In this document: piece after piece, positions 1 to 64,000 of the stretch | Layout of the letters: each line of letters opens with the position of its first letter | How positions within the stretch are numbered: the stretch's first letter is position 1 | NCBI GenBank assembly: GCA_964344485.1 | Contig: CAYFNF010000005.1 | Location: forward strand, 23,455 to 87,454 | Length of the DNA stretch: 64,000 bases | Direction of reading: 5' to 3' | Source: an uncultured Gammaproteobacteria bacterium | GTDB lineage: Bacteria > Patescibacteriota > Patescibacteriia > UBA9570 > XYC2-FULL-38-9 | Made by a program: the position numbers and the translations under genes | The notes under the pieces: model-generated | Database searches by the model: none | Told to the model about the DNA's origin: nothing | Seen by the model: only the letters and a program-made list of their open reading frames with translations

Positions 1-1
1 G

Positions 2-127
2 CAGACCAAAGAATGGGAAGGATACTTCCTGGTACCTACCTCAGCAACAGGGCTAAAACTACTCGCGAATGATCTATCATTCCTTCCAGAATCAGAGGTC
101 TATATTGACCTTGGTTTAGACGGATAA
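2..127 (+). CDS. 3-prime end of an unknown CDS truncated by the window start
   Basis: Open frame 2 from the window edge to TAA at 125-127. Host-like AT-rich codon usage. Followed by a terminator hairpin at 139-170. Confidence 0.3.
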   Translation, partial: QTKEWEGYFLVPTSATGLKLLANDLSFLPESEVYIDLGLDG

Positions 128-138
128 AATACTTATAA

Positions 139-170
139 AACGCGGCGTGATCAAGCGCGGCGTTTTTTAT
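139..170. terminator. Rho-independent terminator (A-tract / cgcggcg stem / T-tract)
   Basis: aaaaCGCGGCGtgatcaaGCGCGGCGtttttt. A 7-bp GC stem with one central mismatch, a T6 run downstream and an A4 run upstream, so it could act in both directions. Confidence 0.5.
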
Positions 171-224
171 TACGTTTTGTAGAACACGGGCACAATTGTA
201 GAACATAATCGTTTGTTTTTAGCA

Positions 225-253
225 TTGACAAACGGTATTTTTTAGTATATAAT
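225..253 (+). promoter_or_regulatory. Consensus sigma70-type promoter (TTGACA, 17 bp, TATAAT)
   Basis: TTGACA at 225-230, an exact 17-nt spacer, TATAAT at 248-253. It lies in AT-rich DNA about 170 nt upstream of the GC-rich islet A CDS. Confidence 0.55.
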
Positions 254-358
254 GATTAGTCATTTTGATAATGGGGAGAGAGTACCTATTAACAAAATGA
301 AATACTGAACAGAGGAGCATTCGCATCAATTCAGAACATTGAAATCTTTTCGGAACTT

Positions 359-390
359 CTCATTGCAGCGGTACACACAGCTGCAATGAG
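359..390 (+). promoter_or_regulatory. 11-bp perfect stem-loop in the 5-prime leader of the islet A gene
   Basis: ctcattgcagc (359-369), loop ggtacacaca, gctgcaatgag (380-390). No T-tract follows, so it is not a classical terminator. It sits exactly at the AT-rich/GC-rich junction, 18 nt before the GAGGAGG RBS (409-415). Confidence 0.5.
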
Positions 391-422
391 AAGCATCGAG
401 GAAAACCCGAGGAGGAATCACC

Positions 423-923
423 ATGCGATCCATCGCTGCTTTCGCAAGTTTCGGTATCATCGTGAGTGTCGCGGCATCCGGATGCGGCCCCTGGCCCTTC
501 GGGGAGGTCTGCGACCAGCGCAACCAGTTGCTGTTCGCGGGCATCCTGTCCGAGTCCAGCGGCCCGCAGTGCACGTCGCACGACTACGACGACGACGGGC
601 ACGACGCGGCGTACGACCAGGACGACCGGCTCGACCGGCACGACAACAACTGGTACGACCCGGCCGACGTGTACCCGGACGGCCCGGACGGCTCGCACAT
701 CGGCGACATCTCGTGGTGCATCGTCGAGGAGACGGGCCCGGTCGACGACTACGACGTCGTCTACGACTGGTCCTGCATCCGCGACTACTGGGCCGACCGG
801 CTCGACGAGCTCTGCGAGGCCTGGGAGGACGGCACGTTCGACCTGGAGGAGCACTCGATCGACTCGCTCGACGAGGCCCACTACCAGCGAGAGGCAGACG
901 CCTACGAGGAGTACTGCACCTAG
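423..923 (+). CDS. Islet A: small secreted acidic Cys-rich protein, putative lipoprotein (166 aa)
   Basis: GAGGAGG RBS 7 nt before the ATG. N-terminal hydrophobic signal with a lipobox-like VAASGC. Mature part is Asp/Glu-rich with 7 Cys. GC content far above host. The overlapping ORFs in other frames are Arg/Pro-rich frame shadows. Confidence 0.55.
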   Translation: MRSIAAFASFGIIVSVAASGCGPWPFGEVCDQRNQLLFAGILSESSGPQCTSHDYDDDGHDAAYDQDDRLDRHDNNWYDPADVYPDGPDGSHIGDISWCIVEETGPVDDYDVVYDWSCIRDYWADRLDELCEAWEDGTFDLEEHSIDSLDEAHYQREADAYEEYCT

Positions 924-1198
924 CTGGTTCGACCAGCACGTCCCCGCCGCCGCACCACCGCCACACGACGACACCGACTACCGCGCCGGGCGAACCCGGC
1001 ATCCCTAGGTGGGTCGACTGTAGCTTCCATGCACAGCAGTCGACACACCGCTTCCCCTGGCCTGGACTATTACGTCAAGGCAAGAGGAAGCATCATTAAT
1101 AGCTGCGCTTCTCGCACCACTCACTCGACTACAAAGAGCCGTCTTCGCGGCACACGTAGTCTCGTGAGCGCTGCTGCAGCGCTATATCAGTTAAACTT

Positions 1199-1285
1199 AA
1201 AAAGCGCGGAGGTGATATTGCCGCAGGACGGTTGGCCCAGCGAGAGCTGGGTTTTAGTCCGAGGTAATATCACGGAGCGCTTTTT
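1199..1285. other. Nested stem-loop element (long A5/T5-flanked hairpin with an internal GAGA tetraloop hairpin)
   Basis: aaaaagcgc(1199-1207)/gcgcttttt(1277-1285) outer stem. ggtgatatt/aatatcac inner stem. cccagc-GAGA-gctggg at 1236-1251. Lies between islet A and the 3-prime end of tRNA-Met. Confidence 0.4.
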
Positions 1286-1297
1286 AATTTATGATTG

Positions 1298-1371
1298 TGG
1301 CAGGGGTGAGAATTGAACTCACGACCCCAGGCTTATGAGTCCTGTGCTCTAACCAACTGAGCTACCCTGCC
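1298..1371 (-). tRNA. tRNA-Met (anticodon CAU; elongator type, or possibly tRNA-Ile2 with lysidine)
   Basis: Reverse complement: GGCAGGG TA GCTC AGTTGGTTA GAGC A CAGGA CTCATAA GCCTG GGGTC GTGAG TTCAATT CTCAC CCCTGCC A. 7-bp acceptor, GTGAG/CTCAC T-stem, CAT anticodon. G1:C72 argues against initiator. CCA is not encoded. Confidence 0.85.
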
Positions 1372-1424
1372 ATGGGACACGACACAGAGTATATAAAAAA
1401 AAGGATAACTTGTCTAGTCTGCGT

Positions 1425-2705
1425 TTATACTGCACGAAAATCCTCAGTTCGAACTACCTGTGCCAACACATTTGCAGAACAATGAACACTCCCGCGAGCT
1501 TGATGTGTTGCTAAGTCACGAACTGGAATTGGAGTATACCCAGCCTGAACGTACGTTTCGTATGCTCGTGCTGCTTTGCCAATTAAATGCTCCTGTGTAA
1601 TTTCGTCGATACCGTCCGCTCCTTCTTGTAGCTCATTTGGAAATACTGGAAACAGTATCTTCTTCTCTCCTGTATTTTTATCAATATACGGAATTGCATT
1701 CACAGAAGTACGCACCATCCATGCATCGTCGAATTCATCATTTTCAATGGTGAATACTCGATACCCTAGGTCCTCCAGCTGTTGCTTCATTTTTTCATGA
1801 AGTTGTACTAATGAGGAGGACTGAATCGCATCACCGTATTGATTTACCACAGCAGTGTTGTCTGCTAGGAGGATAAATGATTGATCGAGATGGGCAAAAA
1901 AATCAAATCCATACCTTGCTTCTCCCATAAACACCACTTCTGCTCCAGGAAACTGTGCCTGAATAAGCTCAAGCACCCGTTCTTGATTAATCTGTTGACC
2001 TCGCCGTTTATATTCATTAATAGTTCTGCTAATTGTATGATGCCCTACGAGTACTCGTAATCCTTTTTCTGTGCGATCAAATGTCATATCTCCGCCCTCG
2101 AATGCAAATGGTGCCTGCACAACGTTCATAGAACTCTCTAGCTGTTTTCCTACAGCAACTCTTTGAGCTGCGCGTTGGTCATCAGGAATACTGCTTATTG
2201 GAATTGCGTCCATGGAAATGAGAAATGCATCTTCACCATCAACAGTAATCGGCTCTCCATAATCTTGCGCCCACACCTCGAGCCTTTCTGTCTCAGCTGG
2301 TAGTATATGAAATGTTGCCTGGTTTTGTATTTGTAGCTCTTGCAAAGCAGACTTCATATGCTCCACCATGTCTTCACGTACTACAATCTCAAGATGTGTA
2401 TACTCAGGAATATTTCTTAAAAGATCCTGGTACACTCGACGCAAATGCCCACGTATAATATCAACTGGTCTATCTTTGGCTCCATGAATAGTTGTCGGGA
2501 CAGTAAGAAGAAGCTTTTCTAGATGCCGCTCATATTCCGGAGTTGCCATCACTTCATGTGTTGGCTCTTGCTCTGTTGCTGGCCTCGGATCTTCTGCAAC
2601 ATATTTCAAAGCAGCGCGAGCTGGTGTGGGGACTGCAGCAACTCCTGCTGCAGCTGCTAAACCTTGCAATACCTCCCTGCGTGTTCTACCTCTACCTCTT
2701 TTCAT
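1425..2705 (-). CDS. Agmatine deiminase / Porphyromonas-type peptidyl-arginine deiminase family protein with a twin-arginine signal
   Basis: N-terminal RRxxLQGLAAAAGVAAVPTPARAA Tat-like signal. FEGGDM motif and a C-terminal G-S-V-H-C-S nucleophile motif like AguA's GGNIHCITQQ. Confidence 0.7.
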   Translation of the reverse strand: MKRGRGRTRREVLQGLAAAAGVAAVPTPARAALKYVAEDPRPATEQEPTHEVMATPEYERHLEKLLLTVPTTIHGAKDRPVDIIRGHLRRVYQDLLRNIPEYTHLEIVVREDMVEHMKSALQELQIQNQATFHILPAETERLEVWAQDYGEPITVDGEDAFLISMDAIPISSIPDDQRAAQRVAVGKQLESSMNVVQAPFAFEGGDMTFDRTEKGLRVLVGHHTISRTINEYKRRGQQINQERVLELIQAQFPGAEVVFMGEARYGFDFFAHLDQSFILLADNTAVVNQYGDAIQSSSLVQLHEKMKQQLEDLGYRVFTIENDEFDDAWMVRTSVNAIPYIDKNTGEKKILFPVFPNELQEGADGIDEITQEHLIGKAARAYETYVQAGYTPIPVRDLATHQARGSVHCSANVLAQVVRTEDFRAV

Positions 2706-2714
2706 ATTATTGAA

Positions 2715-4499
2715 TTACTTCCACCCACTAATACGCGCCCCTCCTTCAAACCCTTCAGCAAAAACACGCTCATTGAATAGTACAGTTTTTGCTTTGGTAT
2801 ATCGATACACCTTCACCCACGCCTCACCGTCTCCAGCCTGACTCACTAGAATCTCATCTTTTCCATCTTCTTCCCAGTCCACCACACTCACATCTACAGG
2901 TCCGGTAAATCCTGAACCAAATGGAGTGATCTTCCTATCTTTTTTATACCCACTGAGCTCCATAACGCGCACGACTCCTTTTTTATCACCACCAGAACCA
3001 ATAATAATCTCGTCCTTCCCATCATCATCAACGTCTCCAGCAGCGACATTTACTCCACCGCGATAGCTTTTCTTAAACACACGCGAGACATCGCCGCGTT
3101 TCCCATCCTCACTCAACACCGTTACTTTTGATAGTCCATCACTTAGCCCAACAACAACTTCATCCACTCCATCTCCGTCAACATCCCCTGCTGCAACGTC
3201 CACGCCTTTCTTATGTGCTTTTTTAAATGGTTGCTTCTTCCATAACAAGGTTCCGTTGCGTTCATACGCTCGAACCTGCACAGTTTGCCCCGGACCCGAT
3301 CCAACGATAATCTCATCCACTCCATCTGCATCAATATCTCCGGTTGCAATACTCCCACCGTTCTTTCTCTTGGCAGGGAACGCCTTAAAATTATTTAACT
3401 TTGTTCCTTTGCGTGTTAACACATGTACCTTGGATTCATCGCCAGCTCCTTTTAGCGTTACAATATTATTCGCACCATTACCGGTCACATCACCAACTGC
3501 TACGTCACCTCCGCCTTCCCAGGTCTTTTTATAGACTCGAAATGCTTCATCTTCATCACCAGTTTGATAGTACGTCTTTACTGCTCCGTAACTGGGCGCT
3601 CCACTCATAACTGCTGCAACTCGGGTATAACTCGCGTTCCACTTCTTTTGTACATACGTAGTGTCTGTGGTGCTCCGCCCTTCTCCATCTTTAGCAGTGG
3701 CTCGCAAGTACAACTTCCCGTCATCAAACTCAGATAAATAGGATGAAAATAGATACGGATAGAATGACCCATCAGTTGCAGTAGTAATAGTCTCCCAGGT
3801 CTTTTTCCCATCATCACTCGCCTCAATCTTTAACGACTGTACACCACTGCCTAAATCACTCGCATAGACGTATGTTGCAAACCCATCACCGATCACATCC
3901 CCTTTCTCTACACTCCAGCTCACCTCTGGGTCCCATTTGTCTTCAATTAAATGATTAGGAATATAGACTTCTGGATCGTACCAATCATCTTGAGTATCTA
4001 AGTCAGTCACATGGCCATAATACACCCACTCTCCTGAGTAAGCACTTTTATGAATGCCAAAATGTAGATGCGGAGTCCAACCACCATTATCTGCTTGGCA
4101 GCCGAGCACGCCGATCTGATCACCAGCCTCAACTCGATCTCCTTCAGAGACCATCAACACCGACGGCCGCAGATGTCCGTATAATGAAACAATATTCTTA
4201 CTCGGGCGCTCATGTTCGATCAAAATTACTAATCCAAACTGAGACCGTTCAGCCACATCAACGACTACACCATCTGCTGTTGCATAGACCGGCCCGCCTG
4301 ATCCAAATTCAAATCCAGCATCTACACCCATATGGTAGTACCCGCTAGAAAACGTGTCTCCGTGTTCCGTAGTGACATTCCACGAGGACAGTGGATAGAT
4401 AAAATTATCTGCGACTGCAGCACTTACAGGAGAACCAGAGAAAACAAAACACCCAAGAGTGAACAAGAGTGTTATGGAAAAATTTCTAAAAAATATCAT
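2715..4499 (-). CDS. Secreted M23 (LytM-type) metallopeptidase fused to FG-GAP/VCBS-like repeats
   Basis: Signal peptide. HMGVDAG (HxxxD) and PHLHFGIH (HxH) M23 motifs. C-terminal repeated GDVDGDGxDEIIVG integrin-alpha-like repeats. Confidence 0.8.
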   Translation of the reverse strand: MIFFRNFSITLLFTLGCFVFSGSPVSAAVADNFIYPLSSWNVTTEHGDTFSSGYYHMGVDAGFEFGSGGPVYATADGVVVDVAERSQFGLVILIEHERPSKNIVSLYGHLRPSVLMVSEGDRVEAGDQIGVLGCQADNGGWTPHLHFGIHKSAYSGEWVYYGHVTDLDTQDDWYDPEVYIPNHLIEDKWDPEVSWSVEKGDVIGDGFATYVYASDLGSGVQSLKIEASDDGKKTWETITTATDGSFYPYLFSSYLSEFDDGKLYLRATAKDGEGRSTTDTTYVQKKWNASYTRVAAVMSGAPSYGAVKTYYQTGDEDEAFRVYKKTWEGGGDVAVGDVTGNGANNIVTLKGAGDESKVHVLTRKGTKLNNFKAFPAKRKNGGSIATGDIDADGVDEIIVGSGPGQTVQVRAYERNGTLLWKKQPFKKAHKKGVDVAAGDVDGDGVDEVVVGLSDGLSKVTVLSEDGKRGDVSRVFKKSYRGGVNVAAGDVDDDGKDEIIIGSGGDKKGVVRVMELSGYKKDRKITPFGSGFTGPVDVSVVDWEEDGKDEILVSQAGDGEAWVKVYRYTKAKTVLFNERVFAEGFEGGARISGWK

Positions 4500-5045
4500 C
4501 TATTGAGTAATGCTGCCCAGCAGTACATCAACAATCACGATTCCTTTTGGCGACAAGCTCGTGACTAGCTCATGGTGAATACGGCGTTCAATCTCTGCGC
4601 GCTTATTCGTAAAGAAATCATTTGCATTGTATTCAGCAGACACAGTACGAACACGCGAACGGATGGTTGGGCGGACAATCTTTTCTACATAATTATCACC
4701 GATGCTCTGCCATAACTGTGTTGCATTATCTGGATCGATGTGAAAAAGCACGGTCATCTCCATAATCACATTCTGTCCGTCTTTGGTTGCAGCGATTACC
4801 TCTTGATCTCCAAGATCGCTGGTAGCAATATCAAACCCTCGGCGCACCTGATATTCCTGTACTTGTGTATTGAATAATTTTGCTTTATGCCAGAACGGCA
4901 TCTTGAGATGCAGTCCAGGTCGCAACACCTTTAACAGTACTCCTTTTCCATGACTGTAAATACAGGCAACGTATCCTGGTGGCACAGAGACAAACATCCC
5001 GAATAAGATGTCCTCTATTGCTATTGAAATAATTAGCTTGTCCAT
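4500..5045 (-). CDS. SPFH/band-7 (prohibitin/HflK-like) domain protein, short form
   Basis: N-terminal TM segment then an SPFH-like core (VIAATKDGQNVIMEMTVLFHIDPDN). Its stop abuts the start of the M23 gene. Confidence 0.6.
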   Translation of the reverse strand: MDKLIISIAIEDILFGMFVSVPPGYVACIYSHGKGVLLKVLRPGLHLKMPFWHKAKLFNTQVQEYQVRRGFDIATSDLGDQEVIAATKDGQNVIMEMTVLFHIDPDNATQLWQSIGDNYVEKIVRPTIRSRVRTVSAEYNANDFFTNKRAEIERRIHHELVTSLSPKGIVIVDVLLGSITQ

Positions 5046-5776
5046 AAATCGTTGACGCTAGATTTTAATTTTTCATCTTGGATGAACTTCACAACAATCC
5101 ACTTAATTAAGCGAATCCATAAGGAGAAGACAACCGAAGTGGCAATAAACACTGCTTTTCCAGATGGCAAAATAATAGTTGCGAGGTACGTTCCGATCGG
5201 CAGGCCTATAAGCAGCGCTTTATCGATGGTAGAAGCTTCATGATAGTGTTTTACCTTCCGAATCGCCTGATGAAAGAATACCACAGCAGCAGCAAACAGT
5301 GAAGCATAGGTGTTTGGCACAATCATATTGAACCAGCCGAGAAAGTATGGGTCGATTACCCCTGGGTCTGGCATGAACCCATATAGTTCATTATGTCCAA
5401 TAGTCTGAAGCCCTGATGAAAAAATACTATAAAGTACTACTAAAATTACCAACTGGAACACCAAAGAGAGAAAATTCGACATGACTCCAATCTTGTTTCG
5501 CTGCAACAATGACTTTATAGCTTCTCGCTGCTTTTGAACGTTGTACTTATATCGAACCTTAATTTGGTCAATTAATGGCTGCAATCGTTCGAGTCGGTGC
5601 TCTGAGCGTGCGGAACGAATGGAGAACGGGAGTAGAACAACACGAATAGAAATAGTAAGAAAAATAACCGCTAGTCCCATGTCCTTGCCAGGTGAGACGG
5701 CGTAGAAAAAAATCAACAGATTGTATAACGGCTCATATAAACCGTCGTACCAGACAAACTGAATAAAGTTGATCAT
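5033..5776 (-). CDS. yidC: Membrane protein insertase YidC/Oxa1 (short type)
   Basis: GLAVIFLTISIRVVLLPFSIRS and RLQPLIDQIKVRYK motifs aligning to SpoIIIJ/YidC. I use the internal ATG at 5776 (MINFIQFVW) as the start, because the upstream 76 codons of the long ORF run through the yidC promoter and islet B in another frame. Confidence 0.8.
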   Translation of the reverse strand: MINFIQFVWYDGLYEPLYNLLIFFYAVSPGKDMGLAVIFLTISIRVVLLPFSIRSARSEHRLERLQPLIDQIKVRYKYNVQKQREAIKSLLQRNKIGVMSNFLSLVFQLVILVVLYSIFSSGLQTIGHNELYGFMPDPGVIDPYFLGWFNMIVPNTYASLFAAAVVFFHQAIRKVKHYHEASTIDKALLIGLPIGTYLATIILPSGKAVFIATSVVFSLWIRLIKWIVVKFIQDEKLKSSVNDLWTS

Positions 5777-5782
5777 GTCTAT

Positions 5783-5811
5783 AGTATAATTGAAATTATG
5801 GAAAAAGTCAA
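5783..5811 (-). promoter_or_regulatory. Putative yidC promoter (TTGACT, 17 bp, TATACT); transcript likely leaderless
   Basis: Minus-strand TTGACT (5806-5811), 17-nt spacer, TATACT (5783-5788), ATG 7 nt downstream. Confidence 0.4.
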
Positions 5812-5873
5812 CGCGTCCGCACAACCGTTTGCGGCAATATTTAACTATATCTGATAAAAAAGGGCCTTCGACT

Positions 5874-6398
5874 CTACTTCGTTCGTTGGTCTTCGTGTTG
5901 TGCCTCCGGGGGCCACGATCCGAATCGCCGAGCGATCGCTGCTTGTACTGGTTCGCTGACCTCTTCCATTGGCCAGTGGTAGTATTGAGCACGGTAGTGT
6001 GCACTGGGGCACTCCACTCGTATACTCAACCATCGTTCAGGATTGTCGCTAGCGCGAGCAACCTCTACCAGTGCCTCATCGGTTTCGACTGGCCAAAGCA
6101 CAAGCCTATCGAAGATCGCATTCTTGAGCGTGTACATGCTGGAGACCGTGCTGTTATTGAACCGCAAGCGGCGCAAGCAGATCTGCAAGCCGTACAGCAT
6201 GGAGCACAGGAGCGTGAGTGTTCCAGACCTGGTTGGCGGGTTCCACCGCTCACTTCGCAATACGCCAGCTGCTTCGCCGGCATGCGTTCCAAGCCTGTGC
6301 AGCACCTCCCTGTTCGGATTGTGGCTGACGAGCAGCCCCTCTCTTGAAGCGTGGTCGAAGGCTCTCTCACACCGCTGCAGCACCGTCATTCCGTTCAC
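5874..6398 (-). CDS. Islet B: hypothetical protein (174 aa, GC-rich)
   Basis: GGAGGTG RBS just upstream (plus 6402-6408). GTG start at 6398 or ATG at 6389. Globular-looking sequence (DRLVLWPVETDEALVEVARASDNPERWLSIRVECPSAHYRAQYYHWP). GC ~57% against ~40% host. The other-frame ORFs are shadows. Confidence 0.5.
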   Translation of the reverse strand: MNGMTVLQRCERAFDHASREGLLVSHNPNREVLHRLGTHAGEAAGVLRSERWNPPTRSGTLTLLCSMLYGLQICLRRLRFNNSTVSSMYTLKNAIFDRLVLWPVETDEALVEVARASDNPERWLSIRVECPSAHYRAQYYHWPMEEVSEPVQAAIARRFGSWPPEAQHEDQRTK

Positions 6399-6484
6399 TG
6401 CACCTCCGCGTTGAATCTACATGGTGTTATGAGAAAGCGATCCTACACTAATGAATCTCACGACTATTGTCAATACTCTACTGT

Positions 6485-6520
6485 AAAACAAAAACAAATC
6501 CCCCTCAGTGACGAGGGGGA
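6485..6520 (-). terminator. Rho-independent terminator of the giant surface-protein gene
   Basis: tccccctc-agtgac-gaggggga 8-bp stem (6499-6520), followed on the minus strand by a T-rich tract (plus 6483-6498 gtaaaacaaaaacaaa). Confidence 0.6.
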
Positions 6521-6538
6521 CTGTATGACGTGAACGAT

Positions 6539-9500
6539 CTACTCTTGAACGATGAATAAACCAGACTTGGCAAACGCAGTACTATTTGCTTTTGGCTTCT
6601 TTGTGCTACGCGCCCGTACTTTTACGCGAATGGTCTTTCCGACGTCTGCTGATTGAATAGTCAGTCGTTTTCGTTGCAACTTCTTCTTGGCCTTCATCTT
6701 AAAGGTATGCTTCTTCTTATACGCCTTCTTACCGAATTTGAATGGAATAGCTTTGTTACTCTTATCCACGACCTTGATAACTGCTCTCAGCTGTTTTCTT
6801 CGTGGGCGTTGAGTGAAGCGCATAGTGAATGACCCTGTCTCGTCCTCATTCACTACTTTATTAGTTACTCGAACCTTTCGAGGAATCAGCGGTTTAGTTC
6901 TTAGCGAAAGGAAATCTGTCCAATCACTTTGAATAGAACCAGAGACTGCTCGTACCCGCACTTTGTAAGCGGTATTCGCAGTACGCTTCAAGATCACCTT
7001 GTTTTTCTTTGAAGTAGAATAGGTTTTTTTCTTCTTCTTTCCCTTCCACAGCTGCACCTTGTATCCAGTCGCTCCGGTCACTGCGTCCCACTTCACTTTG
7101 AATGACTTTGCTTTTCGCAGTTTCTTCACTGAACGAAGATTCTCCGGTGTGCTGAGCTCTGCCTCAGTCGAAGCAGTGCTACGAGATGAAGTGGTAATCG
7201 CAAATGTACCAAATTTAGATACATTTGCAGTGACAGTGCTGGCATCTGAGTTTACCACTGCTCCGGTGACGTCCTTCCATGACGTTCCATCGTACACTGC
7301 AATAGTGATATCATCTGCCTCCACACCTGCGTCACTCAACTGAGATGCGGTATATGGAAGGGTAATTGCAACAGCGCTATTGAACTTCGTAACCTTTGAA
7401 TTATTACTGTCCAGCACTTCTGCACGGTATCCATACGACAGCACTTGATGAGAAGACGAGCTCGGAATTTCTGAAGTAGGGGTGACCACTCCAGTCATAG
7501 TGTCTTCGGAAGACTTGGTAGAGTACGCTGGTAGAACAAACTTGGCTCCATCAGAGAAGTTGAATACCTGCTGAGTAGAAGAACTAAACGATTTGCGTTG
7601 TGAAGCTGGTAATGTAGTGGTTGCGCTCGCTACATTGAATGAAATACCAGCTGCAGAGATCCCGGTGGCTGCACTACCACTAAAGCTAAAGTCCATCGTC
7701 TCAGTTGCTTCATCTACTGTGAGCGCCACGGTTCCAGAATCATGTGCGACTCCGTCATCGTCGTCATAGGTTGCGCGTAGTGTCCAATCTTCCCCCTGAA
7801 TTACTTGCAACGAGTATGCACCGCTAGCGTCGGTCTCTGTGCTCGTCTGTGCACCATCAGATGAAAATGCACCTACTAATGCACCTTCTATTGCGTTGCT
7901 GCTTGAATCAGTCACTGTGCCAGAAATAGTAGCGTCAGCTTCTCGAGCGACAAAGCTAAGGTCTAAAGAATCGCCGCTTGCAATAATCACAGTCTGAGAC
8001 TCGGGGTTCAAGTAACTCGACCCATCAGGAACATTGACTGTAACCGTATACGTGCCTGCGGGAAGGTCTTTGGTGAATGCGCCATTAGTGTCTGTATTCA
8101 CGGAAGCAGATACTGTCGTGGAAGACAACACTGCAGTTGCGCCATCAATTGCTGTGTCATCCGGCGCTGTTAGTGTTCCGCCGATAGTCGCATCTGCTGC
8201 AACAAGTTCGAAGTCAACAGTTGCAGAGTCACCGGATGCTAATACCACTGAGTTGTCAGTTGAAGGTATTGGATAGACATCATACCCCTCGGGTGTATAG
8301 AAATTCACCGTCCAGTTTCCAGGTGCTACATCTAACTGATAGGTACTGGACCACGCGTCTGTACATGCATATCCGTTCCCACCGTTGTCTGCACAGACTG
8401 TTGCATAGAATCCAGCGGCACTGGTAAATCCTGTTATCGTTCCAGTGATTGTTGCGTCATTCTCTGCTGCCCATATTCCCACATCAACGGTTTCTGTGGA
8501 TGCTACATCGATAGTAGCAGACACTGGCGCTTCTGGAGATGAGTCAGAGAACGTGCCAGAGTCCATAATTGTATAGTCATTGTTGTAGTAATCCAGGTAC
8601 GCTTGAAGTGTATACCCTCCTTCTGGAGATGCAGGAACATCTAGTTCAAAGTAGGAGTTCTCTACCCAGCCCCACATCGCGTTACTATAGAAGTCAGCGG
8701 TACGGCCTCCGGTACCAGTAGCAACAGTCACAAATCCGTTTACGCCTGGAATGATCTCCCCTGCCTGTGCGTGCCCTTCTGCATATCGGAAGTATCCTTT
8801 CAGCTGTGCGTCTGCGACTGCAAAGGTAAAGTTCACTCCTGATGTAGTTGTATTCTCTGTTGCTTCGATAACCTGCGTTCCTTCTAGAGAAACATAGGTA
8901 ATTCCTGTGCCGGTGCTACTAGAACTCGTACCATCCGATGTTGGGCCCTCAGCAACTACGGAATATGTTTCATATCCGTCATACTTGTCACCTTCATCAT
9001 ACCCATCTCCGCCTTCGTATCCATCGCCCCCATCATACTCATCTCCGCCTTCGTACCCGTCACCACCTTCTGAAGACGAGGAGCAGTTATCACCGCTCGT
9101 TCCTGAAGGATAGCTCTGTACATACCACGTGCCTGGAGTCACATTTGCTGTATAGGATCCGTCTTGATCAGTAGTAGCATCAAACCAGTCACCACCGTTC
9201 GTCTTATACCCCCACACCCATTGGCAACCAATTCCGGCTCCTTCAGAATCGCGGACGTAACCGGAAACCACTGCATTTCTATCCAACAGTGTCATATCCA
9301 CTTCTTTGGTTTCTTGCGAACCAATAGTTACCAGTACATCATTTGGCGCACCTTGCTCACAGCTCGTTTGATATGCAAATGCGCTGACACTGTACGTTCC
9401 TGCCGGAAGGCTGAGCTCCGCAACGCCGCTACTGACATCTGCCCATTGCCATACCGTGTCTGAATTCACGCTGACTCCAGCGCCAGAGCTGACTAGCCCG

Positions 9501-11179
9501 CCTCCACATGCAGAGGAATTATAGAGTGATACTTGCAACGTTGCATCCGCTGCCACAGCAACTACATCGCCGAGCGCAACTGTGCTACCGGTATTATCTG
9601 CAAATGATGCAGTATATGTCTGCGTAAAGAAGTACGTGGCTGGGTATTCATACGAGTCAAAGTAGATCGTATAAGAGCCGGCACCAACGTTTTGGCTCAT
9701 ACTTCCGTCCTCGCCTGTTGTTCCGTAAAAATAGTTCTTTCCATCATTAGTCCAGCCGTAGTAATACGCTTGTACTGGAGTATTTGCAGCTCCGGAGTAC
9801 CCTGAGCTACTCGATCCGGATGTATACGTAGTTGCAGTGATCGTGTTATTTGCTGATTCCAATACCAATGCTACATTCGAATTTGGCGCGGTAAACGCTT
9901 GAGGTTCTGGTGCGATGTATTGCGCTGACGCATCGCCATCATCCATGCCAACCCAGTCAACTTCTGCGGTATAATCACCAGCATCAACATTAAACAACGC
10001 TTGCCCATTAACCGTATATCCCCATTTCCAAACAGTATATGTGGAGTCATAGACATAGATATACGTCCAATCCGGTGCTGGGGTCGTACCGTCTGGTTTA
10101 TAGACATTTACAATCACGCTTGGTTCTACTAGCTCGATATTCGTCGGCAGTCCGCTTGTAGTTCCAAGATCTGCATCAAACGTAAATTCAATTTTATCTG
10201 GTGCTGTATAGGTTCCAGTGTGCTCTGTTCCTGTGATATCAAACTCTAAGTAATACGTCCCGCTCGTATCCAAGGAAAATGAGAACGTTCCGGTTTCACT
10301 AGTCTCAAACCATTCATATACGGACCAGGTATCATTATATACCCACCCCCATGCGCTACTTACTGCTGCTGCTTCTGGTGTCAATAATGTTGCAGACACG
10401 TTCGGTACGCGCATCTCGAATGCATCACCGCTTACTCCATCTCGATAGACTGTCTCACCTGCGGTAAACACAATTTCTTCAGCAGAAGGAGCCTGTAATT
10501 CAAGTTCTCCATAGTAGGAAAAAGAAACTTCGCAGGTTCCGCTAAGCTGCCCAGCAATAGTGAACTCACCGCTGGTGTCTGTTGTTGCATATGCATAGGT
10601 ATACTCCGCCCCTTCATAACAGTTTACATTCACATAGACATCTGCCACTCCTAACGTTGTACTTGGGTCAATTACTACTCCATCTAACGCAACAGTTCCA
10701 ACAACAAATGAGTTTGCGGTCATATTGACCCATTCATAGGTGATGTAATCTGTATAAGAGCCTGTCAACTGATATGACCCTTCTGTTTCGACATTCGTTA
10801 CATTAGCTACAGTGAACTCTGCTGCTACTCCTGCAGTGAGGGTTTCTGAGAGTTCAATAGTCATGTTCCCAATATCATCAACTGTCATATCACCATTCCC
10901 AGAGGTGAGTGTTGCAGCACTCAGATCAAAGTATTCCATGTCTCCGTTGTCCAACATCGCGGATGGCGTGTAGAAATAGAGATATGTTCCACTTGAGACA
11001 TCAGACTCCGGAGTAAAAGAGAACGTCCAGTCACTACTCCCTCCGGGAGTCGTACTGGTTGTCTCCATGGTCATGGTCAGGTCACTAGCTGCTGCTGATT
11101 GAAAAAGCGCTAGCACACCGACAAACGCAATAGCTGCAACCGCAGCCCACTGCTTAAATCGTAGAAATGTTTGAGTCAT
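6539..11179 (-). CDS. Giant secreted cell-surface protein (1546 aa), Thr/Ser/Gly/Tyr-rich beta-rich repeats, C-terminal Lys-rich FN3-like tail
   Basis: N-terminal signal peptide. Long acidic T/S/G/Y-rich low-complexity adhesin-like region. C-terminal ~250 aa strongly Lys-rich with an FN3-like segment (GATGYKVQLWKGKKKKKTYSTSKKNKVILKRTANTAYKVRVRAVSG). Confidence 0.85.
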   Translation of the reverse strand: MTQTFLRFKQWAAVAAIAFVGVLALFQSAAASDLTMTMETTSTTPGGSSDWTFSFTPESDVSSGTYLYFYTPSAMLDNGDMEYFDLSAATLTSGNGDMTVDDIGNMTIELSETLTAGVAAEFTVANVTNVETEGSYQLTGSYTDYITYEWVNMTANSFVVGTVALDGVVIDPSTTLGVADVYVNVNCYEGAEYTYAYATTDTSGEFTIAGQLSGTCEVSFSYYGELELQAPSAEEIVFTAGETVYRDGVSGDAFEMRVPNVSATLLTPEAAAVSSAWGWVYNDTWSVYEWFETSETGTFSFSLDTSGTYYLEFDITGTEHTGTYTAPDKIEFTFDADLGTTSGLPTNIELVEPSVIVNVYKPDGTTPAPDWTYIYVYDSTYTVWKWGYTVNGQALFNVDAGDYTAEVDWVGMDDGDASAQYIAPEPQAFTAPNSNVALVLESANNTITATTYTSGSSSSGYSGAANTPVQAYYYGWTNDGKNYFYGTTGEDGSMSQNVGAGSYTIYFDSYEYPATYFFTQTYTASFADNTGSTVALGDVVAVAADATLQVSLYNSSACGGGLVSSGAGVSVNSDTVWQWADVSSGVAELSLPAGTYSVSAFAYQTSCEQGAPNDVLVTIGSQETKEVDMTLLDRNAVVSGYVRDSEGAGIGCQWVWGYKTNGGDWFDATTDQDGSYTANVTPGTWYVQSYPSGTSGDNCSSSSEGGDGYEGGDEYDGGDGYEGGDGYDEGDKYDGYETYSVVAEGPTSDGTSSSSTGTGITYVSLEGTQVIEATENTTTSGVNFTFAVADAQLKGYFRYAEGHAQAGEIIPGVNGFVTVATGTGGRTADFYSNAMWGWVENSYFELDVPASPEGGYTLQAYLDYYNNDYTIMDSGTFSDSSPEAPVSATIDVASTETVDVGIWAAENDATITGTITGFTSAAGFYATVCADNGGNGYACTDAWSSTYQLDVAPGNWTVNFYTPEGYDVYPIPSTDNSVVLASGDSATVDFELVAADATIGGTLTAPDDTAIDGATAVLSSTTVSASVNTDTNGAFTKDLPAGTYTVTVNVPDGSSYLNPESQTVIIASGDSLDLSFVAREADATISGTVTDSSSNAIEGALVGAFSSDGAQTSTETDASGAYSLQVIQGEDWTLRATYDDDDGVAHDSGTVALTVDEATETMDFSFSGSAATGISAAGISFNVASATTTLPASQRKSFSSSTQQVFNFSDGAKFVLPAYSTKSSEDTMTGVVTPTSEIPSSSSHQVLSYGYRAEVLDSNNSKVTKFNSAVAITLPYTASQLSDAGVEADDITIAVYDGTSWKDVTGAVVNSDASTVTANVSKFGTFAITTSSRSTASTEAELSTPENLRSVKKLRKAKSFKVKWDAVTGATGYKVQLWKGKKKKKTYSTSKKNKVILKRTANTAYKVRVRAVSGSIQSDWTDFLSLRTKPLIPRKVRVTNKVVNEDETGSFTMRFTQRPRRKQLRAVIKVVDKSNKAIPFKFGKKAYKKKHTFKMKAKKKLQRKRLTIQSADVGKTIRVKVRARSTKKPKANSTAFAKSGLFIVQE

Positions 11180-11409
11180 ATGTTTGATTTTAATTTATTT
11201 GTATAAATAAACGCCGGTATGATACCGACGAAAATAGCTTTAACTCTCTTGAGGCTTCAAGTAGATAAAGTAATTATTGTAGTAATTGCTATACATGATG
11301 GCTTGGCTTACTGCATAGTTATATACAGTAAGTGCATAATGAATTATAGCATTTTTTACAAGGTAAAACAAGGTTGTCATATAACGTATGAAAGAGCGCC
11401 TTAATATTC

Positions 11410-11438
11410 TTGACAACTTGTCTCTGCGTGAGTATGAT
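11410..11438 (+). promoter_or_regulatory. Promoter of the DHH-family gene (TTGACA, 17 bp, TATGAT)
   Basis: TTGACA 11410-11415, 17-nt spacer, TATGAT 11433-11438, ATG at 11447. Confidence 0.5.
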
Positions 11439-11446
11439 GAATTGTC

Positions 11447-12586
11447 ATGGTTAAAGTAGCAAAAGAAGAACAAATCCTAGAACTCATTAACCAAAGCGCT
11501 TCCGTGCTTATTTGTTTGCCAGAACAACCAAGCACAGATGCAATCGCTTCGGGTCTTGGAGTGTTATCTACCATTGAAAAATTGCAGAAAAAAGGAAAGG
11601 TAGTGTCCTCAGGATTTCAACTACCCACCAATCACTCTTTCCTGCCGAAGAGCAACGAAATCTTTGATGACGTCTCGACGTTGCGTAAATTTATTATCTC
11701 GCTTGATACGTCCACTACCAGCGTGGAAGAGCTTTCCTATAATATTGAAGGAGACAAATTAAATATCTATATCGCTCCGAAAGACGGTTTCTTTTCTGAA
11801 GAGGACGTGCAGACGCAATCCGGAGAGTACGCATTTGATTTAGTTATTACTATTGATAGCCAAGATTTGGATTCACTTGGTCGGCTATATGAGATGAACG
11901 CCGAATTTTTTTATCGCACACCAATTGTAAATATTGACCATAGCCCAGCAAATGACCACTTTGGTCAGATCAATTTAGTGCATGTGACTGCTACCTCTAC
12001 ATCCGAAATTGTCTTTGAGCTAATAAAGGATTGGGGTGAGCAGATACTAGATGAATATATTGCAACAAACTTGCTGACTGGAATGATCTCAAAGACCAAG
12101 AGCTTTCAATCGGGCTCTATTACACCGCGTTCACTTGCAATTGCTTCTCACTTAATTTCGCAAGGAGCACGACGTGAAGATATCGTGAAGCACTTATACC
12201 AATCAAAGAAAGTCTCTACATTAAAACTCTGGGGACGAGCACTGACTAAACTGCAGGCAGATATTGACAACAAGATCGTCTGGTCCGTTCTTTCTCATCA
12301 AGATTTTACTGAAACTGAAGCAGAAGAAGATGATCTATCAGACGTCATTGATGAGCTGATTATTAACACTCCAGAAGCGAAAAACGTCTTCCTGCTCTAC
12401 CCAAAGGACAAGCAAACTATTCGCGGACTTATCAGCACAGCTCCATATATTAATGCATTGGATCTATTTCAAGATTTCTCTCCTGAAGGCTCTGAACATT
12501 ACGTGACGATATCTGTTACTGACAAAACCATACAAGAAATTGAACATATTATTCTAGACCATCTGCGCAAGGTCGCAGTAGCGTAG
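11447..12586 (+). CDS. DHH/DHHA1-family phosphoesterase, NrnA-like with degenerate catalytic motifs
   Basis: Collinear with NrnA (oligoribonuclease/pAp phosphatase), but motif I DPD is STD and DHH is DHS (NIDHSPAND). C-terminal DHHA1-like region present. Confidence 0.6.
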   Translation: MVKVAKEEQILELINQSASVLICLPEQPSTDAIASGLGVLSTIEKLQKKGKVVSSGFQLPTNHSFLPKSNEIFDDVSTLRKFIISLDTSTTSVEELSYNIEGDKLNIYIAPKDGFFSEEDVQTQSGEYAFDLVITIDSQDLDSLGRLYEMNAEFFYRTPIVNIDHSPANDHFGQINLVHVTATSTSEIVFELIKDWGEQILDEYIATNLLTGMISKTKSFQSGSITPRSLAIASHLISQGARREDIVKHLYQSKKVSTLKLWGRALTKLQADIDNKIVWSVLSHQDFTETEAEEDDLSDVIDELIINTPEAKNVFLLYPKDKQTIRGLISTAPYINALDLFQDFSPEGSEHYVTISVTDKTIQEIEHIILDHLRKVAVA

Positions 12587-12600
12587 TAATTCCACGACAG

Positions 12601-12628
12601 AGCGGCTTTTATTAACACCGCTTTTTTG
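12601..12628 (+). terminator. Rho-independent terminator after the DHH gene
   Basis: agcgg (12601-12605) / ccgct (12618-12622) stem followed by T6. Confidence 0.45.
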
Positions 12629-12642
12629 ATATACTCTGGTAT

Positions 12643-14415
12643 ATGGATGATAAAGGATTTAGATCAATAGAAGATCTCATCACAGATGAAGGTGCGAGCA
12701 GTGGCTCTGGCGCCAGTACCGCCCAGGACGATGATGAAGTCAAAGACCTAGAAGATATGTCCGCTGATGAGAAAGTGGACGAAAAGATGGAGGAACTGCG
12801 CCTGGAGACACTGGAGAATGAGGCCATGGCAAAAGCAGGGATGTATGACATGAAGTACATCAACTTGTTTGCATTTCCTATCGGCCCAGAGATAATCTCA
12901 CTTATACCTGAAGAAGAGGCCAAGGAACATAAGATTGTTTCTTTCTTTCGGTTAGAGAATATGATTCGAGTAGGAATTGTGGATCCAGATGACCCAGCAG
13001 TGAATGATATCATCGCGAACCTGCAAACCCGGCATGATGGTTCGAAAGTTGAGATGTATCTGATTTCGCAGCATAGTTTTGACCAAGCAGCCAAGCTCTA
13101 TAAAAATGTTGCGAAAGTAAAAACTATAGAAACAGGAGTTAAAATTACTAAAGAGAGCCTAGAGCAATACCAACAAGAACTAACATCACAAGAAATTTTT
13201 GAAAAAAAGCTCCAAGAAGTTGATATGACGCAAGCGTTTGCCATGATTATCTCCATGGCTATGAATGTTAGTACCTCTGATATCCACATTGAAGCTGAAG
13301 AAAAGAACTTAGTGATTCGTTTTCGTATTGATGGTGTGCTGACCGTATACGCGACCCTGCCGCCAAATATCACTAAACGCTTAGTGAATCGTATTAAAGC
13401 TGTAGCTGGATTAAAGATCAACATCTCAGAGATTCCGCAAGACGGACGTATTACCATTGAACTCGGTGAAGATGATAAGCTGGATATTCGTGTTTCAACG
13501 CTACCGTCAGCGTTTGGTGAAAGTGTGGTATTCCGTCTGTTAAAGTCCTCTTCAGTTGGGCTATCATTCGAGGATCTTGGTATGCGACCGCTAGCGTTTG
13601 AACGGCTGAAAGCAGAGATTGATAAACCGAACGGTATGATTATCACTACTGGTCCAACTGGTTCTGGTAAAACCACAACTTTGTATGCGATCCTTAATAA
13701 GCTGAATACTCCAGAGAACAAGATCATTACACTGGAGAACCCGATTGAGTATAAGCTAAGAGGAATTGTACAGAGTCAGATTGACCACTCAAAGAAATAC
13801 ACCTTTGCACTCGGGCTGCGTGCGATTCTGCGACAAGACCCGGATATTGTCATGGTTGGTGAGATCCGTGACCTGGAAACCGCGGAGACTGCGATTCATG
13901 CAGCACTGACCGGTCATTTGATGCTATCCACCATTCATACGAATGATGCAACTGGCGCAGTGCCCCGGTTCCTGGGAATGGGAGTGAATGCAACACTGCT
14001 CGCGCCTGCATTGAATGCAGTGATTGGACAACGGTTGGTGCGTCGCATCTGTGAAGAGTGCAAACAAGAGCACACTCCTCCAAAAGAACAACTGGATAGA
14101 ATGAAAGAATGGATAGATAATATCCCTGAGAACTCCGGTGAGGAAAAGCCTGACCTCTCTTCAGTAACGCTCTATAAAGGCGCCGGGTGTTCGACATGTA
14201 ATGATACTGGATATAAAGGCCGCGTCGGTATTTACGAAATATTTACTATGCAACCGAAGATAGAGGAGCAGATTCTCTCTGGGAAAGTCTCAGAGCACCA
14301 AATGAAAGTACTGCTTCGTGAAGGAGGAATGGTGACCATGGGTCAAGATGGAATGCTCAAAGCACTTGATGGAATGACCACTCTGGATGAGGTCTTCCGT
14401 GTTGCAAAAGAATAA
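12643..14415 (+). CDS. Type II/IV secretion ATPase (PilB/GspE family)
   Basis: Walker A GPTGSGKTTTLYA, Asp box and His box (GEIRD...), C-terminal tetracysteine CxxC...CxxC zinc motif. N-terminal GSPII_E-like domain. Confidence 0.85.
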   Translation: MDDKGFRSIEDLITDEGASSGSGASTAQDDDEVKDLEDMSADEKVDEKMEELRLETLENEAMAKAGMYDMKYINLFAFPIGPEIISLIPEEEAKEHKIVSFFRLENMIRVGIVDPDDPAVNDIIANLQTRHDGSKVEMYLISQHSFDQAAKLYKNVAKVKTIETGVKITKESLEQYQQELTSQEIFEKKLQEVDMTQAFAMIISMAMNVSTSDIHIEAEEKNLVIRFRIDGVLTVYATLPPNITKRLVNRIKAVAGLKINISEIPQDGRITIELGEDDKLDIRVSTLPSAFGESVVFRLLKSSSVGLSFEDLGMRPLAFERLKAEIDKPNGMIITTGPTGSGKTTTLYAILNKLNTPENKIITLENPIEYKLRGIVQSQIDHSKKYTFALGLRAILRQDPDIVMVGEIRDLETAETAIHAALTGHLMLSTIHTNDATGAVPRFLGMGVNATLLAPALNAVIGQRLVRRICEECKQEHTPPKEQLDRMKEWIDNIPENSGEEKPDLSSVTLYKGAGCSTCNDTGYKGRVGIYEIFTMQPKIEEQILSGKVSEHQMKVLLREGGMVTMGQDGMLKALDGMTTLDEVFRVAKE

Positions 14416-14420
14416 CTTAT

Positions 14421-14464
14421 ATAAAAAAACCCGCACTTGTCTACTTCATGCGGGTCTTTGATTT
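14421..14464. terminator. Bidirectional terminator between the PilB gene and valS
   Basis: A-run, cccgca (14430-14435) / tgcggg (14449-14454) stem, then tctttgattt. Confidence 0.55.
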
Positions 14465-14471
14465 AGGATTG

Positions 14472-17063
14472 TTACTCAAGCGCTTCAAGTGACTGCTGCA
14501 GAGCGTCGCGCTCAGCTTCGCGCTCCTTCTTGGACTCCTCTGTCTGCTGAATTACTTGCTCAGGTGCGTTCTCAGTAAACTTCTTGTTCTTCAGTTTTTT
14601 CTCTACTTGCGCGATATATTGTGAAATATGTTTTATCTCTTTTTCAATACGCTGCTTCTCTTTTTCTACATTAATAACCCCATCGAGTGGCAGAACGAGT
14701 TTCACTTCCCCGGTTACAACGGTCGCGCTATGAGTAAACTCTTTTTCTTTCACGAACTCTACACGTGCAAGATGCTGAATGAGTGCTGTATGTGATTCTT
14801 CCATTCCAGGATCTACTACCTCTAACTGCTTCCCTGGTTCAATGCGATACTCACGGCGGATATTTCGAATCGACGTGATCAACTCTTGTATTGTACTGAA
14901 CTGCTTCTCTATCTCTGGCTGAATCTTGCTAGTCTCTGCTGTTGGCCACTCTTGAACAATGAGCAAACTCTCTTTTCCCATCTGTTTCCACAGAACCTCT
15001 GTAACAAAAGGTATATACGGATGAGTAAGGATCACTACGCTCTCTAAGACTTGCCGCGCTACAGTATTATTCGGCTGGATCTTTGATGCTTCAATATACC
15101 AGTCTGCGAACTCATGCCATACGAAATCATACAGCCTCTCTGCTGCTTGGCTGAATTGATACTGTTCAAAATCATTAGTTACTTCCTGCGTTACTTGATT
15201 GACTCGAGATAAGATCCACTGATCTGCAAGCGTTAATTCTTGCGTATCGTCCGTTGGTTCCTGAGATAAGACATATCGAGAGATGTTCCAGAGTTTGTTG
15301 ACGAAATTTCTCGCGTCTTCCACTTTCTCTTCATAGAAACGTGCATCATTCCCTGGCGCAATGCCTTTGAGCAAACTCAAACGCAGTGCATCTGTTCCAT
15401 ACTTTTTACAAATTTCTATTGGATCAATACCGTTGCCTGCGGACTTGGAGAATTTTTTCCCTTCCTTATCGCGCAGAATACCGTGCACATATACATTATG
15501 GAATGGGATATCGTCCAATGCGTACGTTGACATCAAAATCATTCGTGCAAGCCAAAGAAAAATTATCTCATACCCCATCTGCATCCAGCTCGTTGAGTGA
15601 TAGGTTCGGAGATCATCACTCTGCTCTGGCCACCCTAGCGTGGAGAACGTCCACATTCCTGAAGAGAACCACGTATCTAAGGTATCTTCATCTTGCTGCC
15701 AGTCCTTTCCTGGAGATTCTGTGCCGACCTGTATGTCATCGCCGTTATACCATACTGGAATGCGGTGCCCCCACCAGATCTGCCGACTAATACACCAGTC
15801 GCGGAGATTATCGATCCAATGCAAGTACGTTTTATGGAATCGCTCTGGAATGATGATCACTTGCCTCTCTTTGTCTTGCTTATGACCAGTAGTCACTGCG
15901 TCACGCATTAACTCTTTTAAGGATTTTCCGCGACCAGGGATCTCTTTATTCACATCCACGAACCATTGGTCCATAGGTAACGCTTCAACTACGTCCCCAA
16001 ACCGATCAGAAGTACCGACCGAATGTGTAATCTCTTCATTGTTTGTAATTAATCCTTGCTTCTCTAACCATGCAACAAGCTTCTCTCGCGCTTCTATGGT
16101 GGTGAGTCCTTCATACTCCTTCCCCGCAGCAGATGTCATCAGCCCATCCTCCCCAATCACCTTTATTAATCCAATTTCTGGCTTCTTCTGGTACATCTCA
16201 AAATCCGCTTGGCTATGCGCTGGTGTCACGCCCACTGCACCAGTCCCGTACTCTGGGTCCACCGTATCGTCTGCGATGATAGTTATTGCAAGAGGGGTCT
16301 CAGCACCGATATCTACGGTATACTGCTTGCCGACATACTCTTTATACCGCTTATCATCAGGGTGTACTGCTACTGCAGTATCACCGAGCTTGGTCTCTGG
16401 ACGCGTAGTTGCAATCTCAATTGGGAAGTCTTTTGAGTATTTAAATGTATACACCGTAGTTTGCTGGTCCACATACACGAGTTCATCTTCTGAACACGTA
16501 GACTGTCCTTTAACTGACCAATTCACAACGCGATATCCGCGATAGATCAGTCCATCGTCGTACATGAGACGGAACATCTCATTCACAGCAGCTGAACGCT
16601 CTTCATCAAACGTGTACGCTAGGCGAGACCAGTCACAGCTGGTACCCATCTTGCGCACCTGTGACAGAATAGTACCTTTACACTCTTCTGCATAATCACG
16701 AATAATCTCTAATAACTTCTCGCGGCCGTAATGCTGCCGTGGGTTATCTATGCCCTTCTTTTTTTCATTGTCTTCTACACGAGCTTGAGTGGCCACTGCA
16801 GCGTGGTCTGTGCCTGGAACCAATAGAGCTTTCTTTCCTCGCATGCGCTGATACCGCAACTCTACATCCATTAGTGAATTTTCCAGTGCATGTCCCAAAT
16901 GCAACACTCCAGTCACATTTGGAGGAGGCATCATAATACAAAACGGCTCTTTTCGGTCACCTGGCAAGTTGTCTGGATTGAAAAATCCCGACTCTTCCCA
17001 GGTCGTATATATATCATCTTCGTATTTGTTTGCGTTATACGCTTTTTCCATAGTATTTGACAT
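14472..17063 (-). CDS. valS: Valine--tRNA ligase
   Basis: PPPNVTGVLHLGHA (HIGH), KFSKS (KMSKS), editing domain, C-terminal coiled coil typical of ValS. I put the start at the MSNTMEKAYN Met (17063) rather than the longer ORF start. Confidence 0.9.
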   Translation of the reverse strand: MSNTMEKAYNANKYEDDIYTTWEESGFFNPDNLPGDRKEPFCIMMPPPNVTGVLHLGHALENSLMDVELRYQRMRGKKALLVPGTDHAAVATQARVEDNEKKKGIDNPRQHYGREKLLEIIRDYAEECKGTILSQVRKMGTSCDWSRLAYTFDEERSAAVNEMFRLMYDDGLIYRGYRVVNWSVKGQSTCSEDELVYVDQQTTVYTFKYSKDFPIEIATTRPETKLGDTAVAVHPDDKRYKEYVGKQYTVDIGAETPLAITIIADDTVDPEYGTGAVGVTPAHSQADFEMYQKKPEIGLIKVIGEDGLMTSAAGKEYEGLTTIEAREKLVAWLEKQGLITNNEEITHSVGTSDRFGDVVEALPMDQWFVDVNKEIPGRGKSLKELMRDAVTTGHKQDKERQVIIIPERFHKTYLHWIDNLRDWCISRQIWWGHRIPVWYNGDDIQVGTESPGKDWQQDEDTLDTWFSSGMWTFSTLGWPEQSDDLRTYHSTSWMQMGYEIIFLWLARMILMSTYALDDIPFHNVYVHGILRDKEGKKFSKSAGNGIDPIEICKKYGTDALRLSLLKGIAPGNDARFYEEKVEDARNFVNKLWNISRYVLSQEPTDDTQELTLADQWILSRVNQVTQEVTNDFEQYQFSQAAERLYDFVWHEFADWYIEASKIQPNNTVARQVLESVVILTHPYIPFVTEVLWKQMGKESLLIVQEWPTAETSKIQPEIEKQFSTIQELITSIRNIRREYRIEPGKQLEVVDPGMEESHTALIQHLARVEFVKEKEFTHSATVVTGEVKLVLPLDGVINVEKEKQRIEKEIKHISQYIAQVEKKLKNKKFTENAPEQVIQQTEESKKEREAERDALQQSLEALE

Positions 17064-17127
17064 AAGTATGATTATTTCGTTAAGTATATGTACCTCATAT
17101 CCCAATGACGGGAACTGGAGGGTGAAA

Positions 17128-17697
17128 GTGAGTGACTTTGTCAGGCGCGTGACCACGGTCAAGGCGCCTCATGGTGAATACAGGTTCACGCTGCAGAGCA
17201 CGGTGCAGCGTCGCGTCGAAGACCTCGAGGGGGCCGAAGCGCAGGCTGCGGTTCGTCGCATGCTGGAAGCGCTCGGAGTCTCCGAGGAACACGCCAACCA
17301 GATGCGTACGAACGACCTGCGAAGTGCATGCGAGGTCAAGCCGTTCCAGATCGATCATCCGGCGCAAGACGCGTACATCAACATGTCGGATCCGGCTCGT
17401 GCATCGGAACGAGTGGCCGTACCTCCCTCAGGTGGCTGCGTGCGTGCAGGTAGCGGTGCTCAAGTCGACGTGCCGCCTGGTTGTTCCCGTGTGGGCGACC
17501 AAGTGGCACCGCAGATGCCACCGCCAGCGCTCGTAGCTCTCTCGCAGAGTGCTCGGCCTGCTACCGCAGAACCGCACCTCCCGCCGGATGCGCTCCGAGA
17601 CGGCCAAGCCGTACCCGTACTCGACCCACAGCCTGTGGGACGATGGGCGCGCTTCTGCGCCTGGTGGCACCGACAGCGTCGGTCATGGGGTTGGTAG
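17128..17697 (+). CDS. Islet C: hypothetical protein (GC-rich; C-terminal half low-complexity, possibly frameshifted)
   Basis: GGAGG at 17117-17121, 6 nt before GTG 17128. First ~100 aa look globular (EYRFTLQSTVQRRVEDLEGAEAQAAVRRMLEALGVSEEHANQMRTNDLRSACEV). The remainder is Pro/Ala-rich. Several overlapping shadow ORFs exist, so strand and frame are uncertain. Confidence 0.35.
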   Translation: MSDFVRRVTTVKAPHGEYRFTLQSTVQRRVEDLEGAEAQAAVRRMLEALGVSEEHANQMRTNDLRSACEVKPFQIDHPAQDAYINMSDPARASERVAVPPSGGCVRAGSGAQVDVPPGCSRVGDQVAPQMPPPALVALSQSARPATAEPHLPPDALRDGQAVPVLDPQPVGRWARFCAWWHRQRRSWGW

Positions 17698-17748
17698 CCC
17701 AAGCGTGAACGCGCTGCTCTGACCGAGTCGGAGGAAACCGGTCTTTTT

Positions 17749-18723
17749 TTATTTCGAAAGAACTTTCACGTAGTATCCTTGCGACATTCTCTCCAAGAAC
17801 TTCTGATTATCTTTTTGAATAGACTGGTCAATTATGGACAGCCGCTGTTTTTGCCCTTCATCTACAACATATGGATCCACTACTCGAATCTTCGGTTTCA
17901 CGTGATAATCATAATCTGATGCATCTTCTTCAATAGATAGATTCTCCATATCGCTTAGCAGCTTCTTAATCTCTTTGTTATCAGAGCGCTTCATCTTTTT
18001 ATGTACCGCCTTATCTGTTGTGAACAAGTCTTCAAATGACAGAATCCCTTCTTCAATCGCGAGCTTCATAGCAGAGGCAAGCAAGTAGTACAACGCAGAC
18101 TGCAACGGGTGCGCCCATAGCTTTTCATTGGCAATACGGTACGCTTTTGTGAACTGCTTGGCTGCTTCAGTCTTCGTGAATACAATATCTCCGTCTACAA
18201 CTGAGAGGGCTTCCAACAATTCCTGTGCTTGCTGAACAGTTATCTGCTTGTCTACTACACAATCACGAAAGAAGTAATCAATGCGATCTGCGCACAGATC
18301 AGGCAGCTCTCGCTCGGCTAGAGGAAATGCACTTTTATCCAGTAGCTCCCACACAGAATACCCATGATCCTTTAACATCTTCGGGACCTCTGAATCAAAG
18401 ATGATTTTCTCTTGAAACTTTTCGTGGAAGGTCTGAGTGGTATCTTCAAACACAATGTCTGATACATGGGAGAACGCGGTGTGTGGAACATCATGCAGCA
18501 ATCCAAAGATCTGCTCTTTGACCGGCGCTTGAAAACGCTTGAGTAAATAATAGACACCGACGCTATGTTCGAATCGAGACGTCGTTAAATGTGGAAATCG
18601 AAAGATCGATGCGCCATATTGGTTCACATCTTTCAAACGCTGGATGGGCTTGCTAGATATCAACGCTTGAATGACTGGCTCATCTACAGTAAATGCTCCG
18701 TAAATGTTGTCGGTGTACTCCAT
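17749..18723 (-). CDS. HD-domain phosphohydrolase
   Basis: RFEHSVGV ... LLHDVPHTAFSH metal-binding H..HD..H..D pattern. Confidence 0.75.
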   Translation of the reverse strand: MEYTDNIYGAFTVDEPVIQALISSKPIQRLKDVNQYGASIFRFPHLTTSRFEHSVGVYYLLKRFQAPVKEQIFGLLHDVPHTAFSHVSDIVFEDTTQTFHEKFQEKIIFDSEVPKMLKDHGYSVWELLDKSAFPLAERELPDLCADRIDYFFRDCVVDKQITVQQAQELLEALSVVDGDIVFTKTEAAKQFTKAYRIANEKLWAHPLQSALYYLLASAMKLAIEEGILSFEDLFTTDKAVHKKMKRSDNKEIKKLLSDMENLSIEEDASDYDYHVKPKIRVVDPYVVDEGQKQRLSIIDQSIQKDNQKFLERMSQGYYVKVLSK

Positions 18724-18726
18724 TTG

Positions 18727-19149
18727 TTATTCGAATGTTTGTTCTAGATTGAGGAGCGGTAATCCAGAATCTAAATCCATTTCACGCTCCATTGGATGAA
18801 GTTCCTTTAAGACTATCTCCATGGTTGGTGTACAGACAGCACGCAAACAATGCCCACCGTAGGACTTGTAGTCCGCTCCGGCAATAGTGACATGGATGTG
18901 TAACTTGTCTTGCGCAACGTTTCCTAAAATACTAGTGATCTCAAACTGACCATCAGTAAAATTTTTCTTTATGTACTCCTGCTTTTCTGGATCTAATACT
19001 CCAATATCGATATCGTTCGTTCCGCCAATACCACGGAAGGATGCACCGTGAATATCTTTTTCTTTACAGAATTTTGTGATGCAGTCGAATAGCTCTTCGC
19101 CTGCCATGAGTCGGATGATATATCCTTCTTCGTGTTGTTGATACTTCAT
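18727..19149 (-). CDS. PPC/DUF296-family protein
   Basis: 140 aa. Collinear with DUF296/PPC proteins (GEELFDCITKFCKEKDIHGASFRGIGG ... FEITSILGNV). Confidence 0.55.
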   Translation of the reverse strand: MKYQQHEEGYIIRLMAGEELFDCITKFCKEKDIHGASFRGIGGTNDIDIGVLDPEKQEYIKKNFTDGQFEITSILGNVAQDKLHIHVTIAGADYKSYGGHCLRAVCTPTMEIVLKELHPMEREMDLDSGLPLLNLEQTFE

Positions 19150-19164
19150 TGTTTTTCTAATTAA

Positions 19165-19193
19165 TTAATAATAAAAGCCCTGTTTTCCAGGGC
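19165..19193 (-). terminator. Terminator-like hairpin closing the ORF-free 19.2-19.66 kb region (minus-strand orientation)
   Basis: gccctg-ttttc-cagggc (19177-19193) with an A-run on plus (T-run on minus). It lies upstream of the DUF296 gene start, so it would end a minus-strand transcript coming from 19.2-19.66 kb. Confidence 0.45.
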
Positions 19194-19667
19194 CCAACAT
19201 GGGCGGTACCACCTGAATTCCTTATGCATACACAAGGCACTCAATTTACTGTTCACGCCAGTAGTACGTCACGGTTCGCCTGTATTATAGAGTAGTTTTC
19301 CCGTGAAGCTCCTGTTGCCGACACGTTCGCAACAGTCCAAACGCTTGTACTCAATTGTACGATAATAATACTGATTGCGCTCTCTTCTGTCAATAAATGA
19401 ATCGCATTGTAGTGTTCACTTATCCCTTTATGATACTAGTCTCGCTTCTTCCGCCCCGGCCTTACTTCACTAGCATCAAATTCATGTAACGCACGCTTCG
19501 CAGTGCTAATCAGTCTAAACGCTATCTACGCTATCCATGTATAGTGTAACGCCTTCACGCTCCAGTGCGCTACGAGTAGTATCACTCTCGGGCGTCGTTC
19601 ACAATACTATGACTGCTATCTTGACCACAGCATCAAATTTCAGTATCCTTTGGGAAGATAATTATTA

Positions 19668-20477
19668 ATGTTTTTCTATATGGAAGAGGAACATAAACAC
19701 GGATCAAGAACACCAAAGTCTGTGTTTGAATGCATGCCGTCAAAATTCGCCTTCTGGGCAGGGTTTGTGACAGCAGTTGCTGCAATCTCACTCATCGGCT
19801 TAATCACTATGATTTCGCTGACAGTGAAAGGTGTAGATATGAGCAGTATCGTCGTCGCAGAAAATTCGAATACTGCAACGAAGAACACAAACAGCGGAAC
19901 AGCAAAGAATACGAACTCTGGCTCCGGAGCGGCAGCTGCCACTGGCTCAGTTGACATGGACGCTCTCACACACGTCAAAGGCGAGGGAAACCTGATCTTT
20001 ATTGAGTATTCAGACCCAGAATGCCCATACTGTCAGCGACATCGAGACACGGTAGTCTCTTTGGAAGAGCAGTATAGTGGTAAAATGAAGTTTGCGTACA
20101 AACCGTTCCCGCTAGAGAGCCTTCATCCAACAGCGCCAATGCAGATGCAAGCAACCGAGTGTGCCGATGATCAAGGCAAGTACTGGGAGTTCCTAGATAA
20201 GGTATTTGAACTCGCTACCGGAAGTCCAGCGTTACAAAGCGAAGACATGACGCAGATTGCGAGCGATCTCGGCATGGACACTTCATCTTTTGAAGAGTGT
20301 CTAACTTCTGAAAAGTATAAAACTGTAGTAAATGACAGTATTGCAGAGGCACAGGGACTTGGCGGCTCTGGCACTCCGTTCTCTGTGCTAACTGATAGTA
20401 GTGGTAAAGTACTGGCTACATTCAAAGGAGCGCAACCGTTGGAAACAATCGCTGCATCAATCGATACGTACTTATAG
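19668..20477 (+). CDS. DsbA-family thiol:disulfide oxidoreductase, membrane-anchored
   Basis: N-terminal TM. Thioredoxin fold with CPYC active site (EYSDPECPYCQRH). Confidence 0.75.
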   Translation: MFFYMEEEHKHGSRTPKSVFECMPSKFAFWAGFVTAVAAISLIGLITMISLTVKGVDMSSIVVAENSNTATKNTNSGTAKNTNSGSGAAAATGSVDMDALTHVKGEGNLIFIEYSDPECPYCQRHRDTVVSLEEQYSGKMKFAYKPFPLESLHPTAPMQMQATECADDQGKYWEFLDKVFELATGSPALQSEDMTQIASDLGMDTSSFEECLTSEKYKTVVNDSIAEAQGLGGSGTPFSVLTDSSGKVLATFKGAQPLETIAASIDTYL

Positions 20478-20489
20478 CAATAACAAAAA

Positions 20490-20530
20490 ACAGCGTTTTC
20501 AATATAATTGAAGCGCTGTTTTTTATTCTG
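20490..20530. terminator. Bidirectional terminator between the dsbA-like gene and tsaD
   Basis: cagcgttttcaat-ata-attgaagcgctg imperfect 12-bp stem followed by ttttttattctg. Confidence 0.55.
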
Positions 20531-21542
20531 CAATTTTTAATCTTGGATCTACTTGAATATTCTTCCAGTCATCGTGCTCCCCTTTGAGTACGCGCGGCAC
20601 CGCAGCAATGGCTATCATCGCTCCATTGTCAGTAAACAATCCAGGTGGAGGAATGACCACTTGTGTAGATGGAAGTGAACGCGCTGCTGTTTGTTGTAAA
20701 CGTGTTTGTAGTTCTTTGTTTGCAGATACCCCTCCACCGAGAATAATGGTCTGCGCTCCAGTCTCTTCGGCTGCAGCAATGGTTTTGGAAACTAATACTT
20801 CAATCACGCTCTCCTGAAAACTCGCTGCAATATCTGCTGTCTCTTTTTTTGATAACGGTTCGTGGTCTCGTACATGATAGAGTACTGCGGTTTTCAATCC
20901 AGCAAACGAAAAATCATAATTATCGGCATCCATCATAGGACGAGGGAATGCATGCGCATACGGATCTCCCTGCTCTGCTGCTTTAAAGATCTCCGGCCCG
21001 CCAGGATACGGCAACCCTAACATCTTTGCGACTTTGTCAAACGCTTCGCCTGCCGCATCATCACGAGTGGTCCCAAGCAGTGTGTACTTCCCTGGCTCCT
21101 CGACAAGTACTAATAACGTATGACCTCCGCTTGCAAGTAATGCAACAGCAGGAAATTCAATATCCGGGTGGTCTACAAACGTTGAAGCAATGTGAGCCTC
21201 CATGTGATTCACTGCAATTAACGGTATGTCACGTGTTGCAGCGATCGTCTTTGCAGTCTCCACACCTGTGAGTAAACACGCAATCAGTCCTGGGCCACGT
21301 GTGACGGCTATTGCATCAATTCCATCAATAGGCACCTTCGCCTCTTCCATTGCGCGGCCGATTGCTGGCATGATCGCTGTAGCATGATGACGTGCTGCAA
21401 TCTCTGGCACTACTCCCCCGGTCTCAGTGTGGTCTTGGGTAATAATAATATTCGATAAAATAGTTACAGCACCGTTTTCATCGGCTTGTATTACTGCAAC
21501 TCCAGAATCGTCACATGATGTCTCTATGCCTAGTATATTCAT
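20523..21542 (-). CDS. tsaD: tRNA N6-adenosine threonylcarbamoyltransferase TsaD (Kae1/Qri7 family)
   Basis: MNILGIETSCDDSGVAVI N-terminus, HMEAHIAS metal motif, GGGVSANKELQ. Confidence 0.9.
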   Translation of the reverse strand: MNILGIETSCDDSGVAVIQADENGAVTILSNIIITQDHTETGGVVPEIAARHHATAIMPAIGRAMEEAKVPIDGIDAIAVTRGPGLIACLLTGVETAKTIAATRDIPLIAVNHMEAHIASTFVDHPDIEFPAVALLASGGHTLLVLVEEPGKYTLLGTTRDDAAGEAFDKVAKMLGLPYPGGPEIFKAAEQGDPYAHAFPRPMMDADNYDFSFAGLKTAVLYHVRDHEPLSKKETADIAASFQESVIEVLVSKTIAAAEETGAQTIILGGGVSANKELQTRLQQTAARSLPSTQVVIPPPGLFTDNGAMIAIAAVPRVLKGEHDDWKNIQVDPRLKIAE

Positions 21543-21568
21543 ACTATTACTTTACATCCTTAATGAGT

Positions 21569-23488
21569 TCATGCAACCCGTTGGCCTACATCTTGGTGCT
21601 CCACCTCACCAATTTCATGTATCGCTCCCTGACCGCCGCGAAAAAAAGTAAAGTCTGCTATATGATAATCTCTAGGCTGCAGGCGCCTCATTATAAACTC
21701 CGCAGTAAGCGCTCCTCGCTTCCGGATTGCAGGTATAGCGTCTTGGTATTTCTGAGTTGTATAACCCAAGCTTCCTTCTTGCGCTGAGCTAATGATTGTA
21801 GGTAGTGCAACATCCCTAAAACCCGCAACTCCGGGTAATTCTGCAACAGTCATATTCTTTCGTCTCTTTCTCCCTGTACCGTATATTGTTTCCATGCGAT
21901 TTCTCATACCGTCCTCAATCTGCTTCGCCAAAATATAGCTGTGACAAGCATCGGCTATGATGACAACATCTTTAACGGTTTGAGGATCGCGTGTTTCAAT
22001 AATACGGCTCATCAATGCTGATGCAATGTTTTCAATATAAAACCCTGGCGCTCCTTCTCGCGTTGATATTCTATTCTCTTCACCATGAGTATCTAAGTAC
22101 AATACCGTTCTGCCGCGACTATCTGCAACTGCTCCATAAATATCATTTTCAATCTCGTGTGCGTCTTCCTGTGAAGTATCAACTTCAACTCTATTGCGCT
22201 TAGATACATGACAAGCATCGGCAAGGGTGTGCATTGTTTCTGGCCGCATCTGTCGTGCGCCTTCTTCATAGTATGAAAGGTGAATAAAACAGTCTGTATT
22301 CTCATCCAAAATAGGATCCATATCAAAGAGAGCTTGTCGGTCTTGTAGTAGTTGATGCACCATCTCTGCTGTAGCAACATTTGAGAATGTATAACCTGCG
22401 TGATCTTTCTGATACTCCTCTTGGCGCTTGATGCAAGCCTTAATTACAGAGTAGACCTCAGCAAGCGTACAGTTTGATTGCTCAAATACAGTGCGCACTT
22501 CTGGCACGTCTATGACAGTGCGAAATGCTTGTTGTCGTTCTGCTGTAGCCCAACCCGGCCTTCTTTCAATAGTCGCCTCAATTGACGCACGATGCTTCTC
22601 GTCCTTCTCGAGAGCTGGATCTGTATGAATACGAAGACGAGGATCAATTTCATCATCGCTTATCTCCGCTCCAGTTGGAAGAAAGTCTTCCGCGCGTGTA
22701 AAAAAATGGGTCTGTGCGAACCGCCATATCCCAAGTCGTCGTTCCTGATACTCTTCAAATAAACCATTTTCTCGTAAATACTGATATGCAATGCCTTGTG
22801 AATCAGCACGTGCAAGATGTGAAAAAACCGCTTTCACTGCTGAGATACTCCATGTCTCTGCTGCATCTAATAGTGCATACACTTCCTCCCTTGAAAACGC
22901 TGCTTGAAATGCTGTGCGGACCTCTTCCACTTCTGCAAGTGTTCGGCGCATAGGACGACCATATTCAACGGTCATTCGGTCACTAAAATCCCTAAACGGT
23001 TTAATCAACTCTGCATAACGTTCAAATTCCTCATTCGCTGCGCTGGCTATTTCTGGACGAAGCACTGCACCAGCTGCTGCTACTGTACCAACTTCTAATA
23101 CTCGCCTACGACTCATTGTGCTCGAAGCTGCTGTTGATGTATCGTCAAAAGGAACTGCTGGCTCCTCAGTACTAGATGGTTGTCCTCGTACGATTCTAGC
23201 TAGTCGCCCAAATAACCCCCGCCTTGTTATTGTCGCATGTTCTGAAATGCCTTCTAATGCTTCCTGTTCAGTCGCTGAAACTGCGACACCTTGCTCGGCT
23301 GCTTGTCGCATTACTTCTTCGCCCTCTCGCCCAAGCTCTTCTAATTCAACAGTAGCTTGCTGCTCGAATTCATGCTCCGCTTGTGCAAGGTCTCTTTCCT
23401 CAATATGAGTTTGCTCGCCTTGTCCTACAATACTACCTTCGCTATCCGCTCCTGTATCAGCTTTTTTTGTACCTAATTCTTTCTCCAT
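21569..23488 (-). CDS. Hypothetical protein (639 aa) with acidic N-terminal ~125 aa and an internal twin-arginine-like motif
   Basis: Single long ORF. SRRRVLEVGTVAAAGAVLRPEIASAANEE at about residue 128 looks like a Tat signal. No recognisable catalytic motifs. Confidence 0.55.
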   Translation of the reverse strand: MEKELGTKKADTGADSEGSIVGQGEQTHIEERDLAQAEHEFEQQATVELEELGREGEEVMRQAAEQGVAVSATEQEALEGISEHATITRRGLFGRLARIVRGQPSSTEEPAVPFDDTSTAASSTMSRRRVLEVGTVAAAGAVLRPEIASAANEEFERYAELIKPFRDFSDRMTVEYGRPMRRTLAEVEEVRTAFQAAFSREEVYALLDAAETWSISAVKAVFSHLARADSQGIAYQYLRENGLFEEYQERRLGIWRFAQTHFFTRAEDFLPTGAEISDDEIDPRLRIHTDPALEKDEKHRASIEATIERRPGWATAERQQAFRTVIDVPEVRTVFEQSNCTLAEVYSVIKACIKRQEEYQKDHAGYTFSNVATAEMVHQLLQDRQALFDMDPILDENTDCFIHLSYYEEGARQMRPETMHTLADACHVSKRNRVEVDTSQEDAHEIENDIYGAVADSRGRTVLYLDTHGEENRISTREGAPGFYIENIASALMSRIIETRDPQTVKDVVIIADACHSYILAKQIEDGMRNRMETIYGTGRKRRKNMTVAELPGVAGFRDVALPTIISSAQEGSLGYTTQKYQDAIPAIRKRGALTAEFIMRRLQPRDYHIADFTFFRGGQGAIHEIGEVEHQDVGQRVA

Positions 23489-23581
23489 ATTTCCATACTA
23501 CTGCTGCTTGCTAATTTCGACAAGTCCTAAGGAAATCGCACAAAAATAGACAACAAAGACGGCGGTATTATATAATGAAAT

Positions 23582-25813
23582 GTGGCTAAAATAATAAGTA
23601 AAGAAATATATATGACAAAAACACGACTAATCATTTGGAGTGTCTGCGTACTTGGTATTGTGGGCATGGCAACTTCAGCAAATGCTGCAGAGTATGAATA
23701 CCAAGTAGTCTCTGCGGATGATATGATCCAGTACACCGCGGAGGGCGCTAGCAACGGAGCTGGTAACGCTATCGCAACCGGGGACGTAAATAATGATGGA
23801 TATGATGACACGTTAATCGGTGCGTATCTAGAGGGCACTACTGCAGGCGCTGCATATCTCTTTCTTGGCAGCCCAGACCGTCTAGAAGGAGAGATTCCAC
23901 TAGCAACCGCAGACGCAAAGTACTCTGGTGAGGCAGTGGGTGATCAAGCAGGAACATCTGTTGCACTAGATGATATAAACGGAGACAACTTTGATGATAT
24001 TATCATCGGAGCACCAGGAGAGGCAGGAGAGTTCGCAACATACGGAGTATATAAAGGAGCAGCGTATGTCGTATTTGGCTCTGCTTCGCCTGCGTCCGCT
24101 AGCCTTGCAGATGCTGACATTAAGTACGTTGCTGAAGAGCAAGATTCCGCTGGTTCAGCCGTAGGAACAGCTGACTTTAACGGTGACGGCACTGAAGATC
24201 TATTCATTGGAGCAGAACAAGTAGACATGGCATGTAATGTTGTAAACGTTGGCTCTGTCTACGTTCAATACGGAGGCGCTCTTCCATCTGGAATCGTTGA
24301 TCTTGGTACATTAATTGAAATTTCTGCAACCATTCAAGGAAGTAGCTTTGGAACAGATATTACTTCAGGTAACTGGAACGGTGATGAATATGAAGATCTA
24401 GTCATTACTGCACCAAGCTGGGGGACAGATGAATTAGATGAAACCGATCCATTAAATCCAGTAGCAGGAAATGACTACAAAGCAGACACGGATCAAGATG
24501 ATAAAGGTGCAGTTTATGTACTGTTCGGACAAGCTGAAGTTCTGAATTCTCAGCATATTGGAACGTTTGAACCGTGTGACAACCCTGCAGAGAATCCTGT
24601 ATACACGCAAAATGTAATAGCGTACCAAGGAGTTGGTGAGTCCAAGGATGATTTCTTCGGATCTGGTGTTGCAATGGGTGATGGAGACGGAGATGGATAT
24701 GAAGATTTAGCAGTTGGAGCATTCGGATACGACTACAACAGCGTTTCTAATACTGGTGCAGTATACGTTTTATGGGGAAGCGACGCGCCTCAAACTACCT
24801 ATGCGTCAGGCGTTGGAACAGGATCTGGAATCTTTGTCCGAGACACTGGTGGAGAACTTGGAGTTGATGTTGCTATGGGTGACATTAACGGTGACGGACG
24901 ATCTGACTTATTAATTGGAAATCCAGTAGATGACACTGCAGGGCTTGGCACTGGCGGTGCATGGATCCTTCTCGGACCAGAAGAACAGACCACTACTACG
25001 TATTCGCTCGATGAAGGAGCTCCACTTCACTATACTGGTGTCACATATGAAGACCAAGCCGGGTTGTTCGGAAATGAAGTAGCAGTTGGTGACTTCGACG
25101 GAGACGGGAAAGAGGACGTATGGGTTGGAGCGTATACATATGCAGATCCAGGAGTCCTCGCTGGTCGAGCGTACCTCCACTTCCCTGAGTTCGCAGATAG
25201 CCAATGGGAGATTGATGGAGATGGAACTGACAATGACGGTGACGGTAGAGTAGATGAGCGAAATACTGAAGATGAAAACGGCGATCCTCCAGACGCAGAT
25301 ATTCAAGGAATTGCTGGTCGAACAAATGGATATGTCACTGTAACATATGATACAGATGATGGAGATGTGGTCTATCGTGAACGCGTCTTCAATCAAGACA
25401 CCAATAAGAAGACCAAGGTGAAGCGCTGGAAGCAGACCAAGTGGGCGCTCATTCTGAATGCACGAAACGGAAAGAAGCTCTCGTTGTTTAACATGAAGAC
25501 GCTCAAGAAAAAGTCCACAAAAACATTGAACTCCAGAAAGAGCTCGAATCGCTTTAAGATAAACTCATTAAAGCTGCTTGATACTCGCGATGATGATGTG
25601 AAAGATGCAGTGGTGGTGTCGAAACGTGGTAAAAAGGTTCTGGTTTCTGTAGTTAATGTGAAGATAAAGAAGAAAAAGCTAGGCAAGAAAGTAAAGATTA
25701 AAGCAACAGGAAAGAACATCAAACCAAAGAACACACGCATGTGGGAAGGAATGCTAGAGCTTCGAGATGCTGATAAGCATACCATTTACGGATATAATGT
25801 GAACGCGTACTAA
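23582..25813 (+). CDS. Secreted FG-GAP (integrin-alpha beta-propeller) repeat protein with Lys-rich C-terminal tail
   Basis: Signal peptide. Repeated GDVNNDGYDD / DINGDNFDD / DFNGDGTEDL Ca-binding FG-GAP repeats. C-terminal ~140 aa Lys-rich (KIKKKKLGKKVKIKATGKNIKPK). Confidence 0.8.
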   Translation: MAKIISKEIYMTKTRLIIWSVCVLGIVGMATSANAAEYEYQVVSADDMIQYTAEGASNGAGNAIATGDVNNDGYDDTLIGAYLEGTTAGAAYLFLGSPDRLEGEIPLATADAKYSGEAVGDQAGTSVALDDINGDNFDDIIIGAPGEAGEFATYGVYKGAAYVVFGSASPASASLADADIKYVAEEQDSAGSAVGTADFNGDGTEDLFIGAEQVDMACNVVNVGSVYVQYGGALPSGIVDLGTLIEISATIQGSSFGTDITSGNWNGDEYEDLVITAPSWGTDELDETDPLNPVAGNDYKADTDQDDKGAVYVLFGQAEVLNSQHIGTFEPCDNPAENPVYTQNVIAYQGVGESKDDFFGSGVAMGDGDGDGYEDLAVGAFGYDYNSVSNTGAVYVLWGSDAPQTTYASGVGTGSGIFVRDTGGELGVDVAMGDINGDGRSDLLIGNPVDDTAGLGTGGAWILLGPEEQTTTTYSLDEGAPLHYTGVTYEDQAGLFGNEVAVGDFDGDGKEDVWVGAYTYADPGVLAGRAYLHFPEFADSQWEIDGDGTDNDGDGRVDERNTEDENGDPPDADIQGIAGRTNGYVTVTYDTDDGDVVYRERVFNQDTNKKTKVKRWKQTKWALILNARNGKKLSLFNMKTLKKKSTKTLNSRKSSNRFKINSLKLLDTRDDDVKDAVVVSKRGKKVLVSVVNVKIKKKKLGKKVKIKATGKNIKPKNTRMWEGMLELRDADKHTIYGYNVNAY

Positions 25814-25963
25814 CAGCGCTCACTTCAGAAAGCCCCTGCCAACGCGCAGGGGTTTTTTAATTTGCACAGACTCCACAGGATTGACAAATGCATCCTGTGC
25901 TGTATACTTGGACGATTTCCTCAAGAAGAGGTAAATCAGAGCCCCAAGTCCAGGAGGGACACT

Positions 25964-26420
25964 ATGGCTCGAATCTTGATGCTCGCCGCGCTCCTGCTCG
26001 TCACCGCCTGCAAAGACAAAGGTGACACCGACCGGGGCCTGCTGGCCATCAACCACATGGGCTACACGGTCAAGGTCTGGGTCTACCAGTCCTACGACTC
26101 CACCGGAGAGCAACAGCTGTGCGTGGACCAGGACCGAACAGCAGCTCACGAGCTCCTCAACGCTCCAGGACCAGGAAGAAGATGACCTGGAGTGGGATCC
26201 CGAGGACGAGGTCGACCTGTCCGCGAACTGCGACACGGAAGACACGTCCACAGTCTGCCCCGAGGAGTTCACCCCGTGCATCATCCTGCGTGTCACCGAC
26301 ACAGAGGGCAACTGGGACGTCAAGTCCGACCCAGCCATGTGGTACGACGGCATCATCTGCCTGATCACACCCGCAGACAGCGGCGACTCCGAGCAAGGCG
26401 ACGGCATCACCTGCGGCTGA
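25964..26420 (+). pseudogene. Islet D: lipoprotein gene split by a frameshift (N-terminal lipobox part 25964-26185, acidic Cys-rich C-terminal part to 26420)
   Basis: AGGAGG (25952-25957), 6 nt, ATG 25964. MARILMLAALLLVTAC lipobox. The frame ends at 26185, while the +1 frame continues with the protein-like LQDQEEDDLEWDPEDEVDLSANCDTEDTSTVCPEEF...ITCG to 26420. Both halves are GC-rich. Confidence 0.45.
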
Positions 26421-26480
26421 ACCAACGACTGGAACAGCTCGCACCCAGCGTGCATGAATCCGTCGGGCGCTAGAACGCAC

Positions 26481-26517
26481 GCGCCACGGACCAATGCTCT
26501 TTTTTTATTGCCGAAAC
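26481..26517 (+). repeat. 38-nt direct repeat, copy 1 (gcgccacggaccaatgctctttttttattgccgaaac)
   Basis: Near-identical to 31473-31510 (1 indel, 1 substitution). Both copies are on the plus strand. Confidence 0.7.
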
Positions 26518-26556
26518 ACCCTTCGTATCACGCTGAACGTTCCACCGATCTCCCGA

Positions 26557-27480
26557 CTAACTTTGGATTGCTGCTGTGAAGTCTTGTTTGCTTATATTTC
26601 CCCCGGATACAATACAAACAGCCGTATTGTATTTTTTCTCATCTTTATTGACAGCAGCATACGCTATTGCTCCTGCACCTTCAACGATCTCCCCTGTCTT
26701 CTCATATATCTCTTTCATGCTGCTCTTAATTTCTTCTTCTGTGAGTAATAAATAGTAATCCACATAGTGCTTAACCAGATCAAATGTAATAGTCTGTGGG
26801 TTTAAATTCACTGCTAGCTTCTCTGCCTGGGATGTGCGTACTTCTACTGGAGTGATTTTTTCATACTCTACAGCAGACACCATAGCGTGCATTGCTTGCG
26901 GTTGCACCCCAATAACTTGAATATCAGATTTCAATTTCTTAATAGCGATCGCGATACCTGCAATTAAACCGCCACCGCCAATTGGTACATACACCGCGCC
27001 TATGTCAGGTAGTTGCTCAAGCAACTCTAGCCCAATCGTTCCCTGTCCCGCAACCACCTGCTTATCATTGTACGGATGAATAAAGTGAATTCCTTCCTTT
27101 TTCGCGTACTCTTGCGCATATTGCTCGGTTTCAGCAAATGTATCAAGGCCATGCATAACAGTGTCAACAAGCTCTTTCATTTTTGCTTCACCTGCCTTTG
27201 GGGGATTCTTAATCATCATGCAAATGGTTTCAATTCCCAACTGTTTCCCAATATACCCAACTGCAAAACCGTGCGTCCCTAAAGCGGAAGTCATCACCAC
27301 CTTATCAGTCATGGCAGTCATGGCACTAGCTGCGCCTCTTATTTTAAACCCTTTCACAACCGGTTGCGTATTTTCCAACTTTAAAAACACCCCATCTGAT
27401 ATTTCATTTACTGCTGTCTTGTTAATATAGGGTTCAATCCTTTTTTTTGCTTGTTGTATGTCCGTATACTCGACTATCAT
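26557..27480 (-). CDS. PLP-dependent threonine dehydratase / serine racemase family enzyme (fold type II)
   Basis: KGFKIRGA PLP-lysine motif, glycine-rich GGGGLIAG loop, SGGN near the C-terminus. 307 aa (catabolic TdcB / EutB-like size). Confidence 0.8.
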   Translation of the reverse strand: MIVEYTDIQQAKKRIEPYINKTAVNEISDGVFLKLENTQPVVKGFKIRGAASAMTAMTDKVVMTSALGTHGFAVGYIGKQLGIETICMMIKNPPKAGEAKMKELVDTVMHGLDTFAETEQYAQEYAKKEGIHFIHPYNDKQVVAGQGTIGLELLEQLPDIGAVYVPIGGGGLIAGIAIAIKKLKSDIQVIGVQPQAMHAMVSAVEYEKITPVEVRTSQAEKLAVNLNPQTITFDLVKHYVDYYLLLTEEEIKSSMKEIYEKTGEIVEGAGAIAYAAVNKDEKKYNTAVCIVSGGNISKQDFTAAIQS

Positions 27481-28406
27481 ATTGATATCTTACTTATAAT
27501 ACTCGCGGCTAGTGCAGCGTCTGTTACTGGCAATCCATGATGCTTGAATACTATACGCATATTCTTCTCCACTGTATCATCTTTGTTTATCACCGATCCT
27601 ATCTCGCCTAATACCTCCACTGTATAATTCTCTTGTTTCGCAATATTCACTTCATCATACATAGGTAAATTCTTTTTCGCATCCAAAATGACAGCTGAAC
27701 TTCCAATTGTTTCTGCTGGAATCTCTTGGTCATTCTTCATAGCTCCCACACCAATAATTACAACATCATCTTTTACATCACCGTGCTTAAACACAGGGGT
27801 TTTTGACGTTGTTGCACAGACAATAACATCTGCTTTATGTACTGCTTGCTTGGAATCATCTGCTGCAATCACGGTGCCTTGCTCCACTTGTGATTCTATA
27901 TAAACAGCGGCTTCCTCACGGTGTTCTTTTGTGGGACTATAAAGAGTGATGTCTTGAATGCTTGGAAACAACTGTGCCAAGATAACACCGTGTGACCGTC
28001 CTTGCACTCCAGTTCCTAAGATTGCCAATCGTTCTGGTTCATTCGCGAGATGTTTTACTCCAACAGCTGAAGAAAGTGCTGTTCGAACTGACGCAAAATA
28101 CCTTCCTTCAATAATAGCTAAACAGACACCGGTTGTACTATTAAATACAAGTATATATGGATGCACACTAGGTAGATCGCGTTGCTTATTATTCCTAAAA
28201 TCACTTGCTTGTTTTGAAATAAAAAAATCTGTCCCAGTGATATACGAAGGAAATGAATAGAACATCCCATCATTTACTTCCATGGAAGTAGTTTCAGGAG
28301 TAACTGTATTACCCGCAGAAAAATCAGCGTAACTTTGTTCTATAAATGTATACGCTTCTTTAATGTCGACAATTTCCTCTACTTCTTTTTCTGTGATAAT
28401 TCTCAT
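27477..28406 (-). CDS. Ornithine cyclodeaminase / mu-crystallin family protein
   Basis: Rossmann LAILGTGVQGRSHG motif and OCD family architecture. ATGA overlap with the downstream PLP gene. Confidence 0.8.
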   Translation of the reverse strand: MRIITEKEVEEIVDIKEAYTFIEQSYADFSAGNTVTPETTSMEVNDGMFYSFPSYITGTDFFISKQASDFRNNKQRDLPSVHPYILVFNSTTGVCLAIIEGRYFASVRTALSSAVGVKHLANEPERLAILGTGVQGRSHGVILAQLFPSIQDITLYSPTKEHREEAAVYIESQVEQGTVIAADDSKQAVHKADVIVCATTSKTPVFKHGDVKDDVVIIGVGAMKNDQEIPAETIGSSAVILDAKKNLPMYDEVNIAKQENYTVEVLGEIGSVINKDDTVEKNMRIVFKHHGLPVTDAALAASIISKISI

Positions 28407-29542
28407 TACACTTTGTGCATACTAATATCTTGTATGATTCGCTGTAATTCCTTTAATGCGGTGTCTAGTTCTTCCTTAGTTGTAAAACGTGATAACGATA
28501 ATCTAATATTACCATGTATGTACTCCATAGGGCAGCGAATCGCTTTCATAACATGAGAAACATCCGTTGAGCTGGATGAGCATGCTGATCCCGTAGAGAC
28601 ATAGATTCCTTTCTTATCTAGTTCCTCTCGCACCTGCTCGCCCTCTATCATAAATAGCGATAAGTTAATGTTATTACATAAACGCTTCTCTCCTTCAGGG
28701 CCGTTCAATCGAACTTTATCATTCTGCAAGATTTTCTTAATAAATACATCACGCAATTCGGTAATCTGCTTAATTCCTAGAGTTGATGCATTGTTTACAG
28801 CTGCTGCGAAACCAACAATGCCGGCAATGTTTTCAGTTGAACTTCTCACTCCTGCTTCTTGTCCACCACCATGCAGCAACGGATCTAATTGAATTCCTTC
28901 TTTCATGTACAACGCACCTACTCCCTTTGGACCATGAATTTTGTGCGCATTGATAGTCATCATGTCGATCCCGTCCGAAGTCACATTGATAGGGACCTTA
29001 GTAAAGCTCTGACAAGCGTCTGTATGAAACAATACGTCCTTACTTTTACAGATCTTACTTATCTCTTGTAGATCTTGAATGGTTCCAATCTCATTATTCC
29101 CATGAATAATAGAGACAACCATAGTCTTGTCGGTAATTGCAGCTGACAATTCTCCACAGTCTATAAATCCTTGCTCGTCAACTTCCAAATAGGTTACTTT
29201 CGCTCCTTGCCCTTCTAACCATTCACACGTATGTAAGATACAATCATGCTCAATGGCGGTTGTTATAATATGATCCTTCTCCGGATAATGACGGAAAAAT
29301 AAGCCTTTCAAAGCGAGGTTGTTTGCCTCAGTGCCACTTCCTGTAAAGAAGAGCTCTGTGGCTTGCGCTCCAATGCTTGCAGCGATTGTAGACCTAGCTT
29401 GATCGATCGCTTTTTTTGCTGCTTGCCCCATCTTATGAACTGAGGAAGCGTTACCGTACTCATCTTCGAGATACCGGTCCATCTCCTCTTTCACTCGCGG
29501 ATCAACTATGGTTGTCGCTGCGTTGTCAAGATATATTCTCAT
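28406..29542 (-). CDS. Class-V aminotransferase / cysteine desulfurase-like (NifS/IscS/SufS family)
   Basis: SGHKIHGPKGVGALYMK PLP-lysine motif, GGGQE, C-terminal RLSLSRFTT. Confidence 0.85.
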   Translation of the reverse strand: MRIYLDNAATTIVDPRVKEEMDRYLEDEYGNASSVHKMGQAAKKAIDQARSTIAASIGAQATELFFTGSGTEANNLALKGLFFRHYPEKDHIITTAIEHDCILHTCEWLEGQGAKVTYLEVDEQGFIDCGELSAAITDKTMVVSIIHGNNEIGTIQDLQEISKICKSKDVLFHTDACQSFTKVPINVTSDGIDMMTINAHKIHGPKGVGALYMKEGIQLDPLLHGGGQEAGVRSSTENIAGIVGFAAAVNNASTLGIKQITELRDVFIKKILQNDKVRLNGPEGEKRLCNNINLSLFMIEGEQVREELDKKGIYVSTGSACSSSSTDVSHVMKAIRCPMEYIHGNIRLSLSRFTTKEELDTALKELQRIIQDISMHKV

Positions 29543-30282
29543 ACGGATTGCATATCAAAACTTGTTACCACCTGGTCTTTTAACATATAGACATTGATAA
29601 TGTTTAAATTATCATAGAAATACTTTGCGACCACCCGCCCTTTTTCTATTGCAAAATAGTTAGGAATATTTATTTCATTTTCAGAATCCACATAGTAAAA
29701 ATTTAAGCTTGAGGTGAATCCATCTTGCTTATGTTGATATGCATACGCGGACATAATTAATGGACATGCTGCAATACCGTACTTATCATTCGGATTCGGC
29801 CGCGACAATGTAATACGCCGGCCATCAACGGGATTGATAAACCAATAAGCATCACTTTTTAATTTAATATAATCAGCTTTGGCTTTTATTTTTTTTAGGA
29901 GTTCTTTTTTTCCGCGATTTCGCATGTGCTTCTCCCAATATATATTTAGCTCTTCATGCGGGATCTCATATAAATCCATCAAGTCTATATATTCAGGAGG
30001 GGGGACATGATTTTCTATTACCTCATCTGATTTTATATTGCATACTTTCTCCTTTGCATCACATACACCACCCATATTATTAATCAAAACACCTAGACCT
30101 ACCTTCTTTCCTTTTTTCTTTGCTAAAGAATACATCTTTAGCGCTGCCTCGAATGAATCTATTGTTCCTTGATTCATATTCGCGCTTCCGTCAGACATCA
30201 CCATATAGTGTCCGCCAGTAATTATCATATTGTCTGTTAGGCTCTTCTCAAATTGCTCTTGTTTAAACTTATTCATATTCAT
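29539..30282 (-). CDS. Hypothetical protein, first gene of the 4-gene operon
   Basis: 247 aa. No recognised motif beyond TGGHYMVMSDGS. Its stop overlaps the aminotransferase start by 4 nt. Confidence 0.55.
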   Translation of the reverse strand: MNMNKFKQEQFEKSLTDNMIITGGHYMVMSDGSANMNQGTIDSFEAALKMYSLAKKKGKKVGLGVLINNMGGVCDAKEKVCNIKSDEVIENHVPPPEYIDLMDLYEIPHEELNIYWEKHMRNRGKKELLKKIKAKADYIKLKSDAYWFINPVDGRRITLSRPNPNDKYGIAACPLIMSAYAYQHKQDGFTSSLNFYYVDSENEINIPNYFAIEKGRVVAKYFYDNLNIINVYMLKDQVVTSFDMQSV

Positions 30283-30407
30283 TTATTAATCCAATAATAT
30301 TATCAATTCGTAAAAAAAATGTCAAGTGGAATTACGTTTAGCAAAAAATAGTATTTATATTTTTGTATTTTGCTCTATACAGTTAAATAAAATGTGATAA
30401 TCTGCTA

Positions 30408-31469
30408 TTGATTTTGACAAATGCACTATTTCTTGCTATTATTATGACAATACCTCAAAAAATAAAAATAGAAATTAGCACAATGCTCGATCTTGACCGA
30501 TTAGATAGGCAAATACTCTCACTTCTAGACCAAAATGGTAGGTTTTCGGTTGCTGAAATAGCGCGTCATCTAAATGTATCGCGACAGCTAGTAAATGTTC
30601 GATTAAAAAAGCTAGAAGCGAATAACGCGATACTCGGTTATTATACCATCTTTGATAGTGGAAAGGTTGGTTACTATATATATCGAGCGTTAGTTCGTCT
30701 ACTAAATATCTCTCCTCAACAAAGAGAAGAGATCTTAGCATATCTACAACACCACCCACATATCATGTGGTTGGGTGAAATTGGTGGAAGCTGGGATATT
30801 ATGATGAATTTTATCTGCCGTGGTCATATAGACTTTAATGAGATAGCAGAAGAAATATCAGAGAAGTTTGGTGCGTTCATAAATAAGATGGAAATTCTTG
30901 TATATGTTGATATTCATGACTATTCTCGTTCGTACCTTGATCCAGAATATCCAGTACGGAAAGAGTTCTACCATCGTATGCAGGAAGACAAATCAATAGA
31001 GCTAGATGATTTAGATAGAAATATTATCGGAATGATTTCCACTAATGCGCGCATTGAGTACACGGCATTAGGCAATCAACTTCAGGTATCAAGAAATACC
31101 GTAAAAAAAAGGATTGATCAATTAATACAGAACAAAGTAATACTAGGTTTTCGCGCCTTTCCTAATATTGCGGAGATAGGATATCAATCTCATGTATTAT
31201 TGCTTGAAATAACAAAACTAGATCCTGAGAGAGAAACAGAACTATACTATTTCCTACAAATGATTCCGCAAGTAACATTTGTAGTGAAGCACTTAGAACG
31301 ATGGAAGGTAAGCGTGGAAATTGAGACAGTTTCAAATCGCGAATATCAAGAGATCCTGCAAAAAATTCGCTCCAACTTTAGTGACATCATCAGCGATTAC
31401 GATACCTTCCCACTTCTCAAAGACTTAGTAGTAAATTATTTTCCAAAAGGCATTTTGGAGCAGGGGTAA
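30408..31469 (+). CDS. Tandem Lrp/AsnC-family transcriptional regulator (two HTH_AsnC + RAM modules)
   Basis: LDRLDRQILSLLDQNGRFSVAEIARHLNVSRQLVNVRLKKLE and a second LDDLDRNIIGMISTNARIEYTALGNQLQVSRNTVKKRIDQL HTH. Divergent from the operon. Confidence 0.75.
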   Translation: MILTNALFLAIIMTIPQKIKIEISTMLDLDRLDRQILSLLDQNGRFSVAEIARHLNVSRQLVNVRLKKLEANNAILGYYTIFDSGKVGYYIYRALVRLLNISPQQREEILAYLQHHPHIMWLGEIGGSWDIMMNFICRGHIDFNEIAEEISEKFGAFINKMEILVYVDIHDYSRSYLDPEYPVRKEFYHRMQEDKSIELDDLDRNIIGMISTNARIEYTALGNQLQVSRNTVKKRIDQLIQNKVILGFRAFPNIAEIGYQSHVLLLEITKLDPERETELYYFLQMIPQVTFVVKHLERWKVSVEIETVSNREYQEILQKIRSNFSDIISDYDTFPLLKDLVVNYFPKGILEQG

Positions 31470-31472
31470 ACT

Positions 31473-31510
31473 GCGCCACGGACCAATGCTCTTTTTTTTA
31501 TTTCCGAAAA
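31473..31510 (+). repeat. 38-nt direct repeat, copy 2 (gcgccacggaccaatgctcttttttttatttccgaaaa)
   Basis: Begins 4 nt after the regulator stop codon. See copy 1 at 26481-26517. Confidence 0.7.
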
Positions 31511-31537
31511 AAAACCGTTGTTCCTGAAACAGGAAGC
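31505..31537 (-). terminator. Terminator of the islet E gene (ttcctg-aaa-caggaa then T9 on minus strand)
   Basis: Stem 31521-31535. The minus-strand continuation is caacggttttttttt. Confidence 0.5.
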
Positions 31538-31551
31538 GAACGGTGAGAACG

Positions 31552-31944
31552 CTACGGGGTGGTGTCCGGACGCAGGTCAGCGATACGCTGCTGCGTGGGC
31601 GGATGCATCTCGGTGAGCTCCATGAGGTGCTCCCACACCTCCAAGGTCATGGTCGTGCCGCCCATCAGACCAAGCACGAACTGCTCCTTGGTATTCATCC
31701 GGATGCGGATGTTCAGGTACCGGCCCTGGCGCCAGACCCGAGTGATCGATGCGTAGCTGTACTGCCCGAACATGACCTGATGCAGTACACGCATTTCGAG
31801 GTCGAACACGAAGATGCTGCCTGCATCAGCGTAGATCACGGTCCGTGCTTCTGCACGGAACAGCAGCCAGTCCACGGTGTGGAACGGCCGTACCACGATC
31901 TCGCGGATACCCCGTGCTCCCTTTAGGATGACGTCGTTTGCCAT
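31552..31944 (-). CDS. Islet E: hypothetical protein (130 aa, GC-rich)
   Basis: GGAGGAAG RBS (plus tcctcc 31952-31957), 7 nt before the ATG at 31944. Better amino-acid composition than the antisense 31543..31926 ORF. Confidence 0.5.
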   Translation of the reverse strand: MANDVILKGARGIREIVVRPFHTVDWLLFRAEARTVIYADAGSIFVFDLEMRVLHQVMFGQYSYASITRVWRQGRYLNIRIRMNTKEQFVLGLMGGTTMTLEVWEHLMELTEMHPPTQQRIADLRPDTTP

Positions 31945-31970
31945 TGGCTCTTCCTCCGGTGGTTGCGTAG

Positions 31971-32014
31971 ATAAGCAAAAGCGCCTCCCTGCAGGGAGAC
32001 GCGTTCTTGCTTAT
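31971..32014. promoter_or_regulatory. Long (~19-bp, interrupted) palindromic hairpin upstream of the islet E RBS / downstream of OCD-2
   Basis: ataagcaa-aa-gcgcctccctg|cagggagacgc-gtt-cttgcttat centred on CTGCAG. It could be the OCD-2 terminator or a leader structure analogous to the islet A hairpin. Confidence 0.4.
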
Positions 32015-32214
32015 ACACACGACACATCCACTACAGGGGCTCTGTAGAGGATGAAGATGAAACAAATTGTCTTGTTTGCTTCGTATGCATGCACCTAGTG
32101 TATAGTGCTCAGCATATTTGTCAAATGGGCGTGATTTTGATTCACAATTCGCCACGTTTGCCCCATTATTAAGGCGTAATTGCACTCGCTCGATTTGTTG
32201 TTTCTAACAACACC

Positions 32215-33264
32215 TTACAATACTCTATCCAACGGTGCATATGATGGCTCTTCTGTGTAACAGACAGTCCGCTGCTCTGATTTTAAAAGAGTGAAGAGAT
32301 TTTTTGGGTCGTTCACTAGCGGCAAGACATCAATATGCGTACCGATCCCTTTCTCGTGAAGCAATCGAAGTATTGAGAAGTCAGCTAACGCAAACCCAAC
32401 AGAATCAAAGAGTATTAATTCCTTCCCTTGTCGCCCCTGCTTCTCTCCCTGTACTACTTCCCATAACTCGGAGTACTCTGGCTCGTGCTCCAAGTTTTGA
32501 ATCTCGCCTTCGTGCTTTGTTTGTTCATAGAACTCCACTACGATGCGACTGTTTCTCACTACTTCAGGATCGATCTCGGTCTTGCCTTCACAGTCTCCGC
32601 CCATGGCGTTTATAAACAACCCTTCGTGCTGTTGAATCGCGCTATACGGAAACAGCTCCACGTGTGCTTTTTCACAAATGCAGGTAGTCAGTATGTCTAC
32701 TCCTTTCACTACTTCCTCTCCACTCGAACAAGCGATCAAGTGAACGTCTTTCTCTTTCATGTTCACAGCAAACTTTTTCATTGCTTGTGTATCACGGTCA
32801 TAGTAGCGAATCGTATGAACGTCAAAGAGCTCCAGCATGGCCGTAACCTGGAACTCTGACTGCGCTCCAGTACCAATCAGCCCGAGTACTTGTGCATTCT
32901 TCTTTGCTAAGTACTGTGCTGCGATAGCAGACGTCGCTGCAGTTCGGAACGCTGTCAGAATGGTCATGTCGCAAAACAGCAATGGAAAGCCGGTTTCTAC
33001 ATCCGCGAGCATACCGGTTGCGACAATTGATGACTTCCCAAGCTCAGGATTTCCTGGATGGCCGTTCACGTATTTATACGAATAGAACTGTTCGTCAGCG
33101 CACGGCATAAGCTCGCAGACACCGTGCTTGTAATGCGTGACGTGACGAGGGCTTTTTTTAAATTCCTGCCACCGTTTCAGATCCTGCTCGAGATAGCGGA
33201 TGGCGTCAGTGAGTAGTTTTTCAGTTGTGAGTTGCGCAATATCCTGCGCGGTAATTATTTTCAT
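32215..33264 (-). CDS. Ornithine cyclodeaminase / mu-crystallin family protein, second paralog
   Basis: VLGLIGTGAQSEFQVTAM Rossmann motif, OCD-family length (349 aa). Confidence 0.8.
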   Translation of the reverse strand: MKIITAQDIAQLTTEKLLTDAIRYLEQDLKRWQEFKKSPRHVTHYKHGVCELMPCADEQFYSYKYVNGHPGNPELGKSSIVATGMLADVETGFPLLFCDMTILTAFRTAATSAIAAQYLAKKNAQVLGLIGTGAQSEFQVTAMLELFDVHTIRYYDRDTQAMKKFAVNMKEKDVHLIACSSGEEVVKGVDILTTCICEKAHVELFPYSAIQQHEGLFINAMGGDCEGKTEIDPEVVRNSRIVVEFYEQTKHEGEIQNLEHEPEYSELWEVVQGEKQGRQGKELILFDSVGFALADFSILRLLHEKGIGTHIDVLPLVNDPKNLFTLLKSEQRTVCYTEEPSYAPLDRVL

Positions 33265-33292
33265 AGTTATAGATTTATTGATTAAAGCAAAA

Positions 33293-33312
33293 ACCCGCGG
33301 CGTGCGGGCTTT
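33293..33312. terminator. Hairpin cccgcgg-cgtg-cgggc flanked by A and T runs
   Basis: aaaaacccgcggcgtgcgggctttgaaaag. Confidence 0.45.
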
Positions 33313-33611
33313 GAAAAGATGATTATTATATAGTTAACAATTCATACCGCATCCGGGGGGAAATTCGAACACAGGGGGAACTGGCATGGTTCCGTATTCT
33401 GAATACTGTTTTGTGCGGTGTTTGTGATTCATAAGTGCACGTAGTATATACAACGTCATAACTACTGTCAATTATGTGCCTCTCATTGACAGAAACTCCT
33501 GTAATGATACATTCAAATTGAAGTAGCGGTCTTGTAGACTGCAGATAGAAAACGAGGGGGCGTCCCTCTATTTTTGTCTGCAGCACTCAACCGCTGCTAT
33601 CGGGATCATTC

Positions 33612-33989
33612 ATGCATCTGCTTCTACTCGTTCAGACCGCGTGGTACCACCGGAGCCAGGTGGTGCAAGATCGCATTCGCCGACAATTCGACCGCAACGT
33701 GCCAGGCGTCGTCCTGCCTCGGGCCGTGGTCGGAGGTGACGATCAGCTCGACGAAGCGCTCGCTCGCGCCGCGTTCATCACGCTGCTGACCAGCATGACA
33801 GGCGACGCCAGCAGCTTCCAGGTGGTCAGCTACACCCTCGAGCGGCGTGGCGACGACGAGCTGTGCTTCACGTTCGACCTCGAAGAGTCCGGCTGGACTT
33901 TCAAGCGGCCACAGCCTGGTGCGCATCACGTCTCCACCATTCGAGTGCGACTCGTGGACACCAGCACGCTCGCTGTGGTCGAGGCCTGA
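33612..33989 (+). CDS. Islet F: hypothetical protein (125 aa; strand ambiguous)
   Basis: GC-rich ORF. The antisense 33624..33929 ORF also has a GGTGGAG RBS, so the coding strand is unresolved. A plus-oriented hairpin plus T-run (33554-33575) precedes it. Confidence 0.3.
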   Translation: MHLLLLVQTAWYHRSQVVQDRIRRQFDRNVPGVVLPRAVVGGDDQLDEALARAAFITLLTSMTGDASSFQVVSYTLERRGDDELCFTFDLEESGWTFKRPQPGAHHVSTIRVRLVDTSTLAVVEA

Positions 33990-34135
33990 CCCAAGGCTAG
34001 CAGTCCGGGTTCAGACCCACACTGCTCCTTGCAGAGCCGCATCCCACGCGACGCCATTTCTGTACAATCGACGTCTCGGCCTCTCGCGTTCTTTTTTATT
34101 ACAAAGCCGCGCACTTGATGGCGCGGCGCTTGTTG

Positions 34136-34146
34136 GCACCCGCACG
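34136..34146 (+). repeat. Degenerate duplicate of the tRNA-Glu 3-prime segment (gcacccgcacg + gaatcg..cc.gg)
   Basis: 11/11 identical to 34299-34309. About 24 of 29 nt are similar over the T-arm / acceptor 3-prime half. It lies 163 bp from the intact tRNA, at the edge of islet F. Confidence 0.4.
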
Positions 34147-34299
34147 AAGAATCGGTTCCGGGGTTGGCGGTAGCGTGCCGCTGGCACCCTACCGATCGTT
34201 CAGCTGCGCTACGCTTGCTTCACTTCCAACCCTTCAATTTCCCGCCGCAGGATAATTAAAGAAAATCCGCCCCTCTTTGAGGGACGGATTATTCTTAAG

Positions 34300-34371
34300 C
34301 ACCCGCACGGGGAATCGAACCCCGGCTGCCAGGATGAAAACCTGGTGTCCTAACCACTAGACGATGCGGGC
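34300..34371 (-). tRNA. tRNA-Glu (anticodon UUC)
   Basis: Reverse complement: GCCCGCA TC GTCT AGTGGTTAG GACA C CAGG TTTTCAT CCTGG CAGC CGGGG TTCGATT CCCCG TGCGGGT G. Anticodon loop TT-TTC-AT, discriminator G, no CCA. Terminator-like hairpin at 34262-34292. Confidence 0.85.
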
Positions 34372-34494
34372 ATATCTATAAATAGACTTGAAATATCATA
34401 GATGAATGTAACTTGCTTGTCAAGATTACTATCTAATATAACATTCTATTATATAAAAACCCCACAGTCGTGGAGTTTTTTATTCGTATATTAA

Positions 34495-35670
34495 TTATGG
34501 AAGATCTACAAGAGCATGACTCGGTTTTGCCTCTCGCCCCTCTTCCCATGTAATATGAATTGCAATCCACTTATCTCTTTCCGGGCTTGGGCGCGGATGA
34601 TCAATTTTAAACTGAAACGACCAGCCCCATGTTTCATGCGCCCAATGTTTATGTCGATCTGGTCCACTTCCCTCTACAGGGCCATCCAACTTTCTATATT
34701 GCAAAGAAAGCGCTCCATTTGATTGTGCTACTGCTTCTAGCGGAGTTGCACCGTTTTTTAACGCAGCAATACAGTCTGCAATAAGCTGATTTTCCATTTC
34801 TTTCCTCTCTCTCCAACTCCGATCCTCCTCATCTTCTGGCTCATCCTCATCGTCAAATACATTTACTTGTCGTTGTAGCACTGTTTCTACTTGATCGAGC
34901 TGGGGAAGATCAGCGGGTCGGAAATGCCCATCGTTCGCATCTACTCCAAATAATCGACCTCCTCTGAGACGCACTTCTTTCCTTCTTGGCCCGCTTGGCG
35001 CTGCACTTAACAGCGGTCCTACTTCAGCAATATCTGCAACATCAATCACTGCCGGCTCTCGTCCTCTTTCTCGCATAATCGCTATAATCTCATCAACTGA
35101 TCCATATTCTTCGAATATCGCACGCATATGATCAGGCATCTCTCCGAGAAAATACTCAATGGTATCCCTCAAATCTCCATCGTCTTCGTATTGATATGCC
35201 CAATTGCCCCATTGAACGATATCATAAAGCATTTTTCTTGCTTCTCTGGGAACATGGCGGTTGTCAGCATTCATGTCACCGCTCTCTCTAAATTGTTCAA
35301 TTGAACCTTCTAAGCGAGCGACTGCTCGAGTCCCTTGATCTTCGCTTTCCATTTGACGTGCAAGTTCAGCTGCACGAGCCGCGACGCCTAATAACTCCAA
35401 TTTCTTTCTTTTCATTTCTTGCAACTGCCGCTCTATTTCCCGAACCTCACGCAGATCTGCGGCTGTGTCCGCACAAATAGTTGCTGCAGCTTCATGAGAG
35501 CTTGGGTCTAGCTGCTCGTTTGCACTTGCAGCAGTCATGGCTCTCTCGTGCTGCTGCCTCGCTTGATCCAGTGGCTCTTCGGTGCCAGGCGCGCCCTCCA
35601 ATAACTTGCGCAGATAACCTAAAGAGGGTGCTGGCTCACCCCCGCCCCTGTGTTGTGATGGGTCTGGCAT
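34495..35670 (-). CDS. Hypothetical protein (391 aa), acidic, coiled-coil segment
   Basis: Long ORF with moderate GC (~48-55%). No recognised motif. Contains a REVREIERQLQEMKRKKLELLGVAARAAELARQMESED coiled-coil-like stretch. Confidence 0.55.
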   Translation of the reverse strand: MPDPSQHRGGGEPAPSLGYLRKLLEGAPGTEEPLDQARQQHERAMTAASANEQLDPSSHEAAATICADTAADLREVREIERQLQEMKRKKLELLGVAARAAELARQMESEDQGTRAVARLEGSIEQFRESGDMNADNRHVPREARKMLYDIVQWGNWAYQYEDDGDLRDTIEYFLGEMPDHMRAIFEEYGSVDEIIAIMRERGREPAVIDVADIAEVGPLLSAAPSGPRRKEVRLRGGRLFGVDANDGHFRPADLPQLDQVETVLQRQVNVFDDEDEPEDEEDRSWRERKEMENQLIADCIAALKNGATPLEAVAQSNGALSLQYRKLDGPVEGSGPDRHKHWAHETWGWSFQFKIDHPRPSPERDKWIAIHITWEEGREAKPSHALVDLP

Positions 35671-35785
35671 AGTATAGTGCTTTAATGGTATCTTCCTTTA
35701 TTTTAGCTGATTTTAGTAGAAAAATCAAGCTACTACTACAAGCAACTCATACTTATCTCACGACAGAACTGCATGCTCACACGCT

Positions 35786-36433
35786 TTGGCGAACATTGAT
35801 TCTCCGATCCTCTCTTCACTTGCGTTAAACACAAATAAATCCTATAATTTCAATGATAAACATTCATATTCAAATATGTCATCCAAAGGCGATACATTTT
35901 CAAAAAAAATCAAGGAACTATCCGTTGAAGAGATTGAATATACTGAAGATTTCTTTAAAAAAGCATTCGGCGAGAACACAGCAAGCAACATGGAAGTGCT
36001 CGGCAAAACAGCATCAGAAGGCGCTCCGCGCAGCATCTCAGAGACATACGGAGAGAAAGATATCGACGAAAACTGGTTGGAGGACAACGAAGCGTTCGCA
36101 GGTCAACTCGCAGTAGATGTATTTCAAACCGAAGAAGATATCGTCATTACATCGACAGTTGCAGGTGTAAAAGCAGAGGATTTAGACCTGGATATGAACG
36201 GTGATATGATCACTATCCGTGGACGACGTCGCCATGCATTTGAAGATGTTCCGCAAGACGACTACTTCATTCGCGAGTGCTTCTGGGGTGGGTTTTCGCG
36301 CTCCGTCATCCTCCCAGTAGACATTCAACATGATAAAGTAGAAGCTTCCTTAGAAAACGGCATCCTGACAATCAAACTTCCGAAATCCAAACGTTCACGC
36401 AATTCTAAAATCGACATCGTCGAAGTACAGTAG
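35786..36433 (+). CDS. Small heat-shock protein (Hsp20 / alpha-crystallin domain)
   Basis: Alpha-crystallin domain with the C-terminal GILTIKLPK motif. The real start may be the internal Met at about 35876. Confidence 0.8.
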   Translation: MANIDSPILSSLALNTNKSYNFNDKHSYSNMSSKGDTFSKKIKELSVEEIEYTEDFFKKAFGENTASNMEVLGKTASEGAPRSISETYGEKDIDENWLEDNEAFAGQLAVDVFQTEEDIVITSTVAGVKAEDLDLDMNGDMITIRGRRRHAFEDVPQDDYFIRECFWGGFSRSVILPVDIQHDKVEASLENGILTIKLPKSKRSRNSKIDIVEVQ

Positions 36434-36491
36434 ATCCTTTTCCTATAACAACCTTATTCAGCACAGACGGTGATTTTTATTTATCATAACG

Positions 36492-36686
36492 ATGGCACAA
36501 CACGTAACAGTCAAAGTGAAAGAGATGCAAGATGATCATGTAGTATTAGAACTTCCAAATGGTACCCAATGTACGTGGCCTCTCACAGATAAAAACAAAT
36601 TTCCACACAGTGTTGGAGACGAACTGATACTGACACTCACGTCGTCAACAGATGTGATCAATGAACTGATATCTTCACATGAGTAA
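36492..36686 (+). CDS. Small hypothetical protein (64 aa) overlapping the VanW start
   Basis: Clean ORF with a plausible globular sequence. Its stop overlaps the start of the downstream gene by 8 nt. Confidence 0.4.
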   Translation: MAQHVTVKVKEMQDDHVVLELPNGTQCTWPLTDKNKFPHSVGDELILTLTSSTDVINELISSHE

Positions 36687-38781
36687 GAAAAAAAATAAAA
36701 AGAAACAGCCTGCAAAAAAGAAGTCATCTTCGAATTCTAATAACAGCCAGCCAAAGAAAAAGCAGCCGAATAAAAAAGATGTAGCGCCCAAAGCACAGCC
36801 GAAAAAGAAAGCAGCGTCCTCTCCAGGAAAACTCTCCAAGGCATGGCAGATAGTCGCGCTACCTCTCTCTGTTCTGGTATGTGGGTTTTTAGTGTTGGGT
36901 GCAGCAAGTCTGGGGTGGTACTACCAGTTCTTAGGTGACTATGAGCATAAGTTCTATCCAGGCGTCTCTATTGGAGAGTACGACCTTTCAGGCAAGACCT
37001 ACATGGAAGCGCTGGGCCAATTGGAAGATAGTGTCACTACTCTAGAGCAAGACGGAATTTCAGTACAGTACCAAGATGCGTCCTCATCGGAAGAGACGCC
37101 TCCAACGCTGCAGCTCACTCCGGTGATTGTTCCACTAGACGCTGCTGGAAATGAGCGAGAGATCTACTCTATTGATTATCAAGATAGCTTGGACGCAGCG
37201 TATGAAATTGGACGTCAAGGAAACCAGTTACTACAAGCCAAGCAACAGTTCTGGGCATGGAAGTACGGTCGCTCTATTCAGCTCACGTATACATTTGACA
37301 AAGAGCACATTCAGAAACTGATTTCGGATTATTTTAGTTCATATGAATCTAAAGCTACGAACGCGGATATCTCTATTACTGCTGCTGGCGAAATAGAGAT
37401 CGTGAATGAATCGCTCGGGCAAGAATTTGATTACGAATCCACGACCCAAAAAGTAGAGGATCACATTGTACGCTTTGACACCAGCACCATTACAATCAAG
37501 CTACAAACCGACTACCCAGACATCACTATCGATGACATTCGAGAAGATTTGGATACAATCGAAAATGCATTAACATACGCACCGATCACACTTACGTGGA
37601 ATCAAAAAGAATGGACCTACGACACGGTTGCCGTGGGTTCGTGGTTGTCGTTCGAAGCCGGATCACTTGCAGTTGATCCATCGCATCTTGCTGGCTCAAT
37701 TACTGATATTACGAATGAAGTGAATATCCAAGTACAAGAAGCACGGTGGGAGGTATTGAAGGATGAAGGTGGTGGATTGATCGGTTTACAACCGTTTCAA
37801 GAAGCTCAGATTGGAAGAGAAGTAGACACAGAAACAACAGCAGAAGCAGTAACAGAATTGGTCTTAGGGAAGTCCGACGCTACTGACTCTACAATTGAGT
37901 TGGTTGTGACTGAAGTGAATCCAACGTTCACACCAGAGAACGCAGATGAGTTAGGTATTACTTCTATTCTCGGCACTGGACATTCAAACATGAGTGGTAG
38001 CCCATATAACAGACGCCTGAACATCGGCAGGGGGGTTGAACTGCTAAACGGATTACTCATTGCACCAGATGAAGAGTTCTCACTATTAGACGCATTGAAG
38101 CCATTCACTGTAGAGAACGGATACTACTCTGAACTGGTTATTAAAGGTAATGAAACAGTGCCTGAAGTCGGGGGTGGATTATGTCAGATCGGCACCACTA
38201 CATTCCGAGCAGTCATGGGCGCTGGACTGGATGTGACCATGCGACAGAATCACTCGTATGTAGTGTCGTATTACGCTGATGACCGTAACGGACAACCAGG
38301 AACTGACGCAACCATCTATGACCCTGCACCAGATTTTAAATTTATCAATGATACACCAGGGTATATTCTGCTTCAAACTCGCATTGAAGGCAATCACCTC
38401 TACTTTGACTTCTGGGGAACAAATGATGGGCGTATTGCAGAATTCACTCCGCCAACCACATCCGGATGGATCTCTCCGCCTCCAACAAAGGAGATCCCAA
38501 CTGCTGACCTTGCTCCTGGACAACGGAACTGTACTGAGTCTGCACACGCTGGCACCACCGCACAGTTTACATACAAAGTAGAGAACGCTGACGGAACAGT
38601 GCATGAAGAGGACTTCGTCTCAATCTACAAGCCGTGGCAAGCAGTCTGCTTGGTGGGAATAGAAACCGAGACTTCGGACGACGCTACTTCTGAAGACAGC
38701 TCCACTGAAGAAGCTAGTGATACTACAGAAGAGAAGAAAGAAACAAACAAAAAAAAGAAGAAGAAAAAGAACAGCAATTAA
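36679..38781 (+). CDS. VanW-family protein with Lys-rich N-terminal region, TM anchor and Lys-rich C-terminus
   Basis: VanW signature GGGLCQIGTTTFRAVMGAGL. N-terminal KKKNKKKQPAKKK..., TM helix, C-terminal EEKKETNKKKKKKKNSN. Confidence 0.8.
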   Translation: MSKKKNKKKQPAKKKSSSNSNNSQPKKKQPNKKDVAPKAQPKKKAASSPGKLSKAWQIVALPLSVLVCGFLVLGAASLGWYYQFLGDYEHKFYPGVSIGEYDLSGKTYMEALGQLEDSVTTLEQDGISVQYQDASSSEETPPTLQLTPVIVPLDAAGNEREIYSIDYQDSLDAAYEIGRQGNQLLQAKQQFWAWKYGRSIQLTYTFDKEHIQKLISDYFSSYESKATNADISITAAGEIEIVNESLGQEFDYESTTQKVEDHIVRFDTSTITIKLQTDYPDITIDDIREDLDTIENALTYAPITLTWNQKEWTYDTVAVGSWLSFEAGSLAVDPSHLAGSITDITNEVNIQVQEARWEVLKDEGGGLIGLQPFQEAQIGREVDTETTAEAVTELVLGKSDATDSTIELVVTEVNPTFTPENADELGITSILGTGHSNMSGSPYNRRLNIGRGVELLNGLLIAPDEEFSLLDALKPFTVENGYYSELVIKGNETVPEVGGGLCQIGTTTFRAVMGAGLDVTMRQNHSYVVSYYADDRNGQPGTDATIYDPAPDFKFINDTPGYILLQTRIEGNHLYFDFWGTNDGRIAEFTPPTTSGWISPPPTKEIPTADLAPGQRNCTESAHAGTTAQFTYKVENADGTVHEEDFVSIYKPWQAVCLVGIETETSDDATSEDSSTEEASDTTEEKKETNKKKKKKKNSN

Positions 38782-38821
38782 GCTGCTCTTTTCTGTGCAC
38801 TGCTTTATTTAAGCAGTTTTT

Positions 38822-39562
38822 TTAATACAATTTTCCAGAAAGTACTCGGCGCATCTGTTTCTTTTTCACTTTCAATGCGTTGTCTTTAACAAACGCGAAG
38901 AACGACTTCTGGTCAACCTTCTTATCAAGTACTACAGGATACGGCGTGCTCGTTCCGATATATGGCAGGTAATACAGTTGCCCAGTTCCTTGTGCGCCGA
39001 ACACAATTGTTCCTTGTAGACGCTCTCGAACACGCTGTCCAACCTCATTTTGCTCAACACATTCATAGTACTGGTCACTTGTGCCACCGTAGAGCTCACT
39101 GTAATCTTCGCATGTATTCACCATACCCTGAAAATCATAATCAGAGAGTGGCGTGATCATAGTGGATCCATCTTGAGCTCGCTGGAGAATAGTGCGATAC
39201 GCTGAACCTTTCTTCAGCCGGATCTTAAAACCATTCGCAACATAATAGTACTTCTTGCCAGCCTTATAGAAACCGTTCGGGAGAAATGGGCGCAGTTTTT
39301 GCACACCATCTCCTTCGGCAACTTTGTACATTTGACCGTGTCGCTCAGCTCGAAAGATGACCTTTCCTTGGAGCTGTTCAATAAGAGGGTCGCAGTAGTC
39401 ATAAGAGCATGTTGCGTCTTTAATAGCTTGAAACTGCTCTTCGGATACGCCAATAGCGTCTGGTGGAAAGTCCACGCTGGTGCGGGTATCCACTGCTGCA
39501 TGTGTCACAACTGGCAGTAGAAGCACGAATGTAAATACTGCTGTAAGTGCTGCTTGTCTCAT
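38822..39562 (-). CDS. Secreted hypothetical protein (signal peptide)
   Basis: MRQAALTAVFTFVLLLPVVTHAAV signal. Several Cys, Tyr-rich. Confidence 0.6.
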   Translation of the reverse strand: MRQAALTAVFTFVLLLPVVTHAAVDTRTSVDFPPDAIGVSEEQFQAIKDATCSYDYCDPLIEQLQGKVIFRAERHGQMYKVAEGDGVQKLRPFLPNGFYKAGKKYYYVANGFKIRLKKGSAYRTILQRAQDGSTMITPLSDYDFQGMVNTCEDYSELYGGTSDQYYECVEQNEVGQRVRERLQGTIVFGAQGTGQLYYLPYIGTSTPYPVVLDKKVDQKSFFAFVKDNALKVKKKQMRRVLSGKLY

Positions 39563-40000
39563 ACGTTTTTTGTTATTAATTATTCCGCATGGAATTTAAA
39601 AATACCGTGCGTCGACAGTATATACGATATATAGAGCATTCTATTACAAAAACAAATGCCCCGCAATAATCAGCAGGCAAGAGAATGTATACACGGAAGA
39701 TTCGAGCCGTAGCCTGAATTTTCCGAGGTACACCTTCCCATGCTTGTCGTGCCTGCTGGTTACTATGGGGCATGACGTCAGCACCATTCTTATAAAAAGT
39801 AGCAAATTCACATCACAGAGTACTGCGATGAGAACATAGAAGAATATCATGGTTTTTCCGTTTTGTCAAGAGTAAATCATACACATGTTTTTCCCAGTTA
39901 AAAATGATATTTTTTAGCTAATATTAGGGTAAAAAAAACGGACGTGGTGAATGTCCGGGCTCATACTAGAGCCGTTGCCTACGTTCAGAGTCGAGGCGTA

Positions 40001-40942
40001 TCAGAGCCGACCTGCTGCACTCAGCACCGCGTGCAGGGTTCCGGTCGTGGAGACCGGGTTCTGCCACTGGACCCACCAGCAGTGTGCTTCGTCGATGCAG
40101 TGGTGATTGACGGTCGCGGACCGTTCTTGGCACATCATGCGCTCGTGCAGCCTCAGGGAGAAGATCGTGTCCTGAAGGCAGCTCACGATGTGTCGGGTAC
40201 CTGCCCAGCCTTCGCGACGCACTCGGGCGATCTCGGACTCTCCCCAGCCGTAGAAGAGCACCAGCTCCGGGAACAGGCGCGCTGAGTCGTTGGCCATGAG
40301 GCGCTCGTAGTCTTCGGCCAGGTCGCAGGGGCAGCCCGTTCCGGTGAACAGGTAGCGCACGGGCCAGCCCGTGTAGTGCATCCCTTCTCCGGAGGTCAGC
40401 GCGTTGAGAACACCCAGCAGCTCCGGGGTCGCACCCACCCACATCTTGGGCTGGGTCAGTGCGAACAGTGGGAAGTCCGGAACCGGAGCGATCTCGACCA
40501 GGTGCAGCGGGTTGATCACGGCGTGAAGCAGCAGCAGCTGCCGGCAGAGCAGCGCACCGAGCGAATGGCCGACCAGCGACACCTTTTGGTGCTCATCCAG
40601 AATGCCGTCCCAGTACAGCGACTCCATGATCGCGACCAGGTCCTGGATCTGCTCCTCCAGCGGTTGAGAGCCCAGGCCAGGCGGACGCCAGGCAGTCCCG
40701 ATCCCGTTGCGCTCCACCACCACGATGGTGTTGGGGAGCTCGTGGAGTTCAGTCCTGTTGATGGTCGTGCACCAGGTGGACCAGCCGCGTTGCTGGTAGC
40801 CGTGCACCAGCACCAGTGCCGGGCTCGTCTTGTCACCCAGGCGAGCATGCACCAGGCGCACACCCACCGAAGTGTTCAGCTCGTGCGTGTTGAAGCCCAT
40901 GCCTCCCATGGGCCTCGTGTCTCGACAGTGTTCCATCTTCAT
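40001..40942 (-). CDS. Islet G: alpha/beta-hydrolase (lipase/esterase, GHSxG nucleophile elbow)
   Basis: LVLVHGY oxyanion region and VSLVGHSLGALL nucleophile motif. GC-rich. Hairpin cggac-N9-gtccg plus T8 downstream (minus strand) at about 39950-39976. Confidence 0.75.
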   Translation of the reverse strand: MKMEHCRDTRPMGGMGFNTHELNTSVGVRLVHARLGDKTSPALVLVHGYQQRGWSTWCTTINRTELHELPNTIVVVERNGIGTAWRPPGLGSQPLEEQIQDLVAIMESLYWDGILDEHQKVSLVGHSLGALLCRQLLLLHAVINPLHLVEIAPVPDFPLFALTQPKMWVGATPELLGVLNALTSGEGMHYTGWPVRYLFTGTGCPCDLAEDYERLMANDSARLFPELVLFYGWGESEIARVRREGWAGTRHIVSCLQDTIFSLRLHERMMCQERSATVNHHCIDEAHCWWVQWQNPVSTTGTLHAVLSAAGRL

Positions 40943-41084
40943 GATCCTTGTTCAGCATCTTGCCGAACTGTTCGAGGCGCGGATATTTTATAGAAATGAA
41001 TATAAAAGTCAATAGGAAGCACTTGCTTTTTTGCCTATTTTTTCGTATAGTAATAGAGAAGTAAAGCAAAACAGCCCTATAGAC

Positions 41085-42110
41085 ATGAGTATTGAAACCG
41101 TCACAAACCCTCAACAAAAAGACGAGGACAAAACACTGGATTTAACGCTACGTCCGTCAACATTGGATGAATATGTTGGACAAGATGCAGTAAAGAAGAA
41201 CCTGCATATCTTAATGGAAGCTGCAAAACACCGGTCCGAACCTATTGAACATGTATTACTGCACGGTGGGCCGGGTCTAGGAAAGACCACGCTTGCTCAC
41301 ATTATTGCAAAAGAGATGGATTCGAATGTACGCGTAACCTCAGGGCCAGCAATTGAACGCGCTGGAGATCTTGCGGCAATCCTCACAAATATGGAAGAGG
41401 GTGGCATTCTGTTTATTGATGAGATCCATCGATTACATAAGGTGATTGAAGAAATTCTGTATCCAGCTATGGAAGATTACGTCTTAGATGTCGTAGTCGG
41501 TAAAGGCCCAGCTGCTCGAACCCTCCGCTTAGACCTCCCGAAATTCACTATTGTAGGAGCAACCACACGCATGAGCTTGATTGCAGCGCCGTTGCGAGAG
41601 CGGTTTGGCGCGCACTATAAGCTAGACTTCTATTCAGAGGATGAAATCCAACAGATTATTCAACGCTCAGCAAAAATCCTATCGATTAAGATCGATGATA
41701 AATCTTCTGAAGAAATTTCGAAGCGGTCCCGCCGAACTCCACGTATTGCAAACCGTATTCTAAAGCGTGTGCGAGACTACGCTCAAGTGCACAACAAGGG
41801 AACTGTAAATCATACTGTCACTCTAGAAGCGCTCGATCTGCTCGACGTTGATGAGATTGGTTTAGATATTGTAGATCGCAAATTATTACAAGCTATTATT
41901 GAAAAATTCAAAGGCGGACCAGTAGGCGTGCAAACGCTAGCAGCAATCACTGCTGAAGAAACTGATACGATCGAAGAAATACACGAACCGTTCTTGATGC
42001 AGATCGGCTTCCTTACACGCACTCCTCGTGGTAGAGTAATTACAGAAAGCGCATACAAACACTTAGGCGCTGAAGTTCCACATAATTGGCAAGAAAAACT
42101 ATCCATATAA
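41085..42110 (+). CDS. ruvB: Holliday junction branch-migration ATPase RuvB
   Basis: LRPSTLDEYVGQD, Walker A GPPGLGKTTLAHIIA, sensor and arginine-finger motifs. Start moved to the MSIETV Met at 41085. Confidence 0.9.
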   Translation: MSIETVTNPQQKDEDKTLDLTLRPSTLDEYVGQDAVKKNLHILMEAAKHRSEPIEHVLLHGGPGLGKTTLAHIIAKEMDSNVRVTSGPAIERAGDLAAILTNMEEGGILFIDEIHRLHKVIEEILYPAMEDYVLDVVVGKGPAARTLRLDLPKFTIVGATTRMSLIAAPLRERFGAHYKLDFYSEDEIQQIIQRSAKILSIKIDDKSSEEISKRSRRTPRIANRILKRVRDYAQVHNKGTVNHTVTLEALDLLDVDEIGLDIVDRKLLQAIIEKFKGGPVGVQTLAAITAEETDTIEEIHEPFLMQIGFLTRTPRGRVITESAYKHLGAEVPHNWQEKLSI

Positions 42111-42111
42111 T

Positions 42112-42393
42112 ATGGAAATTCCATTCTACATCTTACTCATTCTCTATCTAGTCGGTATTGCGATATTCCTTGTGTGGATGTTCTTCAACTTATGGCATCT
42201 GTTTAAATTCGGATTCTTTGACTTTACTGGAAAACTGAATGCGTTTATCTTTGTCGGATTCTCCATTGCAATCTTTGTTATCACCCTGCTGTTGTTGAAA
42301 GACACTCCATGGTTCGATGCATTTGATCCGATCACAAGCTTTTCAGGTGAATGGGTAGTAGAGCAAGATCCTACGTTTAACTCAGAGATATGA
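42112..42393 (+). CDS. Small membrane protein (93 aa, two TM)
   Basis: Hydrophobic. Start 1 nt after the ruvB stop, and its stop overlaps the next gene. Confidence 0.5.
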   Translation: MEIPFYILLILYLVGIAIFLVWMFFNLWHLFKFGFFDFTGKLNAFIFVGFSIAIFVITLLLLKDTPWFDAFDPITSFSGEWVVEQDPTFNSEI

Positions 42394-43436
42394 ACCAAGC
42401 GCGACCCCCACATCCACAAGCACCTGCTGCACCCACAGCTCAAGGCGCTCCTTCAACTCCAGATGATTTTGCCGCAAAGCATCCAAAGCAGGACTTGTCA
42501 GAGCATAAGCCGCTCACCTTCCCGACTCAACGTCCGAATGAGCGGGTTATTCTGTTACTGCGACGTCACTGGACTGTCTTGGCACGAGATATCTCACAGC
42601 TCATTATGTCTCTATTGCTCCCACCGATCGTCATTATCTTGTTAATGAACTTCACTCCGATCTCTCTAGCTCCGGGCACAGCAACCTACGTCTTAGTAGT
42701 GCAAGGTCTTAGCCTCTACTATCTCTTCTCGTTTCTTGCGTACTTCCATGATTTCGTGGATTATCATCTAGATATCTGGGTAGTAACAGACCAACGTATC
42801 GTCTCTATTGAACAAGAGGGGCTGTTCCATCGCACAGTATCAGAGTTGAATATTGTGAAAGTTCAGGATGTGACTTCAGAGATAAAAGGAAAAGTGCAGA
42901 CCTTCTTGGACTACGGACAAGTTCATATACAAACCGCTGGTGAGCAAGAACGATTCTTGTTCGAACAGGTACCACATCCATCAGAAGTAGCGAAAGTCAT
43001 TCTACAAGTGCATGACCGCACTATGAAGATTCAAGATCTACAGAAAATCAGAGAAGAAGAAGAGTACCGACAACAGATGGAGCTAGAAGGACAAGTTCCT
43101 GTTGAGCAATATGTTCAGCAGCGCCAAGTGCAACCGGGCCAACACCACCCCCAAGCACAGCGCACACAGTTTCAACCAACGCATCAGCCAACATCGCAAG
43201 CGCCTGCGCAAGTTCGTCGTGTTGCACACGCTCCACAACCCACACCGCAAGCGCCTGCTCCTCAAGCTCCGCATGCCCCTGCTCCAACCGCTCCATCACG
43301 ACAACCACAGGCCCCGAGACCATACACTCCAGCTGCTCCAGCACAGCCAGCTCCGTATCAACCACGTACCGCACCGAACACCCCTCCACCACAACAGTAT
43401 CCACCTTCATCTCCACCACCGCGACCTGAACTATGA
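42390..43436 (+). CDS. Membrane protein with bacterial PH (YdbT/bPH_2-like) domain and Pro/Gln-rich C-terminal tail
   Basis: TM pair followed by DIWVVTDQRIVSIEQEGLFHRTVSELNIVKVQDV ... YGQVHIQTAG (bPH_2 pattern). C-terminal 100 aa is a P/Q/A repeat. Confidence 0.65.
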   Translation: MNQARPPHPQAPAAPTAQGAPSTPDDFAAKHPKQDLSEHKPLTFPTQRPNERVILLLRRHWTVLARDISQLIMSLLLPPIVIILLMNFTPISLAPGTATYVLVVQGLSLYYLFSFLAYFHDFVDYHLDIWVVTDQRIVSIEQEGLFHRTVSELNIVKVQDVTSEIKGKVQTFLDYGQVHIQTAGEQERFLFEQVPHPSEVAKVILQVHDRTMKIQDLQKIREEEEYRQQMELEGQVPVEQYVQQRQVQPGQHHPQAQRTQFQPTHQPTSQAPAQVRRVAHAPQPTPQAPAPQAPHAPAPTAPSRQPQAPRPYTPAAPAQPAPYQPRTAPNTPPPQQYPPSSPPPRPEL

Positions 43437-44506
43437 AAACCGAAGACTTTTCATTTGATCTTCCACCCGAGCTTATTGCTCAGCGTCCAGTCGAAGGAAA
43501 ACGTGATCAATGTCGATTAATGGTATTGAGCCGAGAGAAGCAGGCCATTGCACATCGGCACTTTTTTGAATTACCACAACTGTTGAAATCAGGGGATGTC
43601 CTAGTAATGAATGACTCTAAGGTATTTCCTGCACGCTTGATTGGACAAAAAGCCACTACAAAAGGGAAAGTCGAGGTATTATTGCTGCAGCGACAGCAAG
43701 ATAAGAGCGAAGATATCGCTGAAGTGTGGGAAGCGTTGGTTTCAGGGAAGAAAGTTTCCGAAGGCTTACCGTTAGAGTTCTTTGTAGAAGATAGCACTGA
43801 CGAGCCGTTGTTAAAAGCACGAGTCATTGAGCGAGCGTCAGATGATACATGGTATATCGATTTCAACCTTGCAGATGAACAATTTCGTGAAGCGCTAGAT
43901 CAACTCGGCCATACCCCAATCCCACCGTATATTAAAAGAACCCCGCTCAATGAAAAAGAGCTTCGGTCCGAGTATCAAACTGTATATGCAAAAGCCGAAG
44001 GATCTGCTGCAGCACCGACTGCGGGACTACATTTTACAGAAGACCTTCTTAAGCAGTTAACAGACGCTGGAATACAGCAGACGACCATTACACTGCATGT
44101 AGGGCTCGGTACTTTTTCTCCTGTAAAAGTGGATGACATTAACAACCATACCATCCATTCTGAGTATGCAATCATTACCGAGCAGACTGCTGAGATGGTG
44201 AATCAAGCAAAGATGCAAGGAGGTCGTGTTATTGCAGTAGGAACTACTGCTGTACGCGCACTAGAGACGTTTACAACTGACGGACATCTAAAACCAGGGC
44301 AACAATGGACCAATCTCTTTATCACTCCTGGATACTCGTTTTCTTGTGTAGATGCTATGATCACTAACTTTCACTTACCGCGATCAACGCTGTTAATGAT
44401 GGTAGCAGCGTTTTCAGACATGGATTTAATGACCGCCGCGTATACAGAAGCAATTGAACGAGAGTATCGCTTTTACAGCTTTGGAGATGCCATGCTAATT
44501 GAATAG
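43433..44506 (+). CDS. queA: S-adenosylmethionine:tRNA ribosyltransferase-isomerase QueA
   Basis: MKTEDFSFDLPPELIAQRPV N-terminus, collinear with QueA through to ...YRFYSFGDAMLI. Confidence 0.9.
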   Translation: MKTEDFSFDLPPELIAQRPVEGKRDQCRLMVLSREKQAIAHRHFFELPQLLKSGDVLVMNDSKVFPARLIGQKATTKGKVEVLLLQRQQDKSEDIAEVWEALVSGKKVSEGLPLEFFVEDSTDEPLLKARVIERASDDTWYIDFNLADEQFREALDQLGHTPIPPYIKRTPLNEKELRSEYQTVYAKAEGSAAAPTAGLHFTEDLLKQLTDAGIQQTTITLHVGLGTFSPVKVDDINNHTIHSEYAIITEQTAEMVNQAKMQGGRVIAVGTTAVRALETFTTDGHLKPGQQWTNLFITPGYSFSCVDAMITNFHLPRSTLLMMVAAFSDMDLMTAAYTEAIEREYRFYSFGDAMLIE

Positions 44507-44646
44507 TACTAATCGTCCTTTTTGACAAACCGAACCACTATGGTAAGGTACTACGTCAGAAAAGGTTGACGACTGAGAAGACCGCGCACAGTACTGCGTT
44601 TTTTTCTCAGGCGTGAACGTCAGCGCCTGCCTCAAGAGGAGGAACG

Positions 44647-45201
44647 ATGAGACTCTTACTGCTCATCGCAAGCATGATGCTCGTGGGGTGCCCCAAGCAA
44701 GCGCCCCAAGGACCGCTCCCCGGGGAGCACATGCCACGCGTACACGCGGAACCCGGCCCCACAGCCGGCGACTGCACGTCCGTGGTCACCTTCGAGTGGA
44801 CCGGACACCCGGACTACGACACGCTCTACGTGCTCATCAAGCTCGAGGGGCAGTACTTCGGTGTCGGGGCTCGCCTCGAGGAGCCGGACGTGACGTACGC
44901 GGCGTGCGTGGACTACCCGCTCAAGTGGCTCGGTGTCATCCAGTTCTACACCAACCCCCTGCCACCGGGCGTGAACATGAACCCGGACCCGCAGTGGGAC
45001 ACCATCCCGTGGTCCTACTACGGCTGGGAGCCGGCCACGTTCAAGCTGCCCTCGACTACGGTCTGGAAGCGTGAGAGGGGCGCCAGCGGCCACACTTCGG
45101 CCATGGTCAAGACCGAGGTCCCGGTCGGGCTGGTCATCCGCTTCTACCCCGGAGCGGAGCAACTCTCAACACGGCCCGGAATCCTCTACATGGAATTCTA
45201 G
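44647..45201 (+). CDS. Islet H: lipoprotein (184 aa, GC-rich)
   Basis: GAGGAGGA RBS 5 nt before the ATG. MRLLLLIASMMLVGC lipobox. The alternative-frame ORFs are shadows. Confidence 0.55.
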   Translation: MRLLLLIASMMLVGCPKQAPQGPLPGEHMPRVHAEPGPTAGDCTSVVTFEWTGHPDYDTLYVLIKLEGQYFGVGARLEEPDVTYAACVDYPLKWLGVIQFYTNPLPPGVNMNPDPQWDTIPWSYYGWEPATFKLPSTTVWKRERGASGHTSAMVKTEVPVGLVIRFYPGAEQLSTRPGILYMEF

Positions 45202-45233
45202 GCTCCAGCGCGAGACATCAGCTTTTTTTTATT

Positions 45234-46268
45234 CTAGTATTTCTTTTTTATCTTTACTCCTTGATAGTAGTATCTGAGAATTCTCTTCCAGCTCCAGTCT
45301 TTCTCTTCAGCAAAGTATCGTGCCCCTTCAGCGCTCATACCCACTCCATGCCCACGCAACGATAATCCATCACATCCAGGGTCTTCCACTGATTGCGCCC
45401 AATCATACTCACCATTCCACACCTCTGACCAGGCTCGCGTTCTTCCATCAGACTGCGAGAAGTACGGTGCTATGATCGGACTCCCCTTATGGAAAATAAT
45501 CATGTTCTTGGTTTTTTTCTGTGCTTTCGCGATATTTGGTGCGCGAGATGTGAATGCAGCACCTTTGTACACTTGGTCATTCGCAGTCGCATTTAAAATA
45601 TACGGTTCGTCCGCGTGCTTTGTTGGGTGGGTGATATGAAAATACGCATACGTTCGAGCTGCAGTCATCAATGCTTTCAAATACGCCATGTCGTTATTGT
45701 TGGTTGCTTCGGCAATACCTCGAACATACTTCTCTATACCAAGCTCATTTACTAATATTGCTTTGCCTGAATTGTCAGAATAGACGAGCTCCACACTACC
45801 GAAGAATACATTATCATTCAGCTCTTGGTTCCACGCGGGTCGGTTCTCAAAGTTCTCTACAGTAATCTTCTTCTTATACTTCACGGGCGTTGCTCGCAAA
45901 GGGCGTTTCGCTGTTTTCTTTTTGCCGTTATACGTAGTGATGTACTTTCCATTCTTATACTTGATAGTCGCCTGCTCGCCTTTTGAAACAGTAAAGAAGA
46001 CTTTGCCGTTGTCATTTTCAATAACAAACTTCCCGTTTGCTGTGAATGTGGTTGGGGATAGAGCATCTCCGAGAAGCACTCGCATCACCGGGTTCTTTGG
46101 ACGATGAACAGAAGGATGCGCATCATCTGAGCGCGTCATGGTAGATGCAGTAGCTGGAACGCTGAATGCAATGAAGGCGTATAAACAAAAAACGCCCAGA
46201 ATAATCCTGTAGCGCAATGATCTGCGAGTGAAAAAAAGCGTATGCTGCTCCTCTTGTGTAATCCTCAT
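45234..46268 (-). CDS. SpoIID/LytB-domain protein
   Basis: Signal/TM N-terminus. SpoIID-like core (YLKALMTAARTYAYFHI ... YFSQSDGRTRAWSEVW). Confidence 0.7.
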   Translation of the reverse strand: MRITQEEQHTLFFTRRSLRYRIILGVFCLYAFIAFSVPATASTMTRSDDAHPSVHRPKNPVMRVLLGDALSPTTFTANGKFVIENDNGKVFFTVSKGEQATIKYKNGKYITTYNGKKKTAKRPLRATPVKYKKKITVENFENRPAWNQELNDNVFFGSVELVYSDNSGKAILVNELGIEKYVRGIAEATNNNDMAYLKALMTAARTYAYFHITHPTKHADEPYILNATANDQVYKGAAFTSRAPNIAKAQKKTKNMIIFHKGSPIIAPYFSQSDGRTRAWSEVWNGEYDWAQSVEDPGCDGLSLRGHGVGMSAEGARYFAEEKDWSWKRILRYYYQGVKIKKKY

Positions 46269-46346
46269 GCTATTTGAATGTATTTACTTAATTTTAGCAA
46301 AAAAAGAGCGGTTTGGCAACCGCAATATCATTTGCTTTTCTACTCT

Positions 46347-46709
46347 TTATTCAGTGCTATTTCCCCAAGTCGTTATATCGTGAAAATCACTAAGCTTGTC
46401 ATAGGTCCTCAAATCCGGAGGAAGGTTATCAGCTAACGGCGTCTCGCTTTCACCTTGATCTCCAAGGTGCGGTCCATCACTAGAAGATCCGCCACCTGCA
46501 TTGCCAGAACCGCCAGCTCGCCACCCCAGTGCACCAGCACCGATTGAGATCCCAATAGCAATAATGGTTGCAGTACACTCGTTAAACACTACATTCGAAT
46601 GTGATTCTGAACATGCGTCCCAAATCTTTGACCCATAATTCATATACAACGACGGGCACGCTTGTACTACACTCATATAGATCTCCTGTATTGCTGATAG
46701 ATCAATCAT
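46347..46709 (-). CDS. Hypothetical protein (120 aa)
   Basis: ORF immediately downstream of the polytopic membrane protein and overlapping it. Gly-rich centre. Confidence 0.4.
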   Translation of the reverse strand: MIDLSAIQEIYMSVVQACPSLYMNYGSKIWDACSESHSNVVFNECTATIIAIGISIGAGALGWRAGGSGNAGGGSSSDGPHLGDQGESETPLADNLPPDLRTYDKLSDFHDITTWGNSTE

Positions 46710-47730
46710 TGGTTTGCTGATTAGGTTGCTTACTCTTACTTGTGCAACACTGCTGCAACGCAGCTTGGTTTACCGCTCGGATATAGCGGTTCACATTTCC
46801 TAGAACTGTGATAGACTCCCATTTCTTTTCTTTTACTCCCTGCAAAAAGAATCTTAAGCCGCTGTGAACATTCTTTTTAATATGCGGATACTGCTTTGCG
46901 AGTTTCATGTGCAGGATGAGGTCTAGTGTCACTGCAGCGATAATCATGAGCAAGCAGATATACGGCGTGATCTGTCCGCCACCGAGAATCGCCCATCGAT
47001 CTGATCCGTTTGCAAAAAATCCATTTACGAATGCATGCTCTAGCGTCACCCATGCAAAGACCACTGCAGGAACCAGCCACCACACTGCGTGCATTGCCGT
47101 CTTCTTTTTCTTTATCAGTAACCCAGCACCGATTGCCATACCAACCATTGCAGTTGCTGCTGCATGTCCCACATATCCGAATTCATCTCCATCAACATAT
47201 ATGCCGAGCGCGTCTGGGAAAAAGTACCAATCTCCGATGTGCGGACCGTAGGTAAACGGGAACCGAACGCCTTGCCAAAACACTTTTTCCATCATACTAA
47301 ACGCTGCGCCTGATAGAGTCGACAACCACAGCCAGTCAGAGAGGTTCAAGCACATTGCGTGCCGCTTGTACAATATATATGCTGCGAGAATGACTGGCAC
47401 TATCTTTAACACCTCTTCGACTGGGCCGATAACAAAGCCGCTCATAAATGCGTTGTCCATAGGAATTTGAACAATGCGCAACAAAGTAAAGAGTAAGGCA
47501 GTGCCACCAACGGCAATCGCTATACTAGAGACATACACTAACGCTCCGCGAGATGCAGCAGTACTTCTGGTGAGCAGTGTGACAACAAATACCTCAACAA
47601 CAAAGAGTGCTTCTACCCAAAAAAAATGACGGCCGTAATACCACGTGATCAGTAACACAAACAATACGATGCCGCAAATAATAAACCGTGTGACCGGTTT
47701 CAATGATTCGATTGTGGCGGTGTTCTTCAT
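46702..47730 (-). CDS. Polytopic membrane protein, possible PrsW-family intramembrane protease
   Basis: About 8 TM. PVEEVLKIVPV (EExxK-like) and GHAAATAM motifs resemble PrsW. Assignment is tentative. Confidence 0.45.
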   Translation of the reverse strand: MKNTATIESLKPVTRFIICGIVLFVLLITWYYGRHFFWVEALFVVEVFVVTLLTRSTAASRGALVYVSSIAIAVGGTALLFTLLRIVQIPMDNAFMSGFVIGPVEEVLKIVPVILAAYILYKRHAMCLNLSDWLWLSTLSGAAFSMMEKVFWQGVRFPFTYGPHIGDWYFFPDALGIYVDGDEFGYVGHAAATAMVGMAIGAGLLIKKKKTAMHAVWWLVPAVVFAWVTLEHAFVNGFFANGSDRWAILGGGQITPYICLLMIIAAVTLDLILHMKLAKQYPHIKKNVHSGLRFFLQGVKEKKWESITVLGNVNRYIRAVNQAALQQCCTSKSKQPNQQTND

Positions 47731-47828
47731 TCTGTCTCTATCATTCTATCATAATCTAGACGGTTTTTCAATTCAGAGATCGATTGACTTAATCACTGAC
47801 AAATGGTACGATCACTCCGATTTTCCCT

Positions 47829-49349
47829 ATGTCTTTAAGCAGAAAAATCGCAAAAAATACCGCAATTCAAGTGGGCGGAAAACTCATTGGAACCGTCCTC
47901 TCTTTAATTGCAGCTGGAATGATCTTTCGGCATCTTGGTACGTACGGTACAGGTCAGTACACGCTGATCTTATCGTTCTTGCAGGTCTTCGGCATTCTCA
48001 TGGATTTTGGACTGTATATTACTTTAGTGAAGAAAATAGCAGTACTGAACGAGCAATCCATGCGCATAGCAAATAATATCTTCACTTTGCGCGTGGTCTC
48101 TGGCATCTTCTTCCTTGGACTCGCGCCGGTTATAGCATGGATCATCGGATTCTATAATGGAAGCTACTCTACTGAAGTGTTGCATGGGGTTATTCTTACT
48201 ACGCTGTTCTTTTTCTTCATCTCTCTCAATCAATTGCTATCAGCGATATTTCAGAAATTCCTTAGAACTGACTGGATTGCGCTTGCTGAATTTATCGGTA
48301 AATCAGTACTGCTCATCGCGACATTGATCGTCGTGTTCATGAATGCAGGGTTGATCTGGGTGATGCTTACGCTCGTGGTTTCCAGTGGAGCAAACTTCTT
48401 AACGAACTTCATTGCGTCACGTAGATATGTCAAGCTCCGTCTTGCGCTGAACTGGGATGTTTGTAGAAGCATTATTGTAGAGACCTGGCCAATTGCGATC
48501 TCTATTGGATTCACATTACTCTACTTCAAAGGTGATGTGGTGATTCTGTCTTTCTTTGAAGGGGAAAGTATGATTGGTTTTTACGGAGCGCCGTATAAAA
48601 TACTCGAGGTCTTGGTGACATTCCCTGCCATGTTTACAGGGCTGGTTCTTCCGGTAATTACTGCAGCATGGCAAAAAGGTGATGTACAGCGCTTCCAAAA
48701 AATACTACAGAAATCATTTGATGCATTGATACTGATCGCTGTTCCAATGATCGCGGGGACGCTTATCCTGGCGCCGAGTATTATTCAGCTAATCGCTGGA
48801 TCTGACTTTACTGCTTCTGAGCCGATTTTACGTATATTGATTATCGCGACTGCTGCTATCTACATTGGAACACTGTTTGGATATCTGATTGTATCGTTGA
48901 ATAAACAGAAGGCGATGTTGTATGGCTATGGCTTTGTAGCGATCACTGCGTTAGTGCTCTACTTCTTTGCGATCCCTCGGTTCTCTATATTTGGAGCTGC
49001 TTGGGTAACGGTCTACTCAGAAGTTGCGGTGCTATTTATTGCCATGTGGATCGTTCTGCGCACCTCCAAAATACTTCTTCGATTGAGTATTCTCATTAAA
49101 TCAGTAGTCGCAGCTGCGCTCATGGCAGCAGTACTCTATGGACTGACGCTTGTATTCACGCAAACAGCGGCTATTAACAATATATTTGCCACGCTTCATG
49201 AAAAGAGCGACGCGCTGGATGCAGCAGTTGAACTACTTATTATGGTTCCTGTTGGTGCTGTGTTCTATGCCGGACTACTCTTTGCAATGAAAGCTGTAAA
49301 GAAAGATGATGTGCTTGAATTAATCCGCTTACGACAAGGCAATGAGTAA
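47829..49349 (+). CDS. Polysaccharide flippase (Wzx / MOP superfamily)
   Basis: 506 aa, about 14 TM, N-terminal KIAKNTAIQVGGKLIGTVLSL typical of Wzx-like exporters. Confidence 0.8.
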   Translation: MSLSRKIAKNTAIQVGGKLIGTVLSLIAAGMIFRHLGTYGTGQYTLILSFLQVFGILMDFGLYITLVKKIAVLNEQSMRIANNIFTLRVVSGIFFLGLAPVIAWIIGFYNGSYSTEVLHGVILTTLFFFFISLNQLLSAIFQKFLRTDWIALAEFIGKSVLLIATLIVVFMNAGLIWVMLTLVVSSGANFLTNFIASRRYVKLRLALNWDVCRSIIVETWPIAISIGFTLLYFKGDVVILSFFEGESMIGFYGAPYKILEVLVTFPAMFTGLVLPVITAAWQKGDVQRFQKILQKSFDALILIAVPMIAGTLILAPSIIQLIAGSDFTASEPILRILIIATAAIYIGTLFGYLIVSLNKQKAMLYGYGFVAITALVLYFFAIPRFSIFGAAWVTVYSEVAVLFIAMWIVLRTSKILLRLSILIKSVVAAALMAAVLYGLTLVFTQTAAINNIFATLHEKSDALDAAVELLIMVPVGAVFYAGLLFAMKAVKKDDVLELIRLRQGNE

Positions 49350-50412
49350 CTCTGTACGTATTGGAGTTGATATGGCAGCAACTGCTGGCCAGAAAAGTGG
49401 CTTGGGTTTTTATGTACAGAACATGGTGGAGTCGATCAAGAAACAGTCAGGGGAGCATGAAATAATTGAGATCTCCACTATCCAAAAGAATCTTCGAACT
49501 CCACAGCGCATCCTTTGGGACAGTATTGGTCTACCAGCTACTGCCATGAAAAAGGGTATTGATCTGCTGTATATCCCCGCGTTCTCTGCTCCTCGTTTCC
49601 GTAAACCGATTGTCATGACCGCGCATGATATCTTCGGCATCATTCACCCAGATCACTTTGCCGGCCCTGCAAAGTACTATTGGTCACATATCTTACCGAA
49701 ATCTATGAAACGCGCTGATCATTTAATCTGTATTTCAGACTATACCAAGCAGAGTATACTCAGTAATCTCGATATCTCGGAGTCACGCATGACCGTTATT
49801 CACCCTGCAGCGTCAGATGTCTTCCATGTTATGGATGATATGGATAAAGTAAAAAAGAATATAGATGAGCTCGGAGTGCGCACACCATTTATTCTCAGTG
49901 TCGGCACACTTGAGCCGCGTAAAAACTTTAGTAAACTCATTGAGGCGTTTGTTTTCGCCCAGCGACAGGATGTGAAGTTAGTGCTGGTTGGTAAAAAAGG
50001 GTGGAACTATGAAAATATCTATGACACCATTCGCAAATACCAGTTGCAGGAGTCTATTCTTATACTCGATTACGTGAATCAAGAGCAGTTGGTCTCGCTG
50101 TATAACGCCTGCTTATTTTTCGTCATGCCGTCGATATTCGAAGGGTTTGGGCTACCAGCACTAGAAGCTATGAAGTGCGGAGCGCCGGTTGCTGTGGCAC
50201 AAAACTCGTCTCTTCCTGAAGTTGTGGGTACTGCTGGTGTGCTATTTGACCCGCACGATGTTGACTCTATTCGCGAGCGACTCGACCTCTTGCTTACCGA
50301 CTCGGAATTCCGATCCGAATTACAAGAAAAGTCATTAAAACAAGCAAAGAAATTCTCTTGGGATACGTCAGCTGCTGCTGCATTAAAAATATTTCATTCA
50401 GTGTTGTCATAA
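49342..50412 (+). CDS. Glycosyltransferase family 4
   Basis: EGFGLPALEAMKCGAPV (EX7E motif), GT-B fold. Confidence 0.85.
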   Translation: MSNSVRIGVDMAATAGQKSGLGFYVQNMVESIKKQSGEHEIIEISTIQKNLRTPQRILWDSIGLPATAMKKGIDLLYIPAFSAPRFRKPIVMTAHDIFGIIHPDHFAGPAKYYWSHILPKSMKRADHLICISDYTKQSILSNLDISESRMTVIHPAASDVFHVMDDMDKVKKNIDELGVRTPFILSVGTLEPRKNFSKLIEAFVFAQRQDVKLVLVGKKGWNYENIYDTIRKYQLQESILILDYVNQEQLVSLYNACLFFVMPSIFEGFGLPALEAMKCGAPVAVAQNSSLPEVVGTAGVLFDPHDVDSIRERLDLLLTDSEFRSELQEKSLKQAKKFSWDTSAAAALKIFHSVLS

Positions 50413-50417
50413 CACCC

Positions 50418-51857
50418 ATGGCCGTACTCTCTCATCCAACAATCAAGAAAGCTCTGTCGTTCTGTCGCGTACACACACTACTCACTCTCATTGCACTGGG
50501 AGGCTTAATTGTCTTACTGGGATTTGCGAGCAATCGTTTCTCTTGGGTAATGCTCTTTGGAGTGATCGGAGCGATAGGCCTTGCGTTTATTGTATTAAAA
50601 AATCCATGGCATGGAATTTTATTATTAGCATTTTTTATCCCGTTTGAGCGTTTAGGATCATACGACATTGCTGGTGCGACTGTACGCCCATCACAGGTCA
50701 CTGCGTTGTTAACGCTCATCTCATTCATCATGTTCTATTTAGGTCGGAAGAAATTTCCTGTACCGCGATTCCCGATCATATGGCCTCTAGCGATATTTGC
50801 TGTGGTGGGATTCATCGGTCTATTGAATGCACCACAATTAGAACGCTCGGTTATGGTGTTGGCGTTTCAACTGTTTACGTTCTCAATCGCATTTTTATTA
50901 CCATTGGCAATTGTAAAAAAGGAACAATTAAAGCAGTTGTTTCCGTTCTTCTTTGTGTCTATGTTGTTGGTCACGTTGTTTGGCTTATTTCAATTCGCTG
51001 GAGATCTTATCGGACTGCCTCCGGAAATCACCGGATTACGGGAGCTCTATACCAAAGACGTGCTCGGATTCCCGCGCATTCAATCCACTGCACTGGAACC
51101 GCTCTATTTTGCAAACTACCTGCTCATTCCTCTAGGAATTCTGTTCTCCATGTTCTTTGCACGCGACCGTTCACTTCACCCGTTGTTTACTATTGGACTT
51201 ATTGGATTGGGTGTGGTTAACCTGCTTCTGACTGTTGCTCGAGGAGGATACATCGCATTTGCCGTCTGTATACTTGTTTTAGTGATCGCATACGTTACAA
51301 AACTCTTCACATGGAGAAATATCTTCTACGCGTTAACATCTCTTGTTATTGTCGGGATCGTGCTTTCGCAAGTGGTGAGTTTTGATGAAGCGTATACGCA
51401 GTTCGTTGGACATGTGGGAAATATATTTGAAGGCGCTTCCTATAACGAGCGTGTAGAGATGTTTGAAAAATCTATAGATGCATGGCGAGAGCATCCGATC
51501 GTTGGTATCGGCTCGGGTAGTTTTGGCCCTTACGAAAGCCATCACCCCTATATGATCCCAGACCACGGATGGCGCATTGTCAATAATGAGTATCTGGAAC
51601 TGCTGGCAGAGAATGGTGTCATTGGTTTTGGTGCCATGGTCAGTGTCTTCCTGATTGTAGTTGTTCGTTCTATTAAAGCGCTCATAAAAACAAAAGACCT
51701 CTACCTGCGTACGATTCTACTCGGTTTGTTTGCTGCGTTCATCGGAATACTCGTACAGTACAATACGTTCTCGATTCTCTATATTGTTCATATCTGGTTT
51801 GCTATTGGACTGTTGATTGCTATCCAAAACATGATTCTTCATCCTAAAAAACAATGA
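50418..51857 (+). CDS. O-antigen ligase / polymerase-like membrane protein (Wzy_C domain)
   Basis: Polytopic, with a large periplasmic loop (GIGSGSFGPYESHHPYMIPDHGWRIVNNEYLELLAENG), as in the WaaL/Wzy family. Start set at the internal Met after the GT4 stop. Confidence 0.7.
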   Translation: MAVLSHPTIKKALSFCRVHTLLTLIALGGLIVLLGFASNRFSWVMLFGVIGAIGLAFIVLKNPWHGILLLAFFIPFERLGSYDIAGATVRPSQVTALLTLISFIMFYLGRKKFPVPRFPIIWPLAIFAVVGFIGLLNAPQLERSVMVLAFQLFTFSIAFLLPLAIVKKEQLKQLFPFFFVSMLLVTLFGLFQFAGDLIGLPPEITGLRELYTKDVLGFPRIQSTALEPLYFANYLLIPLGILFSMFFARDRSLHPLFTIGLIGLGVVNLLLTVARGGYIAFAVCILVLVIAYVTKLFTWRNIFYALTSLVIVGIVLSQVVSFDEAYTQFVGHVGNIFEGASYNERVEMFEKSIDAWREHPIVGIGSGSFGPYESHHPYMIPDHGWRIVNNEYLELLAENGVIGFGAMVSVFLIVVVRSIKALIKTKDLYLRTILLGLFAAFIGILVQYNTFSILYIVHIWFAIGLLIAIQNMILHPKKQ

Positions 51858-53167
51858 GCCTGATCATCTCACTTATTGCAGCTGTTGTCCTTGCAGTGAT
51901 TGCATGGCGAGATCGGACCTGGGGTATTGCGCTAGTGCTGTTTGCTCTGCCAACATACTTGGTGCGTTTTTCTGTACTTGGCATCCCTGTAACAATGCTT
52001 GAGTTGCTGATACTCACTCTATTTGTTGTATACATTGCCTCTCGCGCTACTCGCTCGGAAACAAAGAAGCGTCTTCGCGCTACACGTTCCCTCGCGAGCA
52101 CCGCTGCGGCAACCTACAATCGATACAGATTCGAAATATGGGGAGCTCTAGTGCTGGTTGTTGCGGGAATCATCAGTTTGATTATCACTCCTGACCTCCG
52201 AGCAGGCGCAGGAGTCTTTAAAGCGTATATATTAGAACCGATACTGCTGTTCATCGTCATTCTTGGATCTATTTCAACTACAAAACAAGTGCGACAGCTC
52301 TTTTGGGCGTTAGGATTATCTGCAGTAGTGATTTCGCTGATCGTTGCAGTCCAATATTTCACTGGATGGGGCATCCCAGAACCTTGGCATGACTTCCCGG
52401 GTCGGCGAGCTGTTGGTCTGTACGGTTTTCCGAATGCAGTAGGGCTGTATATTGCACCGATCCTTACTGCGTTCATCGGATTGCTACTACATGTACGGTT
52501 CTTCACGCGAAAAAACGTACTTTGGATCTTAATGATCATTCTGTTGATGGGTTTTTCCCTGATCGCATCGCAAGTTGAAGGTGCTATCATTGCTGCGGCT
52601 GCTGGAGTAGGTGTGATGTTACTGTTCACCCGCTGGAGATGGTGGGCAATTGGAGCAGCAGTGCTTGGTGGGGTTATTGCCTTTGCATATGAACCGAGCA
52701 GAGAGCTACTACTGTTCCAAGATGTCTCCGGAGATGTGCGTCTAGCACTTTGGCATGGCACGTGGAGCTTGCTTTCAGACCGCCCATGGTTCGGAGCAGG
52801 GCTTGGAGCCTTCCCGATTGTGTATGACATCTATCGACTGCCTTCACACGTTGAACTGCTACAGTACCCACATAATCTATTCTTAAACTTCTGGGTAGAG
52901 CTCGGCATTCTGGGCTTGCTCTGGATTGTAGGTACGTGCGTGCTGTTTATCACCACTGCAATCAAAACAATCTCGCGTTCGCACGGTTACTCTATCGTGC
53001 TACTAGGAATTCTGACCTGTCTTCTGGTCTACGGTATAGTGGATGTTCCGTATTTCAAGAACGACCTCTCGGTACTGTTCTGGTTCTGGCTTGCATTGCT
53101 CTCTCTCTTCGCGCACAAAAAAATCACCTCTCCTTCGGACACTTCAAAGCTTGCTACGAAAAAATAG
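51854..53167 (+). CDS. O-antigen ligase-like membrane protein, second paralog
   Basis: Polytopic, with a Wzy_C-like loop (WHGTWSLLSDRPWFGAGLGAFP ... YPHNLFLNFWVELG). Confidence 0.7.
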   Translation: MSLIISLIAAVVLAVIAWRDRTWGIALVLFALPTYLVRFSVLGIPVTMLELLILTLFVVYIASRATRSETKKRLRATRSLASTAAATYNRYRFEIWGALVLVVAGIISLIITPDLRAGAGVFKAYILEPILLFIVILGSISTTKQVRQLFWALGLSAVVISLIVAVQYFTGWGIPEPWHDFPGRRAVGLYGFPNAVGLYIAPILTAFIGLLLHVRFFTRKNVLWILMIILLMGFSLIASQVEGAIIAAAAGVGVMLLFTRWRWWAIGAAVLGGVIAFAYEPSRELLLFQDVSGDVRLALWHGTWSLLSDRPWFGAGLGAFPIVYDIYRLPSHVELLQYPHNLFLNFWVELGILGLLWIVGTCVLFITTAIKTISRSHGYSIVLLGILTCLLVYGIVDVPYFKNDLSVLFWFWLALLSLFAHKKITSPSDTSKLATKK

Positions 53168-53251
53168 GCTGTACACAAAATGTACTCAATAGGGGTCGAC
53201 AAACGGCCGTTTTTAGGATATAATTACTAAACCAAAACAAAAACAAAATGT

Positions 53252-55165
53252 GTGCTCATGCGTAAGAGAAGCCTTGATAAAGATCTACTATTTGCGCTGT
53301 TAACTTTGATAGTAACCGCAGCGTTCTGTGGTGTTGCAACTGTTGAGACGCAAGCAACGAGCACTGAAATTGCCTCAAAAACTATTACTATTGATTCATT
53401 CCGATCCGATTCTCCATCGGGTTTTTCTATACAATCAAATGTCGCACAGGACGTCTTCTCAATCCCGGACGGACAGCAAAGCGCTTCGTTTGAATCAGAT
53501 CTGTATTCACCAGATTTTGAGCTCAACTCCATCGGTGTGACATGGAACGGCGTGATGCAACAGGAGCAAGATGTGGAGATGAAGGTACATATCAACACGC
53601 CTGATAGCACTATGACACGAGTACTACCTCACCTCAGTGATGATATTAAAGAGCCGTTGCCAGCAAACACGCATGCAACAAATCCAATTATCGTAACAGA
53701 TGTCTCTTCTTTTTCACTAGAAGTGAACTTGCATCGGTCTGCAGATGGCTCCAGCCCTACAATCGAGTCTCTAGAGTTAGTATATTTTGATACCACTCAA
53801 GATGTGCAACTTCGACAAACTACAAATCGATCCATAACCGGCGGCTCCTCTTCACAATTGGATATTGTCACACGAACACAATGGGGAGCAGATGAAAGCT
53901 TACGCTTTAATTCAAAAGGTAACGCAATTTGGCCAGCTGAGTATGTTGACCCAGAGATCTTTATTCTGCATCATACTGCGGGCACAGACGGAGGGGATGA
54001 CCCAGCAGCAACAATCCGTTCAATTTACTATTGGCATGCAGTAGTGCTCGGATGGGGAGATATTGGATATAACTATCTCATAGATCCGACAGGAACTATT
54101 TACAAAGGAAGAAAAGGGAAAGATGGAGTGATTGGTGGACATACGTTCAATGAATCTGAGAGCATAGACCTCAACGTGGGTAGTGTAGGTATCGCATTTC
54201 TTGGCTGCTTTGAAGAGGCTGACGGTGCCTGCTATTCGCAGTACGATGTCACTCCCGAGATGAAATCAGCACTCACATCGCTCGTGGGTACGAAAGCTGC
54301 TGAATTCGATTTTGATCCAAAGGAATCTACTACATTTCAAGGTTTCTCCACGAAGCGACTAGCCGGACATAAAGATGTAGATTCGACGTTCTGTCCCGGG
54401 AGCTCACTCTATTCGAATATGGGAAAGCTCCGGAAAAAAGCGCAAAAGAAATATCGAAAGATCACTGCACATCCGTGGGAAGGATCCATGAAGTCGCTAG
54501 AGATATCTGGAGAGCGTTCTGACAGCTTAGAAGTGGGTCAGACGTACTCCGTGACAGTATCGTATGAGAACACTGGGCAGTATACATGGCGACAAGGCAA
54601 GACGCGCCTTAAGGTATATAACGGGACGGGCAAGAAGAGAACACCGTTGCGTCACTCTTCATGGAAAGACGTCTTTGGAAAGATTCCGCTGGATCAAGAG
54701 ACAGTTGCGCCGGGTGAAACCGGAACATTTACTTTTTCTATTTCCAATTCAAACAGTGCTGGAACAAAGAATATTGTCACCAAGCTATTCCATGGAAAGA
54801 GTAAAGTACGCTCGTCTAATGCAACGCATGAATTAACATTCAACCAACCATTTGCTGGATCGCTTGTCGACCATACCATCCCAGTTGCTATGTATCATAA
54901 TGATTCTCTAGAAGTAACTGTTACATTTGAGAATACTGGTGAGACTACCTGGAATGAAGCAGTGAAACTACGCGTGAATGGCAAAAAGAAAGGAGCTGTG
55001 CCACAGCCAATAACGTCTGGTGATACAGTATCGTTTACCTTTGATATCCAAACGCCTAGTGAAGATGCCGAGCAACCGTACGTGCACTACTTTGTTGTTC
55101 AATTAAAAAAACACGGGGGCCGCATTCCCGGGACCCGCCGTGTTTTTGCTATGGAAATTCACTAA
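53252..55165 (+). CDS. N-acetylmuramoyl-L-alanine amidase (Amidase_2/PGRP domain) with large N- and C-terminal extra domains
   Basis: ILHHTAG...GWGDIGYNYLIDPTGTIYKGR...AGHKDVDSTFCPG Zn-amidase motifs in the middle. Signal peptide. C-terminal repeated beta-sandwich-like modules. Confidence 0.75.
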   Translation: MLMRKRSLDKDLLFALLTLIVTAAFCGVATVETQATSTEIASKTITIDSFRSDSPSGFSIQSNVAQDVFSIPDGQQSASFESDLYSPDFELNSIGVTWNGVMQQEQDVEMKVHINTPDSTMTRVLPHLSDDIKEPLPANTHATNPIIVTDVSSFSLEVNLHRSADGSSPTIESLELVYFDTTQDVQLRQTTNRSITGGSSSQLDIVTRTQWGADESLRFNSKGNAIWPAEYVDPEIFILHHTAGTDGGDDPAATIRSIYYWHAVVLGWGDIGYNYLIDPTGTIYKGRKGKDGVIGGHTFNESESIDLNVGSVGIAFLGCFEEADGACYSQYDVTPEMKSALTSLVGTKAAEFDFDPKESTTFQGFSTKRLAGHKDVDSTFCPGSSLYSNMGKLRKKAQKKYRKITAHPWEGSMKSLEISGERSDSLEVGQTYSVTVSYENTGQYTWRQGKTRLKVYNGTGKKRTPLRHSSWKDVFGKIPLDQETVAPGETGTFTFSISNSNSAGTKNIVTKLFHGKSKVRSSNATHELTFNQPFAGSLVDHTIPVAMYHNDSLEVTVTFENTGETTWNEAVKLRVNGKKKGAVPQPITSGDTVSFTFDIQTPSEDAEQPYVHYFVVQLKKHGGRIPGTRRVFAMEIH

Positions 55166-55181
55166 GGAGCCTACTCGCGTC

Positions 55182-56993
55182 TTATTCTGTATCATTTAAA
55201 GACCCTTCGAAATCGTGAAATTCTAGTGGTACATTTGTGTATGCATCTGGGATAGGCAGCTTTCCATCACCATTAGGGTTATACCCATTTGCTGTCTCCT
55301 CTCCGTCTAGATATCCATCGCCATCGGTGTCTTCATTCAGAGGGTCTGTTTCATAAATCTGCTCATAATAGTCATCAAGCTCATCACCATCGGTGTCTTT
55401 TTTGTTTGGATCACTGCCAAATGCATCTTCTTCTAGATCAGTAAGGCCATCGCCATCGGTGTCTTTTTTAAAATCATCAACAAGGTCTTGCGGATCTGGC
55501 GAGATAGTATTGTCGATAGTCTTTGACATATCTGCAGCTATCGATGCAAGCACCTCTTCTAAGCTAGTATACTCAGTTGGGAGGTCGGTGCTCACTGCCT
55601 TATTGTGATCCCACAATTCTACAGTCAACGTGCTAGAGATCACGGTCGCACTGTCGTCCTCTTGTTTCTTAATTAACAGTTTATACGGTTGAAAGTCTTT
55701 TTTACCAACCCAGATCTCTCCGGTGAGAGTGTCGGTTTTCTTGGCAAAGTCAATCATATCAAAGACTTCGAGTGTTGGAGCAATACCAGTACGTTGTACT
55801 TGATCTAAAAATGCAAAGTACTTCTCTTGATCAATAGTGATATAGTAATGGCTGGTATTCGTTCCTTGAACTTTCTCTGAATTTATCTTATCTCCAAGAA
55901 CCACGAACGGATGTTGACGGAACGCTTCTTGAATAATAGTAATATCCTCTTGCTCGATTTCACCTTCTTCATCTTTAGAATCAATACCTGGAAGAGTGCT
56001 TGGTGGTAGTGTTGGGACCTCTAAGTCTTGGTCAAACCGTATCCATTGGCCCTCTAACATACCGAGGTCTGTACCCATGAACTCTGCATTATCAGGAAGT
56101 TCGCCAAGCTTTACGTATATTTCCCCGTTTTGATACTTCACTTCTGCATCTAAGGTAAATGGGTCCCCTTCAGTAAGAAGCTGCACGGTCGCTTGCATGT
56201 ATCCAGCACTTTGATCTGGGTCTAGAATAGTAGTAGCTCCTTGCGCTTGCAGTAGCAACCCATTTACTTCCTGTCCACCGAGTAATTCACCAAAGTCACC
56301 GCCGGATTGTGGTTTAAGCTGCTGTCGAATCTCAACAGAATACGATGCAGACTTCAGTGAAGCAGCGTTCTCAAACATCGAATTCGCAACTCGTTCTGGG
56401 GACTGGTAGTAATGATAGTAGGCATATACTGCTGACCCTGCGATTGCCACAAGTAATGCAATAATCACAACAAGTCCAATGATTTTAGTCTTTGTGCTTA
56501 ACCCTTCTTTAATTACTGGCTGCTGCGTTCCCCCTGATAGTGCTTTGCTTTTCGCTGGTTTCGCACTAGCTGCGCCGGGATCCATAGCAGGCTCTGCCAT
56601 CGGACCGAGCTGACCTGCCGGTGCCTGCGGCTGTTCAGCAGCTCCTGGCTGCGCACCGATATCAAAGATGTCTTCAGGCTCTCCAATGACTGGCTTTTGT
56701 GCGGGCGCTTGTGTCGCGGCAGCTCCTGGCTGCGCACCGTCAGCAGGCATCTGTACACCAAGGTCTTCTCCAAACGATGCTGGAGCTTGTGCATCATCAG
56801 CAGGAAGAGGGGGCAAGCCTGGAGTTGCTGGTGTCCCAGCGTCAGGTCCTGCTGCGATTCCAGCTTCTGCAAATGCCTCTTCGATGTCAGCTGCTTCCCA
56901 GCCGTTGCTCAGCAGTGCTTGGCGGATCTCCTCCGGATTCTTACCTTGCTGCTGTTGATTATTAATAAAGTTCTTTACTTCTAGACTAGTCAT
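55182..56993 (-). CDS. Membrane-anchored protein with Ala/Pro/Gln-rich linker and C-terminal thrombospondin-type-3 Ca-binding repeats
   Basis: Cytoplasmic N-terminal 40 aa, low-complexity APQ region, one TM, extracellular domain, then DTDGDGLTDLEED / DTDGDELDDY / DTDGDGYLDGEE repeats. Confidence 0.65.
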   Translation of the reverse strand: MTSLEVKNFINNQQQQGKNPEEIRQALLSNGWEAADIEEAFAEAGIAAGPDAGTPATPGLPPLPADDAQAPASFGEDLGVQMPADGAQPGAAATQAPAQKPVIGEPEDIFDIGAQPGAAEQPQAPAGQLGPMAEPAMDPGAASAKPAKSKALSGGTQQPVIKEGLSTKTKIIGLVVIIALLVAIAGSAVYAYYHYYQSPERVANSMFENAASLKSASYSVEIRQQLKPQSGGDFGELLGGQEVNGLLLQAQGATTILDPDQSAGYMQATVQLLTEGDPFTLDAEVKYQNGEIYVKLGELPDNAEFMGTDLGMLEGQWIRFDQDLEVPTLPPSTLPGIDSKDEEGEIEQEDITIIQEAFRQHPFVVLGDKINSEKVQGTNTSHYYITIDQEKYFAFLDQVQRTGIAPTLEVFDMIDFAKKTDTLTGEIWVGKKDFQPYKLLIKKQEDDSATVISSTLTVELWDHNKAVSTDLPTEYTSLEEVLASIAADMSKTIDNTISPDPQDLVDDFKKDTDGDGLTDLEEDAFGSDPNKKDTDGDELDDYYEQIYETDPLNEDTDGDGYLDGEETANGYNPNGDGKLPIPDAYTNVPLEFHDFEGSLNDTE

Positions 56994-57116
56994 AGATCTT
57001 ATTTACTATTGTTATATGGTATAGAATACCATGTTTTATATGTAAAAAAAAGCTACATAACCACAGGTGCGTTCATGTCTTTTTATGGCCATAAAAAAAG
57101 CCTCCTCAAGATCACG

Positions 57117-57803
57117 CTACGATGCAGGGGTCTCGGGCAGGAGCTGGGTGAGCGCCTTGATGCCGGCGTGCGTGATGACGATGCCCTCCTTCTGGCTGAT
57201 CAGCCAGTCTTTGCGCGTCCAGTCCGCGAACACTCGGATCACGGTCTCTTCGCGCGAGCAGACCATGGTCGCGTAGTCCCTGCGTGCCAGGCGCAGTGCC
57301 ACGAACTGACCACGAGCATCGTTGGGAACTGCGAACCGTGCGCCCATGTCCAGGAGCAGACGCGCCAGGCGGATCTCGACTGCGTCGCGGATCGTCAGGT
57401 CCGCTTGTCGTCGAGCGTGGTCCACCTTGTTGGCGAGCGACTCCATGATCAGTCGGCAGACCAGCGGGTCCTCTTCCATGAGCTGGCGTAGCGCCTCTCG
57501 TTCGACCTGGAGTGCCTTGATCTGGTCCAGGGCCGTGAGCGTGATCGGACTGGGGTTGCCCGTGACCACTTCGACCTCTCCGACCAGGTCGTGCCGACCG
57601 ATCAGACCCATGGTGAACGTGGTGCCGTCACCGAGCAGGTGTTCGATCTTGGCTGCTCCACAGCACAGGAAGAGTACAGGTGAACTGGGATCGCCGCGAT
57701 GCCAAATGATCCGATCTCGCGGGAAGCGAACGACCGTGGCGAACGGCCCCAGTAGCTGTTGGGTGGTTGTCGGTGGAGTGGATGCAGGTGGCAAGATTGC
57801 CAT
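57117..57803 (-). CDS. Islet I: Crp/Fnr-family transcriptional regulator
   Basis: cNMP-binding beta-barrel (ILFLCCGAAKIEHLLGDGTTFTMGLIGRHDLVGE) and C-terminal HTH (RRDYATMVCSREETVIRVFADWTRKDWL). AAGGAGA RBS 6 nt before the ATG. GC-rich. Confidence 0.75.
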   Translation of the reverse strand: MAILPPASTPPTTTQQLLGPFATVVRFPRDRIIWHRGDPSSPVLFLCCGAAKIEHLLGDGTTFTMGLIGRHDLVGEVEVVTGNPSPITLTALDQIKALQVEREALRQLMEEDPLVCRLIMESLANKVDHARRQADLTIRDAVEIRLARLLLDMGARFAVPNDARGQFVALRLARRDYATMVCSREETVIRVFADWTRKDWLISQKEGIVITHAGIKALTQLLPETPAS

Positions 57804-57832
57804 CGCAAATCTCCTTGCTTAGGTGCAGCCGT

Positions 57833-57861
57833 ACCTTACGGGATTCTATTTTTTTCGTCAA
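57833..57861 (-). promoter_or_regulatory. Possible promoter of the islet I gene (TTGACG, 17 bp, TAAGGT)
   Basis: Minus-strand TTGACG (plus 57856-57861), 17-nt spacer, weak -10 TAAGGT (plus 57833-57838). Confidence 0.3.
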
Positions 57862-57864
57862 ATA

Positions 57865-57890
57865 TAAAACGCCCAAATGGGCGTCTTTGT
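57865..57890. terminator. Bidirectional terminator hairpin acgccc-aaat-gggcgt between tRNA-Ala and the islet I gene
   Basis: tataaaACGCCCaaatGGGCGTctttgt. Confidence 0.5.
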
Positions 57891-57963
57891 GGACCCGAGC
57901 GGAGTCGAACCGCTGACCTCCTGCGTGCAAAGCAGGCGCTCTAGCCAGCTGAGCTACGGGCCC
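57890..57963 (-). tRNA. tRNA-Ala (anticodon UGC)
   Basis: Reverse complement: GGGCCCG TA GCTC AGCTGGCTA GAGC G CCTGC TTTGCAC GCAGG AGGTC AGCGG TTCGACT CCGCT CGGGTCC A. G3:U70 Ala identity pair present. CCA not encoded. Confidence 0.9.
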
Positions 57964-57999
57964 GTGAAAAAACGCTATGACAGCGCTCGAAGTACTATA

Positions 58000-58227
58000 C
58001 TAGTGAACGAAAATAAAGTCAAGAATGCTAGTCATAATGCCGCTCATAATAAACAGCGCACAAAGAATAAACGCAACTCCGATCAGTTTATAAAACGTCC
58101 AGGAGCCACCAGGTCCGAGCTTTTGTTCTGCCCATGCATTACGACCAAACGACTTCATAAACCAGTCGGTTTTGATGATAAGGACCACTCCCGCGGCAAT
58201 AATGAGTAAGCTGATGATATATTTCAT
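58000..58227 (-). CDS. Small membrane protein (75 aa, two TM)
   Basis: Hydrophobic ORF with host-like composition. Confidence 0.45.
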   Translation of the reverse strand: MKYIISLLIIAAGVVLIIKTDWFMKSFGRNAWAEQKLGPGGSWTFYKLIGVAFILCALFIMSGIMTSILDFIFVH

Positions 58228-58265
58228 GTGAGTATAATATCGTATTTTTTAATGCCTGGATAGGG

Positions 58266-59723
58266 CTAGGAGCACCTATTTAAATATCGCTTCAAGTTAT
58301 GGTGTCCGTGATAATCCAAAATCTGCAACACTTTCTTTGCCTCTTGTTTTTTTGTAATCTTGTCGTATTTCATCTTTCCGTCTTGTTTATAGATAATCAG
58401 TTCGTTCCCTTCAGGCAGCAAACAGTGGTGTACACCTCCAACACCCGAGATCATCTCCTGATACGCTCCGATCCCAAAGACTCCTATATACAATTCTTCT
58501 TTCTCTCCAACATCCGGCAGGTAGATGATATTATCCTTTTCATGTTTATAGTACGTATCATCAGGGTCGCAGGTAATACCACCTAACTTCACTTTGTGAT
58601 ACTCCCGATTCCATCCATTCAACGGCAGAATGAGAAACTGTTGCCCCAGTGCCCATGAATCTGGCAAAAAATTCATCAAACTCCCTTGAATCAAATACCA
58701 AAATGTATTCTTCTCTTTGGCTTTTTTCTTAATTGCAATCTTGAAGCAAAAGAATGAGTGGTCGTTGACCGTGTATCTGCCGTTCTCACCGATGATATGC
58801 GGCGGTGTGATACTGTTCTTCTTTGAAAGTTGGAGTAACGCCTTTACTAATTTGTCTGCGTACGCCCCGTAGTCGAATGAAAAACTCATGTCGTACTGTA
58901 CTGGCAATCCTCCGCCGATATCCAAATACTCAAGCGTCTGGTACTTCTGTTTCAAAGGGCAGTAGTAGTTCTCAAAGATCTTTCGTACTAAGTGAATGTA
59001 GTTTGAGAGGCTTGTTATGGTTCCACCAAAATGAAAGTGGAAGATAGTAAATGTGAGGTTATCTGAATCTTGTATTCTCTGTGCGCACTTCTTCATTCGA
59101 GGGAACGGGATTCCAAAACGGCTTTCTACACTTGTGCCTAAACGATCTCCTTGTTTGAACTCATAGAGTAAATTGTCATCGATGTTCAAGCGCATGCCCA
59201 CTTGAAATTCGACACCCGAATCTAGAAACAGATCGACCTCTTCTTCGCTTTCTAATATCGGAATGATGCGCAACCCTTTTTTGCGCATCTTAATTACTTT
59301 TTCAAAATACCGATCGTATTTGAACCCATTGCAAATAATCGGAGTGTCTTTCGTGATGATGCCTTCTTGATATAAGTACTCAACAATATCCAAATCATAA
59401 CTTGAGGTGGTCTCTAGTGCATCACTATCATCGAGCGCAGTGGTGATAACCTCGCTGTAGTAATTCGCTTTTTGCGCGTATGCGTAGAGATAGTTCCCGG
59501 GGTACTGATGCTTCGTAATGGCAGTCTTGAAATGTGCTTGCAGCTCGCGAATTCTCTGGCTAATCATCTCTGTATACGCAACTTCCAGCGGATCCCCGTA
59601 CTTCTTCACTAAAGAAAGTAAGTTGATATTCTTGTAATACAAGCGATCACCTTTGACTCGCAGGTGATCATTGATTTGATCTGATGACTGGTATTTCTTT
59701 TTGAAAAATGTTTTATATTTCAT
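58266..59723 (-). CDS. speA: Biosynthetic arginine decarboxylase (SpeA-type, fold-III PLP decarboxylase), short form
   Basis: Collinear with E. coli SpeA blocks: YLYAYAQKANYY (YFLVYPIKVNQH), IICNGFKYDRYF (VIVCNGYKDREY), FHFHFGGT (LHFHLGSQ), LDIGGGLPVQYD (FDVGGGLGVDYE). Confidence 0.8.
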   Translation of the reverse strand: MKYKTFFKKKYQSSDQINDHLRVKGDRLYYKNINLLSLVKKYGDPLEVAYTEMISQRIRELQAHFKTAITKHQYPGNYLYAYAQKANYYSEVITTALDDSDALETTSSYDLDIVEYLYQEGIITKDTPIICNGFKYDRYFEKVIKMRKKGLRIIPILESEEEVDLFLDSGVEFQVGMRLNIDDNLLYEFKQGDRLGTSVESRFGIPFPRMKKCAQRIQDSDNLTFTIFHFHFGGTITSLSNYIHLVRKIFENYYCPLKQKYQTLEYLDIGGGLPVQYDMSFSFDYGAYADKLVKALLQLSKKNSITPPHIIGENGRYTVNDHSFFCFKIAIKKKAKEKNTFWYLIQGSLMNFLPDSWALGQQFLILPLNGWNREYHKVKLGGITCDPDDTYYKHEKDNIIYLPDVGEKEELYIGVFGIGAYQEMISGVGGVHHCLLPEGNELIIYKQDGKMKYDKITKKQEAKKVLQILDYHGHHNLKRYLNRCS

Positions 59724-59803
59724 ACACTGCGTTACTTTGCCTATTCATAGTATATACCAAATTCAAACAAAAAACAGGCTCTGGCCTGCTTCTATACGCA
59801 TAC

Positions 59804-60193
59804 TTAATACTGATCTGTCAGACGTGAAAGGTAGAAAAACACCCCAAATGCTACCAGGAATAAGATGCCAGTTATAATGAATATGATAAGAGCTTCAATA
59901 GGAACCTTTCTTGTGACCCCGGGTTTCTTTTTATTCTTATACCATAACAATCCAACAATCACAGCCATAATCGCAGTGAGCAGCCCAAAAAAAGCAGCTA
60001 TCCACGCTGTTGTTGTAGCAACAAGGGTCTCTGGCTGCCGAGTACCGTAATATCCTGTAATCGAAACCTGAGTGTTGACCTGAGCACGTGCTTTCACGGT
60101 AGTGAGGAATATAAATACCGGGGTAGCGATGCGCAATACGATTCTATACAATTGGTCGAAGAATTTACTCTTCATCTTGTTCTCTTTGCTCAA
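59804..60193 (-). CDS. Membrane protein (129 aa, 3 TM), hypothetical
   Basis: Downstream of, and overlapping (29 nt), the radical-SAM gene. Confidence 0.5.
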   Translation of the reverse strand: MSKENKMKSKFFDQLYRIVLRIATPVFIFLTTVKARAQVNTQVSITGYYGTRQPETLVATTTAWIAAFFGLLTAIMAVIVGLLWYKNKKKPGVTRKVPIEALIIFIITGILFLVAFGVFFYLSRLTDQY

Positions 60194-61271
60194 TTAAATC
60201 CAGGTTACAGTAGCGTAGTTCTTTTTTATCGTAATCCCATAAATGATAACTATTTCCTTCACAGAAGTTCCACCACTCACAGTCTGTACATGCACCGCAT
60301 TTCTTCCATTCCCGGTCTCGGAATTGCTTAAACTCATTATTCCATATATCGCTAAATCTGTCATCTCTGACGTTTCCTTGACGTGTATGCTCGCGCGGTA
60401 GAATAGGACATGCACCGATATCTCCGTTATATAAAATAGAACCAATGCTAACGCCGGCCCAGCAGAAGTACATTTCATCGCGTACCTCGCCTTCATACTC
60501 AGTACCTAAAAAACCCTCATCGCAAAAGGAGATCTCTTTGATTGGATCATTATCCTGCTTCCTTTTCTCTACGATGTAGTCCAGAAGCTTGCGATACTGC
60601 TCTTTTGAAAGCAGCAGCTGATCGTTATCTTTTGCACGACCAGTCGCGGTAATAGTAAATAGACGCCACGCGTCCAGTTTCAGCTCTCTGCAAAACTCAT
60701 ATATTTCATCAAGTTGCTCGAAATTCTTCTGATTCACGCATGTAATGACCTCGATTGTATTGAAGTCGCCAGACTCAGTAAGCAACTTGATGCCACGTAC
60801 CGCTCGTTCGAATACATCTTTCTGATTGCGCAGCCAGTTATGTGTCTGCTCTAAACCGTCTAAGCTGATAGAGATAGATTCACAATTTGCTTGTTTCAGT
60901 TTTTCAACTATCTCTGGAGTGATGAGTGTTCCATTAGAGACCATGCCCCAGCGGAACCCAAGCTCGCTCACGAATGTCATGACCTCAAACAGATCGCTCC
61001 GTGTGAGTGGCTCACCGCCAGTAACGTTTATGCAAATAGATGAAGCGTCAAAATCTTCGGCCATGGTCTTGAATGCGTGCTTTATCTCTTCAGTAGTAAG
61101 CTCGTCGCTTCTATTCTCCTCAGGCCCGCAGGAGCTGCCACAGTGCTGACAAAACAAGTTGCACTTGAGCGTGCACTCCCAAAAAAAATAGACCAGAGGG
61201 TGTTCTTTCTTTTTCTTTTCACAAAACTTCTGCCATAGTAGAAGTTTTCCAGTTTTTACATACTTACGCAT
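60165..61271 (-). CDS. Radical SAM enzyme with C-terminal SPASM/twitch Cys cluster (peptide or cofactor maturase type)
   Basis: CNLFCQHC (Cx3Cx2C) at the N-terminus. C-terminal CGACTDCEWWNFCEGN plus further Cys (Cx2Cx2Cx5C). Confidence 0.8.
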   Translation of the reverse strand: MRKYVKTGKLLLWQKFCEKKKKEHPLVYFFWECTLKCNLFCQHCGSSCGPEENRSDELTTEEIKHAFKTMAEDFDASSICINVTGGEPLTRSDLFEVMTFVSELGFRWGMVSNGTLITPEIVEKLKQANCESISISLDGLEQTHNWLRNQKDVFERAVRGIKLLTESGDFNTIEVITCVNQKNFEQLDEIYEFCRELKLDAWRLFTITATGRAKDNDQLLLSKEQYRKLLDYIVEKRKQDNDPIKEISFCDEGFLGTEYEGEVRDEMYFCWAGVSIGSILYNGDIGACPILPREHTRQGNVRDDRFSDIWNNEFKQFRDREWKKCGACTDCEWWNFCEGNSYHLWDYDKKELRYCNLDLIEQREQDEE

Positions 61272-61284
61272 CCGTCCGTGGATA

Positions 61285-61608
61285 CTATTTTTGCATGGTC
61301 GGCAGGGCGTCCGATGATATCACTTGCATTCCCCAATGCGCATAGGCATATACTGCTCCGCAGAATAGCAACAGAATAACCAAAACAATGGCCACAATCA
61401 ATTTTGCTGTCTTCTTTAGTAATTTAATTGCGAGGATAATGCCGATGACAACTGCAACTGCAATAATCGCGCTCACCCACTTTACTGCTAATGCAAATGT
61501 CTCCTCGGGGTATTGTGTTTGTGCAGCAACCGCCAAAGGAAGTAATGATAATACAAAAAACGAACTATACAGTGATAGTTGAATTTTTTTCATACGATTG
61601 TTTGTCAT
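61285..61608 (-). CDS. Small membrane protein (107 aa), hypothetical; immediately upstream of the rSAM gene
   Basis: N-terminal signal-like segment plus two more TM. 13-nt gap to the rSAM start. Confidence 0.5.
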   Translation of the reverse strand: MTNNRMKKIQLSLYSSFFVLSLLPLAVAAQTQYPEETFALAVKWVSAIIAVAVVIGIILAIKLLKKTAKLIVAIVLVILLLFCGAVYAYAHWGMQVISSDALPTMQK

Positions 61609-61621
61609 ATGGATTTGTTAG

Positions 61622-61695
61622 TGTGGGCGCTATAGGACTCGAACCTATGACCCCTTCGGTGTAAACGAAGTGCTCTAGCCAGCTGAGCTAAGCGC
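61622..61695 (-). tRNA. tRNA-Val (anticodon UAC)
   Basis: Reverse complement: GGGCGCT TA GCTC AGCTGGCTA GAGC A CTTCG TTTACAC CGAAG GGGTC ATAGG TTCGAGT CCTAT AGCGCCC A. Confidence 0.9.
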
Positions 61696-61718
61696 CCATG
61701 AATGTTATAAGGTGCGAA

Positions 61719-61801
61719 TGTGCCGAAGGGGGGACTCGAACCCCCACGCTCATAAGAGCCATGGCCCTCAACCATGCGTGTATACCAATTCCACCACCTC
61801 G
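61719..61801 (-). tRNA. tRNA-Leu (anticodon GAG), long variable arm
   Basis: Reverse complement: GCCGAGG TGGTGGAATTGGTATACACG CATGG TTGAGGG CCATG GCTCTTATGAGCGT GGGGG TTCGAGT CCCCC TTCGGC A. Confidence 0.85.
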
Positions 61802-61829
61802 GCGTAGGGGGGCGTTGCCCCAAAACAGA

Positions 61830-62441
61830 TTATTTAACTAACGTCTCTTTCAAACGTTTTGTGTAGTCTCGTAAAAAGTACAGTTTTGATCGGCGGACCT
61901 TAGCAATCTTCACTACTTCAATCTTTTCAATCAATGGTGATGCTAATGGGAAGATCTTCTCAACCAACACTCCGAATGAATTCTTCTGCACTGTAACGGT
62001 CTTAGTCTCTGGGGTTTTACCGCGCATTGCAATAATGATGCCTTGGTAGACCTGTACACGTTCTTTTTCGCCTTCTTGAATCTTCTGATGAATACGAATG
62101 GTCATGCCTGGTCTGAGGTCAGGAATAGAGATCTCTTCAGCTGCTAACGCTTCTTCTTCTGCTTGTTTTTTTGCTAACTCCTGTTGTTCAGCGATCTTTT
62201 TCTCTTCTTCAGTAGGCTCTGCGTTTACTTCTTCAGCAGTCTCTGCTTGTGCCTCACCCTCAGATGCTGCGTCTTGTGGAGCATCAGTTGTAGAGCTAGA
62301 AGCCCCTGCTTCTGGAGCTTTTTCCGCTGTCTCAGCTTCTGCTGCAGGTGCTTTTTCTTCGCTAACCTTAGCAGTTTCCTCAGGTTTTTTTGGCTCCTCT
62401 GAAGCTTGGTCTTGTTCAGGTTTTTTCTGCTCGTCTGCCAT
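61830..62441 (-). CDS. rplS: 50S ribosomal protein L19 with ~95-aa acidic Ala/Glu/Lys-rich N-terminal extension
   Basis: C-terminal 110 aa collinear with L19 (MTIRIHQKIQEGEKERVQVYQGIIIAMRG ... KIAKVRRSKLYFLRD). N-terminal part is low-complexity. Confidence 0.8.
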   Translation of the reverse strand: MADEQKKPEQDQASEEPKKPEETAKVSEEKAPAAEAETAEKAPEAGASSSTTDAPQDAASEGEAQAETAEEVNAEPTEEEKKIAEQQELAKKQAEEEALAAEEISIPDLRPGMTIRIHQKIQEGEKERVQVYQGIIIAMRGKTPETKTVTVQKNSFGVLVEKIFPLASPLIEKIEVVKIAKVRRSKLYFLRDYTKRLKETLVK

Positions 62442-62541
62442 ATGTTCTGTTATATTAACTATTGAATCTTAAATAAATAGCTACTTGATTATTTCAAGAG
62501 CTACAACAGTATACTGAAGGTCAATATATAAGTCAAGCGAT

Positions 62542-63453
62542 CTATTGAAAGGTTGCTATGTCTTCTGGAATCGTTGCTTCAAACCCTATTCGCTCACCGG
62601 AAACCGGCTGTTCAAGCTCTAATTTATACGCATGCAAGAGTAAACGAGGGAATTCTTTCTTTGATTTATAGTGATTAGAGTAATACAACGCATCTCCTAC
62701 CACCGGATGGTCTATCGCAGCCAAGTGCGCACGGATCTGGTGTGTTCGTCCGGTCTTAATTGAAACTGCAAGAGATGAGTACCGTTCTCGGAAGGTCCGC
62801 AGCACTTCATACTCAGTCCAAGCGTCCTTGCCTTCCTCATGCTCTGGTCGTGCCGCCATCTTCCCTTGCTTGGTCTTAGATCGTGCAATAGTAAACTTAA
62901 TTACTCCAGCTTCCTCAGATGGAATGCCAAATACAATCGCGCGGTACTCTTTCTTTACGGTCCGGTCGGCAAATTGCTTTTTCAAATGCTCGAACGCCTG
63001 CTGTGTCTTGGCAACAACCATAACACCAGAGACGTTACGGTCCAACCGATGTACAATGCCTGGCCGCTGCGGATCCTCTCCCACTTCCTGAATACTGGGA
63101 CAATGCTCTTTCAAGAAATCAACGAGCGTCCATTCATTATGCTTCTGTGCTGGGTGCACTAAAATACCAATGGGCTTATTCAGTACTATAATCTCTTCAT
63201 CCTCATGCAATACTGGTATGTCCTGCTTCATTGAATCGTCACGCTTTTCAGGCTCTTCCTGAATGTTCACTGCAACCACATCTTGATGGTCCAAAAAATG
63301 ATGCTTCGAGACCTCTTTTTCATTCACAGTCACCAAGCCATTCGTAATCCATTTCTGAATGCGTGTTCGTGAGCGTTCAGGAAAGCGCTGTACTAAAAAC
63401 TTATCGAGTCGCTGGCCCGCGTCTGTACTGTCAACAACAAACGTTGTGTTCAT
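62542..63453 (-). CDS. RluA-family 23S rRNA pseudouridine synthase (RluD-like, with N-terminal S4 domain)
   Basis: S4-like RLDKFL, catalytic HRLDRNVSGVMVVAKT motif. Confidence 0.85.
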   Translation of the reverse strand: MNTTFVVDSTDAGQRLDKFLVQRFPERSRTRIQKWITNGLVTVNEKEVSKHHFLDHQDVVAVNIQEEPEKRDDSMKQDIPVLHEDEEIIVLNKPIGILVHPAQKHNEWTLVDFLKEHCPSIQEVGEDPQRPGIVHRLDRNVSGVMVVAKTQQAFEHLKKQFADRTVKKEYRAIVFGIPSEEAGVIKFTIARSKTKQGKMAARPEHEEGKDAWTEYEVLRTFRERYSSLAVSIKTGRTHQIRAHLAAIDHPVVGDALYYSNHYKSKKEFPRLLLHAYKLELEQPVSGERIGFEATIPEDIATFQ

Positions 63454-64000
63454 TATTTCTTTTTCTTCTTATGACTACTCTTCTTTTTGTTCGCTTTCTC
63501 GTGTTCAGCATCTAACACTACCGTCTTCTTCAAGATCTCCAAAGCTTCTTCTGCTGAGTCGACGATGTGAAAAATATCCAAATCATCTTTATTGATAGTC
63601 TTGTAGGACACCATCTTATCTTCGATGAAGTTGTTTAATGACTCCCAGTAGTCACGTCCGACTAATATAACCGGAACTGGCTGCATCTTGTGGGTTTGGA
63701 TCAAAGTCAACACTTCAAACACCTCGTCCATGGTGCCGAAACCACCTGGAAACGCAACGAATGCCTGTGACGGGGAAGTAAGCATAACTTTTCTGGTGAA
63801 AAAGAAATGGAACGCCATACCGTGACGGACGTACTTGTTAATGCGCTGTTCAAATGGGAGTTGAATATTCAAGCCAATAGACTCTCCGCCGCCGAGATAC
63901 GCACCTTTATTTGCTGCTTCCATAATACCAGGGCCGCCGCCGGTGATAATGGAGAAGCCGTTCTGTGCCATGAGTCGCGCGAGCTTGGTCGCTTCTTTAT
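63453..64000 (-). CDS. LOG-family (cytokinin riboside 5-prime-monophosphate phosphoribohydrolase-like) protein, 5-prime end beyond the window
   Basis: TGGGPGIMEAANKGA and GGFGTMDE motifs. The N-terminal part must extend past position 64000. Confidence 0.7.
   Translation of the reverse strand, partial: KEATKLARLMAQNGFSIITGGGPGIMEAANKGAYLGGGESIGLNIQLPFEQRINKYVRHGMAFHFFFTRKVMLTSPSQAFVAFPGGFGTMDEVFEVLTLIQTHKMQPVPVILVGRDYWESLNNFIEDKMVSYKTINKDDLDIFHIVDSAEEALEILKKTVVLDAEHEKANKKKSSHKKKKK

Follow-up and report, generated by a model that had tools for sequence, protein, structure and literature searches.

The known dedicated pairs of a cysteine desulfurase and its partner are encoded by adjacent chromosomal genes, and the nucleotide-binding alpha/beta folds of TtcA, TtuA/Ncs6 and archaeal ThiI are of the HUP class. 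In each dedicated pair (NifZ-ThiI, YrvO-MnmA and NifS-NifU of B. subtilis, and CsdA-CsdE/TcdA of E. coli) a NifS/IscS-type desulfurase serves one specific partner (PMC8300815). TtcA, TtuA/Ncs6 and archaeal ThiI are ATP-pyrophosphatase thiolation enzymes of the [4Fe-4S]- or three-Cys-dependent kind; with their three conserved cysteines and their need for a cysteine desulfurase, they provide a further precedent for the uncharacterized protein (UNK) described below (PMC5372739). The cysteine ligase MshC and the cyclodipeptide synthases (CDPS) are relatives of the class I aminoacyl-tRNA synthetases (aaRS) that have no tRNA function. In the BhcB/BhcD pair a PLP dehydratase forms a labile imine, iminosuccinate, which is reduced by an imine reductase of the OCD family (PMC8166194). 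EutB/EutC of hydroxyectoine utilisation and SbnA/SbnB of L-Dap synthesis are also pairs of a fold-II PLP enzyme and an OCD-family enzyme, the Eut genes having an AsnC/Lrp-type regulator nearby.

The locus reported here is a block of five ORFs within 26557-31469 of the window (the whole 64-kb stretch of DNA analyzed), and ORF calling on the window returned all five where an earlier note had placed them (Table 1). On the coding strand the junctions among the four minus-strand genes read ATGA (UNK/AT5), TAATG (AT5/OCD1) and ATGA (OCD1/PALP) and hence the genes overlap by 4, 1 and 4 nt. The four genes are the single operon with 1-4 nt overlaps that the earlier note proposed, and this operon is translationally coupled and evolutionarily conserved. 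LRP2, on the opposite strand, is divergent from the operon and is a tandem Lrp regulator, as claimed; its halves are homologous to one another (25% identity over 133 aa, E 3e-18). Pfam likewise bore out the pairing of a fold-II PLP enzyme with an OCD-family enzyme.

Table 1 Features of the five-gene block and its borders (window positions)
Feature	Position	Strand	Description
PALP, 307 aa	26557..27480	-	Last gene of the operon; Pfam PALP 1.4e-56
OCD1, 309 aa	27477..28406	-	Pfam OCD_Mu_crystall 1.8e-40
AT5, 378 aa	28406..29542	-	Pfam Aminotran_5 2e-82; assigned as NifS/IscS-type (class I) cysteine desulfurase
UNK, 247 aa	29539..30282	-	First gene of the operon; without Pfam match
LRP2, fused double Lrp/AsnC-family regulator, 328 aa from its most likely start	30483..31469	+	Two HTH_AsnC-type stretches (Pfam)
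Left direct repeat copy, ~36 nt (GCGCCACGGACCAATGCTCTTTTTTTATTGCCGAAA)	26481..26516		Perfect 26-nt repeat plus 17-nt extension
Right direct repeat copy	31473..31509		3 nt past the LRP2 stop codon
Candidate UNK-operon promoter, sigma-70-like	30297..30325	-	TTGACA-17-TAATAT, TG-extended, 10/12
Candidate LRP2 promoter, sigma-70-like	30414..30442	+	TTGACA-17-TATTAT, TG-extended, 11/12

AT5, to which the earlier note had given a class V aminotransferase step, is by sequence a type I cysteine desulfurase of the NifS/IscS kind. It passes the NCBIfam IscS-subfamily model NF002806 (307.8 versus a cutoff of 304) and scores 461.8 bits with the NCBIfam NifS model TIGR03402, below the cutoff of 530.75. The top PDB matches are cysteine desulfurases without exception, and the PLP lysine (Lys201), the catalytic Cys321 and His99 are retained in 30/30 UNK-linked AT5 orthologs. 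NifS homologs with 57-61% identity to AT5 form a very large set, in which several carry a DPANN archaea label; the set is probably composed of housekeeping proteins. Neither IscU nor NifU was found next to UNK or AT5 in any locus examined. Like the dedicated pairs, UNK-AT5 has no general scaffold gene nearby.

UNK gave zero matches in Pfam, NCBIfam and PADLOC, which agrees with the earlier description of a 247-aa protein without known family, and on this evidence UNK is an undescribed protein family of 245-247 aa (the database version begins at 30276 rather than 30282). Its relatives amount to 68 clusters among 5.8e9 proteins and 212 matches among 1.84e9 representatives, and the family is present in 14 of 185,579 species representatives. 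The AlphaFold (AF2) model (pLDDT 90.3) was matched by Foldseek to the PDB structures of ArgRS, CysRS, LysRS-I, MetRS and MshC with E values of 2e-7 to 1e-3 and query-normalised TM scores of about 0.4-0.57, and weakly to CDPS. The predicted fold resembles the catalytic cores of class I aaRS (Rossmann, CysRS/ArgRS/MshC), with a beta-rich subdomain inserted into the predicted Rossmann core of a stand-alone protein. UNK has none of the canonical HIGH, KMSKS and PP-loop motifs and no anticodon or RNA-binding domain, and the chain stops before the KMSKS position of class I aaRS. Sequence homology to characterised families was not detectable (hhalign against CysRS gave a probability of 0.2-0.3%).

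Among the aligned family members His25 (62/62) and Cys173 (63/63) are invariant and Cys74 and Cys81 are near-invariant (60/63 each). His25 and Cys173 persist in 15 of 16 distant relatives, and Cys74 and Cys81 are missing in 12 of the 16. Asn37, Thr40, Ser43, Glu117 and Asn122 are further invariant polar residues, a strongly basic helix (WEKHxRNRGKK) is conserved, and in the predicted model Cys173 lies at the N-terminal end of a helix and is preceded by a strand (strand-Cys-helix). UNK has no sequence relationship to ThiI, MnmA, NifU, CsdE or TcdA and, unlike these partners, lacks PP-loop, rhodanese and E1-like domains, its predicted fold being class-I-aaRS-like; the UNK-AT5 pair also differs from the dedicated pairs in being rare, mobile and located among amino-acid genes. 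UNK shares a similar predicted core and the lack of an anticodon-binding domain with MshC and the cyclodipeptide synthases, but its length of ~245 aa is far below that of MshC or CysRS, it has no profile-level sequence similarity to CysRS, and its invariant His and Cys residues do not line up with any zinc ligands demonstrated in CysRS or MshC. It is similar to TtcA, TtuA/Ncs6 and archaeal ThiI in predicted fold and cysteines, but lacks both an SGGxDS PP-loop and CXXC motifs, and two of its three cysteines are those missing in most of the distant relatives.

A gene-neighborhood search, which the earlier note had advised, recovered the order regulator (divergent), UNK, desulfurase, OCD and PALP in seven other contigs having unrelated flanks, with protein identities of 45-72% (40% for the truncated PALP of L026). 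The seven include near-duplicates and reduce to about five distinct versions; recurrence of the order between unrelated flanks indicates that the arrangement is not due to chance. In 34 of 71 loci the gene immediately upstream of AT5 is UNK, and the pair occurs in the majority of the 16 UNK sequence clusters, with hosts that include Chlamydiae, CPR, Verrucomicrobia, Bdellovibrionota and archaeon-labelled contigs. The adjacency persists down to 35-43% identity, UNK and AT5 show correlated pairwise identities across 26 loci (Pearson 0.93), and two of the three distant UNK-like proteins with readable context (L077 and L080) adjoin IscS/NifS-type desulfurases. The evolutionary core is UNK plus the desulfurase, and the PALP/OCD1 pair, which had been put at the center of the proposed pathway, is an add-on confined to one clade. 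About half of the UNK loci have no adjacent desulfurase. One UNK clade instead adjoins genes for a class I/II aminotransferase plus DUF2769, AOR, MttB or 2-hydroxyacyl-CoA dehydratase, and in L029 and L036 UNK is paired directly with PALP with no desulfurase between. Hence, UNK function cannot strictly require AT5.

In the window the cassette has a GC content of 38.4% versus 45.9% and is bracketed by the direct repeat, of which the window contains only two copies (0 expected in shuffles). The left copy lies 40 nt beyond the PALP stop codon and the right copy 4992 nt from the left, and a second CPR copy (L032) is flanked by a repeat of ~70 nt. The segment 26481-31509 is a self-contained, horizontally acquired, mobile cassette. 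The ValRS encoded in the window is 69% identical to those of Candidatus Kerfeldbacteria and other Patescibacteria, and thus the "reduced genome" of the earlier note is reasonable; such a pathway was said to be unexpected there, and the cassette did arrive in this CPR genome by horizontal acquisition.

Classification with HMMs, also advised, gave an IscS/NifS-like answer for AT5 but left PALP and OCD1 below all equivalog cutoffs. The best NCBIfam scores of PALP were with TdcB (230 versus 453) and Thr/Ser dehydratase (224 versus 371), its best PDB match was TdcB (2gn0) followed by serine racemases, and its PLP lysine, within GFKIRG, is retained in 8/8 orthologs. PALP thus appears to be a short Thr/Ser-dehydratase or serine-racemase-like fold-II PLP enzyme nearest to catabolic TdcB. 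OCD1 scored only 39 versus 350 with the true OCD model. Its PDB matches were Pyr2C reductase (6t3e, 103 bits), alanine dehydrogenase (AlaDH, 1omo), CRYM and iminosuccinate reductase, the weakest being cyclodeaminases. The families nearest to OCD1 are the NAD(P)H imine/ketimine reductases and the archaeal alanine dehydrogenase, whereas the cyclodeaminases are more remote. Identities as EutB/EutC, SbnA/SbnB, BhcB/BhcD, IlvA or true OCD were rejected, all models having been missed widely. The pair is comparable to BhcB/BhcD but falls short of those equivalog models (162 versus 550 and 82 versus 500), and the cassette, unlike the beta-hydroxyaspartate cycle, encodes no aldolase and no aspartate-glyoxylate aminotransferase; the substrates are probably Ser, Thr or Cys rather than beta-hydroxyaspartate. 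The role proposed below for these two proteins rests on family-level similarity.

The mechanically called LRP2 ORF begins at TTG 30408, but the true start is most likely ATG 30483, as the orthologs are mostly of 327-332 aa and the best promoter-like site is inside the longer ORF. Apart from the window, 12 of the fetched loci have such an ortholog in divergent orientation. The LRP2 promoter candidate is the best sigma-70-like site of the region and that of the UNK operon, a consensus match only, is one of the two best in 26200-31700, where the total number of sites does not exceed that in shuffles. A candidate operator box, ACAAATGCA, overlaps the LRP2 promoter candidate, and the corresponding intergenic regions of the orthologous loci L007, L022, L023 and L027 also contain the box ACAAAYGYA. 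As this pattern was defined post hoc, the box is only a lead.

The core of the cassette may be a two-protein sulfur relay composed of AT5 and UNK. AT5 would convert L-cysteine to L-alanine, carrying the sulfur as a persulfide on Cys321, and would hand that sulfur to its co-translated partner. UNK would be a new enzyme of ~245 aa with a class-I-aaRS-like, nucleotide-binding-type fold that may use a nucleotide. Cys173 would be the sulfur acceptor, and His25, Cys74 and Cys81 could form a metal or Fe-S site. From UNK the sulfur would either be released or pass to a bound substrate, for which a small molecule derived from an amino acid, rather than tRNA, is the most likely candidate.

An alternative that we consider unlikely, yet deserving of attention, is that the cassette is a C3/C4 amino-acid catabolic or salvage module (Cys to Ala plus sulfide, Ser/Thr to 2-oxo acids, Ala to and from pyruvate) in which UNK only accepts and releases persulfide to speed the desulfurase and no sulfur-containing product is made. 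The resemblance of PALP to catabolic TdcB, the archaeal AlaDH among the OCD1 matches, the Lrp type of the regulator and the BrnQ and SNF amino-acid transporters that flank UNK-AT5 in Chlamydiae are all consistent with such a module. So are the aminotransferase, AOR and 2-hydroxyacyl-CoA dehydratase neighbors in other clades, families associated with amino-acid fermentation. However, the known sulfur acceptors, SufE and CsdE among them, are small and have a single Cys, whereas UNK has a large, conserved, pocket-like polar set and an enzyme-type fold, and every substrate assignment in the module is at the family level only.

Similarly doubtful is the proposal that UNK is a non-orthologous Fe-S scaffold or carrier that, together with its own NifS, forms a minimal two-gene transferable assembly system for small-genome organisms. 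His25, Cys74, Cys81 and Cys173 make a Cys3-His ligand set resembling that of IscU, UNK adjoins a NifS-type desulfurase with no IscU or NifU nearby, and it occurs in CPR bacteria, Chlamydiae and archaeon-labelled contigs. The desulfurase-less clade neighbors AOR, 2-hydroxyacyl-CoA dehydratase plus activator and FMN/Fe-S reductase-like genes, families known for Fe-S clusters, as well as a Cys-rich DUF2769 protein. Against this, the distant relatives largely dispense with Cys74 and Cys81, and the invariant Asn37, Thr40, Ser43, Glu117 and Asn122 look like a substrate site instead. As so few species representatives have UNK, it cannot serve these phyla as their general Fe-S system, and a scaffold leaves the Lrp regulator, the PALP/OCD genes, the BrnQ transporter and the aminotransferase neighbors unaccounted for.

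We regard as improbable that UNK is a tRNA or aminoacyl-tRNA enzyme served by a dedicated desulfurase, be it a non-PP-loop analogue of MnmA/ThiI/TtcA, a TcdA-like t6A modifier or a CDPS-like protein that uses aminoacyl-tRNA. The closeness of the fold to class I aaRS catalytic cores, the weak CDPS match and the very basic conserved helix point in this direction, as do YrvO-derived sulfur for s2U, NifZ-ThiI and CsdA/CsdE for ct6A (PMC8300815). ThrRS is encoded directly downstream of UNK-AT5 in three divergent loci, and in L077 LysRS lies between the distant UNK-like gene and IscS; these genes hint at a tRNA link that the sulfur-relay model leaves unexplained. However, UNK has no RNA-binding or anticodon domain, PP-loop or KMSKS and is far too rare and patchy for tRNA modification, catabolic-type enzymes and amino-acid transporters accompany it in a regulated mobile cassette, and fermentation genes surround it in other clades.

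The analogy drawn in the earlier note, to EutB/EutC-type ectoine catabolism or an SbnA/SbnB-type L-2,3-diaminopropionate pathway with an aminotransferase step, rested on the adjacency of a fold-II PLP enzyme, an OCD-family enzyme and an AsnC/Lrp regulator and is now very improbable. PALP and OCD1 miss the curated models 2- to 5-fold in bit score (EutB 205 and 169 versus 413; EutC 97 versus 472; SbnB 110 versus 327), an SbnA-type model is absent among the 25 best models listed (cysKM scored only 42 bits) and SbnA is CysK-like whereas PALP is TdcB-like. The supposed aminotransferase is by its assignment a desulfurase, and no Eut or Sbn accessory genes (ectoine hydrolase, DoeB, siderophore and NRPS families) were among the window ORFs scanned with Pfam. 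Coincidental adjacency of housekeeping genes without joint function, which the earlier note would have accepted for a canonical IlvA and an IscS among housekeeping neighbors, is scarcely credible: AT5 is IscS/NifS-like and akin to many probably housekeeping NifS homologs, but PALP is not IlvA, IscU/NifU neighbors are lacking, start and stop codons overlap, both the five-gene order and the more divergent UNK-AT5 pairing are conserved, and the block is GC-deviant and bracketed by repeats.

The sulfur relay is the reading that we tentatively prefer, as part of an amino-acid-responsive, horizontally mobile cassette in which the desulfurase would pass sulfur to a new acceptor enzyme, UNK, and a dehydratase/imine-reductase pair would handle Ser/Thr/Ala. 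TdcB-like PALP may catalyze beta-elimination of Ser or Thr (or Cys) to a 2-imino acid, which OCD1, acting as an NAD(P)H imine reductase or in AlaDH-like fashion, could convert to Ala or 2-aminobutyrate, or the reverse, a sequence that would follow BhcB/BhcD logic. An amino acid would be the signal by which LRP2 switches the operon on or off.

The operon is a real finding and a more interesting one than the earlier note made of it, on other grounds: at its center is a family with a predicted aaRS fold wedded to a cysteine desulfurase on a mobile, regulated cassette in ultra-small symbionts. The five open reading frames were found at exactly the positions that note gave, and the overlaps it reported follow from the coding-strand junctions ATGA, TAATG and ATGA, which make neighboring genes share 4, 1 and 4 nt. 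Pfam assigned PALP, OCD_Mu_crystall, Aminotran_5 and two AsnC-type HTH stretches to the cassette proteins, namely the fold-II PLP enzyme PALP, the OCD/mu-crystallin-family enzyme OCD1, the desulfurase AT5 and the divergently transcribed regulator LRP2; the first gene of the operon encodes UNK, an undescribed protein. The host is bacterial, given that the window encodes TsaD, ValRS, VanW, an M23 peptidase, an amidase, YidC, RuvB and QueA, and a reduced genome is a reasonable setting because the ValRS is Patescibacteria-like (69% identity to Candidatus Kerfeldbacteria and other Patescibacteria). The ValRS frame at 14472-17162 (-) reads 896 aa from a TTG versus 863 aa in the database, and UNK of exactly 247 aa is not on record, the database version having 245 aa and starting two codons later. 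These mechanical starts are probably too long.

AT5 had been called a class-V aminotransferase, a description that gave way to a NifS/IscS-type desulfurase upon consideration of HMM scores, PDB matches and catalytic residues. The protein passes the NCBIfam IscS subfamily model NF002806 (307.8 versus a cutoff of 304) and falls below the NifS equivalog TIGR03402 (461.8 versus 530.75), and thus belongs to the subfamily and to no specific equivalog. Its best PDB matches are cysteine desulfurases without exception, and Lys201 (PLP), His99 and the catalytic Cys321 of the GSACSS loop occur both in AT5 of the window and in all 30 full-length UNK-linked orthologs. Judged by its sequence, AT5 is a class-I (NifS/IscS-type) cysteine desulfurase. 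Its approximately 20 closest relatives are UNK-linked desulfurases (61-72% identity), followed by a continuum of NifS homologs (57-61% identity), of which those named by source are labelled DPANN archaea. In PADLOC, AT5 matched the SspA and DndA models at about 450 bits, though both can be expected to pick up IscS-type desulfurases in general; OCD1 and PALP, like UNK, matched no PADLOC model. Dnd or Ssp DNA phosphorothioation was rejected owing to the absence of the DndB-E and SspB-D partner genes beside the desulfurase.

UNK is rare: a collection of 5.8 billion proteins contains 68 clusters of it, 212 of 1.84 billion representatives matched its profile (only 39 below 1e-30), and it is present in 14 of 185,579 species representatives. 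It was not found in PLSDB plasmids, INPHARED phages (tblastn) or IMG/VR (scan), and no publication on this system turned up in the literature searched. No Pfam domain, including any tRNA-synt family, was found in 34 aligned members or in 10 distant relatives, nor was there an NCBIfam match. The UNK profile gave nothing beyond a chance match (E 1.1) against PDB sequences, and hhalign comparison with E. coli CysRS (identical to 1li5_A) and with an alignment of five PDB CysRS proteins gave probabilities of 0.2-0.3%. The AlphaFold2 model (pLDDT 90.3, pTM 0.88) was compared with the PDB by Foldseek, and all 19 matches at E<=1e-3 were class-I aaRS cores (ArgRS, CysRS, class-I LysRS, MetRS) or the CysRS paralog MshC, with query-normalised TM scores of about 0.4-0.57. 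The predicted order of secondary-structure elements is compatible with a Rossmann core interrupted by a beta-rich insertion. In the alignment UNK has no canonical HIGH or KMSKS-like motif and shows only ITGGH where strand 1 ends and NxGTxxSF at helix 1; the chain stops past the fifth core strand. Anticodon- and acceptor-binding domains are lacking, so that the 245-247 aa are the core alone. As sequence and profile comparisons with CysRS were negative, the relation to aaRS enzymes is one of predicted fold and, given that profile similarity, HIGH, KMSKS, PP-loop and anticodon domain are all missing, the model makes UNK an aaRS-fold protein and not a demonstrable member of the family. A PP-loop thiolation enzyme (MnmA, ThiI, TtcA, TtuA) was rejected because the SGGxDS PP-loop is absent from the UNK alignment and Pfam and NCBIfam gave no match. 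Residue conservation was counted over 63 full-length sequences (see table); among 16 distant relatives His25 and Cys173 are kept in 15, and Cys74 and Cys81 only in 4.

Gene neighborhoods were surveyed at 71 loci: the window, 14 genomic and 56 metagenomic. AT5 directly follows UNK in 34 of these, across most of the 16 UNK sequence clusters, in loci that include Chlamydiales, Verrucomicrobia, Peribacteria and other CPR, and Bdellovibrionota. A search for the same gene order elsewhere, as the earlier note had proposed, found the full arrangement, with the regulator divergent from UNK-AT5-OCD-PALP, in L008, L022, L024, L025, L026, L027 and L028. As L022/L024, L025/L026 and L027/L028 are near-duplicate pairs, about five distinct versions exist. 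These copies have 45-72% protein identity to the window (40% for the truncated L026 PALP) and unrelated flanks. The regulator, UNK and AT5 occur without OCD and PALP in L007, L021 and L032, L023 has the same three genes with the sequence ending inside AT5, and in L029 and L036 PALP directly follows UNK. The chlamydial loci read BrnQ-UNK-AT5, and UNK-AT5-ThrRS occurs in three divergent loci (L012, L015 and L045). In one large clade there is no desulfurase, and UNK is preceded by a class-I/II aminotransferase and then a DUF2769 protein rich in Cys (86 aa) or, in an alternative layout, by an aldehyde:ferredoxin oxidoreductase (AOR) with an MttB-like gene after UNK; genes often found nearby encode a 2-hydroxyacyl-CoA dehydratase and its activator, or an FMN/FAD reductase. 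Three distant UNK-like proteins (L077, L080 and L081) match the UNK profile at E 1e-12 to 1e-16. From the survey, distant loci included, the class-I cysteine desulfurase emerges as the robust partner of UNK, in a broader setting of amino-acid metabolism and of enzyme families known for Fe-S clusters. Coincidental adjacency of the cassette genes was considered and rejected.

Features of the cassette, of UNK and of related loci
Locus	Feature	Position	Remark
Window	PALP	26557-27480 (-)	307 aa
Window	OCD1	27477-28406 (-)
Window	AT5	28406-29542 (-)
Window	UNK	29539-30282 (-)	245-247 aa
Window	LRP2	30483-31469 (+)	probable start
Window	Bracketing direct repeats	26481-26516 and 31473-31509
Window	Sigma-70-like site	30414-30442	best of region; consensus match only
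Window	Second good sigma-70-like site	30325-30297	opposite strand, facing UNK; consensus match only
UNK	His	25	in ITGGH; conserved 62/62
UNK	Cys	173	in ACPLIM, helix N-terminus after strand; conserved 63/63
UNK	Cys	74	conserved 60/63
UNK	Cys	81	conserved 60/63
UNK	Asn37, Gly39, Thr40, Ser43, Glu117, Asn122		invariant
L032	Direct repeats	4166-4237 and 7937-8008	terminator-like hairpin inside
L032	IS200-like gene between regulator and UNK	5489-5920	judged by eye from sequence
L032	UNK	5983-6730	split in two ORFs
L077	UNK-like, LysRS, IscS	1358-5220
L080	UNK-like, NifS/IscS, AspAT-like	6001-9507
L081	AOR-like, UNK-like, GNAT	1-3325
L018, L019, L043, L046, L048, L057, L060-L063, L065, L068, L070	UNK clade without desulfurase

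The remaining two enzymes had been likened to EutB/EutC of ectoine catabolism or to SbnA/SbnB of L-Dap synthesis. PALP, a short enzyme, resembles TdcB or serine racemase; it has no C-terminal ACT-like regulatory domain and lies under every equivalog cutoff, including those of EutB, BhcB and IlvA. Canonical IlvA was rejected (191 versus 577, aligned only to profile positions 36-315 of 508). OCD1 likewise lies under every NCBIfam equivalog cutoff. Its similarity is greatest to Delta1-pyrroline-2-carboxylate reductase, archaeal alanine dehydrogenase, mu-crystallin and iminosuccinate reductase, and weakest to cyclodeaminases; ornithine cyclodeaminase proper was rejected at 39.3 versus a cutoff of 350 (NF005762). 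As an EutB-type enzyme PALP scored 204.8 versus 413 (NF005680) and 169.4 versus 413.35 (TIGR02991), as EutC OCD1 scored 97.4 versus 471.65 (TIGR02992), and no ectoine hydrolase, deacetylase or transporter family was present among the window ORFs scanned against Pfam. The Sbn comparison fared no better: the SbnA model TIGR03945 (cutoff 349.95) was not among the best 25 models listed for PALP, which gave 41.7 bits with cysKM (46 bits for the L029 ortholog in the SbnA-type test), and OCD1 scored 110 versus 326.9 with the SbnB model TIGR03944. Because both proteins miss the curated HMM cutoffs, the ectoine and L-Dap pathways were rejected. The nearest mechanistic analogy is BhcB/BhcD, in which a dehydratase frees a labile imine that an OCD-family reductase then reduces to an amino acid (PMC8166194). 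PALP and OCD1 may work like this pair in reaction logic only, as the BhcB and BhcD equivalogs are also missed (NF045641, 161.9 versus 550; NF045643, 81.9 versus 500).

A second OCD-family gene, unrelated to OCD1, lies just outside the cassette at 32215-33264 (-) and encodes a true ornithine cyclodeaminase (NF005762, 392.2 versus 350); it is followed by a tRNA-Glu (34299-34371) and stands beside the module in none of the other loci. Together with a PAD_porph (agmatine/arginine deiminase-like) gene at 1425-2705 (-) and an Orn/Arg decarboxylase-like gene at 58266-59723 (-), its assignment suggests that other parts of the window serve arginine, ornithine or polyamine metabolism.

The five cassette genes have 38.4% GC versus 45.9% for the window and are bracketed by a perfect 26-nt direct repeat that extends to about 36 nt. 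The repeat has no further copy in the window (0 expected by chance), its sites fall in what is otherwise spacer between two convergent small ORFs, and a search of viral contigs for its 19-nt core found none. In L032, a second CPR copy with a desulfurase labelled Uhrbacteria, regulator-UNK-AT5 is flanked by another direct repeat, unlike that of the window and about 70 nt long. The split UNK gene of this copy and its IS200-like insertion suggest a cassette in decay. Cassette GC approximates host GC in the low-GC contigs L022 and L007 and is below host GC in the window and in L008. We infer transfer into CPR bacteria from a low-GC, possibly archaeal donor, the direction included, and the archaeal labels of the nearest AT5 relatives suggest that it crossed domains. 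The desulfurases of the L022 and L007 operon copies are labelled Woesearchaeota. The L007 record itself is labelled Methanosarcinales, and L008 is labelled Gammaproteobacteria with a gene content that by eye resembles the CPR window; hence MAG labels need caution. The stretches 25820-26480, 31510-32100 and 33600-34300 have 52-64% GC in a 46% GC window, contain only overlapping low-complexity ORFs and no Rfam match, and two of them adjoin the cassette repeats. A lipoprotein-like start, MARILMLAALLLVTAC, at 25862+ and a plausible 130-aa ORF at 31552-31944 (-) matched no family.

The regulator had been described as a tandem Lrp protein, correctly so, since the two halves of LRP2 are mutually homologous over 133 aa (E 3e-18). 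It is an Lrp/AsnC member with duplicated domains, having two HTH_AsnC-type stretches (Pfam, E 3e-23) and a weak AsnC_trans_reg match (24.1 versus 25). Translation probably begins at ATG 30483 to give 328 aa, as most orthologs are of similar length (327-332 aa) and this codon is preceded by the region's best sigma-70-like site. The divergent promoter region (30283-30482) is AT-rich (22% GC), and a candidate box, ACAAAYGYA or TTACAAAYGTAA, recurs there and in the orthologous intergenic regions of L007, L022, L023 and L027. The window copy overlaps the -35 element of the predicted regulator promoter. The box may be an Lrp operator and is a lead only, because the pattern (ACAAAYGYA, 6 observed versus 0.46 expected) was derived post hoc from the same sequences. 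There is no convincing intrinsic terminator 3' of PALP.

The data establish which genes these are, their catalytic residues, their coupling and conservation, and where the cassette begins and ends. Beyond this, we propose that AT5 would convert cysteine to alanine and give a persulfide to Cys173 of UNK, that His25, Cys74 and Cys81 would make a metal or Fe-S center, and that UNK would thereafter use or release the sulfur. PALP and OCD1 would interconvert Ser/Thr (or Cys) and Ala, 2-aminobutyrate or their oxo acids, and LRP2 would sense an amino acid. That UNK is, in some form, a functional sulfur-receiving partner of AT5 seems to us fairly probable; the whole scheme as stated, with sulfur relay, PALP/OCD1 reactions and LRP2, is tentative and we lean slightly against it. 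Dedicated desulfurase-partner pairs and three-Cys Fe-S thiolation enzymes provide precedents (PMC8300815, PMC5372739), and the cassette follows, in varied form, the theme of a dedicated desulfurase with its acceptor, whose chemistry could be new. Small-molecule thiolation, an Fe-S scaffold or carrier, and a plain persulfide acceptor in cysteine catabolism are roughly equally likely forms of the UNK role; the rarity, regulation and mobility of the family make action on tRNA less likely. It is unlikely that UNK founds a new enzyme class, in which desulfurase sulfur would be used on an amino-acid carboxylate or an aminoacyl-tRNA by a minimal class-I-aaRS-fold protein in which a Cys/His center had been acquired and HIGH and KMSKS lost, the possible products being an amino-acid thiocarboxylate or thio-derivative, or altered Thr- or Lys-tRNA, and the UNK-desulfurase pair spreading in cassette form among small-genome symbionts, both bacterial and archaeal; the repeated ThrRS and LysRS neighbors of UNK hint this way.

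UNK is thus a conserved protein of no assigned family, linked to sulfur mobilisation in lineages (CPR bacteria, Chlamydiae and archaeon-labelled contigs) for which few sulfur-trafficking partners are known. Five genes in 5 kb with no recognisable need for accessory factors make heterologous expression practical. The direct repeats and low GC are concrete evidence of how an ultra-small symbiont acquired a regulated metabolic module. If UNK proves to accept sulfur, to catalyse thiolation or to serve as an Fe-S scaffold, it would be a new branch among the few known cysteine-desulfurase partners and also a new derivative of the class-I aaRS fold.

What the first reader, a model, noticed from the sequence alone, without database searches (positions are those of the whole stretch)
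59804..61608. Radical SAM/SPASM enzyme sandwiched between two small membrane proteins
A Cx3Cx2C radical SAM core with a C-terminal multi-Cys SPASM/twitch domain usually modifies a peptide or protein substrate (RiPP maturases, anSME, PqqE, MftC). The flanking 107-aa and 129-aa ORFs overlap or nearly abut it. No Cys-rich short precursor is evident, so the substrate is unknown. It could be a new maturation cassette or a membrane-protein modifying system.
Basis: partly seen in the sequence, partly recalled or inferred. Interest (0 to 1): 0.55.

Follow-up and report, generated by a model that had tools for sequence, protein, structure and literature searches.

The report
Radical SAM enzyme with Tyr-Gly partner
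A radical SAM enzyme gene sits beside the small exported membrane protein it most likely modifies at a conserved Tyr-Gly site; the same pairing occurs from candidate-phyla bacteria to gut Bacteroidales and archaea, and probably puts a reactive beta-amino-acid "ketoamide" into a cell-surface protein.

Summary
Three co-oriented minus-strand genes lie at 59804-61608: ORF107, a 368-aa radical SAM/SPASM enzyme, and ORF129 (probably 123 aa from the ATG at 60175). The enzyme is not housekeeping. Its best family is TIGR04133, Haft's "rSAM/lipoprotein system" of unknown function (357 bits, under the 425 cutoff), about twice the score of AhbD, NirJ or MftC.

Across 135 dereplicated homologous loci, the only recurrent neighbour is a small signal-peptide, lipobox or membrane-anchored protein. 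These partners are otherwise unrelated but share an x-Tyr-Gly-[V/P/T]-Pro motif about 12 residues after the signal sequence. It was found in 82 of 106 loci, against 15 of 2960 control ORFs.

ORF129 is a true member of the candidate-phyla partner family (profile E 1e-11). Its Y42-Y43-G44 falls in the conserved xYG column. ORF107 has the same architecture but no Tyr-Gly and no significant homology.

XYG, in very similar context (PLYGLP, ALYGLPPE), is the known target of radical SAM "spliceases" such as PlpX. [quoted passage not shown] My best explanation is a binary splicease-like cassette that acts on a membrane protein before Sec export. The substrate pairing is well supported; the chemistry is inferred. 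I rate it a new variant of a known kind.

The parts
60165..61271 (-). Radical SAM/SPASM enzyme, 368 aa, TIGR04133-like. It is cytoplasmic and has no RRE domain.
   Evidence: PF04055 and PF13186 hits. TIGR04133 scores 357 bits, E 8.9e-107, over the full length but below the 425 cutoff. The Cx3Cx2C motif and six invariant SPASM cysteines are present. The AF2 model has pLDDT 94.3, and the nearest solved folds are SkfB, SuiB and anSME.
59804..60175 (-). Partner and probable substrate: a 123-aa small membrane protein (129 aa if read from the TTG at 60193). Its layout is signal-like N-terminus, AxA-Q, a short ectodomain with Y42-Y43-G44, TM, a Lys-rich loop, then TM.
   Evidence: A profile built from 6 partners of the closest rSAM homologues scores it 39-40 bits, E 1e-11, the best of 419 window ORFs. 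Block-preserving shuffles reach at most 13.5 bits. Gene callers use the ATG start. The 11-nt overlap with the rSAM stop codon suggests translational coupling.
60044..60052 (-). Codons for Tyr42-Tyr43-Gly44, the predicted x-Tyr-Gly modification site of the partner.
   Evidence: The site aligns with the xYG column of the partner family: ITGYYGTRQPETLV against NPLYGIRTPEEML, VPMYGVFRSTPEE and TPAYGIQPPKPKE. The codons were read directly from the sequence.
60080..60175 (-). N-terminal 32 residues of the partner: a basic n-region, a hydrophobic core and A-R-A|Q. It is a Sec-type signal sequence and possibly also serves as the leader the enzyme recognises.
   Evidence: The sequence is. Across 112 partners the first YG lies a median of 12 residues after this segment. 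The recognition role is inferred.
61285..61608 (-). ORF107 (102 aa from the second Met). It has the same signal-TM-KK-TM architecture but reads 'TQYPEE' where the partners have xYG. Its status as part of the system is uncertain.
   Evidence: It scores only 9.8 bits, E 0.023, on the partner profile, which is within the shuffle range. Only a self-hit was found among 5.8 billion proteins. NCBI called it as a gene (P0138).
59770..59793 (-). Terminator-like hairpin followed by a T-run, immediately after the partner's stop codon. It is the probable 3' end of the cassette.
   Evidence: Consensus scan, 10-pair stem. The same scan found 6 such sites in the region against 3.5 expected, so this is weak evidence on its own.

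Best explanation
This is a binary enzyme-substrate maturation cassette.

**Proposed sequence of events**
1. The cytoplasmic TIGR04133-like radical SAM/SPASM enzyme (60165-61271) binds the newly made, still unexported product of the translationally coupled downstream gene (59804-60175).
2. It probably uses the signal sequence as a leader.
3. It modifies the Tyr-Gly site (Y42-Y43-G44) about 16 residues after the signal sequence.
4. The most likely chemistry is that of the radical SAM spliceases (PlpX type). 5'-deoxyadenosyl-radical chemistry excises a tyramine equivalent (C8H9NO, -135.07 Da) from Tyr43 and rejoins the backbone. [quoted passage not shown]
5. The protein is then exported and inserted by Sec. 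After signal-peptide cleavage, the short N-terminal ectopeptide carrying the electrophilic ketoamide would be tethered to the outer face of the membrane by the following TM segment(s).

**Shown**
- The enzyme class.
- The conserved pairing with exported x-Tyr-Gly proteins.
- Homology of ORF129 to those partners, with the site aligned.
- The absence of any other conserved gene.

**Inferred**
- That the partner is the substrate.
- That modification comes before export.
- The splicing chemistry.
- Any function of the product, for example a surface-tethered protease-inhibitor warhead or a covalent handle.
For: **1. Enzyme.** It has the rSAM and SPASM domains. TIGR04133 is the best family by about two-fold, and the same holds for 10 homologues from bacteria and archaea. 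The confident model resembles peptide- and protein-modifying SPASM enzymes, including anSME, which also matures secreted proteins before export (the anSME biology is established knowledge).

**2. Pairing.**
- Among 135 dereplicated loci, 82 of 106 with both flanks have an adjacent same-strand ORF with a signal-like N-terminus plus YG..P. The control rate is 15 of 2960.
- Motif density is 3.49 against 0.30 per 1000 residues.
- An unbiased k-mer test puts YG at the top among dipeptides (just behind WY), and YGP, MYG, CYG and YGV among the leading tripeptides.
- The partners fall into unrelated families: the TIGR04134 lipoprotein, short KYGPP-repeat lipoproteins, and SP-TM proteins. They share only the motif.
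- No other neighbour family recurs.
- The pairing also occurs in the archaeon Methanocella.

**3. Window partner.** ORF129 matches the profile of the closest clade's partners at E 1e-11 with YYG in the xYG column. It overlaps the rSAM stop codon.

**4. Chemistry.**
- XYG is the defining target of spliceases (PMC11414181, PMC11626197, PMC9811515).
- The natural splice tag PIRPLYGLPI (PMC10533398) and an annotated Nostoc Nif11 core 'SIALYGLPPELF' next to a TIGR04103 enzyme closely resemble QPLYGVP, PLYGIRTPEE and ILYGPPQP here.
- That Nostoc PlpX-family enzyme aligns with the window enzyme over the full length (28% identity, 138 bits, E 2e-41). TIGR04103 is among the top ten family hits.
- Binary spliceases without a PlpY-type protein are known (PMC11414181).

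**5. Position.** The first YG lies a median of 12 residues after the signal hydrophobic core. This fits use of the signal sequence as a leader.
Against: - No experiment has been done on any TIGR04133-like enzyme that I could find (one search found no paper).
- The enzyme is no closer to PlpX-type spliceases (133 bits) than to AhbD (180), NirJ2 (168) or MftC (154). The chemistry therefore rests on the substrate motif alone.
- The window site is atypical. X is Tyr, and Pro comes four residues after Gly rather than two. It is also a single copy.
- One close relative has Tyr-Ala instead of Tyr-Gly (L006 'PLYAP').
- About a quarter of the loci showed no partner by my criteria.
- Modification before Sec export is assumed, not shown.
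Confidence: 0.55

Rival explanations
1. Same enzyme-substrate pair, different chemistry. The rSAM recognises x-Tyr-Gly in the exported partner but installs something other than a tyramine excision. Candidates are a Tyr-to-i+2 three-residue cyclophane (triceptide-like), another Tyr crosslink, epimerisation, C-beta hydroxylation, or backbone cleavage.
For: - All the pairing evidence applies.
- The enzyme is not specifically closer to PlpX than to MftC, another Tyr-directed enzyme, or to AhbD/NirJ.
- Y-G-[V/P/T] could in principle be read as an aromatic-X-X cyclophane motif (my own knowledge of triceptides).
Against: - Among the described rSAM/SPASM target motifs I know of, x-Tyr-Gly with an invariant Gly is specific to spliceases (PMC11414181, PMC9811515).
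- The flanking context matches real splice sites (PMC10533398).
- The residue after Gly is variable (V47, P47, T28, I, M, A, S of 188), unlike the fixed third residue typical of cyclophane motifs.
- No triceptide-type family appears among the 25 best NCBIfam hits listed, of 74 in all.
Confidence: 0.27
2. The small membrane proteins are accessory components (membrane anchor, immunity or transport), and the true substrate is encoded elsewhere or is too small to have been noticed.
For: - ORF107 and ORF129 are TM-rich, like many RiPP immunity or transport proteins.
- rSAM substrates are often tiny ORFs that gene callers miss.
- ORF107 lacks the motif.
Against: - No other small ORF with a conserved motif lies near the gene.
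- In most phyla the partner has no TM segment after the motif. It is a soluble lipoprotein or a short repeat peptide, so the only conserved property is the x-Tyr-Gly motif placed just after a signal sequence.
- No other gene family recurs.
Confidence: 0.1
3. The enzyme is a cofactor or small-molecule enzyme of the AhbD/NirJ type (tetrapyrrole side-chain chemistry), or another metabolic rSAM that only happens to lie among membrane-protein genes. It might instead work with the adjacent SpeA-like decarboxylase.
For: - AhbD and NirJ2 are the second and third best family hits (180 and 168 bits).
- A PLP decarboxylase gene follows 80 nt downstream.
Against: - These scores are far below the family cutoffs of 500.
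- No heme or siroheme genes are nearby.
- The decarboxylase is separated by a terminator-like hairpin and is absent from the other loci.
- Conserved synteny with x-Tyr-Gly proteins across phyla is unexplained under this view.
Confidence: 0.05

Closest known systems
TIGR04133 / TIGR04134 'rSAM/lipoprotein system' (NCBIfam hypothetical equivalogs; Bacteroidales, Treponema)
   Same: - TIGR04133 is by far the best family for the enzyme: full-length alignment, 357 bits.
- The enzyme gene lies adjacent to a small exported protein with x-Tyr-Gly just after the signal sequence.
- The Bacteroidales partner 'PCEYGTP...' scores 121.6 bits on TIGR04134.
   Different: - The enzyme scores below the 425-bit cutoff. 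So did every non-Bacteroides homologue I tested.
- The window partner has no lipobox Cys and no TIGR04134 domain. It is a signal-TM-TM membrane protein that NCBIfam and Pfam do not describe.
- The function of this system is itself unknown.
Radical SAM spliceases / spliceotides (PlpX, PcpX, RhaX, RcsX, RasX; TIGR04103 = IPR026482)
   Same: - rSAM plus SPASM architecture.
- The target motif is X-Tyr-Gly in very similar context: PLYGLP, ALYGLPPE (PMC10533398).
- Binary enzyme-plus-substrate systems exist (PMC11414181).
- 28% identity over the full length to a Nostoc TIGR04103 enzyme.
   Different: - Only 133 bits against a 725 cutoff on TIGR04103.
- The substrate carries a Sec or lipoprotein signal sequence rather than a Nif11/NHLP leader.
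- There is no PlpY, and no peptidase or exporter.
- The product would stay membrane-anchored rather than being released.
- The chemistry is untested here. I could not read Scott et al. 2022 (Chem), which mined YG-rich neighbours of rSAM-SPASM proteins (PMC10849128), to see whether this clade was already included.
Anaerobic sulfatase-maturating enzyme (anSME)
   Same: - rSAM plus SPASM of about 370 aa without an RRE domain.
- The structural match spans the full length (TM about 0.70).
- It modifies a short motif in a signal-peptide-bearing protein in the cytoplasm before Sec export (established knowledge).
   Different: - Sequence identity in the structural alignments is only 17-18%.
- No anSME family appears among the 25 best NCBIfam hits listed.
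- There is no C/S-x-P-x-R motif and no sulfatase.
- The target residue is Tyr-Gly.
AhbD / NirJ (heme b and heme d1 radical SAM enzymes) and MftC (mycofactocin maturase)
   Same: - They are the next-best sequence families, at 180, 168 and 154 bits.
- MftC also acts on a Tyr of a ribosomal peptide.
   Different: - All are far below their cutoffs.
- There are no tetrapyrrole genes and no MftA/MftB genes.
- The Tyr here is internal and followed by Gly, not a C-terminal Val-Tyr.

Membership tests
Radical SAM superfamily | Cx3Cx2C cluster motif and a PF04055 hit above the gathering score | tested here: met
   C37, C41 and C44 are present. PF04055 scores 87.5 bits against a cutoff of 29.5. The three cysteines are invariant in 66 homologues.
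SPASM-domain rSAM enzymes | C-terminal auxiliary Fe-S domain (PF13186) with the 7-Cys motif | tested here: met
   PF13186 scores 41.9 bits against a cutoff of 21.5. Six cysteines are invariant: C270, G283-x4-C288, C328-x2-C331-x5-C337 and C355. The canonical Cys at +4 after C337 is Ser. H343 is invariant and might substitute for it, which is inference.
TIGR04133 (rSAM of the rSAM/lipoprotein system) | Score at or above the curated cutoff of 425 bits | tested here: not met
   357 bits, E 8.9e-107, profile positions 7-347 of 350. Ten homologues score 299-379 bits. The enzyme is a divergent relative, not a strict member.
TIGR04133 (rSAM of the rSAM/lipoprotein system) | Adjacent TIGR04134 'radical SAM-associated putative lipoprotein' | tested here: not met
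   ORF129 and ORF107 give no TIGR04134 hit at E <= 0.01 and contain no lipobox Cys. A Bacteroidales partner from L041 does hit, at 121.6 bits.
Splicease / spliceotide system | Enzyme belongs to the PlpX family (TIGR04103 / IPR026482) | tested here: not met
   132.7 bits against a cutoff of 725. 28% identity to a Nostoc member. Later-described splicease types lie outside this model according to PMC11414181, so failing this test does not exclude the activity.
Splicease / spliceotide system | X-Tyr-Gly motif in a substrate encoded next to the enzyme | tested here: met
   Y42-Y43-G44 in ORF129 aligns with the conserved xYG column of the partner family. The motif is enriched about 12-fold in neighbours across 135 loci.
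Splicease / spliceotide system | [quoted passage not shown] | not testable with these tools
   This needs co-expression and LC-MS/MS. The reaction is defined in PMC11626197 and PMC10533398.
Splicease / spliceotide system | Small PlpY-type activator protein (type I systems only) | tested here: not met
   No such ORF is present, and no other conserved neighbour family exists. Binary systems without a Y protein are documented (PMC11414181).
AhbD heme b synthase / NirJ | Score above the equivalog cutoff (500) and a tetrapyrrole gene context | tested here: not met
   180 and 168 bits. No heme or siroheme genes lie within 10 kb.
anSME | Family-level sequence match and a sulfatase substrate with C/S-x-P-x-R | tested here: not met
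   No anSME family appears among the 25 best NCBIfam hits listed, of 74 in all. There is only fold-level similarity at 17-18% identity. No sulfatase gene lies nearby.

The most novel reading that the evidence does not exclude
Sec signal sequences double as RiPP-style leaders. A cytoplasmic radical SAM splicease edits the backbone of pre-proteins just behind their signal peptide. Candidate-phyla bacteria, archaea and gut Bacteroidales would then display membrane- or lipid-tethered proteins carrying an electrophilic alpha-keto-beta-amino acid at the cell surface. This would be a genetically encoded, surface-anchored warhead, for example for covalent protease inhibition or attachment to a host cell, rather than a diffusible natural product.
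Probability: 0.35. Interest if true: 0.75.

Novelty: new variant of a known kind. Interest (0 to 1): 0.55.

Why it matters
If this is right, it gives a concrete and testable function to a widespread family. That family has been annotated only as a "TIGR04133 family radical SAM/SPASM protein" plus a "putative lipoprotein" (hundreds of loci, and 2378 homologues).

It would also extend backbone tyramine splicing from released peptides to exported membrane and lipoproteins. The organisms concerned include Patescibacteria, which live attached to host cells, and abundant gut Bacteroidales.

A surface-tethered ketoamide would be a new kind of cell-envelope chemistry. The very short recognition context, a signal sequence followed by xYGxP, could also be useful for protein engineering.

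Tried and rejected
- **Housekeeping assignment** (anSME, MoaA, QueE, AhbD, NirJ, PqqE, MftC): rejected. All score far below their cutoffs.
- **Cys-rich or other hidden precursor ORFs** in and around 59724-59803 and 61272-61284: none found.
- **SpeA-like decarboxylase as part of the cassette**: rejected. It is not conserved next to the rSAM elsewhere and is separated by a terminator-like hairpin.
- **Sequence searches with ORF129 and ORF107**: the word-indexed search of 5.8 billion proteins, and for ORF129 also full phmmer against 1.8 billion, returned only self-hits. The partner family is visible only through synteny plus a small profile.
- **ORF107 as a second substrate**: not supported. It scores 9.8 bits, within the shuffle range, and has no Tyr-Gly.
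- **First metagenome scan** with the single protein: found nothing. The scan with an alignment worked.
- **Literature**: nothing found on TIGR04133 or on spliceases combined with lipoproteins. Scott et al. 2022 (Chem) is not held, and no supplements with splicease sequences are held.
- **Promoter scan**: uninformative, 9 found against 9.1 expected.
Full report
**1. Observation**

The three minus-strand ORFs exist as described: ORF107 at 61285-61608, a 368-aa protein at 60165-61271, and ORF129 at 59804-60193.

The 368-aa protein has C37-x3-C41-x2-C44. It hits Pfam Radical_SAM (E 1.4e-24) and SPASM (E 1.3e-10).

Thirteen nucleotides separate ORF107 from the rSAM gene. ORF129 overlaps the rSAM 3' end. 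The ATG at 60175 gives 123 aa and an 11-nt overlap, is preceded by AAAGAG, and is the start chosen by gene callers. It also fits the N-termini of the homologues better than the TTG does.

Both small ORFs have a basic N-terminus, a hydrophobic core ending in A-x-A|Q, a short polar stretch, a TM segment, a Lys-rich loop and a second TM segment.

tRNA-Leu and tRNA-Val lie immediately upstream. A terminator-like hairpin (59793-59770) follows ORF129.

**2. The enzyme**

NCBIfam places it nearest TIGR04133, the "rSAM_w_lipo" hypothetical equivalog: 357 bits, E 8.9e-107, full length, but below the 425 cutoff. Next come AhbD (180), NirJ2 (168), MftC (154) and, in tenth place, TIGR04103 (133).

Ten homologues from Patescibacteria, Peregrinibacteria, Bacteroidota, Methanocella and unnamed metagenome sequences behave the same way, scoring 299-379 bits on TIGR04133. 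The window enzyme therefore belongs to a broad TIGR04133-like clade, of which the curated model captures only the Bacteroides core.

The database search found 2378 homologues. The nearest are 52-62% identical and come from metagenomes and Patescibacteria MAGs.

An AlphaFold2 model built on 66 sequences is confident (pLDDT 94.3). Its nearest solved folds are SkfB, SuiB and anSME (TM about 0.70 over the full length) and PqqE. It is thus a peptide/protein-type SPASM enzyme without an RRE domain.

Six SPASM cysteines and H343 are invariant.

**3. The neighbours**

I collected 168 loci and dereplicated them to 135.

Results of the scan:
- The adjacent same-strand ORF is, in 82 of the 106 loci with both flanks available, a small protein with a signal-like N-terminus and a Tyr-Gly followed by Pro within three residues. 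Only 15 of 2960 control ORFs elsewhere in the same loci meet these criteria.
- Motif density is 3.49 against 0.30 per 1000 residues.
- A test with no motif assumption ranks YG at the top among dipeptides, just behind WY (141 of 223 adjacent ORFs against 81 of 749 distant ones). GPP, YGP, MYG, CYG and YGV are the leading tripeptides.
- The site consensus is P-Q-[A/T/P]-[K/E/L/M]-Y-G-[V/P/T]-P-P.
- The first site lies a median of 12 residues after the signal hydrophobic core.

The partners are otherwise unrelated:
- about 150-aa Bacteroidales lipoproteins that are TIGR04134 (121.6 bits);
- short lipoproteins with KYGPP repeats;
- Myxococcota proteins with up to nine QVLYGPMP repeats;
- signal-xYG-TM proteins in Patescibacteria, Ktedonobacter and the archaeon Methanocella.

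No other gene family recurs next to the enzyme. The system is binary.

**4. The window partner**

The partners of the closest enzymes (57-62% identity; L001, L004, L088, L091, L092) are homologous to one another and to ORF129. All share the signal with AKAQ, then xYG[V/I]..P(E)E.L, then a TM segment ending GLIWY(R/K)K(R/K), and most (all but L004) a second TM.

A profile of six such partners (the five above plus L006's) scores ORF129 at E 1e-11, best of 419 window ORFs. The score is 39.4 bits, against at most 13.5 bits for 1000 shuffles that preserve the hydrophobicity profile.

Y42-Y43-G44 (60052-60044) falls in the xYG column.

ORF107 scores 9.8 bits, which is within the null range. Where the others have xYG it reads 'QYPEE'. 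It has no database relatives. It may be a decayed duplicate, since tandem partner genes occur elsewhere (L025, L097), or it may be an unrelated small membrane protein.

**5. Mechanism**

X-Tyr-Gly is the defining target of the radical SAM spliceases: PlpX, PcpX, RhaX, RcsX and RasX. [quoted passage not shown]

Real splice sites look like the sites found here:
- the PlpA tag PIRPLYGLPI (PMC10533398);
- an annotated Nostoc Nif11 precursor ending GG-RGSIALYGLPPELF, encoded next to a TIGR04103 enzyme and a 71-aa PlpY-like ORF.

That Nostoc enzyme aligns with the window enzyme over its full length: 28% identity, 138 bits, E 2e-41.

Binary spliceases without a Y protein exist. [quoted passage not shown]

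I therefore propose a splicease-like reaction on the pre-protein in the cytoplasm, with the signal sequence acting as leader, followed by Sec export. The precedent is anSME, which matures secreted sulfatases before export (established knowledge).

The weak point is that the enzyme is no closer to PlpX than to AhbD, NirJ or MftC. The chemistry therefore rests on the motif. My confidence is about 0.85 that ORF129's Tyr-Gly site is the substrate, and about 0.55 that the reaction is tyramine splicing.

**6. Known or new**

The TIGR04133/TIGR04134 pairing has been in TIGRFAMs/NCBIfam for years as a system of unknown function. I found no paper on it.

Scott et al. 2022 (Chem) mined YG-rich neighbours of all rSAM-SPASM proteins and reported spliceases in 189 genera, with 27 confirmed pairs and 939 predicted (PMC10849128, PMC10533398). 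That paper is not held. I cannot say whether this clade was among them, and no held paper links spliceases with lipoproteins.

The window's version has an enzyme below the family cutoff and a partner that is a signal-TM-TM membrane protein absent from Pfam and NCBIfam. The partner is an orphan by single-sequence search. I rate this a new variant of a known kind.

**7. Verdict**

- Interest is 0.55. The finding is a sound and testable functional hypothesis for a widespread uncharacterised system, with an unusual export-coupled twist. However, the chemistry is probably of a known kind and may already have been anticipated in the splicease literature.

Noticed in passing
window 58266-59723 (-) and 58000-58227 (-): A SpeA-like PLP decarboxylase of only 485 aa. 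It scores 211 bits on PRK05354 (cutoff 369), whereas biosynthetic SpeA is about 630 aa. A 75-aa two-TM ORF follows it. Both travel with the cassette on a second ENA contig (L168), but they are not next to the rSAM in any other locus.
   Followed up: partly
window 57117-57803 (-), within 56001-58000: A Crp/Fnr-family regulator (cNMP_binding plus HTH_Crp_2) sits in a block of higher G+C: 0.539 against about 0.45 for the window. This could mark foreign DNA.
   Followed up: no
window 61623-61803 (-); L001 5577-5818; L091 1585-1659: tRNA genes lie directly upstream of the rSAM cassette, on the same strand, in the window (Leu-GAG, Val-TAC) and in two of the closest relatives (Pro and Gly; Gly). This could reflect co-transcription or an insertion hotspot.
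   Followed up: partly
L169 3001-4493 (Methanocella sp. chromosome CP187259.1): An archaeon carries the same pair. The rSAM is 49% identical. Its partner is a 121-aa protein with an N-terminal TM, 'GGKYGPPPDPDMPVVKYGAPVDP', then a C-terminal TM and a basic tail.
   Followed up: partly
L009 6631-6948 (Saccharibacteria MAG): The partner variant here has its Tyr-Gly site followed by a Cys-rich tail, 'IPIYGPPPAPDPGCICACYCSCACSCAPP'. It may carry a second modification or bind metal.
   Followed up: no
L006 5556-5939: An ORF upstream of a 54%-identical rSAM was not called by the gene callers. It has the full partner architecture but reads Tyr-Ala ('PVPLYAPSPP') instead of Tyr-Gly. This is either a natural exception to the motif or an inactive copy.
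   Followed up: no
Bacteroidales loci, e.g. L042 4578-4955, L019 4543-4959, L070 4703-4954: In many lipoprotein partners the X of xYG is the lipobox cysteine itself or the residue one or two positions after it ('ACYG', 'GCMYG'). Any modification would then sit at the very N-terminus of the mature, lipidated protein.
   Followed up: partly
window 55182-56993 (-) and 53252-55165 (+): Two large secreted proteins lie nearby. One is 603 aa with bacterial TSP3 repeats and a Pro/Ala-rich N-terminal region. The other is 637 aa with an Amidase_2 domain and CARDB/Ig-like repeats. This is a cell-surface gene neighbourhood typical of Patescibacteria.
   Followed up: no
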